Shown piece by piece: positions 1-64,000 of a stretch of DNA of 64,000 bases (positions within the stretch are counted from its first letter, which is position 1; each line of letters starts with the position of its first letter). The notes beneath the pieces were generated by a model. That model was not told the DNA's origin, did no database searches, and saw nothing but the letters and a program-made list of their open reading frames with translations. The stretch covers positions 2,976,001 to 3,040,000 of the forward strand of contig OZ210885.1 of assembly GCA_964658305.1 (NCBI GenBank), in the 5' to 3' direction. The DNA comes from Leptogorgia sarmentosa (lineage: Eukaryota). Made by a program: the position numbers and the translations under genes.

Positions 1-464
1 CAGAAAAAGAAAGATAACCGATTCAGACGGTTTTTCTTTGTAAACCATAGCAGTATTTATTAGTATATAAATATTATAAGGTTGGCAAGTAAACAATAAT
101 GTGACTTACTACGGCTTACTAAAACAAGTCGAAAAAATCAACGTCTTGCCAACAAACGTCGCTAAAAAATAGCAGCCCCTACTTCTAGGATAGTGTTACT
201 AAATACATACAACGTTGAACGTTTTTTGGCAACAAAACGAGTGAAAAAGTCGAAAAAATACGAAAAATTTCTTTCAATTTGCCGTGTCTCGAAGCTGGAT
301 GCCTTCTGACATCGCTGACGCGATCTTTTGTCGGTTTATTTATAACGAAGACAATGACGAAGACAATGACGAAGACAATGACGAACACTTCTGTCGTGAT
401 ACTTTTGTTGGCTTCACTTTTCGCTCTATGTTATCGTTCCAGATATAATATATAGAGTTCACTG
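1..464. mobile_element. MITE A, right part (truncated by the window start)
   Basis: Ends ...gttccagatataatatatagagttcactg, followed by TSD ataatccc. Confidence 0.85.
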
Positions 465-807
465 ATAATCCCCTGCTTGATTTGGCCGCCATTTTGGGTC
501 AATGTGCATCGTAGGCACTGACCTATAAGAAGACTGGAGAGAGTGCACGCACTTTTTTTCAGATAAAAGAGTGAAGCCAAAATAATGGCGTGGATTCATG
601 TGATTCGTCATCATTCCATGACAGCACTTGCTCCGTCCTCATGGTATTTACCACTGACCAGGCTCAAATCTGAGCCCACTGCCGTTTTCACACCCCTGTC
701 TGCGAGACTGCGTGCGCAGATACAAAAATATGGTTTGATTCCTCCACCCTCAAAAAATTGTACTGTTCCCCAGAATTAAGACAATCGGAAGAAAGGACAG
801 ACACCAG

Positions 808-1050
808 GGGCCGGTTGTATCAAAGGCGTCAAGCTTAAGCGCTGGATAAGTCGAAAATATCCAACGAAATTATGAAGTATTGACTACAAGGAAACTAAAC
901 TTTTCTGTGTAAACATAACAACTATGCATAGAGATAGAACTACACATTTAGTTGATAAAATTTAAATTCAATTATTTACAAAATGAATAGAAGTGTTTTT
1001 AAAATTTTGCTTATCCACCGTTTAAGCTAAACGTCTTTGGTACAACCGGG
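808..1050. mobile_element. PIF/Harbinger-like MITE, fixed in every unit (also ~9420, 23964, 36766, 45045)
   Basis: Inverted ends gggccggttgta..aaa.gcgt...tggataag / cttatccaccgttt...tacaaccggg, flanked by cag. Same family as 48711 and 59452. Confidence 0.75.
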
Positions 1051-1369
1051 CAGAACGCGAGCACATGGATTATGGAAATCGATGAGCAAAAACATGCGCG
1101 CGCAGCACAAATTATTGTTCGACCGCACCCCTCATTTTCTAAAATGACCTGGAGGTTGCGAAATCCCCCCGGAATTATCATCCGGACAGAAACAAATCGA
1201 GATTTCGACTATACATAGTACCGCGCAAAAGACTGGGTCGAGTGAACTCTGGGAAATCCTTGTGACGTCAAGAATAGTGTGCTGACTCGCTGGCGCTCGG
1301 CAGCAATGAAACTGAAAACGTATTGTGACTTGTCAAGGACTACAGTTTACGGAGGCAAACATTCTCGAC

Positions 1370-2900
1370 AGTTCCACTGGTTGCCTCCGGATTCTTTCGT
1401 CTTCCGGTTTCTGTGAAAAGAGTTCATCAACATATTTACTTACTTAGCATTTTGATAAAGAAATGTATCTTCAAAAACGTGTTAATTTGATAATATAGTT
1501 CCAAGCAACACAACCTTCACAACCTAACCTATATCAACTGATTTCATTGTTATCTCATACCGGGTAACTATTGAAATCCGCTAGTTTGTCAGAGCCGCCG
1601 CGCTCTTTTCCTTTTAAACTGATGGAAAACTATCACATCACACTAGTTTGAACTTTGCCTGATTTACATGCATGTTTTAAAGACATGCATGAGTGTTGGT
1701 TAGACTATTCTGCCTTAACTTAAGTCATGACAAACGATCGATTTTTCTTCACGTTTAATCTCTCTTTTAAAAGCAAAACGAATCTATCTTTTAATACGAC
1801 GCCCGAAAAAATAGTCCCCGCCCCTTATACCAATGTCAAATATTCACTTCCGGTTATCCGTGATTGTAGTAAATGAATGACGTATCATTGACATTTGAGA
1901 ACACTACCATATTAGGATGCATGCAAGGATGATAGACACTAAGGCACTAGTTACAGTGATAGATGTATTCTGGAGTAAAGCTTTGTGGTTAAATAATAAA
2001 TATAAATAACGTAAAGGATATAATTATATTACAGTGATTTAAAATATTATATAAAAAATATCAATTTTTACATCCTTTACAACGAGTATTATTATAAGAA
2101 CCAGGCAATGGATGAGCTATTATAAAGCTATATATACATTTTACTTGTTTTTAAATCTACCACTCGCATATCACGGGCTGGAAACCGTGGTATTTGAAAT
2201 TCAAAGAAATTCAAAAATTCGGTGCATCTCAATTCACGAGACTCAGTACGAAGGTCAAGACATAATTGCTCGTTTTTTTTTACCCCATTCTTTTTTTTAA
2301 AGGTAGGCGTGCTCTACTCTTCTTAGTGTTTCCCGTAGAAATATATAATTTGTAACCCTTCTCGGACAAATATATTTTGCCAAGGCAAAAAAATTGTCCT
2401 GAGCACATGATGCGGGACATCGTATTGGCGCAGATGGTGTTGCTTGGTAGGGCTCCTGAGAAGTGGAGAAGAAAATGTTATTAAAATTACTTTTCAATCA
2501 ATCACATTACTCACCAAAATATCATATATTCACATTTTTGAATTGCTAAATTTGAACTCACCTTTTGTTCTTCTCCAGTTTGTCCTTTGGAATTTTCCAT
2601 GTTTTCCACTGGTCGCCTCCGGTTTTGTTCTTCATATCTGTAAAGAGAGTTCATCGAAATATTTATTACTTGGCATTTTGATAAACACATTTATCTTCAA
2701 AACACAACCCTCACAAATAAAGCAACCTTCCAAACTATCAACCGATTTATTGTACATATCGCATACCGGGTAATGATTGAAATCTATATTTAATGTACAG
2801 ACTGCGTGCACGATAGTTAATGATTTAAGAAAACAAACTGACTGCTCATTACAATTTAGTGATTTAAAAGCAATTAATGGGATCAAACGATCAAACGATC
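1370..2900. repeat. Old diverged duplication within the unit (~1370-1745 vs ~2600-2900)
   Basis: Shared ttccactggt.gcctccgg, gagttcatc, gcattttgataaa, cataccgggtaa and aaacgatc blocks. Confidence 0.7.
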
Positions 2901-5246
2901 TTCTCGCCCGTATTTACAGGTCCGTAACTCCATCATTCCTTAGAATGAGTGACAGATGAAAAAGAGGCCACTGAGTAAACAACTACCAAGGTGTAAACAT
3001 ATCACACTAGTCTATCCCATGCACTCATGATGACATCATAGCTTATAAAATACTTCGGAAGGTAATAATGACAAGTAAAACGAAAAGAGCATAAGTTTTC
3101 AAGCAGGTGTCTCTCCCTGCTTCTTCGTCGTTTTCTTCAAAGAAGAAAAATGCCTCAGCTCATGAAATTCAAATTCATTTGGAACATAATATTTGTGGAA
3201 AAATTGTCACCAATGCCGAGACAGTTTTAAAGTCTGTTACCCTGGACCCATTGACAGACAGATCTAAATGTCGGGAAAGGAAATTAAGCATAACATGCAC
3301 CCTGTAAGCCGGAAAGACCTACCCATCAGGGATATGAGGATATCATCAACTACGTGCATGCAGCAACGCTTCGCTAACATCAGTGAAAGAATGGGTCCAT
3401 TTAGGCATCTATTGCAATCTACATCACATAAACATGTCAATACTAGGTAAAGTGCTGTCAGTGCGTTCTATTTGTTCCTAACAACTTGCTATTTGGAATT
3501 ATTTTGTTTTTACACCTTTTATGGTCCTCTGCTCCATCCTTTACGTCAGTCCCTCTATCTAATGCAGTCGGTTGTGCACCAATGTCTGTCGTTTCAGACA
3601 ACCCTATAACACGTTCGGGAATCTAAAAACACAATTACTTTTGGTATAGTACTGATTCTATAAAAATTCCTAAAAAATGTTGGGGTGATAGCATAAAAAA
3701 GAACAATATAACAATAATGTGCGTTTTATGATGTTTGGTATATTCTAATTTTTTAAATTCCAATATTTTTTTGTATCCGCATAGATTTTGCGTTATGCTA
3801 ACGTTTGCTTGTTTTTGCGTTAATTACATTATGATTCGTTAATATTTAAAAATGATAAAAATACAGTCCTAAATTTACAAAAAAACATGAATTTACTGGT
3901 AAAAATATTGAATATTTATTTATTTATATGTACCTCCATATCTAAATCCACGTTGTCTTTGCGGTGCACTGGAGTTTTCTCACTCATAATTGCACCATTC
4001 TCAGAATCCCTCTCTTCGTTAGTATTTCTGTTTGTTGAATACTGAAGCTAAACGAAATGACATTTTCAGAACACAGAATTTCATTGACATCATTTCATCG
4101 GAACCATTCTGTCGTCCTATATTTGTAAATTTTAAGATAGTCTAGAAGTTGTTTTTGAAGAAGGTCAACGAACCGCACAATGTTCAAGACAAAATCCAGT
4201 GTTTTTTTATGATTGTCAATTACACCAAACAATTAAGAAATTATTTGATGAGGTTTTTGTGATATGCGGAATTATCAAGGTCGAGGTAAGCCTTATAATC
4301 AGCCGAGCCGAATGTTTTATCATACATTTGAAGAATAATAAACAAAGTATTAACACATGAAAAACTTTATTTATGATATAAGCATAATAAGCATTGCATT
4401 TGTCTGTGTTAATTAAATAGATACCGCTTGCTAATCATCGCAGGCTCATTTTGCAGACAACTCAATCATCTGCTGGCAGATAACTGGATTTTCTGTAGGT
4501 TGCGTGAAGCTCTTAGCCAATCAAATTGCTATTACCAATTACAATGTATAATAACTTAAGTTACATGCAAAATAATATACAGTTAGCATTGCATTTGTAA
4601 ATACATCGATACTGTACGTACCTGCTTTAATCGTTGGTGTTTTTCAACGAGTATTTTATTTTGCTTTCTTAGCGTTGTTACCTCCTTACAGAAGATACAG
4701 AAAGATTGTCAGTAACAAATCACAAAATTCCTGCCACCCAATCAGTTATCAATGAGTTCGATTAATTGGTGCCAGTACCTAGTACGTACATTGATAAACT
4801 TCGAATTGGCTATCACTAATACCTAATGAACTAGCTCTTCCTGTTGAATGTAGTAATTCATGCTACTGTAATTTGTTTAAGTGTGTGTCAGAAAGTCAAG
4901 GTTTATATATACTTCTTTCACCTTTTGCAAATATATAACCAAATCATGCTTTCCGACCATGCTCCTTAACCATGATCCTCAACCATGCCCTTGATCATGT
5001 TTCCTAACTAATGCTCTTTAACTGTGCTTTAACCAAAACTTACCGGGAATAATGTTCAAGACAAAATCCAGTATATGACTGTGCGCATGTTTTTTTATGA
5101 AAATAATTAAGAAATTATTTGATGAGGTTTTTGTGATATGCGGAATTATCAAGGTCGAGGTAAGCCTTATCATCAGCCGAGCCGAATGTTTTATCATACA
5201 TTTGAAGAATAATAAACAAAGTATTAACACATGGAAAACTTTATTT

Positions 5247-6065
5247 GACGTATAGGTAATAGTATGGTTTCGAGTGCAATTTGGAATTAACATGCACGAG
5301 TGAGTTTTCCAAAGTCCTCAAAATAGCACGAGTCCGAAGAACGAGTGCTATTTGAGAGTTTTGAGGTCTTTGGAAAACTCACGAGTGTATGTTATCCAAA
5401 TTGCACGAGAAACCATACTCTTACTTGTTAATAGTTTGCATAAAAGTATTTGAGACAATTGTAGTTTTAACTGTCTCAAAGCGAAATTTCACCGGCAGAG
5501 TTTTCTTGCTTAGTTTATTTCACATTTTACAGCGATAACGGTTTCAAAAATTCACCCAAACACGTAACTTTTGTTAGTCTTGTTGGAGATAAACTTTTTT
5601 CCGTCATAAGAAAAAGCTAAAAGCTATATTTTCGACTCTAATTTGATTGGTTGAAAGTGATAACAATTGCACCGTGATAACACAAAATTGCACTGTGATA
5701 ACATGTGCACGAAATTTTCACACTGTGATTACACAAAATTGCACTGTGATTACAGAAAATTGCACTGTGATTACACGAAATTGCACTGTGATTACAGAAA
5801 ATTGCACTGTGATTACAGAAAATTGCACTGTGATTACACGAAATTGCACTGTGATTACACAAAATTGTACTGTGATTACAGAAAATTGCACTGTGATAAC
5901 ACGAAATTGCACTGTGATTACAGAAAATTGCACTGTGATTACAGAAAATTGCACTGTGATTACAAAAAATTGCACTGTGATTACAGAAAATTGCACTGTG
6001 ATTTGGGATTAACTGCACTGAAATGAACCAATTGGAGTCGAGTAATACTTTTATGTATATTAATA
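5247..6065. mobile_element. Hairpin-headed element carrying a 21-bp VNTR (also ~13859, 28403, 41204)
   Basis: Interrupts the second copy of an internal duplication (empty site at ~4372). ~170-bp palindrome at ~5255-5426; ends atgtatattaataa. Same architecture as element B. Boundaries approximate. Confidence 0.75.
5666..6003. repeat. 21-bp minisatellite (aaattgcactgtgattacaga-type); 16 units here, 16/13/17 in copies 2/3/4
   Basis: Direct repeat visible in the sequence. Unit counts follow from the 121/121/100/128-aa read-through ORFs. Confidence 0.95.
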
Positions 6066-6734
6066 ATGATATAATAAGCATTTGTCTGTGTTAATTAAAT
6101 AGATACCGCTTGCTAATCATTGCAGGTTCATTTTGCAGACAACTCAGTCATCTGCTAGCAGATAACTGGATTTTCTGCATGTTGTGTGAAGCTCTTAGCC
6201 AATCAAATTGCTATTACCAATTACAATGTATAATAACTTAAGTTACATGCAAAATAATACAGTTAGCATTGCATAAATTGTAAATACATCAATACTGTAC
6301 GTACCTGCTTTAATCGTTGGTTTCCTTCAACGAGTATTTTATTTTGCTTTCTTAGCGTTGTTACCTCCTTACAGAAGATACAGAAAGATTGTCAGTAACA
6401 AATCACAAAATTCCTACCACCCAATCAGTTATCAATGAGTTCGATTAATTGGTGCCAGGCCTTGTTCGTAAACTTCCAATTGGCTGTGATCACTAATAGC
6501 TAATGACCAGTAATTCTTGCTACTATAATTTGCAGTAACATTGTAAAATATGTGCTGGCTAAATACACTGATGCATGTCTCCTTTAATTCTTGGTTTTCT
6601 ACTGTCAGTTGCCTTTGCAACTGTTCAACCTTCAGAAGAGACAGACAGTCAGATTGTTACAAATCACAAAACCCAATCACTCATCAATGAGTTCGATTAA
6701 TTGGTGTTCAATGTAGGTAATTCTTGCTACTGTG

Positions 6735-7160
6735 CCTTAACCAAACCTTAATCATGCTTTCATTGTGCCTTTACCATACCCTTATCCTGCCATTACCGTG
6801 CTCCTTAACTATGCTATTCAACCATGCTCATCAACCATTCTCCTTTAACCATTCTCCTTAACCATGCTTTAACTATGCCTTAATTGTACCTTAATCGTGC
6901 TGCTCAACTATGCTCCTCAACTGTGCTCTTTAACCATGCTTATGAGTTATGAAACAACTCTCTAACAATGTTCCTTAATTTACCATGCCTTAACTGTATC
7001 CTAACCATACCTTGACCATAATTTAACCGTCCCTTAATCATGCAAAAAACGGTGTCTCAACCATACCCATACTATGCCTTATAACCATCCCTTAACCGTA
7101 CCTTCTTCACCATACCTTAACCATGCCTTAACAGTACCTTAACCATACCTTAACTATGCA
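6735..7160. repeat. Degenerate 11-13-bp tandem repeat (cttaaccatgc-like); shorter tract at ~4940-5035
   Basis: Recurrent ttaaccat/ttaactat motifs. Confidence 0.8.
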
Positions 7161-7671
7161 TAAATGAATAGAATGGGAGTGTTTGTGTTCTAGTTGGTGC
7201 GTAATGATTCGATGATATTCAGCCCTATTAATATGCAATATAGCGATTAAATTGCCAAATATTCTGTACTGTAATGGATTACATATACTGAATCTATGTA
7301 TTGACTATTGACAGACTAAGATCGACGATCACAACATTCTTAGTACATAATTATATCATTACTTACATTAACCTTTTCCAAATCCATATGTCGCAAAAGA
7401 CCTCTGGCAAAAGACAATGATATCTAAATAAATACAGACATATTCAAACAATTATCTGACATTATACATCAAAACGGAAATATTAAATTCCAAAATAATA
7501 ATGAACCTCCTTAAACAGATAATGTTAATGTAATACTACTCCAATTACGCACTGTACTAACAATTCCAAAACTTCACACACAAAAATGTTTACAAATGAC
7601 ATTACATGGGTTTTTTTCGTTTTTTTCTTCAATACTATCTTCAATATTATTTCGATTACTCAGCATAAAAA

Positions 7672-7685
7672 TCAGTGACAGTGAT
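7672..7685. other. Excision footprint of MITE C
   Basis: tcagtga+cagtgat is both copies of the 8-bp TSD tcagtgat, each missing its element-proximal base. Confidence 0.85.
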
Positions 7686-7933
7686 AAAAATATATATTCA
7701 AGCAGCTGGGAAAATTGAGGAAAATTGAGGTGGAAAATTGCTGGAAAATTGAGGAAATTGCAACAGCTGGGAAATTTGTGGCGCATGCGCTAGATTTGGC
7801 TTGCGTGGAATCCCACGAATAATGAACTCGCGCGCGAATTTCGAATGTCGTGGAAGCATAACAATAAGAAATTCCTATTCAAACTAATTAAATATTCATG
7901 ATCCCGATGACGTCATTAGCAGTATATAATCCC

Positions 7934-9076
7934 CAGTGAACTCTTATCAGTTATCGACCTGGAACGAGGGGTATTCCACAAAAAAATACCCCGAGGAATG
8001 AAATATTCCGAGGGCGCAGCCCGAGGAATATTTCATTCCGAGGGGTATTTTTTTGTGGAATACCCCGAGTGAAAGGTCGATAACAGATATATTATACCGA
8101 AAATTTTTCATCTTCGACACATTCTGTGTTTTGTCGGCCATGTTGCCAAGGAAATTGCCCGCAAAACAGGCCAGGCAGGAGGTCAAAATCCAAGTAGAGG
8201 GGAATATAAAGTGGAATTACCCTCCCAAGGTCAAATCGAGGGAAATACCGTAAAAAATCACACTATCACGTGGTACAAATGCTGTTTTTTCATTGGACAA
8301 TTTGAATTTGAGGTATAATATTATATAATAATATATATATCTGGAACGATAACATTCAGTCATTCAATGCGAAAAACGTGAAGCCTCGGTACTAGTCTTT
8401 TACGCGGTTTGGACGTCAGCCTCAGTCCCTCAAACGTCAAGTTTACGCGGTTTGGACGTCAGTTTCATTCCCCCTCTGCAAACCGTTACGCGGCCAGTAT
8501 AAATGCGAACGCAATCAAGAAAAAAACATTTAAAAAATATCGCCAACGCAATGCAATACATTGTAGGAACAAACTGTTTTGCTCCTAAAATTTATCGCAT
8601 TGCGTTCGCTGTCAGAAAAAGAAAGATAACCGATTCAGACGGTTTTTCTTTGTAAACCATAGCAGTATTTATTAGTATATAAATATTATAAGGTTGGCAA
8701 GTAAACAATAATGTGACTTACTACGGCTTACTAAAACAAGTCGAAAAAATCAACGTCTTGCCAACAAACGTCGCTAAAAAATAGCAGCCCCTACTTCTAG
8801 GATAGTGTTACTAAATACATACAACGTTGAACGTTTTTTGGCAACAAAACGAGTGAAAAAGTCGAAAAAATACGAAAAATTTCTTTCAATTTGCCGTGTC
8901 TCGAAGCTGGATGCCTTCTGACATCGCTGACGCGATCTTTTGTCGGTTTATTTATAACGAAGACAATGACGAAGACAATGACGAAGACAATGACGAACAC
9001 TTCTGTCGTGATACTTTTGTTGGCTTCACTTTTCGCTCTATGTTATCGTTCCAGATATAATATATAGAGTTCACTG
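7934..9076. mobile_element. MITE A: non-autonomous hAT-like element, 765-bp core (here with element B in its left TIR)
   Basis: TIR cagtgaactc.../...gagttcactg (imperfect ~40 bp, intact at 31641). 8-bp TSD ataatccc on both sides. Clean empty site with a single ataatccc at ~44702-44709. Confidence 0.9.
7944..8321. mobile_element. Element B: 378-bp non-autonomous element with a ~145-bp terminal hairpin and no TSD (unclassified)
   Basis: Absent at the equivalent site (31650/31651). Long palindrome ~7945-8090 centred on ccgagggcgcagcccgagg. Short inverted repeat tattatacc...ggtataata. Confidence 0.85.
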
Positions 9077-12000
9077 ATAATCCCCTGCTTGATTTGGCCG
9101 CCATTTTGGGTCAATGTGCATCGTAGGCACTGAGCTATAAGAAGACTGGAGAGAGTGCACGCACTTTTTTTCAGATAAAAGAGTGAAGCCAAAATAATGG
9201 CGTGGATTCATGTGATTCGTCATCATTCCATGACAGCACTTGCTCCGTCCTCATGGTATTTACCACTGACCAGGCTCAAATCTGAGCCCACTGCCGTTTT
9301 CACACCCCTGTCTGCGAGACTGCGTGCGCAGATACAAAAATATGGTTTGATTCCTCCACCCTCAAAAAATTGTACTGTTCCCCAGAATTAAGACAATCGG
9401 AAGAAAGGACAGACACCAGGGGCCGGTTGTATCAAAGGCGTCAAGCTTAAGCGCTGGATAAGTCGAAAATATCCAACGAAATTATGAAGTATTGACTACA
9501 AGGAAACTAAACTTTTCTGTGTAAACATAACAACTATGCATAGAGATAGAACTACACATTTAGTTGATAAAATTTAAATTCAATTATTTACAAAATGAAT
9601 AGAAGTGTTTTTAAAATTTTGCTTATCCACCGTTTAAGCTAAACGTCTTTGGTACAACCGGGCAGAACGCGAGCACATGGATTATGGAAATCGATGAGCA
9701 AAAACATGCGCGCGCAGCACAAATTATTGTTCGACCGCACCCCTCATTTTCTAAAATGACCTGGAGGTTGCGAAATCCCCCCGGAATTATCATCCGGACA
9801 GAAACAAATCGAGATTTCGACTATACATAGTACCGCGCAAAAGACTGGGTCGAGTGAACTCTGGGAAATCCTTGTGACGTCAAGAATAGTGTGCTGACTC
9901 GCTGGCGCTCGGCAGCAATGAAACTGAAAACGTATTGTGACTTGTCAAGGACTACAGTTTACGGAGGCAAACATTCTCGACAGTTCCACTGGTTGCCTCC
10001 GGATTCTTTCGTCTTCCGGTTTCTGTGAAAAGAGTTCATCAACATATTTACTTACTTAGCATTTTGATAAAGAAATGTATCTTCAAAAACGTGTTAATTT
10101 GATAATATAGTTCCAAGCAACACAACCTTCACAACCTAACCTATATCAACTGATTTCATTGTTATCTCATACCGGGTAACTATTGAAATCCGCTAGTTTG
10201 TCAGAGCCGCCGCGCTCTTTTCCTTTTAAACTGATGGAAAACTATCACATCACACTAGTTTGAACTTTGCCTGATTTACATGCATGTTTTAAAGACATGC
10301 ATGAGTGTTGGTTAGACTATTCTGCCTTAACTTAAGTCATGACAAACGATCGATTTTTCTTCACGTTTAATCTCTCTTTTAAAAGCAAAACGAATCTATC
10401 TTTTAATACGACGCCCGAAAAAATAGTCCCCGCCCCTTATACCAATGTCAAATATTCACTTCCGGTTATCCGTGATTGTAGTAAATGAATGACGTATCAT
10501 TGACATTTGAGAACACTACCATATTAGGATGCATGCAAGGATGATAGACACTAAGGCACTAGTTACAGTGATAGATGTATTCTGGAGTAAAGCTTTGTGG
10601 TTAAATAATAAATATAAATAACGTAAAGGATATAATTATATTACAGTGATTTAAAATATTATATAAAAAATATCAATTTTTACATCCTTTACAACGAGTA
10701 TTATTATAAGAACCAGGCAATGGATGAGCTATTATAAAGCTATATATACATTTTACTTGTTTTTAAATCTACCACTCGCATATCACGGGCTGGAAACCGT
10801 GGTATTTGAAATTCAAAGAAATTCAAAAATTCGGTGCATCTCAATTCACGAGACTCAGTACGAAGGTCAAGACATAATTGCTCGTTTTTTTTTACCCCAT
10901 TCTTTTTTTTAAAGGTAGGCGTGCTCTACTCTTCTTAGTGTTTCCCGTAGAAATATATAATTTGTAACCCTTCTCGGACAAATATATTTTGCCAAGGCAA
11001 AAAAATTGTCCTGAGCACATGATGCGGGACATCGTATTGGCGCAGATGGTGTTGCTTGGTAGGGCTCCTGAGAAGTGGAGAAGAAAATGTTATTAAAATT
11101 ACTTTTCAATCAATCACATTACTCACCAAAATATCATATATTCACATTTTTGAATTGCTAAATTTGAACTCACCTTTTGTTCTTCTCCAGTTTGTCCTTT
11201 GGAATTTTCCATGTTTTCCACTGGTCGCCTCCGGTTTTGTTCTTCATATCTGTAAAGAGAGTTCATCGAAATATTTATTACTTGGCATTTTGATAAACAC
11301 ATTTATCTTCAAAACACAACCCTCACAAATAAAGCAACCTTCCAAACTATCAACCGATTTATTGTACATATCGCATACCGGGTAATGATTGAAATCTATA
11401 TTTAATGTACAGACTGCGTGCACGATAGTTAATGATTTAAGAAAACAAACTGACTGCTCATTACAATTTAGTGATTTAAAAGCAATTAATGGGATCAAAC
11501 GATCAAACGATCTTCTCGCCCGTATTTACAGGTCCGTAACTCCATCATTCCTTAGAATGAGTGACAGATGAAAAAGAGGCCACTGAGTAAACAACTACCA
11601 AGGTGTAAACATATCACACTAGTCTATCCCATGCACTCATGATGACATCATAGCTTATAAAATACTTCGGAAGGTAATAATGACAAGTAAAACGAAAAGA
11701 GCATAAGTTTTCAAGCAGGTGTCTCTCCCTGCTTCTTCGTCGTTTTCTTCAAAGAAGAAAAATGCCTCAGCTCATGAAATTCAAATTCATTTGGAACATA
11801 ATATTTGTGGAAAAATTGTCACCAATGCCGAGACAGTTTTAAAGTCTGTTACCCTGGACCCATTGACAGACAGATCTAAATGTCGGGAAAGGAAATTAAG
11901 CATAACATGCACCCTGTAAGCCGGAAAGACCTACCCATCAGGGATATGAGGATATCATCAACTACGTGCATGCAGCAACGCTTCGCTAACATCAGTGAAA

Positions 12001-15000
12001 GAATGGGTCCATTTAGGCATCTATTGCAATCTACATCACATAAACATGTCAATACTAGGTAAAGTGCTGTCAGTGCGTTCTATTTGTTCCTAACAACTTG
12101 CTATTTGGAATTATTTTGTTTTTACACCTTTTATGGTCCTCTGCTCCATCCTTTACGTCAGTCCCTCTATCTAATGCAGTCGGTTGTGCACCAATGTCTG
12201 TCGTTTCAGACAACCCTATAACACGTTCGGGAATCTAAAAACACAATTACTTTTGGTATAGTACTGATTCTATAAAAATTCCTAAAAAATGTTGGGGTGA
12301 TAGCATAAAAAAGAACAATATAACAATAATGTGCGTTTTATGATGTTTGGTATATTCTAATTTTTTAAATTCCAATATTTTTTTGTATCCGCATAGATTT
12401 TGCGTTATGCTAACGTTTGCTTGTTTTTGCGTTAATTACATTATGATTCGTTAATATTTAAAAATGATAAAAATACAGTCCTAAATTTACAAAAAAACAT
12501 GAATTTACTGGTAAAAATATTGAATATTTATTTATTTATATGTACCTCCATATCTAAATCCACGTTGTCTTTGCGGTGCACTGGAGTTTTCTCACTCATA
12601 ATTGCACCATTCTCAGAATCCCTCTCTTCGTTAGTATTTCTGTTTGTTGAATACTGAAGCTAAACGAAATGACATTTTCAGAACACAGAATTTCATTGAC
12701 ATCATTTCATCGGAACCATTCTGTCGTCCTATATTTGTAAATTTTAAGATAGTCTAGAAGTTGTTTTTGAAGAAGGTCAACGAACCGCACAATGTTCAAG
12801 ACAAAATCCAGTGTTTTTTTATGATTGTCAATTACACCAAACAATTAAGAAATTATTTGATGAGGTTTTTGTGATATGCGGAATTATCAAGGTCGAGGTA
12901 AGCCTTATAATCAGCCGAGCCGAATGTTTTATCATACATTTGAAGAATAATAAACAAAGTATTAACACATGAAAAACTTTATTTATGATATAAGCATAAT
13001 AAGCATTGCATTTGTCTGTGTTAATTAAATAGATACCGCTTGCTAATCATCGCAGGCTCATTTTGCAGACAACTCAATCATCTGCTGGCAGATAACTGGA
13101 TTTTCTGTAGGTTGCGTGAAGCTCTTAGCCAATCAAATTGCTATTACCAATTACAATGTATAATAACTTAAGTTACATGCAAAATAATATACAGTTAGCA
13201 TTGCATTTGTAAATACATCGATACTGTACGTACCTGCTTTAATCGTTGGTGTTTTTCAACGAGTATTTTATTTTGCTTTCTTAGCGTTGTTACCTCCTTA
13301 CAGAAGATACAGAAAGATTGTCAGTAACAAATCACAAAATTCCTGCCACCCAATCAGTTATCAATGAGTTCGATTAATTGGTGCCAGTACCTAGTACGTA
13401 CATTGATAAACTTCGAATTGGCTATCACTAATACCTAATGAACTAGCTCTTCCTGTTGAATGTAGTAATTCATGCTACTGTAATTTGTTTAAGTGTGTGT
13501 CAGAAAGTCAAGGTTTATATATACTTCTTTCACCTTTTGCAAATATATAACCAAATCATGCTTTCCGACCATGCTCCTTAACCATGATCCTCAACCATGC
13601 CCTTGATCATGTTTCCTAACTAATGCTCTTTAACTGTGCTTTAACCAAAACTTACCGGGAATAATGTTCAAGACAAAATCCAGTATATGACTGTGCGCAT
13701 GTTTTTTTATGAAAATAATTAAGAAATTATTTGATGAGGTTTTTGTGATATGCGGAATTATCAAGGTCGAGGTAAGCCTTATCATCAGCCGAGCCGAATG
13801 TTTTATCATACATTTGAAGAATAATAAACAAAGTATTAACACATGGAAAACTTTATTTGACGTATAGGTAATAGTATGGTTTCGAGTGCAATTTGGAATT
13901 AACATGCACGAGTGAGTTTTCCAAAGTCCTCAAAATAGCACGAGTCCGAAGAACGAGTGCTATTTGAGAGTTTTGAGGTCTTTGGAAAACTCACGAGTGT
14001 ATGTTATCCAAATTGCACGAGAAACCATACTCTTACTTGTTAATAGTTTGCATAAAAGTATTTGAGACAATTGTAGTTTTAACTGTCTCAAAGCGAAATT
14101 TCACCGGCAGAGTTTTCTTGCTTAGTTTATTTCACATTTTACAGCGATAACGGTTTCAAAAATTCACCCAAACACGTAACTTTTGTTAGTCTTGTTGGAG
14201 ATAAACTTTTTTCCGTCATAAGAAAAAGCTAAAAGCTATATTTTCGACTCTAATTTGATTGGTTGAAAGTGATAACAATTGCACCGTGATAACACAAAAT
14301 TGCACTGTGATAACATGTGCACGAAATTTTCACACTGTGATTACACAAAATTGCACTGTGATTACAGAAAATTGCACTGTGATTACACGAAATTGCACTG
14401 TGATTACAGAAAATTGCACTGTGATTACAGAAAATTGCACTGTGATTACACGAAATTGCACTGTGATTACACAAAATTGTACTGTGATTACAGAAAATTG
14501 CACTGTGATAACACGAAATTGCACTGTGATTACAGAAAATTGCACTGTGATTACAGAAAATTGCACTGTGATTACAAAAAATTGCACTGTGATTACAGAA
14601 AATTGCACTGTGATTTGGGATTAACTGCACTGAAATGAACCAATTGGAGTCGAGTAATACTTTTATGTATATTAATAATGATATAATAAGCATTTGTCTG
14701 TGTTAATTAAATAGATACCGCTTGCTAATCATTGCAGGTTCATTTTGCAGACAACTCAGTCATCTGCTAGCAGATAACTGGATTTTCTGCATGTTGTGTG
14801 AAGCTCTTAGCCAATCAAATTGCTATTACCAATTACAATGTATAATAACTTAAGTTACATGCAAAATAATACAGTTAGCATTGCATAAATTGTAAATACA
14901 TCAATACTGTACGTACCTGCTTTAATCGTTGGTTTCCTTCAACGAGTATTTTATTTTGCTTTCTTAGCGTTGTTACCTCCTTACAGAAGATACAGAAAGA

Positions 15001-16535
15001 TTGTCAGTAACAAATCACAAAATTCCTACCACCCAATCAGTTATCAATGAGTTCGATTAATTGGTGCCAGGCCTTGTTCGTAAACTTCCAATTGGCTGTG
15101 ATCACTAATAGCTAATGACCAGTAATTCTTGCTACTATAATTTGCAGTAACATTGTAAAATATGTGCTGGCTAAATACACTGATGCATGTCTCCTTTAAT
15201 TCTTGGTTTTCTACTGTCAGTTGCCTTTGCAACTGTTCAACCTTCAGAAGAGACAGACAGTCAGATTGTTACAAATCACAAAACCCAATCACTCATCAAT
15301 GAGTTCGATTAATTGGTGTTCAATGTAGGTAATTCTTGCTACTGTGCCTTAACCAAACCTTAATCATGCTTTCATTGTGCCTTTACCATACCCTTATCCT
15401 GCCATTACCGTGCTCCTTAACTATGCTATTCAACCATGCTCATCAACCATTCTCCTTTAACCATTCTCCTTAACCATGCTTTAACTATGCCTTAATTGTA
15501 CCTTAATCGTGCTGCTCAACTATGCTCCTCAACTGTGCTCTTTAACCATGCTTATGAGTTATGAAACAACTCTCTAACAATGTTCCTTAATTTACCATGC
15601 CTTAACTGTATCCTAACCATACCTTGACCATAATTTAACCGTCCCTTAATCATGCAAAAAACGGTGTCTCAACCATACCCATACTATGCCTTATAACCAT
15701 CCCTTAACCGTACCTTCTTCACCATACCTTAACCATGCCTTAACAGTACCTTAACCATACCTTAACTATGCATAAATGAATAGAATGGGAGTGTTTGTGT
15801 TCTAGTTGGTGCGTAATGATTCGATGATATTCAGCCCTATTAATATGCAATATAGCGATTAAATTGCCAAATATTCTGTACTGTAATGGATTACATATAC
15901 TGAATCTATGTATTGACTATTGACAGACTAAGATCGACGATCACAACATTCTTAGTACATAATTATATCATTACTTACATTAACCTTTTCCAAATCCATA
16001 TGTCGCAAAAGACCTCTGGCAAAAGACAATGATATCTAAATAAATACAGACATATTCAAACAATTATCTGACATTATACATCAAAACGGAAATATTAAAT
16101 TCCAAAATAATAATGAACCTCCTTAAACAGATAATGTTAATGTAATACTACTCCAATTACGCACTGTACTAACAATTCCAAAACTTCACACACAAAAATG
16201 TTTACAAATGACATTACATGGGTTTTTTTCGTTTTTTTCTTCAATACTATCTTCAATATTATTTCGATTACTCAGCATAAAAATCAGTGATCAGCGCTCT
16301 CACAACGAATTTTCAAAATTCCTTAGCGTGAGCTCCGGAATTCCTCAGATATTCCCAAAATTCCTTAAATGACTTGTTTATCCTTGCAACTACCCCCAAA
16401 GTACCCTGCAATCCCGTTCTTTTGCCTCTTGTTTTAAAAACAAGACTCAAATAGTTTCAAAATCGTTAATAAACACAATTTGTGAGGTACCTGAGCTTAC
16501 TAAAGTATATACAAGATAAAATGGGATAGAATGAG

Positions 16536-17013
16536 CAGTGGCGTAGCGAAGCCATTCCGATAGGGGGGGTGTAAAGCAAAATATTTTACCGACCTAAATA
16601 GGTTTGGGCACGACAGGGCCAGATTATTTGGCGGGGAGGGCGAGTCTCACGAGACGCCACCATGGTTGGCGTCGAGCGAGAAAATTTTGTGAATTTAGAG
16701 CCTCTAGATCGCCGGAAACGGCCATTTCAGAGTGTTAACCAAAGCCTTAACACTCAGAATAGAGTCTAGAGGTCTTAGATGTAGTACAACCACAGCTTGC
16801 GAACTAATCGCACACGGACATAGACAACAGACATATACTTTTACATATTTTACTTTTCTACTCTCTCTGTGATTTAATGACATAAATTGAAAATTTACCG
16901 ACCCTTTGGCTTCAAAACCGACCACAATTCATTTACCGACCATTTTCAAAAAAATTGGGGGGGTGTCACACCCCCCACACCCCCCACACCCCCCCCCCCT
17001 CGCTACGCCCCTG
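16536..17013 (+). mobile_element. MITE D, left copy (478 bp, hAT-like)
   Basis: TIR cagtggcgtagcga/tcgctacgcccctg with G/C-run subterminal regions. Confidence 0.92.
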
Positions 17014-17330
17014 AATACTACGCTGAATGTGTGCTTTACAAAGATATTTTAATTTGTGAATAAGACAGTACTCAATATATGTGCACTTGTCAATCTTTTA
17101 CATTCTATATTCTCACTCAGCTTAGTGTTAGGCTATTGAAATTATGAAAATAGATCATTTTCAATACTCGCTGTTCACACAATTTGAACACAACTGATTT
17201 CAAAAGATAATTTCTTATATAATGTAGAACACGAATATGTGAATATTCTTAAATATATTGCAAAATTAGCTAAATAAATATCAAAGCACTAACTTGATTG
17301 TTGCGTTTAATATTCATATTTAATTTCTAG

Positions 17331-17563
17331 GTTACAGACTCAATGTGACAATTTTGATGACAAAAGTGGTGTCTGACTGGCTTGCCTGTATATTAGAATG
17401 TGTCAAAGAGCCTTGCTGTCGATCAATCAATTATAAAAAGATACTGATAGCTCAGAATGAATCGAATTGTGAAATGTTGCATAATACGGTCCACAACTCT
17501 TCTCAGAAATCTTTACAAGCAAATTTTTCTTATGACCATGTTTATCTCAGTAATCCTCAAAAG
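17331..17563 (+). CDS. Captured exon 1: PAN/apple-like cysteine domain of a fibrinogen-related protein gene fragment
   Basis: Acceptor tttctag, donor AAG|gtaaaa. Translates (G)YRLNVTILMTKVVSDWLACILECVKEPCCRSINYKK...NCEML...YDHVYLSNPQK, with the C-x3-C...C-x-S-x-N-Y...C-E PAN-like pattern. Phase 1 to phase 0. Confidence 0.8.
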
Positions 17564-17590
17564 GTAAAAATAATTCACTACGCATAAAGG

Positions 17591-17975
17591 TACTACGATT
17601 TGTCGAGCACAATTCGGAGTCTGGCGTATGTAATCGGGTGAACACGCGCGAGAAAGTCGCATTTCAAATTACGATTCAAACTTTACACCCAGGAATTACA
17701 TGCAGAGGTCTAACTGTTGTACCCATTTTTGTGCGCATGCTCGGCAAGTTACTTGATGCGTACATCTGATTGGATGACGACCAAATTTGAACTTGCCGAG
17801 TTGATCATTTTTTAGCCAGGCCGCATTAAAAAAGTGGGCACATGAAAATGCCACTTTTTAATATTTAGTTAGACCTCTGTCTGATATATACTCTGTGCTC
17901 TTAACGAAGTAGAATGATGGCATACGTCTTTTTTCATACGTCTGAATGCGAATTGTACCGACTAATCGTAGCGTG
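17591..17975. mobile_element. Degenerate MITE in intron 1 of the cargo
   Basis: Imperfect inverted ends ctacgatttgtcg..acaattcg / cgaattgt..cgactaatcgtag; boundaries approximate. Confidence 0.5.
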
Positions 17976-18453
17976 TAAACGTATCTTGAAAGTGCACATG
18001 TCTAAAATCTTGCACTAACAAAGTGTAAAGATCAAGATCACATAATTGAAAAACGCACCATGACCAATGTCTCTTTGAATACTAAACGAATGTAAAAAAC
18101 ATTGGTTGGAAATAATTTGTTTCGTCAGATGTATTTGATAGAGTTCTAGAAAAAATCTTGAAAAATTTCAAATAAATCAACATCGTCTATAATAAGACGA
18201 TGAACTTCCGTCGACTTGACGAATTCTGATTTATCATTGAGGTGATGAGTTCACATGATGCCATACAATCGATGCCAGTCTATAGTATACTCTCGAATTA
18301 TCTTTCCAGTATACAACATCACCGAACATTTTTGTTCTCCTTATTTCGCATTAAACCTGTTTCATGCGAAACAGAATCTATTCGGTTTTTAGAAATTTTA
18401 TTACCAAAAAGAATAAGATTATCCAAGAATACATTATTAGTGTCCATTTATAG

Positions 18454-18502
18454 GAATACAATGAAAGCTGCTTTTCGAAGGTCCTAAATGGCAATATAAA
18501 AG
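18454..18502 (+). CDS. Captured exon 2: 49-bp linker exon (EYNESCFSKVLNGNIK)
   Basis: Acceptor catttatag, strong donor AAAG|gtaagt. Phase 0 to phase 1, exactly what is needed to join exons 1 and 3 in frame. Confidence 0.75.
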
Positions 18503-18634
18503 GTAAGTGATATGCGATGATCTCTTAGAGTCCATTTTGGGTCAAAGTATTTTTACTTTTAATTAATAGCTATAATAAACAACCTTAACGATCTCAAAAT
18601 TTCAAAATCATCGAAGTTTGAAATAGAGGGATAT

Positions 18635-20003
18635 CAGGGCCTGCGCGAACGGAGGGAAAAGGGGGTATTATCCCCCCCCCCCCCCCCAATGATATGGCAT
18701 ATAGTGCCCTATTAATTCTTTCCAGTATAACTTGGACATTGAGAGGACAGTAGTAAATAGTGGTATTATCACTTATGAATTGGTGTTACGCACAGATTTC
18801 GCCGTTATAGTACCCTGCGAGCAGAGCCTTACAGTAAATACCAAGATTGGTAACAATAAAAATCAGGGCTGCCTGCAACTTCTTTCTGGGGCATGGGGCA
18901 CCATCCCTCTTTCGGGGTAAGGTAATTTTATGCTCGATCGAATAACTCGATTATTGCATTTTGGGGCCCCTCAAAACATAGGTCCGGGGTAAATTGCCCA
19001 TCCTCCTTAACGATGCGGTCGTGATAAAAATCAATATTGATCGCAAAACGTGTTTCGTGTGGATCAGAAACGTCAACAAAATGCGAACTGGGAACAGTAG
19101 TATATTCCAGTGCCAGGGCATTGGGCCCGTGTATGTGGTGGCTTACAAGTTCAATATTCATTTATCTCAGCTTCGTGGAGCAGAATTTAGAAGTTATAGG
19201 CGCTCAACGCTGTCTGAAATGGACATTTCCGGGTTTGTAGCAGGGATTATTCTAAGGTGCAGTGATAACCAATTTGTGCAGTGATAAATGAGAATTGTGC
19301 AGTGATAAAATACATTTTGTGCAGTGAGTAAAATATGTTATCCCATGGTTATTCATCATTTATTAGAATTTGGGAATAACTTTAAGCATATACAACAGCA
19401 ATAGTTTCATAACTTTACATATTTTAGCAAAAAGCTAAATAGGAAAATAGGAAACAGTTTGATGTTCTGAATTGGGCAGTCAGACCTTTTCCAATACAAC
19501 TTTATATTCACATATTTCTATATTTTGTTGTGCTTTTGTGCAGTGATAAAATTTCCTTAGAATAATCCCTGGTTTGTAGAGAATTTAAATGTTCAATGGT
19601 GGCGCCTCGAACAGAACAAAACAATTATACACACTAGAGAAATTTGGCCCCGCTAGTAAAAGTCCCTTTTCGTCTGAAAATCAGCGAAATTCATGCTGAA
19701 ATTGCAGGAAGTCAAGTTTAGGGAGCTCAAAGATCAAACAAAATTTTGTTGGACCCCCTTTAACGTAGCTACATTTCTTTATTGTTTCATAATTATTTTC
19801 CTTTCCTTTCCATCCTTCCTATTTTATAATGATATTTCCACCCTTCATTAAAGTCCCTTTTCGTGTTTGCCCCACTGAACAACCTTAAAAAAGGCCCTGC
19901 AAAGAATTTTGCTTTTTATGGTGCGATACAAAACACGTGACATCAACATGTGCACTTTTTATTGAATTGTACCCCCATTATGAAAATGGACGCGCCGGCC
20001 CTG
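18635..20003. mobile_element. MITE E (hAT-like, 1369 bp including nested F) in intron 2 of the cargo
   Basis: Termini cagggcctgcgcg/cgcgccggccctg; 8-bp TSD agggatat. Confidence 0.85.
19241..19571 (+). mobile_element. MITE F (331 bp, hAT-like) nested in E
   Basis: TIR cagggattattctaagg; TSD gtttgtag; internal tgcagtgataa repeats. Confidence 0.92.
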
Positions 20004-20085
20004 AGGGATATTATAAAATGATATTATAACATCTATTCTAAGTAAAATAATAGTAGGCAGTAATAACATGAAGCACAGTTGAACG

Positions 20086-20410
20086 CAGGGATTATTCTAA
20101 GGAAATTTTATCACTGCACAAAAGCACAAAAAAATATAAAAATATGTGAATATAAAGTTGTGTTGGCATGGAAAAGGTCTGACTGCCCAATTCAGAACAT
20201 CAAACTGTTTCCTATTTTCCTATTTAGCTTTTTGCTAAAATATGTAAAGTTATGAAACTATTACTGTTGTATATGCTTAAAGTTATTCCCAAATTCTAAT
20301 GAATGATGAATAACATATTTTATTCACTGCACAAAATGTATTTTATCACTGCACAATTCTCATTTATCACTGCACAAATTGGTTATCACTGCACCTTAGA
20401 ATAATCCCTG
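20086..20410 (-). mobile_element. MITE F, second copy, inverted (325 bp)
   Basis: Same TIR; TSD gttgaacg; approximate reverse complement of 19241-19571. Confidence 0.92.
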
Positions 20411-20469
20411 GTTGAACGATGAGCAGGTGAATTAAACCGTGTTGATTTAAACCGTCCTTTTTATTACAG

Positions 20470-20847
20470 CAAAAGATTGCGCTGATCTTTATAAGGAAGG
20501 TCACACAACAAATGGTGTTTATTTCATTGATCCAGACGGCAAAGGCGCATTTAAAGTAAGATGTGATATGACGACATCAGGAGGGGGTTGGACGATCATT
20601 CAAAGACGTGTTGATGGTAGTGTAGATTTCTACCGTAACTGGAAAGATTACAAAAATGGTTTTGGTGATCCAACAGGCGAATATTGGCTTGGTCTGGACA
20701 AAATCAACCGACTAACAAATGTCAGTACAAAAGTCATTCGATTCGACCTTTGGGACACAACAGGAAACACGAAGTACGCTGAATACAGCTTCTTTGCCAT
20801 CGCTTCAGAAGATGCCAAATATAAATTGAGATTGGATACATATTCAG
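20470..20847 (+). CDS. Captured exon 3: N-terminal part of a fibrinogen C-terminal (FReD/FBG) domain, ficolin/tenascin/MFAP4-like
   Basis: Acceptor ttttattacag, donor TCAG|gtaac. KDCADLYKEGHTTNGVYFIDPDGKGAFKVRCDMTTSGGGWTIIQRRVDGSVDFYRNWKDYKNGFGDPTGEYWLGLDKI...YKLRLDTYSG carries the canonical FReD motifs. Confidence 0.95.
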
Positions 20848-20884
20848 GTAACACAGTTTAAAGAACGAGACAATGGTTGACACT

Positions 20885-21353
20885 CAGTGGCGTAGCGAAG
20901 CCATTCCGATAGGGGGGGGTGTAAAGCAAAATATTTTACCGACCTAAATAGGTTTGGGCACGACAGGGCCAGATTATTTGGCGGGGAGGGCGAGTCTCAC
21001 GAGACGCCACCATGGTTGGCGTCGAGCGAGAAAATTTTGTGAATTTAGAGCCTCTAGATCGCCGGAAACGGCCATTTCAGAGTGTTAACCAAAGCCTTAA
21101 CACTCAGAATAGAGTCTAGAGGTCTTAGATGTAGTACAACCACAGCTTGCGAACTAATCGCACACGGACATAGACAACAGACATATACTTTTACATATTT
21201 TACTTTTCTACTCTCTCTGTGATTTAATGACATAAATTGAAAATTTACCGACCCTTTGGCTTCAAAACCGACCACAATTCATTTACCGACCATTTTCAAA
21301 AAAATAGGGGGGGTGTCACACCCCCCACACCCCCCCCCCTCGCTACGCCCCTG
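20885..21353 (+). mobile_element. MITE D, right copy (469 bp), direct orientation
   Basis: Near-identical to 16536-17013; the differences I saw are in the G/C runs plus one SNP. Confidence 0.92.
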
Positions 21354-21988
21354 AGAATGAGCGACTTATCATCTCCTGAGCCGGACCGGAAGCGCACATT
21401 CGCGCAATTTATCAGAAACTATAATTATGTAAATTAACTATAATCACCATTTCTTAAATTTTAGTTTGCTGTGACATGTGTTTCACAGGCATTTTACCAC
21501 TAAGATAAAGAATTACCTTATTATTAATTAGTAATTCTTTAGCTCAGGGCATTTTACCAAAGGCTTTTCTCACTGAGCTAAAGAATTACTGGAGAGAGTG
21601 GCTTTTCTCGAAATATTAAAATTCCTTAGAAAATTCCTTAAAAATTGAACTCCTTAAAAAAATCCTTAAAACTTTGCTAAATTCCTATTTCTGAGGAAAA
21701 ATCCTTAGAAGTGAGAGCACTGTCAGTGATAAAAATATATATTCAAGCAGCTGGGAAAATTGAGGAAAATTGAGGTGGAAAATTGCTGGAAAATTGAGGA
21801 AATTGCAACAGCTGGGAAATTTGTGGCGCATGCGCTAGATTTGGCTTGCGTGGAATCCCACGAATAATGAACTCGCGCGCGAATTTCGAATGTCGTGGAA
21901 GCATAACAATAAGAAATTCCTATTCAAACTAATTAAATATCCATGATCCCGATGACGTCATTAGCAGTATATAATCCCCAGTGAACTC

Positions 21989-22366
21989 TTATCAGTTATC
22001 GACCTGGAACGAGGGGTATTCCACAAAAAAATACCCCGAGGAATGAAATATTCCGAGGGCGCAGCCCGAGGAATATTTCATTCCGAGGGGTATTTTTTTG
22101 TGGAATACCCCGAGTGAAAGGTCGATAACAGATATATTATACCGAAAATTTTTCATCTTCGACACATTCTGTGTTTTGTCGGCCATGTTGCCAAGGAAAT
22201 TGCCCGCAAAACAGGCCAGGCAGGAGGTCAAAATCCAAGTAGAGGGGAATATAAAGTGGAATTACCCTCCCAAGGTCAAATCGAGGGAAATACCGTAAAA
22301 AATCACACTATCACGTGGTACAAATGCTGTTTTTTCATTGGACAATTTGAATTTGAGGTATAATAT
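21989..22366. mobile_element. Element B, second copy at the same site in MITE A
   Basis: Identical to 7944-8321. Confidence 0.85.
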
Positions 22367-22572
22367 TATATAATAATATATATATCTGGAACGATAACAT
22401 TCAGTCATTCAATGCGAAAAACGTGAAGCCTCGGTACTAGTCTTTTACGCGGTTTGGACGTCAGCCTCAGTCCCTCAAACGTCAAGTTTACGCGGTTTGG
22501 ACGTCAGTTTCATTCCCCCTCTGCAAACCGTTACGCGGCCAGTATAAATGCGAACGCAATCAAGAAAAAAAC

Positions 22573-23177
22573 CAGTGCTCTCACTTCTAAGGATTTTTCC
22601 TCAGAAATAGGAATTTAGCAAAGTTTTAAGGATTTTTTTAAGGAGTTCAATTTTTAAGGAATTTTCTAAGGAATTTTAATATTTCGAGAAAAGCCACTCT
22701 CTCCAGTAATTCTTTAGCTCAGTGAGAAAAGCCTTTGGTAAAATGCCCTGAGCTAAAGAATTACTAATTAATAATAAGGTAATTCTTTATCTTAGTGGTA
22801 AAATGCCTGTGAAACACATGTCACAGCAAACTAAAATTTAAAAAATGGTGATTATAGTTAATTTACATAATTATAGTTTCTGATAAATTGCGCGAATGTG
22901 CGCTTCCGGTCCGGCTCAGGAGATGATAAGTCGCTCATTCTATCCCATTTTATCTTGTATATACTTTAGTAAGCTCAGGTACCTCACAAATTGTGTTTAT
23001 TAACGATTTTGAAACTATTTGAGTCTTGTTTTTAAAACAAGAGGCAAAAGAACGGGATTGCAGGGTACTTTGGGGGTAGTTGCAAGGATAAACAAGTCAT
23101 TTAAGGAATTTTGGGAATATCTGAGGAATTCCGGAGCTCACGCTAAGGAATTTTGAAAATTCGTTGTGAGAGCGCTG
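22573..23177 (-). mobile_element. MITE C in inverted orientation, inserted in MITE A
   Basis: 605-bp reverse complement of 30781-31385 with a new 8-bp TSD aaaaaaac. Site is empty in the other A copies. Confidence 0.93.
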
Positions 23178-23270
23178 AAAAAAACATTTAAAAAATATCG
23201 CCAACGCAATGCAATACATTGTAGGAACAAACTGTTTTGCTCCTAAAATTTATCGCATTGCGTTCGCTGT

Positions 23271-26200
23271 CAGAAAATGAAAGATAACCGATTCAGACGG
23301 TTTTTCTTTGTAAACCATAGCAGTATTTATTAGTATATAAATATTATAAGGTTGGCAAGTAAACAATAATGTGACTTACTACGGCTTACTAAAACAAGTC
23401 GAAAAAATCAACGTCTTGCCAACAAACGTCGCTAAAAAATAGCAGCCCCTACTTCTAGGATAGTGTTACTAAATACATACAACGTTGAACGTTTTTTGGC
23501 AACAAAACGAGTGAAAAAGTCGAAAAAATACGAAAAATTTCTTTCAATTTGCCGTGTCTCGAAGCTGGATGCCTTCTGACATCGCTGACGCGATCTTTTG
23601 TCGGTTTATTTATAACGAAGACAATGACGAAGACAATGACGAAGACAATGACGAACACTTCTGTCGTGATACTTTTGTTGGCTTCACTTTTCGCTCTATG
23701 TTATCGTTCCAGATATAATATATAGAGTTCACTGATAATCCCCCTGTGGATTCATGTGATTCGTCATCATTCCATGACAGCACTTGCTCCGTCCTCATGG
23801 TATTTACCACTGACCAGGCTCAAATCTGAGCCCACTGCCGTTTTCACACCCCTGTCTGCGAGACTGCGTGCGCAGATACAAAAATATGGTTTGATTCCTC
23901 CACCCTCAAAAAATTGTACTGTTCCCCAGAATTAAGACAATCGGAAGAAAGGACAGACACCAGGGGCCGGTTGTATCAAAGGCGTCAAGCTTAAGCGCTG
24001 GATAAGTCGAAAATATCCAACGAAATTATGAAGTATTGACTACAAGGAAACTAAACTTTTCTGTGTAAACATAACAACTATGCATAGAGATAGAACTACA
24101 CATTTAGTTGATAAAATTTAAATTCAATTATTTACAAAATGAATAGAAGTGTTTTTAAAATTTTGCTTATCCACCGTTTAAGCTAAACGTCTTTGGTACA
24201 ACCGGGCAGAACGCGAGCACATGGATTATGGAAATCGATGAGCAAAAACATGCGCGCGCAGCACAAATTATTGTTCGACCGCACCCCTCATTTTCTAAAA
24301 TGACCTGGAGGTTGCGAAATCCCCCCGGAATTATCATCCGGACAGAAACAAATCGAGATTTCGACTATACATAGTACCGCGCAAAAGACTGGGTCGAGTG
24401 AACTCTGGGAAATCCTTGTGACGTCAAGAATAGTGTGCTGACTCGCTGGCGCTCGGCAGCAATGAAACTGAAAACGTATTGTGACTTGTCAAGGACTACA
24501 GTTTACGGAGGCAAACATTCTCGACAGTTCCACTGGTTGCCTCCGGATTCTTTCGTCTTCCGGTTTCTGTGAAAAGAGTTCATCAACATATTTACTTACT
24601 TAGCATTTTGATAAAGAAATGTATCTTCAAAAACGTGTTAATTTGATAATATAGTTCCAAGCAACACAACCTTCACAACCTAACCTATATCAACTGATTT
24701 CATTGTTATCTCATACCGGGTAACTATTGAAATCCGCTAGTTTGTCAGAGCCGCCGCGCTCTTTTCCTTTTAAACTGATGGAAAACTATCACATCACACT
24801 AGTTTGAACTTTGCCTGATTTACATGCATGTTTTAAAGACATGCATGAGTGTTGGTTAGACTATTCTGCCTTAACTTAAGTCATGACAAACGATCGATTT
24901 TTCTTCACGTTTAATCTCTCTTTTAAAAGCAAAACGAATCTATCTTTTAATACGACGCCCGAAAAAATAGTCCCCGCCCCTTATACCAATGTCAAATATT
25001 CACTTCCGGTTATCCGTGATTGTAGTAAATGAATGACGTATCATTGACATTTGAGAACACTACCATATTAGGATGCATGCAAGGATGATAGACACTAAGG
25101 CACTAGTTACAGTGATAGATGTATTCTGGAGTAAAGCTTTGTGGTTAAATAATAAATATAAATAACGTAAAGGATATAATTATATTACAGTGATTTAAAA
25201 TATTATATAAAAAATATCAATTTTTACATCCTTTACAACGAGTATTATTATAAGAACCAGGCAATGGATGAGCTATTATAAAGCTATATATACATTTTAC
25301 TTGTTTTTAAATCTACCACTCGCATATCACGGGCTGGAAACCGTGGTATTTGAAATTCAAAGAAATTCAAAAATTCGGTGCATCTCAATTCACGAGACTC
25401 AGTACGAAGGTCAAGACATAATTGCTCGTTTTTTTTTACCCCATTCTTTTTTTTAAAGGTAGGCGTGCTCTACTCTTCTTAGTGTTTCCCGTAGAAATAT
25501 ATAATTTGTAACCCTTCTCGGACAAATATATTTTGCCAAGGCAAAAAAATTGTCCTGAGCACATGATGCGGGACATCGTATTGGCGCAGATGGTGTTGCT
25601 TGGTAGGGCTCCTGAGAAGTGGAGAAGAAAATGTTATTAAAATTACTTTTCAATCAATCACATTACTCACCAAAATATCATATATTCACATTTTTGAATT
25701 GCTAAATTTGAACTCACCTTTTGTTCTTCTCCAGTTTGTCCTTTGGAATTTTCCATGTTTTCCACTGGTCGCCTCCGGTTTTGTTCTTCATATCTGTAAA
25801 GAGAGTTCATCGAAATATTTATTACTTGGCATTTTGATAAACACATTTATCTTCAAAACACAACCCTCACAAATAAAGCAACCTTCCAAACTATCAACCG
25901 ATTTATTGTACATATCGCATACCGGGTAATGATTGAAATCTATATTTAATGTACAGACTGCGTGCACGATAGTTAATGATTTAAGAAAACAAACTGACTG
26001 CTCATTACAATTTAGTGATTTAAAAGCAATTAATGGGATCAAACGATCAAACGATCTTCTCGCCCGTATTTACAGGTCCGTAACTCCATCATTCCTTAGA
26101 ATGAGTGACAGATGAAAAAGAGGCCACTGAGTAAACAACTACCAAGGTGTAAACATATCACACTAGTCTATCCCATGCACTCATGATGACATCATAGCTT

Positions 26201-29200
26201 ATAAAATACTTCGGAAGGTAATAATGACAAGTAAAACGAAAAGAGCATAAGTTTTCAAGCAGGTGTCTCTCCCTGCTTCTTCGTCGTTTTCTTCAAAGAA
26301 GAAAAATGCCTCAGCTCATGAAATTCAAATTCATTTGGAACATAATATTTGTGGAAAAATTGTCACCAATGCCGAGACAGTTTTAAAGTCTGTTACCCTG
26401 GACCCATTGACAGACAGATCTAAATGTCGGGAAAGGAAATTAAGCATAACATGCACCCTGTAAGCCGGAAAGACCTACCCATCAGGGATATGAGGATATC
26501 ATCAACTACGTGCATGCAGCAACGCTTCGCTAACATCAGTGAAAGAATGGGTCCATTTAGGCATCTATTGCAATCTACATCACATAAACATGTCAATACT
26601 AGGTAAAGTGCTGTCAGTGCGTTCTATTTGTTCCTAACAACTTGCTATTTGGAATTATTTTGTTTTTACACCTTTTATGGTCCTCTGCTCCATCCTTTAC
26701 GTCAGTCCCTCTATCTAATGCAGTCGGTTGTGCACCAATGTCTGTCGTTTCAGACAACCCTATAACACGTTCGGGAATCTAAAAACACAATTACTTTTGG
26801 TATAGTACTGATTCTATAAAAATTCCTAAAAAATGTTGGGGTGATAGCATAAAAAAGAACAATATAACAATAATGTGCGTTTTATGATGTTTGGTATATT
26901 CTAATTTTTTAAATTCCAATATTTTTTTGTATCCGCATAGATTTTGCGTTATGCTAACGTTTGCTTGTTTTTGCGTTAATTACATTATGATTCGTTAATA
27001 TTTAAAAATGATAAAAATACAGTCCTAAATTTACAAAAAAACATGAATTTACTGGTAAAAATATTGAATATTTATTTATTTATATGTACCTCCATATCTA
27101 AATCCACGTTGTCTTTGCGGTGCACTGGAGTTTTCTCACTCATAATTGCACCATTCTCAGAATCCCTCTCTTCGTTAGTATTTCTGTTTGTTGAATACTG
27201 AAGCTAAACGAAATGACATTTTCAGAACACAGAATTTCATTGACATCATTTCATCGGAACCATTCTGTCGTCCTATATTTGTAAATTTTAAGATAGTCTA
27301 GAAGTTGTTTTTGAAGAAGGTCAACGAACCGCACAATGTTCAAGACAAAATCCAGTGTTTTTTTATGATTGTCAATTACACCAAACAATTAAGAAATTAT
27401 TTGATGAGGTTTTTGTGATATGCGGAATTATCAAGGTCGAGGTAAGCCTTATAATCAGCCGAGCCGAATGTTTTATCATACATTTGAAGAATAATAAACA
27501 AAGTATTAACACATGAAAAACTTTATTTATGATATAAGCATAATAAGCATTGCATTTGTCTGTGTTAATTAAATAGATACCGCTTGCTAATCATCGCAGG
27601 CTCATTTTGCAGACAACTCAATCATCTGCTGGCAGATAACTGGATTTTCTGTAGGTTGCGTGAAGCTCTTAGCCAATCAAATTGCTATTACCAATTACAA
27701 TGTATAATAACTTAAGTTACATGCAAAATAATATACAGTTAGCATTGCATTTGTAAATACATCGATACTGTACGTACCTGCTTTAATCGTTGGTGTTTTT
27801 CAACGAGTATTTTATTTTGCTTTCTTAGCGTTGTTACCTCCTTACAGAAGATACAGAAAGATTGTCAGTAACAAATCACAAAATTCCTGCCACCCAATCA
27901 GTTATCAATGAGTTCGATTAATTGGTGCCAGTACCTAGTACGTACATTGATAAACTTCGAATTGGCTATCACTAATACCTAATGAACTAGCTCTTCCTGT
28001 TGAATGTAGTAATTCATGCTACTGTAATTTGTTTAAGTGTGTGTCAGAAAGTCAAGGTTTATATATACTTCTTTCACCTTTTGCAAATATATAACCAAAT
28101 CATGCTTTCCGACCATGCTCCTTAACCATGATCCTCAACCATGCCCTTGATCATGTTTCCTAACTAATGCTCTTTAACTGTGCTTTAACCAAAACTTACC
28201 GGGAATAATGTTCAAGACAAAATCCAGTATATGACTGTGCGCATGTTTTTTTATGAAAATAATTAAGAAATTATTTGATGAGGTTTTTGTGATATGCGGA
28301 ATTATCAAGGTCGAGGTAAGCCTTATCATCAGCCGAGCCGAATGTTTTATCATACATTTGAAGAATAATAAACAAAGTATTAACACATGGAAAACTTTAT
28401 TTGACGTATAGGTAATAGTATGGTTTCGAGTGCAATTTGGAATTAACATGCACGAGTGAGTTTTCCAAAGTCCTCAAAATAGCACGAGTCCGAAGAACGA
28501 GTGCTATTTGAGAGTTTTGAGGTCTTTGGAAAACTCACGAGTGTATGTTATCCAAATTGCACGAGAAACCATACTCTTACTTGTTAATAGTTTGCATAAA
28601 AGTATTTGAGACAATTGTAGTTTTAACTGTCTCAAAGCGAAATTTCACCGGCAGAGTTTTCTTGCTTAGTTTATTTCACATTTTACAGCGATAACGGTTT
28701 CAAAAATTCACCCAAACACGTAACTTTTGTTAGTCTTGTTGGAGATAAACTTTTTTCCGTCATAAGAAAAAGCTAAAAGCTATATTTTCGACTCTAATTT
28801 GATTGGTTGAAAGTGATAACAATTGCACCGTGATAACACAAAATTGCACTGTGATAACATGTGCACGAAATTTTCACACTGTGATTACACAAAATTGCAC
28901 TGTGATTACAGAAAATTGCACTGTGATTACACGAAATTGCACTGTGATTACAGAAAATTGCACTGTGATTACAGAAAATTGCACTGTGATAACACGAAAT
29001 TGCACTGTGATTACAGAAAATTGCACTGTGATTACAGAAAATTGCACTGTGATTACAAAAAATTGCACTGTGATTACAGAAAATTGCACTGTGATTTGGG
29101 ATTAACTGCACTGAAATGAACCAATTGGAGTCGAGTAATACTTTTATGTATATTAATAATGATATAATAAGCATTTGTCTGTGTTAATTAAATAGATACC

Positions 29201-31941
29201 GCTTGCTAATCATTGCAGGTTCATTTTGCAGACAACTCAGTCATCTGCTAGCAGATAACTGGATTTTCTGCATGTTGTGTGAAGCTCTTAGCCAATCAAA
29301 TTGCTATTACCAATTACAATGTATAATAACTTAAGTTACATGCAAAATAATACAGTTAGCATTGCATAAATTGTAAATACATCAATACTGTACGTACCTG
29401 CTTTAATCGTTGGTTTCCTTCAACGAGTATTTTATTTTGCTTTCTTAGCGTTGTTACCTCCTTACAGAAGATACAGAAAGATTGTCAGTAACAAATCACA
29501 AAATTCCTACCACCCAATCAGTTATCAATGAGTTCGATTAATTGGTGCCAGGCCTTGTTCGTAAACTTCCAATTGGCTGTGATCACTAATAGCTAATGAC
29601 CAGTAATTCTTGCTACTATAATTTGCAGTAACATTGTAAAATATGTGCTGGCTAAATACACTGATGCATGTCTCCTTTAATTCTTGGTTTTCTACTGTCA
29701 GTTGCCTTTGCAACTGTTCAACCTTCAGAAGAGACAGACAGTCAGATTGTTACAAATCACAAAACCCAATCACTCATCAATGAGTTCGATTAATTGGTGT
29801 TCAATGTAGGTAATTCTTGCTACTGTGCCTTAACCAAACCTTAATCATGCTTTCATTGTGCCTTTACCATACCCTTATCCTGCCATTACCGTGCTCCTTA
29901 ACTATGCTATTCAACCATGCTCATCAACCATTCTCCTTTAACCATTCTCCTTAACCATGCTTTAACTATGCCTTAATTGTACCTTAATCGTGCTGCTCAA
30001 CTATGCTCCTCAACTGTGCTCTTTAACCATGCTTATGAGTTATGAAACAACTCTCTAACAATGTTCCTTAATTTACCATGCCTTAACTGTATCCTAACCA
30101 TACCTTGACCATAATTTAACCGTCCCTTAATCATGCAAAAAACGGTGTCTCAACCATACCCATACTATGCCTTATAACCATCCCTTAACCGTACCTTCTT
30201 CACCATACCTTAACCATGCCTTAACAGTACCTTAACCATACCTTAACTATGCATAAATGAATAGAATGGGAGTGTTTGTGTTCTAGTTGGTGCGTAATGA
30301 TTCGATGATATTCAGCCCTATTAATATGCAATATAGCGATTAAATTGCCAAATATTCTGTACTGTAATGGATTACATATACTGAATCTATGTATTGACTA
30401 TTGACAGACTAAGATCGACGATCACAACATTCTTAGTACATAATTATATCATTACTTACATTAACCTTTTCCAAATCCATATGTCGCAAAAGACCTCTGG
30501 CAAAAGACAATGATATCTAAATAAATACAGACATATTCAAACAATTATCTGACATTATACATCAAAACGGAAATATTAAATTCCAAAATAATAATGAACC
30601 TCCTTAAACAGATAATGTTAATGTAATACTACTCCAATTACGCACTGTACTAACAATTCCAAAACTTCACACACAAAAATGTTTACAAATGACATTACAT
30701 GGGTTTTTTTCGTTTTTTTCTTCAATACTATCTTCAATATTATTTCGATTACTCAGCATAAAAATCAGTGATCAGCGATTCAGCGCTCTCACAACGAATT
30801 TTCAAAATTCCTTAGCGTGAGCTCCGGAATTCCTCAGATATTCCCAAAATTCCTTAAATGACTTGTTTATCCTTGCAACTACCCCCAAAGTACCCTGCAA
30901 TCCCGTTCTTTTGCCTCTTGTTTTAAAAACAAGACTCAAATAGTTTCAAAATCGTTAATAAACACAATTTGTGAGGTACCTGAGCTTACTAAAGTATATA
31001 CAAGATAAAATGGGATAGAATGAGCGACTTATCATCTCCTGAGCCGGACCGGAAGCGCACATTCGCGCAATTTATCAGAAACTATAATTATGTAAATTAA
31101 CTATAATCACCATTTTTTAAATTTTAGTTTGCTGTGACATGTGTTTCACAGGCATTTTACCACTAAGATAAAGAATTACCTTATTATTAATTAGTAATTC
31201 TTTAGCTCAGGGCATTTTACCAAAGGCTTTTCTCACTGAGCTAAAGAATTACTGGAGAGAGTGGCTTTTCTCGAAATATTAAAATTCCTTAGAAAATTCC
31301 TTAAAAATTGAACTCCTTAAAAAAATCCTTAAAACTTTGCTAAATTCCTATTTCTGAGGAAAAATCCTTAGAAGTGAGAGCACTGTCAGTGATAAAAATA
31401 TATATTCAAGCGCTGGGAAAATTGAGGAAAATTGAGGTGGAAAATTGCTGGAAAATTGAGGAAATTGCAACAGCTGGGAAATTTGTGGCGCATGCGCTAG
31501 ATTTGGCTTGCGTGGAATCCCACGAATAATGAACTCGCGCGCGAATTTCGAATGTCGTGGAAGCATAACAATAAGAAATTCCTATTCAAACTAATTAAAT
31601 ATTCATGATCCCGATGACGTCATTAGCAGTATATAATCCCCAGTGAACTCTATATAATAATATATATATCTGGAACGATAACATTCAGTCATTCAATGCG
31701 AAAAACGTGAAGCCTCGGTACTAGTCTTTTACGCGGTTTGGACGTCAGCCTCAGTCCCTCAAACGTCAAGTTTACGCGGTTTGGACGTCAGTTTCATTCC
31801 CCCTCTGCAAACCGTTACGCGGCCAGTATAAATGCGAACGCAATCAAGAAAAAAACATTTAAAAAATATCGCCAACGCAATGCAATACATTGTAGGAACA
31901 AACTGTTTTGCTCCTAAAATTTATCGCATTGCGTTCGCTGT
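23271..31941. repeat. Array copy 3 (8671 bp)
   Basis: Length accounts exactly: net -114 deletion, -63 VNTR, +607 MITE C, +8 scar, -1, -378 (no element B). Confidence 0.95.
30781..31385 (+). mobile_element. MITE C (605 bp)
   Basis: TIRs and tcagtgat TSD, with an extra cagcgatt at the left junction. Confidence 0.93.
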
Positions 31942-32078
31942 CAGAAAAAGAAAGATAACCGATTCAGACGGTTTTTCTTTGTAAACCATAGCAGTATTTA
32001 TTAGTATATAAATATTATAAGGTTGGCAAGTAAACAATAATGTGACTTACTACGGCTTACTAAAACAAGTCGAAAAAA

Positions 32079-35000
32079 TAGGTACACAACGTGTACATGT
32101 ATCTGCGTCTATATGTAGCTTGGTTACCAGCGATGTATAAAATGGTTTACAGCTAGGGAATAGGCGAATAGCGCAAATACTAATTTGTGAGGTTGTGCTT
32201 GGTTAAAACGTGAAACGTATTCAATACTTGATATAACCTTTCATGACTCGCATTCCGGAATTCGCGCGATCATCAAATTCCATAATGAATTTAAACTTGA
32301 CGAAATATGATATCGCATTTTATGCTATTGCGTCCTTAAAATATAGACAGCGCTTTGCGATTGTTTGTAAAAAATGTGGCTTTCTAAAAACCAAATTTAC
32401 TCTTTTCAAAACCATATTATAATAATATATTTATATACACTATATTCTATCCATTCATGCAGCATTTGCCTATGCGCTCAAGTGTATGATCGGTATGCGC
32501 GTAGGTTCAAAACGGAATACTTGAAACTATATATGATTTCGTTTGTTTTGTCTCGCGCTTAACAAACGCGTTTCATTACAAGCTACAAAATCTATATTCC
32601 TGGGATTGAATGTTTCAACCATTCTGTACAGTATGGCGAAGGGTCAAAATATAGTAGAAATTCCGTGATCACAATGACACCGCGGGTCCGCGTGCAGTCC
32701 AAACATGTACAAATATGTCAGTGCCGACACGCTAAAGTATCGTAGGGAAAATATACGAGCAATTTTGTCAAGACATAAACCTCTTTCAATCATAACGTGT
32801 ATAATATTCGCTCATTTCGCTGTGTGTGTTTAAGGTAATATAATGTATAATTTGCGTCATAATATTTCTGCTTTGATGATCTAAATTCCATAGCAAACCT
32901 CTTTAATATCTTTAAACTCAATGCCAATGTATGATTTGCGTCCTGATATTTTTGCGTATCTGCGTATAAATCTGCGGCACGCAGTGTCTCATTTCTATCC
33001 TACTTTTGATATCCGAACAACCCGTAAAACCTGCTGTAATTCTGTCATGTTTACACTTACCAGATCAAGATAGGTGTCCGTATAAAATGGCGACAAAAGT
33101 AGGATAGAAATGAGAAAAAAGTACAATATTTTAAACGATTTACCAAGCAAGCTTCGAAGTTCGGAGTATTTGCAAATGGCGGGACATCAGAAATCAGAAT
33201 CGACATGCGAAAAGCTCTGCTCTGATTGGCTACAAGCTAACAGCACGAATCTCTGATTGGCTAGAAGCTAACAGCACGAAGCTCTGATTGGCTGCAAGCA
33301 CGGTTACAGTTACATTTACAGTTACAACACGATAGCAATATATCTGCGTCACTACGTCACGCAGATACAAAAATAGGTACACAAAGTGTACATGTATCTG
33401 CGCCTATGTAGCTTGGTTACCAGCGATGTATAAAATGATTTATTGCCAGGAACAGGCGAATAGCGCAAATACTTATTTCTTTTTTGACGTGAGGTTTTGC
33501 ATGGTTAAGACGTGAGACGTATTCAATACTTGATATAAGCTTTCATGACTTCTCGCATTCCGGAATTCGCGCGATTCATATCAAATTGCATAATGAATTT
33601 AAACTTGACGAAATATGATATCGCATTTTATGCTATTGCGTCCTTAATACTTAATAGACAGCGCTTTGCGATTGTTTGTGAAAAATGTGGCTTACTAAAA
33701 ACCAAATTTACTCTTTTCAAAACCATATTATAATAATATATTTATATACACTATATTCTATCCATTCATGCAGCATTTGCCTAGACACTCAAGTGTATGA
33801 TGGGTATGCGCGTAGGTTCAAAACAGAATACTTGAAACTATATATGATTTCGTTTGTTTTGTCTCGCGCTTAACAAACGCGTTTCATTACAAGCTACAAA
33901 ATCTATTTTCCTGGGATTGAATGTTTCAACCATTCTGTATGGCGAAGCTTCAAAGTATAGTAGATATTCCGTGATCACAATGACAACGCGTGCAGTCCAA
34001 ACATGTGAATGTGTCAGTGCCGACACGCTAAAGTATCGTAGGGAAAATATACGAGCAATTTTGTCAAGACATAAACCTCTTCATAACGTGTATAATATTC
34101 GCTGTGCGTGTTTAAGATAAATTACCGTGTATTAAATACAATGTATAATTTGCGTCATGATATTTCTGCTTTGATGATCTAAATTCCATAGCAAACCTCT
34201 TTAATATCTTTAAAACAAGGCCGTCGGAAGCGGGGGGGCTGGGGGGGCTTGAGCCCCCCCAATAATTTTCACATGTACAAAAAAAACCCAAAACAAAAGA
34301 CTCAGACTAGAAAAAATGCGACCCTGATCTTCAGAATTCTAGAAAATGTACTTCTCAAAACGCTGGAAATCCTATTTTCGGGGATGCTAGATTTCAAAAT
34401 TTTCTACGTGGGGCATACCCCCAAGCAGCGCGAACGCCTTTGGCATTCGCCTAGTGCTCAGGCTTTTGGCGAGCCCCCCCAATGTATATTTGCTTCCGAC
34501 GGCCTTGTAAAAGCAATGCCAATGTATGATTTGCGTCGTGATATTTTTGCGTATCTGCGTATAAATCTGCGGCACGCAGTGTCTCATTTCTATCCTACTT
34601 TTGATATCCAAACAACCCGTAAAACCTGCTGTAATTCTGTCATGTTTACCCTTACCAGATCAGGATATGTCTCCGTATAAAATGGCGACAAAAGTAGGAT
34701 GGAAATGAGAAAAAAGTACAATATTTTAAACGATTTACCAAGCAAGCTTCGAAGTTCGGAGTATTTGCAAATGGCGGGACATCAGAATTCAGAATCGACA
34801 TGCGAAAAGCTCTGCTCTGATTGGGTACAAGCTAACAGCACGAAGCTCTGATTGGCTAGAAGCTAACAGCACGAAGCTCTGATTGGCTACAAGCACGGTT
34901 ACAGTTACAGTTACAGTTACAGTTACAGCTAACAACACGATAGCAATATATCTGCGTCACTACGTCACGCAGATACAAAAATAGGTACACAAAGTGTACA

Positions 35001-36095
35001 TGTATCTGCGCCTATGTAGCTTGGTTACCAGCGATGTATAAAATGATTTATTGCTAGAGAATAGGCGAATAGCGCAAATACTTATTTCTTTTTTGACGTG
35101 AGGTTGTGCATGGTTAAGACGTGAGACGTATTCAATACTTGATATAAGCTTTCATGACTTCTCGCATTCCGGAATTCGCGCGATTCATATCAAATTGCAT
35201 AATGAATTTAAACTTGACGAAATATGATATCGCATTTTATGCTATTGCGTCTTTAAAATAGAGACACTGAGACAGCGCTTTGCGATTGTTTGTGAAAAAT
35301 GTGGCTTTCTAAAAACCAAATTTACTCTTTTCAAAACCATATTATAATAATATATTTCCATGCGCTATATTCTATCCATTCATGCAGCATTTGCCCAGAC
35401 GCTCAAGTGTATGATCGGTATGCGCGTAGGTTCAAAACAGAATACTTGAAACTATATATGATTTCGTTTGTTTTGTCTCGCGCTTAACAAACGCGTTTCA
35501 TTACAAGCTCATTTCGCTGTGTGTGTTTAAGGTAATACAATGTATAATTTGCGTCATGATATTTCTGCTTTGATGATCTAAATTGCATAGCAAACCTCTT
35601 TAATATCTTCAAAAGCAATGCCAATGTATGATTTGCGTCGTGATATTTTTGCGAATCTGCGTATAAATCTGCGGCACGCAGTGTCTCATTTCTATCCTAT
35701 TTTTGATATCCAAACAACCCGTAAAACCTGCTGTAATTCTGTCATGTTTGCACTTACCAGATCAAGATAGGTCTCCGTATAAAATGGCGACAAAAATAGG
35801 ATAGAAATGAGAAAAAAAGTACAATATTTTAAACGATTTGGTCGCTTCGAAGTATTTACAAATGGCGAACATGAGACACGACGCCGCACGAAATCAACAT
35901 CGGAAATTATCGATATGCGAAAAGCTCTGCTCTGATTGGGTACAAGCTAACAGCACGAAGCTCTGATTGGCTAGAAGCTAACAGCACGAAGCTCTGATTG
36001 GCTGCAAGCACGGTTACGGTTACAGTTACAGTTACAGTTACAGTTACAAGACGATAGCAATATATCTGCGTCACTACGTCACGCAGATACAAAAA
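32079..36095 (-). mobile_element. Head-to-tail trimer of a Helentron-associated non-autonomous element (HINE/DINE-1-like)
   Basis: Units start at ~32079, 33374 and 34982. On the minus strand each has a T-run, 5' subTIR gtatctgcg with a nearby inverted copy, (gtaact)n microsatellite, 31-bp tandem repeats, 3' subTIR cgcagatac and a 3' stem-loop gtacac-NNN-gtgtac. Inserted in an A/T run that is empty in the other A copies. Confidence 0.85.
34216..34507. mobile_element. 292-bp MITE with a 5-bp TSD, inside the second HINE unit
   Basis: Perfect 16-bp TIR caaggccgtcggaagc; TSD taaaa; absent from HINE units 1 and 3. Confidence 0.9.
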
Positions 36096-39000
36096 TCAAC
36101 GTCTTGCCAACAAACGTCGCTAAAAAATAGCAGCCCCTACTTCTAGGATAGTGTTACTAAATACATACAACGTTGAACGTTTTTTGGCAACAAAACGAGT
36201 GAAAAAGTCGAAAAAATACGAAAAATTTCTTTCAATTTGCCGTGTCTCGAAGCTGGATGCCTTCTGACATCGCTGACGCGATCTTTTGTCGGTTTATTTA
36301 TAACGAAGACAATGACGAAGACAATGACGAAGACAATGACGAACACTTCTGTCGTGATACTTTTGTTGGCTTCACTTTTCGCTCTATGTTATCGTTCCAG
36401 ATATAATATATAGAGTTCACTGATAATCCCCTGCTTGATTTGGCCGCCATTTTGGGTCAATGTGCATCGTAGGCACTGACCTATAAGAAGACTGGAGAGA
36501 GTGCACGCACTTTTTTTCAGATAAAAGAGTGAAGCCAAAATAATGGCGTGGATTCATGTGATTCGTCATCATTCCATGACAGCACTTGCTCCGTCCTCAT
36601 GGTATTTACCACTGACCAGGCTCAAATCTGAGCCCACTGCCGTTTTCACACCCCTGTCTGCGAGACTGCGTGCGCAGATACAAAAATATGGTTTGATTCC
36701 TCCACCCTCAAAAAATTGTACTGTTCCCCAGAATTAAGACAATCGGAAGAAAGGACAGACACCAGGGGCCGGTTGTATCAAAGGCGTCAAGCTTAAGCGC
36801 TGGATAAGTCGAAAATATCCAACGAAATTATGAAGTATTGACTACAAGGAAACTAAACTTTTCTGTGTAAACATAACAACTATGCATAGAGATAGAACTA
36901 CACATTTAGTTGATAAAATTTAAATTCAATTATTTACAAAATGAATAGAAGTGTTTTTAAAATTTTGCTTATCCACCGTTTAAGCTAAACGTCTTTGGTA
37001 CAACCGGGCAGAACGCGAGCACATGGATTATGGAAATCGATGAGCAAAAACATGCGCGCGCAGCACAAATTATTGTTCGACCGCACCCCTCATTTTCTAA
37101 AATGACCTGGAGGTTGCGAAATCCCCCCGGAATTATCATCCGGACAGAAACAAATCGAGATTTCGACTATACATAGTACCGCGCAAAAGACTGGGTCGAG
37201 TGAACTCTGGGAAATCCTTGTGACGTCAAGAATAGTGTGCTGACTCGCTGGCGCTCGGCAGCAATGAAACTGAAAACGTATTGTGACTTGTCAAGGACTA
37301 CAGTTTACGGAGGCAAACATTCTCGACAGTTCCACTGGTTGCCTCCGGATTCTTTCGTCTTCCGGTTTCTGTGAAAAGAGTTCATCAACATATTTACTTA
37401 CTTAGAATTTTGATAAAGAAATGTATCTTCAAAAACGTGTTAATTTGATAATATAGTTCCAAGCAACACAACCTTCACAACCTAACCTATATCAACTGAT
37501 TTCATTGTTATCTCATACCGGGTAACTATTGAAATCCGCTGGTTTGTCAGAGCCGCCGCGCTCTTTTCCTTTTAAACTGATGGAAAACTATCACATCACA
37601 CTAGTTTGAACTTTGCCTGATTTACATGCATGTTTTAAAGACATGCATGAGTGTTGGTTAGACTATTCTGCCTTAACTTAAGTCATGACAAACGATCGAT
37701 TTTTCTTCACGTTTAATCTCTCTTTTAAAAGCAAAACGAATCTATCTTTTAATACGACGCCCGAAAAAATAGTCCCCGCCCCTTATACCAATGTCAAATA
37801 TTCACTTCAGGTTATCCGTGATTGTAGTAAATGAATGACGTATCATTGACATTTGAGAACACTACCATATTAGGATGCATGCAAGGATGATAGACACTAA
37901 GGCACTAGTTACAGTGATAGATGTATTCTGGAGTAAAGCTTTGTGGTTAAATAATAAATATAAATAACGTAAAGGATATAATTATATTACAGTGATTTAA
38001 AATATTATATAAAAAATATCAATTTTTACATCCTTTACAACGAGTATTATTATAAGAACCAGGCAATGGATGAGCTATTATAAAGCTATATATACATTTT
38101 ACTTGTTTTTAAATCTACCACTCGCATATCACGGGCTGGAAACCGTGGTATTTGAAATTCAAAGAAATTCAAAAATTCGGTGCATCTCAATTCACGAGAC
38201 TCAGTACGAAGGTCAAGACATAATTGCTCGTTTTTTTTTACCCCATTCTTTTTTTTAAAGGTAGGCGTGCTCTACTCTTCTTAGTGTTTCCCGTAGAAAT
38301 ATATAATTTGTAACCCTTCTCGGACAAATATATTTTGCCAAGGCAAAAAAATTGTCCTGAGCACATGATGCGGGACATCGTATTGGCGCAGATGGTGTTG
38401 CTTGGTAGGGCTCCTGAGAAGTGGAGAAGAAAATGTTATTAAAATTACTTTTCAATCAATCACATTACTCACCAAAATATCATATATTTACATTTTTGAA
38501 TTGCTAAATTTGAACTCACCTTTTGTTCTTCTCCAGTTTGTCCTTTGGACTTTTCCATGTTTTCCACTGGTCGCCTCCGGTTTTGTTCTTCATATCTGTA
38601 AAGAGAGTTCATCGAAATATTTATTACTTGGCATTTTGATAAACACATTTATCTTCAAAACACAACCCTCACAAATAAAGCAACCTTCCAAACTATCAAC
38701 CGATTTATTGTACATATCGCATACCGGGTAATTATTGAAATCTATATTTAATGTACAGACTGCGTGCACGATAGTTAATGATTTAAGAAAACAAACTGAC
38801 TGCTCATTACAATTTAGTGATTTAAAAGCAATTAATGGGATCAAACGATCAAACGATCTTCTCGCCCGTATTTACAGGTCCGTAACTCCATCATTCCTTA
38901 GAATGAGTGACAGATGAAAAAGAGGCCACTGAGTAAACAACTACCAAGGTGTAAACATATCACACTAGTCTATCCCATGCACTCATGATGACATCATAGC

Positions 39001-42000
39001 TTATAAAAGACTTCGGAAGGTAATAATGACAAGTAAAACGAAAAGAGCATAAGTTTTCAAGCAGGTGTCTCTCCCTGCTTCTTCGTCGTTTTCTTCAAAG
39101 AAGAAAAATGCCTCAGCTCATGAAATTCAAATTCATTTGGAACATAATATTTGTGGAAAAATTGTCACCAATGCCGAGACAGTTTTAAAGTCTGTTACCC
39201 TGGACCCATTGACAGACAGATCTAAATGTCGGGAAAGGAAATTAAGCATAACATGCACCCTGTAAGCCGGAAAGACCTACCCATCAGGGATATGAGGATA
39301 TCATCAACTACGTGCATGCAGCAACGCTTCGCTAACATCAGTGAAAGAATGGGTCCATTTAGGCATCTATTGCAATCTACATCACATAAACATGTCAATA
39401 CTAGGTAAAGTGCTGTCAGTGCGTTCTATTTGTTCCTAACAACTTGCTATTTGGAATTATTTTGTTTTTACACCTTTTATGGTCCTCTGCTCCATCCTTT
39501 ACGTCAGTCCCTCTATCTAATGCAGTCGGTTGTGCACCAATGTCTGTCGTTTCAGACAACCCTATAACACGTTCGGGAATCTAAAAACACAATTACTTTT
39601 GGTATAGTACTGATTCTATAAAAATTCCTAAAAAATGTTGGGGTGATAGCATAAAAAAGAACAATATAACAATAATGTGCGTTTTATGATGTTTGGTATA
39701 TTCTAATTTTTTAAATTCCAATATTTTTTTGTATCCGCATAGATTTTGCGTTATGCTAACGTTTGCTTGTTTTTGCGTTAATTACATTATGATTCGTTAA
39801 TATTTAAAAATGATAAAAATACAGTCCTAAATTTACAAAAAAACATGAATTTACTGGTAAAAATATTGAATATTTATTTATTTATATGTACCTCCATATC
39901 TAAATCCACGTTGTCTTTGCGGTGCACTGGAGTTTTCTCACTCATAATTGCACCATTCTCAGAATCCCTCTCTTCGTTAGTATTTCTGTTTGTTGAATAC
40001 TGAAGCTAAACGAAATGACATTTTCAGAACACAGAATTTCATTGACATCATTTCATCGGAACCATTCTGTCGTCCTATATTTGTAAATTTTAAGATAGTC
40101 TAGAAGTTGTTTTTGAAGAAGGTCAACGAACCGCACAATGTTCAAGACAAAATCCAGTGTTTTTTTATGATTGTCAATTACACCAAACAATTAAGAAATT
40201 ATTTGATGAGGTTTTTGTGATATGCGGAATTATCAAGGTCGAGGTAAGCCTTATAATCAGCCGAGCCGAATGTTTTATCATACATTTGAAGAATAATAAA
40301 CAAAGTATTAACACATGAAAAACTTTATTTATGATATAAGCATAATAAGCATTGCATTTGTCTGTGTTAATTAAATAGATACCGCTTGCTAATCATCGCA
40401 GGCTCATTTTGCAGACAACTCAATCATCTGCTGGCAGATAACTGGATTTTCTGTAGGTTGCGTGAAGCTCTTAGCCAATCAAATTGCTATTACCAATTAC
40501 AATGTATAATAACTTAAGTTACATGCAAAATAATATACAGTTAGCATTGCATTTGTAAATACATCGATACTGTACGTACCTGCTTTAATCGTTGGTGTTT
40601 TTCAACGAGTATTTTATTTTGCTTTCTTAGCGTTGTTACCTCCTTACAGAAGATACAGAAAGATTGTCAGTAACAAATCACAAAATTCCTGCCACCCAAT
40701 CAGTTATCAATGAGTTCGATTAATTGGTGCCAGTACCTAGTACGTAAAAAATAAACTTCGAATTGGCTATCACTAATACCTAATGAACTAGCTCTTCCTG
40801 TTGAATGTAGTAATTCATGCTACTGTAATTTGTTTAAGTGTGTGTCAGAAAGTCAAGGTTTATATATACTTCTTTCACCTTTTGCAAATATATAACCAAA
40901 TCATGCTTTCCGACCATGCTCCTTAACCATGATCCTCAACCATGCCCTTGATCATGTTTCCTAACTAATGCTCTTTAACTGTGCTTTAACCAAAACTTAC
41001 CGGGAATAATGTTCAAGACAAAATCCAGTATATGACTGTGCGCATGTTTTTTTATGAAAATAATTAAGAAATTATTTGATGAGGTTTTTGTGATATGCGG
41101 AATTATCAAGGTCGAGGTAAGCCTTATCATCAGCCGAGCCGAATGTTTTATCATACATTTGAAGAATAATAAACAAAGTATTAACACATGGAAAACTTTA
41201 TTTGACGTATAGGTAATAGTATGGTTTCGAGTGCAATTTGGAATTAACATGCACGAGTGAGTTTTCCAAAGTCCTCAAAATAGCACGAGTCCGAAGAACG
41301 AGTGCTATTTGAGAGTTTTGAGGTCTTTGGAAAACTCACGAGTGTATGTTATCCAAATTGCACGAGAAACCATACTCTTACTTGTTAATAGTTTGCATAA
41401 AAGTATTTGAGACAATTGTAGTTTTAACTGTCTCAAAGCGAAATTTCACCGGCAGAGTTTTCTTGCTTAGTTTATTTCACATTTTACAGCGATAACGGTT
41501 TCAAAAATTCACCCAAACACGTAACTTTTGTTAGTCTTGTTGGAGATAAACTTTTTTCCGTCATAAGAAAAAGCTAAAAGCTATATTTTCGACTCTAATT
41601 TGATTGGTTGAAAGTGATAACAATTGCACCGTGATAACACAAAATTGCACTGTGATAACATGTGCACGAAATTTTCACACTGTGATTACACAAAATTGCA
41701 CTGTGATTACACAAAATTGCACTGTGATTACAGAAAATTGCACTGTGATTACACGAAATTGCACTGTGATTACAGAAAATTGCACTGTGATTACAGAAAA
41801 TTGCACTGTGATTACACGAAATTGCACTGTGATTACACAAAATTGTACTGTGATTACAGAAAATTGTACTGTGATAACACGAAATTGCACTGTGATTACA
41901 GAAAATTGCACTGTGATTACAGAAAATTGCACTGTGATTACAAAAAATTGCACTGTGATTACAGAAAATTGCACTGTGATTTGGGATTAACTGCACTGAA

Positions 42001-43513
42001 ATGAACCAATTGGAGTCGAGTAATACTTTTATGTATATTAATAATGATATAATAAGCATTTGTCTGTGTTAATTAAATAGATACCGCTTGCTAATCATTG
42101 CAGGTTCATTTTGCAGACAACTCAGTCATCTGCTAGCAGATAACTGGATTTTCTGCATGTTGTGTGAAGCTCTTAGCCAATCAAATTGCTATTACCAATT
42201 ACAATGTATAATAACTTAAGTTACATGCAAAATAATACAGTTAGCATTGCATAAATTGTAAATACATCAATACTGTACGTACCTGCTTTAATCGTTGGTT
42301 TCCTTCAACGAGTATTTTATTTTGCTTTCTTAGCGTTGTTACCTCCTTACAGAAGATACAGAAAGATTGTCAGTAACAAATCACAAAATTCCTACCACCC
42401 AATCAGTTATCAATGAGTTCGATTAATTGGTGCCAGGCCTTGTTCGTAAACTTCCAATTGGCTGTGATCACTAATAGCTAATGACCAGTAATTCTTGCTA
42501 CTATAATTTGCAGTAACATTGTAAAATATGTGCTGGCTAAATACACTGATGCATGTCTCCTTTAATTCTTGGTTTTCTACTGTCAGTTGCCTTTGCAACT
42601 GTTCAACCTTCAGAAGAGACAGACAGTCAGATTGTTACAAATCACAAAACCCAATCACTCATCAATGAGTTCGATTAATTGGTGTTCAATGTAGGTAATT
42701 CTTGCTACTGTGCCTTAACCAAACCTTAATCATGCTTTCATTGTGCCTTTACCATACCCTTATCCTGCCATTACCGTGCTCCTTAACTATGCTATTCAAC
42801 CATGCTCATCAACCATTCTCCTTTAACCATTCTCCTTAACCATGCTTTAACTATGCCTTAATTGTACCTTAATCGTGCTGCTCAACTATGCTCCTCAACT
42901 GTGCTCTTTAACCATGCTTATGAGTTATGAAACAACTCTCTAACAATGTTCCTTAATTTACCATGCCTTAACTGTATCCTAACCATACCTTGACCATAAT
43001 TTAACCGTCCCTTAATCATGCAAAAAACGGTGTCTCAACCATACCCATACTATGCCTTATAACCATCCCTTAACCGTACCTTCTTCACCATACCTTAACC
43101 ATGCCTTAACAGTACCTTAACCATACCTTAACTATGCATAAATGAATAGAATGGGAGTGTTTGTGTTCTAGTTGGTGCGTAATGATTCGATGATATTCAG
43201 CCCTATTAATATGCAATATAGCGATTAAATTGCCAAATATTCTGTACTGTAATGGATTACATATACTGAATCTATGTATTGACTATTGACAGACTAAGAT
43301 CGACGATCACAACATTCTTAGTACATAATTATATCATTACTTACATTAACCTTTTCCAAATCCATATGTCGCAAAAGACCTCTGGCAAAAGACAATGATA
43401 TCTAAATAAATACAGACATATTCAAACAATTATCTGACATTATACATCAAAACGGAAATATTAAATTCCAAAATAATAATGAACCTCCTTAAACAGATAA
43501 TGTTAATGTAATA

Positions 43514-43694
43514 ATATTAGACCTATAATAGATTTATATGCTCTAAAGACTATATTATATAGAGACATAATATTACTAATCCCTCATTCTGTTTTGTTAC
43601 ATCTAACCCTTTTCTTCTTATACTATACTTTATACGCTTAGCAATACCTGTAAATAGGTCATGCAAATAAAAGCTTTAATAATAATAATAATAA
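43514..43694 (+). mobile_element. 5'-truncated non-LTR retrotransposon 3' end (181 bp)
   Basis: Present only in copy 4. Contains aataaa followed by an (aat)n tail; ~10-bp TSD taatgtaata. Confidence 0.8.
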
Positions 43695-43848
43695 TAATGT
43701 AATACTACTCCAATTACGCACTGTACTAACAATTCCAAAACTTCACACACAAAAATGTTTACAAATGACATTACATGGGTTTTTTTCGTTTTTTTCTTCA
43801 ATACTATCTTCAATATTATTTCGATTACTCAGCATAAAAATCAGTGAT

Positions 43849-44453
43849 CAGCGCTCTCACAACGAATTTTCAAAATTCCTTAGCGTGAGCTCCGGAATTC
43901 CTCAGATATTCCCAAAATTCCTTAAATGACTTGTTTATCCTTGCAACTACCCCCAAAGTACCCTGCAATCCCGTTCTTTTGCCTCTTGTTTTAAAAACAA
44001 GACTCAAATAGTTTCAAAATCGTTAATAAACACAATTTGTGAGGTACCTGAGCTTACTAAAGTATATACAAGATAAAATGGGATAGAATGAGCGACTTAT
44101 CATCTCCTGAGCCGGACCGGAAGCGCACATTCGCGCAATTTATCAGAAACTATAATTATGTAAATTAACTATAATCACCATTTTTTAAATTTTAGTTTGC
44201 TGTGACATGTGTTTCGCAGGCATTTTACCACTAAGATAAAGAATTACCTTATTATTAATTAGTAATTCTTTAGCTCAGGGCATTTTACCAAAGGCTTTTC
44301 TCACTGAGCTAAAGAATTACTGGAGAGAGTGGCTTTTCTCGAAATATTAAAATTCCTTAGAAAATTCCTTAAAAATTGAACTCCTTAAAAAAATCCTTAA
44401 AACTTTGCTAAATTCCTATTTCTGAGGAAAAATCCTTAGAAGTGAGAGCACTG
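43849..44453 (+). mobile_element. MITE C (605 bp)
   Basis: TIRs and a perfect tcagtgat TSD. Confidence 0.93.
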
Positions 44454-44710
44454 TCAGTGATAAAAATATATATTCAAGCAGCTGGGAAAATTGAGGAAAA
44501 TTGAGGTGGAAAATTGCTGGAAAATTGAGGAAATTGCAACAGCTGGGAAATTTGTGGCGCATGCGCTAGATTTGGCTTGCGTGGAATCCCACGAATAATG
44601 AACTCGCGCGCGAATTTCGAATGTCGTGGAAGCATAACAATAAGAAATTCCTATTCAAACTAATTAAATATTCATGATCCCGATGACGTCATTAGCAGTA
44701 TATAATCCCC

Positions 44711-45862
44711 TGCTTGATTTGGCCGCCATTTTGGGTCAATGTGCATCGTAGGCACTGAGCTATAAGAAGACTGGAGAGAGTGCACGCACTTTTTTTCAGA
44801 TAAAAGAGTGAAGCCAAAATAATGGCATGGATTCATGTGATTCGTCATCATTCCATGACAGCACTTGCTCCGTCCTCATGGTATTTACCACTGACCAGGC
44901 TCAAATCTGAGCCCACTGCCGTTTTCACACCCCTGTCTGCGAGACTGCGTGCGGAGATACAAAAATATGGTTTGATTCCTCCACCCTCAAAAAATTGTAC
45001 TGTTCCCCAGAATTAAGACAATCGGAAGAAAGGACAGACACCAGGGGCCGGTTGTATCAAAGGCGTCAAGCTTAAGCGCTGGATAAGTCGAAAATATCCA
45101 ACGAAATTATGAAGTATTGACTACAAGGAAACTAAACTTTTCTGTGTAAACATAACAACTATGCATAGAGATAGAACTACACATTTAGTTGATAAAATTT
45201 AAATTCAATTATTTACAAAATGAATAGGAGTGTTTTTAAAATTTTGCTTATCCACCGTTTAAGCTAAACGTCTTTGGTACAACTGGCCGAACGCGAGCAC
45301 ATGGATTATGGAAATCGATGAGCAAAAACATGCGTGCGCAGCACAAATTATTGTTCGACCGCACCCCTCATTTTCTAAAATGACCTGGAGGTTGCGAAAT
45401 CCCCCCGGAATTATCATCCGGACAGAAACAAATCGAGATTTCGACTATACATAGTTCCGCGCAAAAGACTGGGTCGAGTGAACTCTGGGAAATCCTTGTG
45501 ACGTCAAGAATAGTGTGCTGATTATTGTTATATTGTGACTTGTCAAGGACTACAGTTTACGGAGGCAAACATTCTCGACAGTTCCACTGGTTGCCTCCGG
45601 ATTCTTTCGTCTTCGTTTCTGTGAAAAGAGTTCATCAACATATTTACTTACTTAGCATTTTGATAAAGAAATGTATCTTCAAAAACGTGTTAATTTGATA
45701 ATTTAGTTCCAAGCAACACAACCTTCACAACCTAACCTATATCAACTGATTTCATTGTTATCTCATACCGGGTAACTATTGAAATCCGCTAGTTTGTCAG
45801 AGCCGCCGCGCTCTTTTCCTTTTAAACTGATGGAAAACTATCACATCACACTAGTTTGAACT
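44711..45862. repeat. Partial, more diverged array copy 5
   Basis: Matches ~474-1654 with multiple SNPs and a replaced segment at ~45521-45530. Confidence 0.9.
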
Positions 45863-45879
45863 CATGCAGTCATGACTTA

Positions 45880-46640
45880 TCCCAGCACTAGAAACAGCGG
45901 AAAGGAAAGTAATGAGAAGTAAATGTTTTTCGTGGACGGTTCTTGTCTCCCCCTGCTTCTTATGTTTGTAAGTCGACGTTACTGGAGAATTGGTGCAATT
46001 GTAAACTTTAAACTAGTACGCTGCTATCGTTCATGGTTCAAAGAAGAAAAATGCCTTGAGGAGCTCATGAAATTCAAATTCATTTGGAACATAATATTTC
46101 TGGAAAAATTGTCACCATTGAACATGCCGCGTTGCTGGACAACAAAGATCATGCAAACACTGTTTTGCTGCTTTTTATTTATTACGAAACTGTTTTATCC
46201 TGAGTTTGGACAATGCTACCTCAGAATAAGCAGTTATAGCACAGCCTCGTCCCCGGCGCTTTAAAACAATTGCGCGGTCACGTGACACGCGCGTGGAAGT
46301 AGCACATTCTTACAATAATGAATGCTGAGATAGTTTTATAGCCTGCTACACTCGACCCATTGACAGACAGATCTAAATGTCGGCAAAGGAAAGCATAATA
46401 ACATGCACACTGTAAGCCCGAAGAAATATAAATTTCTACCCATCCGGATATGAGGATATCATCAACTACTGTACGTGCATGCAGCAACGCTTCGCTAACA
46501 TCAGAGAAAAGAATTCTGTTGGTCCATTTAGGCATATCCACTGCAATAACCATGTGATTATGTTATGTGATGCAATGTGGACATCACATAAGCACGTCAA
46601 TATTCCGTCAAGTGCTTTCAATGCGCTATGTTTGTTCTAT
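45880..46640. repeat. Diverged paralog of unit segment ~3060-3480 beyond the array edge
   Basis: Shared ttcaaagaagaaaaatgcc, gctcatgaaattcaaattcatttggaacataatattt, gacccattgacagacagatctaaatgtcgg and gcatgcagcaacgcttcgctaacatcag. Confidence 0.85.
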
Positions 46641-47730
46641 TAAAATTGTGAAACCGTTTCAGCCGTGCAAAAATTCGACCTTTTCGTCTTGATTTTTCAA
46701 ACGGAAACATGAGACCGCTGTTGGTCAGTGGAAATTATATGAGAAATAAGAACCAGTGGCGTCAGCAACGGTAAAATCCGCCATGTTTTTGGCTTCAATT
46801 TGTTGTATGAAAAAGGTTCAGTCCACTCTGTTCCCCAGTTCTCCAAGAGGAACTCCAAAGTTCCCCAGTTTGGCCACTAAGTAGTAAGTCCGATGCCGTT
46901 TCTCCAGCTTGGAGTTACGGTATTTTGATATTAACACTTTCACAATGTCTGGGATGTTGAAAAAAACGAAAATAAATTTTCATGTAAGCGTATGCGCAAT
47001 GCGCTTGACGAAATTCATTTCGGATTTTTTCACTCAAAAAAAATATTTTCGTTTTTTCCTTGACTATCCTTGCCTTTTAAGGTGGGGTTCTACCTGAAAA
47101 TTTGAAAAACATTAAATGTTCAGAAAAAGCAAAATCTAAAGCAGAGAACATCCTTTTCATCCAAAATGACAACTTCACGAAAACAGCTTTGTTTCATGGC
47201 GTTTAGCGCCAAATTTTGCGGGCCGCGCGAGAAAGTACTGGGAACGAGTAACGAATTCTCGTAATACAGCGCGCTAAAATGGCGGAATAAACAACACTTG
47301 TAGATTGTGCCATGTTGTTTATTGCCATACATGACCTAACGTCGAAGGTATGGGTGAAGACATCATAAAGACTAATGATCCCAGTCCACGTCACACAAAG
47401 AACTGTGTGGTAGAAGTACAAAACGACTTTATAGTTGTTTGTATGGGAGTCTTCGATGTTAGGTCGTCTCCAACCAAGGTGAAGAATTTTCAAAGAATAA
47501 TTCGTTGAAATATCTAAGTTAAATGGGTACTACAGTCGCTGTATTCTTTCGAAATGTTTGTATTTTGACTTGCTTGGAGGGGGGCTATGATGGGTGCTGT
47601 CAAAATTCTTAACAGCTATCCCATAATTCCATATGCCCTTGGACTATTGCAATATTGTTTATAATATCATGAAGTATTATGTTTTTTCGACTTTTCAAAA
47701 ATTTTACATATTATATTATTGGTAACTATT

Positions 47731-48385
47731 TAGTCAAGGAAGAAGAAAAAACGCGAAAAGAATTCGTCAAGGGCCCTACCATCCGCACAGAACGAGTCTG
47801 GTAGATCGCCAGTAGGGACTTACTAAGGCAACCGGAACGCATCGGGGATGCCCGCTATCGCTTGACCGGTACAAATGTATGACTTTGACATTCAGGACAC
47901 TCAGAGAGCAGGGAGATGCAGATCGGCCCCTAGACCATATGTGATAAGCACCTTGTCCTTGAGCGAAAGGCAATGTCGTAGCACTTGAACCAATAGACTA
48001 TATTACGTCTTCGTATTTGTATACGTCGCACTCTTCAGGCGTGGTTGTTGTGGGACTCTTTTTGTGAATCCCATTGCGCATGCGCTTACGTCAAAATTTG
48101 TTTTCTTCGTTTTTCTTTGTGTTTTTCAACATCCCAGACATTGTGAAAGTGTTAATAAGCAAGGATAGTCAAGGAAGAAGAAAAAACGCGAAAAGAATTC
48201 GTCAAGGGCCCTACCATCCGCACAGAACGAGTCTGGTAGATCGCCAGTAGGGACTTACTAAGGCAACCGGAACGCATCGGGGATGCCCGCTATCACTTGA
48301 CCGGTACAAATGTATGACTTTGACATTCAGGACACTCAGAGAGCAGGGAGATGCAGATCGGCCCCTAGACCATATGCCATATGTG
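47731..48385 (-). repeat. ~435-bp element in ~1.5 head-to-tail copies; internally deleted, inverted relative at ~46930-47073
   Basis: 47731-47945 repeats at 48166-48385. The termini attaacactttcacaatgtctgggatgttg and ttccttgactatccttgc also bound 46930-47073 on the opposite strand. Confidence 0.7.
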
Positions 48386-48710
48386 ATAGAGCAAAGTAAT
48401 TTCAGAAGAATATAGATACGAGTTCAGAAACCTCAAATATGCCAGTTATGTGCGAGCACATGAAATGATTGACTTGAAGGGAATTCTCCTCTTTGGTGTT
48501 TTTGATGGCCTTTGAGGTTGGGTCAAGTGAGTATGAATGTTATTGAGGGTTTAATGTCACCAATTGCCGCAGGGAGGCAATTTAAGCTTTACCTGGAAAT
48601 CCAGAGAATCAAATATTATCGTCGCTTATTTTGATTGTCAGTGCTTTCACTTCGATAAAATTGACTGTGTTGGAAAAGCGTAGTGTACGTATAGCTAACC
48701 AAAATTGCAG

Positions 48711-48949
48711 GGGCCGGTTGTACGAAGCCCGTTTAACCTAAACGGCGGATAAGCTGAAAAATAAAAACAAGTCTATCAATTCATTGAACAACAAAACTGA
48801 AAGTTTTCAACATGAACAGAACATCTATGACTGCCACGACGTATTTAGTGCATGAAATTTAAATTCATACGTTTACAAGAGTTGTGAGAGTGTTATTAAA
48901 TTTTGGCTTATCCACCGTTTAGGCTAAACGGGCTTCGTACAACCGGCCC
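48711..48949. mobile_element. PIF/Harbinger-like MITE (239 bp)
   Basis: ~45-bp TIR gggccggttgtacgaagcccgtttaacctaaacggcggataagc; 3-bp TSD cag. Confidence 0.9.
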
Positions 48950-49751
48950 CAGGTAAATTATGGCAATCTGGTTTAATCCCACCTATTCTTAATCTTAAAA
49001 ACTGCGTGGCCCAGTCTACTAGTTGTTTTGGATGTCAACACAGTGCGATTGAACATGTCTATATTAAACCTTATCATCTGTTTTGCTCTTCCTACAATTA
49101 AATTTAACGAATGAGCAATGCTTGACTGACCGCTTCTACTAAAAAATCATTAAATTCTGAAATGATTACAGGAGTTTTGCCATGCTGATTATAAGCAAAC
49201 AAACACTGCAAAAATGCTGATTACATGGTAATATCAGTTTGTATCTCCACCGGTTCATTCAACACCAGCCGTTTAGTTTAATATCTTGACGTGTAAGGTG
49301 TCAGGTAATGATTAGTATGCCAAATAATTGATAATTTTATTCGGTTTGGTTTGTTTGGCAGAAACTACGAGTGGGTGTCGTTGACAAGCCGGCATGTGGC
49401 AGATTATTTCAAAAGTATTGTACTGGGATAACGTAGGGCAATTATTGAACTTCACTGCAGCTAAAGCATGTTATCTGCTGTAGTTATCTGTGTATAAATG
49501 GTAGCAATCTATGGCACTACAATTGAGTGGGCGGCCTTTTCCCTACGGGGTATGCAAACCTGTGTTCCAACCATAGCTACATATACAGTTGAAATTTGAA
49601 TCAATGTATAACGGCTGTCTTTGCAAAGCTACACTGCAAACCTGAAGACAAGAGCACACACGTTCAGTCAAGCTCTATTGTTGAATATTACAGCTATTTT
49701 TTGAATTGTTCTCGTAAGTAGTTATTTACAATGTCCCTAAAAAATGGACGA

Positions 49752-50030
49752 ATAGATAGATAGATAGATTGTTTAATGAAAAAACCTTTTGCAGCTATTA
49801 AGTTGAATTATTAAGGTATTAGAAATATTTACAAAGATAATTTAATAAAGTCTGCTATTATTCAAATTAGAGTTATTAGATTAATGTTTTTGTTAAAATG
49901 AAGAGAGCTAGATATTAAAAGCGACTTTTTAAGTCGATTAGTTTTACATATTGGAATAGTAAAAGCTCTTAAGTTCCTATGAGAGTTTGTTTGGTTTTCG
50001 TTACGTGGAACAAGGTCGTAGAGTGCAGCC
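49752..50030 (-). mobile_element. LINE 3' fragment (ORF2 C-terminus, 3'UTR and (ctat)n tail)
   Basis: Minus strand reads LYDLVPRNENQTNSHRNLRAFTIPICKTNRLKKSL, resembling the C-terminal L..L.P...LR...P...T.R...SF motif of CR1/L2-group ORF2. (atag)n at 49752-49769. Confidence 0.7.
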
Positions 50031-52139
50031 ACATGAATAGTTCAATTTGCCTAAATATTTCATTTTCCATATTAGTCTAATATTCATTTATTAATACATT
50101 ACTGTATGTATATAATATTATTTCTATATCGGTATCAATGCAAAGATTAATATACATTTTTACGAACTACTCAGTGTTTTCCTCGTTTCAGAATTGTGGC
50201 AATTGAAACACCAGGCGGGAATCTTAAGCATTTACATAAATTACTCGCTACCTATAATATATACTGGCTATACCGTATTGAAACTCGAAAACAAAGTTCA
50301 ACAAGCCTGGTTTACACATTGTTTTACATGGTGTACCAGAGTGTATCAAAAAGTAAGACAATAAGTTTTGAATGCCTAATTACCCATTATAGGTATACAA
50401 GCGTAAATTTGGGTTTGCAAAAAGCTAATATTATTCTAAAGAACGTAGGTAATTTGCGCGACGTTTTGGAGGGCCGAATTTTTTGAAATTTTTATTAGCA
50501 ATACAAAACTCGGCAGAGGTTCCGTCTATAAACTCGAAATAGCTTTTGAGCGTTTAAATTTAGTGCGCAACTGAGCCCTTTTTTACGGTTGAAAATGACA
50601 CGACTCCTGGATTTCCATTTATTTCTTTGGTTTATTCTGCATTATAAGTACCAAGGCAATGTATATAAACCAAAAACGTTTTACCCTAAGCCGTTTGACA
50701 AAATTGAGAGCAATTTCGAAGAGGAATTTTTATGCATCCTGCATATCCCCTTTCAAAGTATCTTTGCATGACCGGGCAGGAAGAGATTGGGAAGAGCAAT
50801 TTTTAACTCAATACTGAGTTAGTAGATATTTTTGAAAAATAGACAACTCCTCGTTTCTATAAAAATGACTTCCCTATGGATTGAAAGAGCTAGTGAAGGA
50901 TGAAAGCCAATACAAAATGTCCAATTCATTTTTTTTTAATTCATTCCATACTTCCTTTGGCATTTGCTCAGTTGTTCTTTCAAGGTAACGCCAAATGAGG
51001 ATAAAAGCAACTTAAAACAACTATGTGGTCGTCGTAAGACGTGATGCAGACTTTTCATAAGCCGAAACTAATGCAAACGATCTCAAACAAAGAAGTTCGG
51101 CACATGAAAAGTTCGACTTTTGACCTGCGCCTTATTTAAATGTTTTGACGTAAATATTTATTTATTTTCAAAACAAAAAGTTTAACATGAATAAAATGCC
51201 TGGAATTATGTTACTGAAATTTTTGTGCTGTTTGCGGTTATGTAGGTAATTACGGTGATATGTGCTTTAATTAATTTGTTTTTGTATTAGTTTGATCTGC
51301 GTGTATATCTAAGAAGCCTCTCCCATCCGCAGAAAAGAAAAAAACCTCATATAATACCATCCATGATTATCGATACACTGAAAGAACCTAATATATAAAG
51401 ATAAATACGAGATGTGTGAACGTTGAGAGATTGGTTTTGTAGAAAAATGCTAGTGGTTAAGGTAAAACTATTTAACCTTGTGTATTGAAATCTTTGCGGA
51501 ATAAATCTTCGTCACCTTTCCGCAAAAACAAACAATTAAATCATTATAGCAACTATAACAATTATCTGATCCGTAGGGCGTATAAAGGCGTTATTATTTT
51601 CCTCTGCAGATTGATATTTCACTAATTTTACCTCGAAAACTCTTTCTAGATCTGCTTAGTGTTGTTTTTGTTTACTCGTTGTTTGTTTTCATCGAGAATG
51701 AAAGCTGCTTGCATGCACTAAATACCAAATTGAGTCAAACTATCCAAAATATGTAGAAATGAGGGGACGGCGACGTGATGTGATAAAATCTCATGAGGTC
51801 ACTGTATAGTGATACTGTATAATTTCCTTCGGGTGATATAGTGTCATATCACCCGTCATTAACACATCATTCATGATATAACAGATGTTGAGCGTAAACA
51901 TGTTCACACTATATATATGAACAACTGTATGCTCGACGTTAGATAACTCGACCATTTTAGTTGCGAATAGATCCGGCGGACTGCTCATATTCAATCTCGT
52001 AAAGACTCGTATCAATTGTGATCCACGATTTAGCAGAGAAAATCTTGAATTACTGCGCCGAGGTCTACGACTCTACGGGATAGTTTGTTGTGGTACTCAC
52101 TACGTGCAACTGAGAGTATATACGCATTACGCTACCAAA

Positions 52140-52433
52140 ATGCTCAGCAGCAAACACTCTGAACGCCTTTCCGGAACTGAAGCAAAAGCCTCAGTTGTTA
52201 ATCCGTTTGATTTTTACGTGTACGTGGATAATCATTGCCGACAGAAAGCGGCAAAGGAGAGCAAAGATTTGGAACAATTTGCCGAATGCATCGCGTCATC
52301 TCGAGCGAAACAAGACGGTAATTTCCCCCAGAATTTGTCAAGCAAAGCGGAGTCTTACATTTTTGAACAAATGCAGCAAAACGTGTTTCAGGAATTGTGG
52401 CAGGAAGCAAGTAAAGCAGTGTATGGCCAATGA
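52140..52433 (+). CDS. Small hypothetical protein (97 aa), paralog of 62183-62485
   Basis: ATG in caaaATG context; aligns along most of its length with the 62183 ORF (FY...C...A.K...DL...A; N.SSK; LW.EA..AV). Confidence 0.7.
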   Translation: MLSSKHSERLSGTEAKASVVNPFDFYVYVDNHCRQKAAKESKDLEQFAECIASSRAKQDGNFPQNLSSKAESYIFEQMQQNVFQELWQEASKAVYGQ

Positions 52434-53904
52434 CATTGAAGAATTAAAACAATAGAATGCCGTGGACAATTGACAAAGCTTATAGCGGATAAGTTAGAAA
52501 ACTGATAAATTTAGCACTGCGTTCACACAAGACCCTGATAAATATGAAACCGGACTAAAATTTGTCCTGTTTACACAGAATTTGTAAATTCTAGACTTTT
52601 CTACTTGAGTGTTTACCCGGAAACTCGTCTGGTTAGAGGGTCTCGAATTTGTCGGTTCCGTTGTTCTAGTGTGAACGCGAAATGAATTTTATTTCGGACT
52701 CAAATTCGTCTGGTAAACAGGGTCTTAGAATGATGGTGAATTTCTTTGAGTTCCCCAGGGGTCGCATGGACCAGTTGCAATTGGAGCTGAACGGTGTGCG
52801 ATTTCCTGTGAGAATAAATTAAACCAGATGGATTTGTGGACGCTTGTAAATTTTTCCAAACAACGAATGTACAGTAGTGCGTAACGAAAACCCGCATGCA
52901 TTTCAGCATTTGTACGTGGTTTGAGATATGAATGAAATTTATGATGTAATTTCTTGTAAATAAATTCGCGTGATATTTTCACTCAGCTTTAAACATACGC
53001 GTTTTCATTCTGCGCGCTCAGTTTGGGCCACTGGCAGATCACTTTAGGTGGGTGTTGTTATGAATAATGATATTAATGTTAATTTTTACCGTAGTGCTTG
53101 TTAGAATTCTATAGTGCCTTCAGTATTTTGTTCCTGCTGCTGGCGGCTATTGCCTACACTGGCGGCACGGATTTTTTTACGCATACCACCGCAACAAAGT
53201 GTCAAAGGTTTTCGCGCAGATTATGGTAAATCGATCACTAATTCTATACATTTGTACACATTTTTGTTTGCGCAAATTATTCTAATATACCACATGAATA
53301 TGAATGCATGCGTTAGAGTATAAATTTACTGTACGACGTCTAATCCAGGCTCTTCTTATAGAGAACAAAAATACTACTTGGCAGCATTTTGTTACGTTAG
53401 ATTGGCTAGATTCAGAATTGTACATTTAATGGCAGTATTTCTAGCGAACATTAGACATTAGTAACCTGACATTAGTAATCGCATCACGGCATTCCATCTA
53501 CGTATACTTGATTGCGCTCACTACAAACTTTGACCTTTGTCCCGAATACACCATTGAGAAATTATTCTTAAAATAGAAAAAATAAGTGCATGTTATTGTT
53601 TTTGTATGTATATGGTAGGATTAATTTTGGCCCTCAAGACAAAACGGACGCTTGCGGGCAACTTTGTGAGATAGTAGTGATTAATTTAAAATCAGACTGC
53701 AGAATATATAAGCATTTTTTGCATTACCCAAATAAAATATTTTCCAATCGAAGCTGACAACCTAATCAACTCTACCATCATTATTAGTCAACAAATTTAG
53801 CAAGCATCTGTTAAGTGGTGTTTAAAGTTCGTTTTAATTTAAAACGACAACGTAACTTCTGTTACGTCCAATTTAATATCAATGACCCACTCATACATAC
53901 ATTA

Positions 53905-54305
53905 AGCCCTGTTTAAACGAACCCGACATCATCCAACACTGTAGGGCAAATTGTTGCACGATGTTGGATGAAAATTTGAAGCAAGCGTAAAGCTCGAGCC
54001 AACTTTATCCAATATCCAGCATTATCCAACTTTATCCAACATAGTGTTCAAACGAGGACAACAATGTTGGATGATGTTGGACAGACCAGCATGTTGGCTT
54101 CGTTCAAACTGTGCGTTCGTACTGTCCGTGCGAGTGCGATTTTCTCTTTTTGACCGATGTAAACGAGTAAACTAGTTACAAACGGCGTTATGGTGAAGAA
54201 AAATGCACTTAGTACATTAATTATTTATCCACTCATTCACATCCGTCAAAAGAAGAAAATCGCACTAGAAATCGCAGTGAAAGTTGCAAGTGTAAACTGG
54301 CGTTT
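53905..54305. mobile_element. Two adjacent degenerate palindromic MITEs
   Basis: gtttaaacgaac..catccaaca / tgttggatg..ttcgttcaaac (~53905-54112) and gtgcgattttt / aaaatcgcac (~54115-54305). Confidence 0.55.
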
Positions 54306-55763
54306 AGGCTCAGGGCTATGGGGACATGAAAATCTTACGAACGTTTCAGTCAGTATTTCAGTAAAACGTGTAGGTTATTATTGCAAATAGGATACGATAA
54401 GAATATTCTGTATTTATGAAATTGCTGTTATATACCATAGCTTCCGAATGTGCACTAAAATCGTAGAGCCATGAGTTAGATTACTGACAGAGCACCTATA
54501 CTGTAGTTGCATTTTCAATAATTAGTGTTGGTAAAAATAATGTATATATAATTGTCCATTCTCTTTTAAATGATTATCGACCGAATCTTGTTATATTAAA
54601 GTCCAGCTTTATTATAAAAAAAACAATTGTTCAATCTTTATGCGTCAAATGTCACCCTGTCATGAGGTGTTATCATACGTTTCTATAAAGAGATCCATGA
54701 GACTTAATTACACGTATATGAAATCATGAATATTAATGATTTGCGTCAAACCAAAATTTAGAAATTCAAACTGACAATGTCTTGTGTATATCACCTGAAG
54801 CTTGATACAAATAAAACCATAAGGTATACTATTATTGCTTCGAAGCACTAGTGGGGTTATGATTTTCTGAATGTGATAACTGGTTTAAAACATACAATTT
54901 TAAACATCTTATGACGAAACTATACTTTCGTATTTGAAATTTCTGTGAATTTCTAGCAAGTGGCTTATTATATGATAACCACATCTTCAGGCGCTGTTTG
55001 TATAAAAACGCAGTTCAAGTTAACTATAGTTTTTAGTGCGAAAGTGAACGGGTAGTTAAAACATAGTTAAGAGTTTATACAACCCAGAAATGCATCAATA
55101 GTATAACACATCAATATTTTTGTCATCTGGTGTACTTTGAACTGCAGCTAATTTCCATAGCAACTTTCTTTTCTCTGTCGATGAATATGGTCACAAGTCA
55201 CAACAGTATGGTTGCAAGGTATGGCCCGACTGCACAGTTAACGTACCAGCTTCGCTCGCGCAACATTATGACTGTATACTGATAGTACCTGTTGTATATA
55301 GTACTTAAATACGCAGGAAGACAACTGTAGGGTATTCTGTGCTGTTTACCTATAATATTTCTATAGCTGTAATGTCCACCTCACTTTTTTTTCTTACGGC
55401 GAATATTTAAGTAACAAGATGTAAGATTTCAGTTTTCACTGCAACCGGAGCTTTAGTTTTATGCAAGAATACGATAATGGACCTGTAACACACGCAGCAA
55501 AATTGCTACTATAGCTAATTATAAACAGTTCCGCATGTGACTGAGGTGAAATTAAATGCAGCATTAGAGCAGCGCCGGCACGTAGCAAGAGTGAAATTCT
55601 GGCAGCCAGATGTGAGTTGCTATACGTACTTAAACTATAGAGCGAAGCTATTTACTGAGATAAACGAGTATAAGTTTAACTCCATCAGTATTACCAGGCG
55701 AATAAAACTGTCCAGAGTCTGCATGCACAGTGCATCGGCGGGGCTCATATTCATTTTTGTGTG

Positions 55764-55879
55764 CCCGTTTTAGAATTTAGACACCGTCGCATCGAATGCA
55801 ATTCAAACAATACTGAGTTAATGAGAAAACTCAGCTCATTAACTATTGTTTGAATTGCATTCGACGTCTAAAACGGGCC
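55764..55879. mobile_element. Short palindromic MITE
   Basis: gcccgttttaga...tcgaatgcaattcaaacaata / tattgtttgaattgcattcga...tctaaaacgggc. Confidence 0.65.
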
Positions 55880-56961
55880 TTAACATACCATGCATAAAAG
55901 CAAATGATTGTAAAAGAAATTGATCAGTGAAGTTGAACACGAATATACGAATATGCCCCCCCCCTGAATTATTGCTCTGGCTAGGCTACTGGTAGTTTGA
56001 ATTTAGATTTTTAATTTTTACCATGCAAACACGAATATTAAAAACTTTACGTAGGAAATTGACCTCGGCTGCATTGCGCAATTTCAAACTATAATTCGAT
56101 GTATATTGTTTCTTTACTCATAGTAGGCTAAACTTGGCTTTCTTGAAATATACGAATAACATATATATCATTGATTTTTCGTGAGTATTCAAAAGTTCGT
56201 GATTGCTTGGAAGTTAACAACAGAAAAAAGCTTTAATACTGAACGCACAGTCGCACGTTTGGATGTTTCTTGGGTTTCAATTCCAATTAGAATTACATCA
56301 AACTCTGCTATATTTATCAGGAGTGCGTCAGTAAATGCCATAATTAAAATAAAGTACGTTTTTCCTATACGACAATGAAAACTAAGATTATTCAAGTGTT
56401 GCCTCAAGCTGCGTAATATGGCATGCACGCAACATTTCATGCCTGGGTAATGTAACTGAAATGATATTCAAAATTTAGATAGCCAAATAAGTACAGTTAA
56501 AACTTCAGCTGCGCAAACATTGGTCCATGGCTCGATTAGACCGCGTTCAATAAAATGTATGGCCAGTATGGGCTACATTGAACCGCAACAGCACAAGCTT
56601 TTGATCTGGATCAATGTATTGGAACTGGAATACTGGGCAGGTTTTATCAGAATTCAGAACCATTAAAACGGTTGTTGAATTGTTTCTCCTACAACTTGTC
56701 ACGCGACAAGAATAAAATGTGAACGACTTGTCACGCGACAAGAACAAATCGTGAGAACAAAATGAAATCATGTTAAAATTTTATGAACACTCGACCTTTG
56801 TGTACATGTACAAGAACCAAACATATAGCGGATGTATTTTCGCAAAGAAAGTGAATTGTACGCGCACATGCAATAGAATTAGGCATTCAAAAGGAAACAG
56901 TTCGTCTTTAAAGACGAGTTTTAGAGGGGGGAAACTGACGCATTCCTTTAGAATATAAATA

Positions 56962-57553
56962 ATTGGTCATGGGAGCGGGAGGCCTTTTGATTATTTGATA
57001 TAATCTGCTCTAATTTAGAAGTATTGCAAGAAATTCGATCGAATATACACTTGATTGTGCCTGCAATGCTGAAGAACATCGCTGTAAAGTGTTGTTTTGA
57101 AAGTAAAAGTCAATAAATACTATTCAGTTTTATACTTTGGGCAACACACTTCAATTTGTGGCCAGTGCCTTTCTATTAACTGCCTAAACAATTATAATAA
57201 GATCCGACGTTCCCCAAAATGGTTTGGACTTTGGACTTAAGGGAAATGTGTAACTGGTCATGGGAGGCCTGTTGATATAATATGCTCTAATTTAAGGAAG
57301 TATTGCAAGAAATTCCAAATTCGATCGAATATACACTTGATTGTGCCTGCAATGCTGAAGAACATCGCTGTAAGGCGTTGTTTTGAAAGTAAAAGTCAAT
57401 AAATACTATTCAATTGTATACTTTGGGCAACACACGTACTTCAATTTGTGGCCAGTGCCTTTCCATTAACTGCCTAAACAATTATAATAAGATCCGACGC
57501 TCCCCAAAATGGTTTGGACTTTGGACTTTGGACTTGAGGGAAATTTGTAACTG
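56962..57553. repeat. ~290-bp tandem duplication (2 copies)
   Basis: tggtcatggga...ggactttggactt.agggaaat.tgtaac repeated, with small indels. Confidence 0.9.
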
Positions 57554-58811
57554 TTCACTTTGAAAGTACTATCTTATACAAGTGCCCTCACTCAAGAAAA
57601 CAAATTTGCGACGTACTAGATAAATGTTTGTTAATTGGAGTCAAGTACCGATCGTAAATACGATTAAAATTAATCAGGGCAATATGTCATCAAAACCTTG
57701 AAACACTGAGAGATTCACTCACAGAAGTTAGGAGATAAAATAGTTTTACTATCAAAAATACTTCAATTTTATTTTGGTCGAAAGGTTTCAAAGCATTCGT
57801 TGTATTTGTTGACTGTACTGTTGGATTTTCTTCTCATTTAAGCCAACTAAAGCTGGAATCATCACGATATCAATAAATGTCACGGTCAACTATAAATATG
57901 ACATTGAAAAAATCTACTGATTTAACAATGTTTTCAGTGTCACACAAACAAATTGTACTTTGCTTTCAAAAACCTAGCTATCACAAGAACAACTCCAAAC
58001 ATATTATGTATTTGTGACCAATTTAAAATATCTCAGCACAACTTTCAAATAATGAGTTCACGAAATATTCCGTATTTTGGGCACTTTCTATAAACTATTA
58101 AACTTGCCGATGAACAAGGACCAGCTCAGAACTAAGAAGATATCAATAATGGTAGTGACTATCTTCAACGTAACTCACACGGAAAAAGCTTTTTGATACC
58201 CTTTCAAACCCAAACTATACAATAGAAAAACAAGTTTTGCTGAATTGAGCTAATTTTTCATTTATCTGTACATAGCTTATCTTTGTTGTCATGCATGGTA
58301 ACAAAAATCGGGCAGTAATACATTTACAGATATATTTATGTTGATAACAGGTAGATTGCTATAATGTAATTATTCTGTTTGTGTTACCGGGCATGTTGTT
58401 TTGATGTTGGTATGTTACATAATCAAAGTTATCTGATATTGGTTATAGTTATCTCATTGTTTTATTGTAACCGCCTAGTCTTGCGGAACACGTGAATATG
58501 GGGCCAAGATTCGCATGCCCTAGAAATATAAATGGTTAATGTTAAAAGTTTATTTTCAAAGTCTTTTGCGACATTTTTCTGTATGAATGGTTTAGTGTAG
58601 TGACCAGTGACCACCCCGACTATATTTTGCAGCAAATATAGAATTTAAAAATATTGTTCACGTGTTTAGCATGCTGTTTATTTCTGACCTAAAACTGATG
58701 CTTTAGGCCTTTCAATTGATTTGTTTTTTATTTTCATGACATTGCAACCCAGTCACTGCTCACACACACATCAGTTTGTTACACAGATGGATGGTTGTCT
58801 GAAATTTCTTA

Positions 58812-59005
58812 AGCCCTTTCGACACAACTACACGAGCAATTTTTATGTGACAATTTTGCATATGACAATTTTTATTTACCCGTATAGACAAGCAAAATTG
58901 GGCAATTTTTGTGTGGCAAATACATTTTTTGAAAAGCTGTCGTGTTAGCTTTTATGTGGCAAATAAAAATTGCCACATAAAATTTCCTCGTGTAAACTTG
59001 GCTTT
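58812..59005. mobile_element. Degenerate Harbinger-like MITE
   Basis: tacacgagcaatttttatgtgacaatt / aattgccacataaaatttcctcgtgta. Confidence 0.55.
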
Positions 59006-59451
59006 AAACTTGACACTCATACATGCTTCTTGCCAAAATAGCCTTTAATGTATAAGCAGCTTCAACTATGGTCAAAACACTGATGACACATATTTGCATG
59101 TTGCCATTGCAGGACTAAATTATTGAACTCTTCCCCTCCTCTCTGCATATCATTATTGAACTGTGTAACGTAACATGTTGAAGACATTGAACATAGAACC
59201 AACATTGTTTTGCAGGCGAGAGGATCATTCAATGATAAAATCTGACATTTTCTAAATACTAGCGAGCAAAGTCCACGTCCACGAACAACTAATCAACGTC
59301 CACCCGCCCTATTTGTTAGATATTGTTATTACCTATACATTCAATAGGTATTTTCTTTCCGGATTGGTCAGGAAGTCCATATTTATTACGTAATTTCCGC
59401 CGATGACGTTATCAAATAACAATAATTGAACGCTCTCGTGCCAAAGCCCTG

Positions 59452-59681
59452 GGGCCGGTTGTTTAAACGGTGGATAAGTCCGAAATATGAAGCAAGTCTG
59501 TGTGTTCATTGAACAATCAAAATAAAATTTTTCAGTTTGGAAAGAACACTTATAGCTACGAACACAACTACAAATTTAGTGTTTAATATTTATGCTTAGT
59601 TTTTTCACAAGAGCAATGGGAGTGTAGTTTAAAACCGACTTTTCCGCCGTTTACGCTAAACGGGCTACGAACAACCGGCCC
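59452..59681. mobile_element. PIF/Harbinger-like MITE, same family as 48711 (degenerate relative at ~60430-60760)
   Basis: gggccggttgtt / aacaaccggccc; TSD ctg. Confidence 0.8.
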
Positions 59682-61212
59682 CTGGTGAAAGCAACAACTC
59701 GAGCCTGAATAAAACAAACAAAATGGCTCGCAATTATTTTTTATTTTTAATTTGCGTTGACGTCAGTATGAAGCATATCATCAAACAGCTGTACACTACC
59801 CGTATGATGTATATCATCGGCAAAACGAGAGACCATGATGGCTATGATGGCTTTGACAAACACGCTGTAACATTTCCGGTTTACGCCTGGATGTTGTATC
59901 TCAACTATATGGTGAAGGGCAGCTCTTGAGGGCATACGCAAGAGGAAATTCCTAACTTGAAAACGGCTTTTTCTAGCTCGTCACTCTGCATTGACCATAT
60001 ATATATATTGCGTAAATAAGTGCCTTACATCAATGAAGCAGTTTTTCCTTTCCTGAACGGTCGTTGCCTTCCGAAACGGTCGAGGCGTTTCTTACTTGTT
60101 TTTTGTTTGCCTAGATTGTGATTTCGAATTCACTGAAAACCTTCGTATACTGAATTCAAAATGCGACAGGGAATTCAGCGATCGTTTACGAAAGGGAAAT
60201 ATGCATGGGCGAAACCGCGTGTTGAATAAGCCATGAGCTGTAACCACATGTGGTTAGGAAAATCACAATTTATAGAAATGTGGGCGAGTGTGTAATCAGT
60301 GAGTTCTTTTTTGCGTCATATTCCCGCGTGTCTTGGCGCACCACCTGCCACGCATGCTGGCGATATGATAATCATGTTTTTCACAACTGTCGAAAATAAC
60401 ATCGAAAAGTTGGATAAAAATAATAACAGGCGGATTGCATCAAAGGCGTTCAGCCTAAACGGCGGATGAGTAAAACTCCCAAACAAGTTTATGAACTATA
60501 ATCTATATAAACCACAAGCTAGCTAAACGTTTCTGTCTAAACATAACAACAACGAAAAAAAGATAGATGACTTAAGGTTAAGATAGATGACCAACTGAAG
60601 TTCTTGGCCTAACAGTGTTGCACGATTGCATGCTTGGACGAAAATTTTAAGCAAGCTCAACGAAGCCAATACCGTACAACAATGTTGGATGATGTTGAAC
60701 CAACAATCAACAGGCATTCATCCACCGTTTGAGCTAAACCTAAACGCCCTTCATACAAACAGTCTCAGGTCGGGAAGTCAAATTTTAAATCGCACTTCCG
60801 TCTTTAAATGACCATGCATATTAAGTTTACACACAATGCAATGAAGGTTCTTTTTAAACTGAAAAATTTGATCGTTCATTGAATCCTTTTTTTGATATTT
60901 TGAACCTACCCGCGTTTGGAGTTACACGACTGCGAGCAACCGGCCCTGGAGCTCTAAATGTTGCCGTATATAAAGCACGGAAATTAGCGGCATCCCTTTA
61001 ACGTAAGACAACATCAGCTCTCGAGATTCCACAACAGCTTCGTTATATAATACAGCGCAGGGGTCGGCTACCCATGCAGCTTATTTAAAAGGTGGATGGA
61101 TAAGTCTGCCACATGAAGGAAGTCTGTAGCTATATATTCATAAATTGAACCATCAAATGATATAATTTTTCAATCTGAAAACCACAATTATGTGCGCAAC
61201 TACATATATTTA

Positions 61213-61601
61213 GGGCCTGTTCATATGAGCAAAAGTTATCCCGGTTGGCGAGAAAACATTTCGTCTAGCCAAATAATTTTGTTCTGTTCACATGGAGAAA
61301 AGTTATCCCGCTTACCGGGAAAAGTTTCCGGCAGTGACGAGAGAAACAATGAAAGATTTCCGGTTAAGCGAGAAAGTTCTGGTTATGTTGTGTTCATATG
61401 GGACAAAAATGATTTCTGTCACCGAGATCTCGCCTGCCAACAAGCGAGCTCTCGGTACCCGGGAAAACTTTTCGTCTCATATGAACGAAATGTAACTATT
61501 CGTACTAATTTTATTAGGAAGGCGAGATCTCGCTTGTAAACTTGAGTTGTCGAAATGTTTTCTCGCTAACCGGGATAACTTTTGCTCATATGAACAGGCC
61601 C
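61213..61601. mobile_element. PIF/Harbinger-like MITE (389 bp)
   Basis: ~50-bp TIR gggcctgttcatatgagcaaaagttatcccggtt.gcgagaaaacatttcg; TSD tta. Confidence 0.92.
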
Positions 61602-62182
61602 TTAGTGTTTAAAATTCGTGTTCATGCAGTTACTCACGAGACCGAATGTAGCCTAAATTTGACTTATCAGCCGTTCAAGGTCAATTCTACTACATGTGAT
61701 GATAAATCTGATATCGGCATTCTTGTGTTTTGGACGTTGACCCGACAGGTATGCGATTATTGCAAAATACTCTTGAAAGATCAAGGTCCGGACTATGAAG
61801 ATTATAGGGAGTTTTGTCATGCCATTATGACATTCTGAAGCAGAGACAGGCCCAGTGTTGTTTACATGATCATGTTTGGTCAGGCATGCGAGATATGCTA
61901 AGGAGGATTAATAATGACGCGTAGGTGGCAGTCACACGTCGCGTGCAATTGATTTCTACTTTTATCGTATCTATTTTACGAGCCTTGTTGATTGCTTCGT
62001 CGCTGCTAATATATTATTTATCTCACATCGTCGCCGAAATCACGCAATGTTTTCGTTTAAAGGAAGACTTGCAACGGATGTTTCTAAAACGTTTTGCAAT
62101 TGAATAATGAAATAATAGGAGGCTTTATTGTGTAATGCATTGTTACTGGATTGGCGGGAAATTGTTTTAAAGTGGAAACACG

Positions 62183-62485
62183 ATGTCACAGGAAAAGCAG
62201 TTACGTAGAGGCGACAGTTTGACAAAAATGAGTGCGCAGGAGTTTTATGAAAGTCTTCAGGACGAATGCAAAGAAGAGGCTGAAAAGTTAACAGAAGATT
62301 TAAAAATGACGGCCGATGACTTATCACTTCGCCGTTCACCGCGCTCACAAAGACATAGCGAATTGTTTCGTAATGTTTCGTCGAAAATGGCTAACCACAT
62401 GAAAACAGATTTGGAAAACAAAATTTATAAACAATTATGGGACGAAGCAAATGCTGCGGTGTTTCAAAATTTATCCTCGAGGTAG
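62183..62485 (+). CDS. Small hypothetical protein (100 aa), paralog of 52140-52433
   Basis: Open ATG-to-stop frame with helical, charged composition; downstream aataaa (~62525, ~62756); homology to the 52140 ORF. Confidence 0.72.
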   Translation: MSQEKQLRRGDSLTKMSAQEFYESLQDECKEEAEKLTEDLKMTADDLSLRRSPRSQRHSELFRNVSSKMANHMKTDLENKIYKQLWDEANAAVFQNLSSR

Positions 62486-63895
62486 CTGAATGCAGAGAAC
62501 TTAATTTGACTAACGACAGCTGAAAATAAAAGGCAAGAAATTATCAAATTATAAACACAAGCGACGACGGTTTTATATATATGGCCGGCACGTGTACAAT
62601 TAAAGTTTATCTAATATTTATTTATTATAGCATGATTAACTCGAATTGGATTGTGGAGAGGTATTCCATTTTAAAAACTAATGGATCTATCATCTATTTT
62701 AATCTACTTTAATCATTTTAAAAGAGATTTTGTAAATTTGTAGATATTCATGTGTAATAAATCTGTAAAAACAAGTTCTTAAATGCATAAATAATTTGTG
62801 GTGTTTTCATCCAATTAAAATACAGGCATGGCGTAATGACACCTCGTAAATTTTCTACAAATTATATATATAAACCACAAAAATGTTAATCAGTTCAATC
62901 ACATGTGGTTTAAACTCGGTCCTGAGACAATCACGAATTCTTGTAGCATGTGTGCATGTGAATGGATCACTTCTACACTTCAATCCAGTGCCGTAGCCAG
63001 AACGATTAGTAATCTCTTTTAAAATAAATTGTTTCTATGGTAGTAGCTATGTGAACACGAATGGCGTTGTTAAGATTAAACTGCAGTTTGAAATGCGACT
63101 GTCAGTGTGTGCCCACTTGATTACATCCGCCAGAGTGGATTTACTTACACTGTACACAAAATATGAAATTCCAGAGGCACAGAAATATCAAGTTCGTCAA
63201 ACTAAATATTTCATTGAATGCATAATTAATTTATGCAGGTTCATTTTTTTTTTGGGAAACCGGCTGTATACAGGTGCAGTAGTCTGGAATAATGTACCAA
63301 GTTTACCTTTTTTGCGAAGGTATCAAAGGGGCAAAGGGGCTAAAGGGGCCCTGCATAAAAATAAAACCGAAATATATATAGTAATCTAGTAATCCCAAAT
63401 ACCCTAACAGAGTGTTGATTTTGCCTTTTCAAGTTTCTTACATTTCAAAAAATTTCCGGGGGGAGAATGCCTCCCGACCCCTCTAACACTTTTTACCGCT
63501 ATCAAGAGCTCCAAAGTCAAATTTTGTCCCGGGTCCCCAAATTGCTCAGTGTGGCCCAGCTTTTGCGTTATTCGTTTACATGTTAATTCTATTTAAGGTC
63601 AAATCGTTTTGAATGATTCACGCAGCAGCTTAAAACTGGTTACCGTATCTAGGCCTACTTCTTGGTTGACAATCAAAATTAACACGTGCACAACAGCAGA
63701 GATCAGACACGGATACTTTTTTAATGCGTTGGGCATAGTTGTTACTTTCAAAATATAACAAGAATAGTGAAATAGCCGAGTTTTTTCGGTGTGATAGCTG
63801 AAATAAACTTCAAAGTGTGAACCAAGATGGCGCTTATTGGCAGATTGTTTAGACGTCGTGTGCAAACGAAGAATAATTTTGAGTCAATCAAAGTA

Positions 63896-64000
63896 CAGTC
63901 GAACCTCCATTAAGCACCCACACTCTAATTAAACGGCCATAAGTCCCAAAAATATTTGTTATTAATTATTAAAGATAAGACCTCTATTAAACGGCCACCC
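63896..64000. mobile_element. Probable Tc1/mariner-pogo-type element left end, truncated by the window
   Basis: TA followed by cagtcgaacctc, with repeated acctc.attaa.cggcca motifs. The other end is not visible. Confidence 0.5.

What the first reader, a model, noticed from the sequence alone, without database searches (positions are those of the whole stretch)
16536..21353. Bacterial-style composite transposon in an animal: two MITEs mobilising a host fibrinogen-domain gene segment
Seen: two near-identical ~470-bp MITE D copies in direct orientation bracket 3.87 kb of unrelated genic DNA. Only the outer ends share an 8-bp TSD (agaatgag); the inner flanks (aatactac, ttgacact) match neither it nor each other. 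The exact empty site is visible in three other MITE C copies in this window. Established: 8-bp TSDs with CAG termini are typical of hAT elements, paired Ac/Ds ends can macrotranspose intervening DNA in maize, and IS-flanked composite transposons are the bacterial analogue. Inference: two D copies landed in introns of a host gene and the segment then moved as one unit. An alternative is integration of a D-cargo circle into a solo D by recombination. Unlike Pack-type capture, the cargo lies between two complete elements.
Basis: partly seen in the sequence, partly recalled or inferred. Interest (0 to 1): 0.88.

Follow-up and report, generated by a model that had tools for sequence, protein, structure and literature searches.

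The report
Transposon pair moved a gene fragment
In a coral-like animal, two near-identical short jumping elements bracket a 3.9-kb piece of a host fibrinogen-domain gene and share one insertion scar at their outer ends only, so they likely jumped together and copied the gene piece to a new place, a process known from maize but seldom caught in animals.

Summary
D1 (16536-17013) and D2 (20885-21353) are direct, near-identical elements. AGAATGAG flanks only the outer ends, and three other copies of the host MITE show the empty site. The cargo is a native anthozoan, likely octocoral, gene piece: PAN, linker and first fibrinogen exons with compatible splice phases, lacking the start and last exons. 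Public contigs add three hints. Cargo and cargo|D2 contigs are about 1.5 times as deep as paralogue contigs, as for three copies against two. A multi-copy contig continues past TTGACACT without D. D1 and D2 share letters seen in only 1-3% of family depth. Best reading: one D hopped locally within the gene, then the outer ends moved the segment by hAT-type macrotransposition (about 0.6). Integration of a circle into a solo D is not excluded (about 0.2). The donor locus, spanning reads and the transposase were not seen. The mechanism is known from maize hAT elements and Drosophila FB-flanked TEs. This scan noted two similar cases in other genomes. The copy is likely a non-functional fragment.

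The parts
16292..21722 (+). Host MITE C (605 bp when empty; TIR CAGYGCTCTCAC, own TSD TCAGTGAT), split by the composite after its base 244
   Evidence: intact copies at 22573-23177 (-), 30781-31385, 43849-44453
16528..16535 (+). Outer TSD, left copy (AGAATGAG)
16536..17013 (+). MITE D1, 478 bp, 14-bp TIRs, hAT-type non-autonomous element
17014..20884 (+). Cargo: 3871 bp of a host PAN + fibrinogen-domain (FReD) gene, starting and ending in introns
17014..17021 (+). Left inner flank AATACTAC (predicted right-hand TSD copy of D1 at the donor)
   Evidence: TSD status inferred, not seen
17331..17563 (+). PAN-domain exon, splice phases 1-0
   Evidence: PF00024 23.5 bits, cut-off 21.4; splice sites; relatives up to 79% identical
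18454..18502 (+). 49-nt linker exon, phases 0-1
   Evidence: same place and similar residues in P0152 and P0053 (the alignment alone is weak, E 0.84)
18635..20003 (.). hAT-like element in a cargo intron (TSD AGGGATAT), holding a nested MITE E at 19241-19571 (TSD GTTTGTAG)
20086..20410 (.). Second MITE E, opposite orientation to the first, TSD GTTGAACG
20470..20847 (+). Fibrinogen-C exon, N-terminal half of the domain (Pfam positions 2-131 of 221), phases 1-1, open frame
   Evidence: PF00147 E 1.5e-46; 88-90% identical to P0123/P0126
20848..20884 (+). Start of the next intron, ending in the right inner flank TTGACACT (20877-20884; predicted left-hand TSD copy of D2 at the donor)
   Evidence: a multi-copy contig matches 20849-20884 and runs on without D
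20885..21353 (+). MITE D2, 469 bp
21354..21361 (+). Outer TSD, right copy (AGAATGAG)
31017..31024 (+). Empty target site in the MITE C of array unit U3 (also 44085-44092 + and 22934-22941 -)

Best explanation
A D-cargo-D block with one shared 8-bp target duplication sits inside a MITE in a young tandem array, and it was likely pasted there in one step by a hAT-type transposase, supplied in trans, that would have gripped the left end of D1 and the right end of D2. Inferred order: (1) a D element inserted in an intron of a PAN + fibrinogen-domain gene; (2) a copy of that same element hopped 3.9 kb within the gene, giving two direct copies, each with its own TSD (AATACTAC, TTGACACT); (3) the outer ends moved the 4.8-kb block into MITE C of array unit U2, duplicating AGAATGAG; (4) the donor survived, by transposition during replication or repair from the sister or homologue, so the event duplicated three exons. 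The new copy lacks the first and last exons and is probably a non-functional fragment. Shown: the anatomy, the empty sites, the exon order. Inferred: steps 1-4 and the transposase.
For: Outer-only 8-bp TSD and 3 of 3 empty sites. Both cargo junctions fall exactly at TIR tips, not inside an element. Exon order and phases match octocoral PAN-linker-fibrinogen proteins P0152, P0053 and P0080. Cargo intron sequence occurs almost unchanged in other samples: X4 553 bp with 2 differences; X5 166, 237 and 192 bp with 1, 1 and 0. One X1 contig runs from 20801 to 20909 without a difference at depth 339.5, against 220.8 and 440.9 for paralogue contigs at the same place. The cargo:other-contig depth ratio is about 3:2 at 4 places (240:163, 291:173-191, 284:183, 340:221). 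The best unit for 27 low-copy X1 depths is about 106. This is what a diploid donor carrying D2 plus one extra copy would give. In X1 and X2 a multi-copy contig matches 20849-20884 and continues for >=255 letters without D: the right inner 8-mer is native intron. At 3 of 5 listed D positions the letter shared by D1 and D2 makes up only 1.1-3.0% of X1 depth, about 6-16 units; the two lowest are 5.7 and 7.1, near 3 copies x 2 D. So D1 and D2 are sisters. The window shows recent hAT-type activity: an excision-type footprint of MITE C in unit U1, and a new reversed copy with a new TSD at 22573-23177 that is identical to the U3 copy. The same logic is documented for Tam3L at maize White Cap (10.1101/082677, passages) and for Ac macrotransposons (PMC9910405, passages).
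Against: The donor locus was not seen: no genome is held, so the TSDs of D1 and D2 at the donor are unproven. The X1 junction contig has only 25 letters on the D side, below the tool's 31-letter rule for a bridge; the stretch I laid held only 28 D letters. X2, from the same sample, shows no contig across that junction by depth arithmetic; X4 has no cover there and X8 laid nothing. The tool warns that depth is no copy number, and X1 may be the sample the window came from. Left-hand cargo contigs are shallower (2.2-2.8 units at unit 110; these pieces are also more AT-rich). No transposase was found among 143 window ORFs scanned. The fit of the inner 8-mers to the T2/A7 pattern of the 7 true TSDs is weak: about 0.29 by chance, my arithmetic.
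Confidence: 0.62

Rival explanations
1. A solo D first inserted into MITE C (making the AGAATGAG TSD). A circle of D plus cargo then integrated into it by homologous recombination. The circle could come from recombination between D1 and D2 at the donor, or from a single donor D whose sister-chromatid ends inserted intramolecularly at AATACTAC; that route gives the same inner junctions without D1 ever standing at the donor.
For: It gives the same final anatomy. It also fits the three-copy depth of cargo|D2. Circle-to-solo-repeat integration is proposed for KolobokP (PMC9587614, passage), and alternative Ac transposition makes circles (PMC4270019, passages).
Against: After a crossover, at every position one of the two D copies carries the solo D's letter. 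D1 and D2 share all three rare letters (16632, 16860, 16924), so the solo D must itself have been of this roughly 1-3% variant. That needs an extra hop of a sibling to this site plus a rare recombination within 470 bp. No solo D at this site was seen in the 3 other MITE C copies.
Confidence: 0.2
2. A break inside a resident solo D was repaired by template switching or gene conversion from the donor's D1-cargo-D2, copying the cargo in without a transposase acting on the pair (gap-filling-like).
For: Gap filling is the main proposed origin of single-copy animal Pack-TIRs (PMC8277862, passages). D-D homology would guide both switches.
Against: It needs a resident D of the same rare variant and a donor that already has both D copies. 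The Pack-TIR junctions described there lie inside elements, often with microhomology; here both cargo junctions are exactly at TIR tips.
Confidence: 0.1
3. Misassembly: the array site holds a solo D, the donor holds D1-cargo-D2, and the assembler crossed over through D.
For: The region is a near-identical tandem array.
Against: The assembly separates array units that differ by 0-16 substitutions in about 7.5-8 kb, which suggests long accurate reads, far longer than a 470-bp repeat (inference). Cargo contigs are about 1.5 times as deep as paralogue contigs, implying an extra copy beyond a diploid donor.
Confidence: 0.05
4. D is the long terminal direct repeat of a KolobokP-like composite family, and the block is a non-autonomous member.
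For: KolobokP has about 450-bp direct repeats with their own TIRs, and solo repeats (PMC9587614, passages).
Against: The TSD is 8 bp, not 3-5. The termini are CAG..CTG, not RR..YY. The interior is a host gene piece with native introns, with no transposase or His-Me nuclease.
Confidence: 0.02

Closest known systems
Tam3L macro-transposon at maize White Cap (10.1101/082677, passages read)
   Same: Natural hAT pair; the outer elements share one 8-bp host-site duplication; intervening host genes copied to a new site; donor kept.
   Different: There a longer segment with whole genes between kb-sized elements (Tam3Lb 4,460 bp) in a plant, with a selected phenotype. Here 470-bp non-coding MITEs, a three-exon fragment, an anthozoan animal, no known phenotype, donor not seen directly.
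Ac/Ds macrotransposons (PMC9910405 and PMC4270019, passages; Huang & Dooner 2008 seen only in reference lists, not held)
   Same: Outer ends of linked hAT elements move intervening DNA, 8-bp TSD, copy number can rise.
   Different: Shown genetically with a known transposase in maize. Here inferred from sequence, transposase unidentified.
Ising TE of Drosophila melanogaster, FB-flanked composite elements (PMC6431247, one passage)
   Same: Animal; host DNA moved between two DNA transposons.
   Different: Foldback elements, hundreds of kb, found cytologically. Here hAT-type MITEs, 4.8 kb, base-level junctions and empty sites.
KolobokP composite-like transposons (PMC9587614, passages)
   Same: About 450-bp direct repeats with their own TIRs around an interior; solo repeats exist; animals.
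   Different: A stable autonomous family with 3-5-bp TSDs, RR..YY ends and its own transposase and nuclease. Here an opportunistic pair with host cargo and an 8-bp TSD.
Pack-TIRs of animals (PMC8277862, passages)
   Same: TIR-element-flanked copies of host sequence, mostly hAT (208 of 370).
   Different: [quoted passage not shown]
Bacterial composite transposons (described in PMC9587614, passage)
   Same: Two complete elements flank cargo; only the outer ends carry the TSD.
   Different: IS elements encode the transposase; D has only short frames and needs one in trans.

Membership tests
hAT superfamily, non-autonomous (MITE) | Short TIRs of 10-25 bp (PMC3942097, passage) | tested here: met
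   14-bp TIRs, 13 of 14 matching
hAT superfamily, non-autonomous (MITE) | 8-bp TSD | tested here: met
   AGAATGAG at the outer ends, with empty sites; a TSD of a solo D copy was not seen
hAT superfamily, non-autonomous (MITE) | Short, non-coding, high copy number | tested here: met
   469-478 bp; longest stop-to-stop frame inside D is 74 codons (not scanned against Pfam); D-body depth in X1 about 575-670 units at two positions (a rough measure)
hAT superfamily, non-autonomous (MITE) | Autonomous partner with a hAT transposase and the same ends | not testable with these tools
   No genome held; no transposase hit in 143 window ORFs; D 5' pattern absent from metagenome contigs. The likeness of the TIR to Tip-group hATs is recalled, not tested.
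Macrotransposon / composite transposon | Two complete elements in direct orientation around foreign DNA | tested here: met
Macrotransposon / composite transposon | One TSD at the outer ends, none around either element, and an empty target site | tested here: met
   (3 of 3 other MITE C copies empty)
Macrotransposon / composite transposon | Cargo collinear with a donor locus that continues beyond both ends | tested here: inconclusive
   Right side: a multi-copy contig continues past 20884 without D. Left side: one X6 contig aligns from 17019 with 160 other letters before it (weak, next to a skipped repeat). Homologous proteins have further N- and C-terminal parts. The donor itself was not seen.
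Macrotransposon / composite transposon | Both elements stood at the donor with their own TSDs | tested here: inconclusive
   cargo|D2 contig at the depth of the cargo body, about 3 units; D1|cargo depth not obtained
Macrotransposon / composite transposon | Transposase-dependent movement of the unit (excision footprint or further copies with other TSDs) | not testable with these tools
   Needs the genome or population long reads
Pack-TIR | Cargo inside one element; parent not linked to the element | tested here: not met
   Both flanking elements are complete and the junctions are at TIR tips
KolobokP | 3-5-bp TSD, RR..YY termini, internal transposase and His-Me nuclease in autonomous copies | tested here: not met
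   8-bp TSD, CAG..CTG ends, host exons inside
Fibrinogen-related domain (FReD) gene with PAN domain | PAN + linker + complete fibrinogen-C domain with signal peptide | tested here: not met
   Only PAN, linker and Pfam positions 2-131 of 221 are present; it is a fragment of such a gene

The most novel reading that the evidence does not exclude
Local hopping of abundant hAT MITEs routinely creates MITE pairs inside genes, and their macrotransposition is a common, overlooked route of exon-module duplication in animals. Here it moved a phase-symmetric (1-1) PAN-linker-fibrinogen module of an immune-type gene family that could be spliced in frame into any phase-1 intron it lands in. Pack-TIR surveys would filter such cases out because the parent is linked to the element.
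Probability: 0.3. Interest if true: 0.72.

Novelty: new member of a known kind. Interest (0 to 1): 0.47.

Why it matters
It is a very young, base-resolved natural example of a host gene piece apparently moved by two non-autonomous elements in an early-branching animal, with empty sites next to it. The largest survey of TIR-mediated duplication in animals that I read excluded parents linked to TIR elements (PMC8277862, methods passage), so this route may be under-counted. A simple signature (two same-family MITEs, outer-only TSD) makes its frequency testable in any long-read assembly, including its share in the expansion of anthozoan fibrinogen-domain gene clusters. This copy itself is probably without function: no start exon, half a fibrinogen domain, and a landing site in a repeat array with no Pfam hit above cut-off.

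Tried and rejected
No own genome is held, so the donor, other D copies and the transposase could not be searched. The D 5' 28-mer found 0 hits in metagenome contigs. The PAN exon found 1 locus among 91 candidate stretches (L001, 57%), too short to show the downstream exons. No RNA holder was listed among 18 runs; this says nothing on expression. X8 laid nothing and X4 has no cover at the right junction. No tRNA and no Rfam match in the window. Pfam on 143 of 167 listed ORFs (array unit, F3 insert, right part of the window) gave no hit above a curated cut-off; small exons of an enclosing gene could be missed. I first suspected that the last 36 bp of the cargo came from an unrelated locus (note 2), because the contig that continues without D also has other letters before 20849. 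I set this aside: gene calls that read through this intron in close paralogues end like the window's read-through (P0125 ends ...NTV as the window's frame does; P0121 and P0122 resemble another frame). The upstream difference is unexplained in detail, and the contig's flanks are not in the window. I rejected the idea that element F defines the array: the last unit has the empty F site and the unit junction lies near 1654. KolobokP and Pack-TIR membership were rejected as above. Seven literature searches listed no paper on a natural MITE-pair macrotransposon with host exons in a cnidarian; the library lacks most subscription papers and one search was uninformative, so this is weak. Huang & Dooner 2008 and Wang et al. 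2022 were not held. PMC10175614 and PMC3169594 passages added nothing. No supplements were read; KolobokP TSD details lie partly in supplements that I did not see.
Full report
Observation. D1 spans 16536-17013 and D2 20885-21353, in the same orientation, 97.5% alike. The differences are one substitution, one G in a G-run and a 10-bp indel in the C-rich 3' tract. Each D has 14-bp TIRs with one mismatch; the motif has 5 matches in the window against 0.08 expected. AGAATGAG stands at 16528-16535 and 21354-21361, while the inner flanks are AATACTAC and TTGACACT. The empty site with a single AGAATGAG is present in all 3 other MITE C copies of the window, with 1 mismatch in 200 bp. So 4818 bp were added at this site with an 8-bp duplication.

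Setting. The first 45 kb of the window are a tandem array of about 7.5-8-kb units that differ by 0-16 substitutions; the unit with the insert differs from its neighbours U1 and U3 by 2. The event is therefore very young. The same elements show other fresh hAT-type events. MITE C (TSD TCAGTGAT) is gone from unit U1, leaving both TSD copies short of the base next to the element, which resembles the small-deletion footprints described for Ac/Ds (PMC5873905, passages). A reversed MITE C copy identical to the U3 copy sits at 22573-23177 with a new TSD. A structural scan found 7 different 8-bp TSDs around CAG..CTG elements in the window. No transposase, tRNA or Rfam family was found.

Cargo. Pfam gives a PAN domain (23.5 bits, cut-off 21.4) and the first 131 of 221 positions of Fibrinogen_C. 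Splice sites give exons 17331-17563 (phases 1-0), 18454-18502 (0-1) and 20470-20847 (1-1), all on the + strand with open, compatible frames. The same order, PAN then a short linker then fibrinogen, is found in Paramuricea P0152 and Dendronephthya P0053 and P0080. The best named hits of the fibrinogen exon by identity are from octocorals and anemones (67-70%), with unnamed relatives at 78-90%. The host is therefore an anthozoan, likely an octocoral (inference). One point against a simple picture: the closest fibrinogen relatives (P0123, P0126, 88-90%) have a signal peptide and no PAN domain, so the family shuffles its N-termini. The cargo lacks the first exon(s) and the second half of the fibrinogen domain. 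Its introns hold older hAT-like insertions with their own TSDs.

Public contigs. No genome is held, so I used contigs of public runs; 15 of 18 listed runs hold part of the stretch. X1, which may be the source sample, covers the cargo with contigs that show no difference; X4 and X5, other samples, hold cargo intron pieces with 0-2 differences in the closest pieces, and other listed pieces differ more. At the right junction, one X1 contig runs 20801-20909 without a difference at depth 339.5. It has 25 letters on the D side, short of the tool's 31-letter rule. X2, the same sample, shows no such contig, X4 has no cover there and X8 laid nothing. A second contig in X1 and X2 (depth about 875 and 684 by my arithmetic on the bins) matches 20849-20884 and continues for at least 255 letters without D. 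Close paralogues read through into an intron start like the window's (P0125, P0121, P0122).

Depth. The tool warns that depth is no copy number, so this is a hint. Low-copy X1 contigs fit a unit near 106 (27 values; a second minimum near 220). Cargo contigs measure 2.2-3.2 units at unit 110, the lowest in AT-rich pieces. At four places the cargo contig is about 1.5 times as deep as another contig at the same place. This suggests three copies, and the cargo|D2 contig has the full depth, so D2 likely stands beside the cargo at more than one locus. D1 and D2 share letters that make up only 1.1-3.0% of family depth at 16632, 16860 and 16924 (5.7, 7.1 and 15.7 units); at two other listed positions their letter is common (44% and 24%). 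The family has several hundred copies by the same measure. The two D copies are thus sisters, which fits a local hop better than two independent landings.

Mechanism. Shown: the anatomy, the empty sites, the exon order, recent activity of similar elements. Inferred: D inserted in an intron, a copy hopped 3.9 kb, and a transposase in trans then used the two outer ends, with the donor kept. The White Cap paper names the same three ingredients for maize hAT elements: transposition during replication, short hops, and pairing of ends of neighbours (10.1101/082677, passages). I put this at about 0.62. The main rival is integration of a D-cargo circle into a solo D (about 0.2). It yields the same map, and a circle with these inner junctions could even arise from a single donor D by sister-chromatid end pairing (my inference). 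It needs the resident D to be of the same rare variant. Repair-driven copying into a solo D (0.1) has the same need. Misassembly (0.05) is disfavoured by the resolved array and by the extra depth, but no spanning read was seen. The depth of the D1|cargo junction, which I could not obtain, would separate the first two.

Comparison with what is known. It works like an Ac/Ds or Tam3L macrotransposon and meets the structural tests for one; the donor tests are inconclusive. It is not a Pack-TIR (complete elements, junctions at TIR tips) and not KolobokP (8-bp TSD, CAG..CTG ends, host cargo). Composite movement of host DNA in animals is in print for FB-flanked TEs of Drosophila (PMC6431247, one passage). 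The Pack-TIR survey of 100 animal genomes has no occurrence of 'composite', 'compound' or 'macrotranspos' in its main text and required parents not associated with TIR elements (PMC8277862). Seven searches listed no cnidarian or MITE-only case with host exons, which is weak evidence given the library's gaps. All papers were seen as passages or listings only. This scan's notes hold two similar cases in other genomes, one with gene-less cargo and one with tRNA genes; they are unchecked AI notes and not support.

Verdict. A real, very young composite insertion that duplicated three exons of a host gene, most likely by hAT-type macrotransposition. It is a new member of a known kind, in a lineage and with an element class where my searches found no report. 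The fragment is probably without function. Interest 0.47; it would rise if such MITE pairs prove a common route of exon duplication in animals.

Noticed in passing
window 1-45862: Tandem array of at least four near-identical units of about 7.5-8 kb (0-16 substitutions between units; unit junction near 1654), made largely of repeats, with no Pfam hit above cut-off.
   Followed up: partly
window 7672-7685: Excision-type footprint of MITE C in unit U1: both copies of TSD TCAGTGAT remain, each short of the base next to the element.
   Followed up: yes
window 22573-23177: Fourth MITE C copy, reversed, inside element F2, new TSD AAAAAAAC, identical to the U3 copy: likely a recent local hop.
   Followed up: yes
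window 30773-30780: Eight extra bases resembling the start of the TIR between the TSD and the left end of MITE C in U3; perhaps the scar of an aborted or nested event.
   Followed up: no
window 7934-9076, 21979-23734, 31641-36422; empty site about 44702-44709: Element F (1143 bp, TIR CAGTGAACTCT, TSD ATAATCCC) in each unit but the last; it contains a 145-bp hairpin, and F3 has lost about 380 bp including it.
   Followed up: partly
window 32080-36090: A 4-kb insert in F3 flanked by a 6-bp duplication (AAAAAT), built of internal 0.5-1.3-kb repeats with 31-bp and GTTACA minisatellites, without clear TIRs or a Pfam hit above cut-off; class unknown.
   Followed up: partly
window 18635-20003: hAT-like element in the cargo with a nested MITE; an X1 contig joins 18823 to 19850, as an internally shorter family member would.
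   Followed up: partly
window about 17620-17900: High-copy repeat(s) in a cargo intron (X1 depth above 100,000 in one bin), with a weak second match at 63068-63134.
   Followed up: no
P0121, P0122, P0124, P0127, P0128: Five close fibrinogen-exon paralogues whose longest contig has the same length (588,944 bp), suggesting a tandem gene cluster of this family in a related assembly.
   Followed up: no
7 TSDs in the window: All 7 confirmed 8-bp TSDs have T at position 2 or A at position 7, like the target preference recalled for Ac-group hAT elements (the label is from memory).
   Followed up: partly
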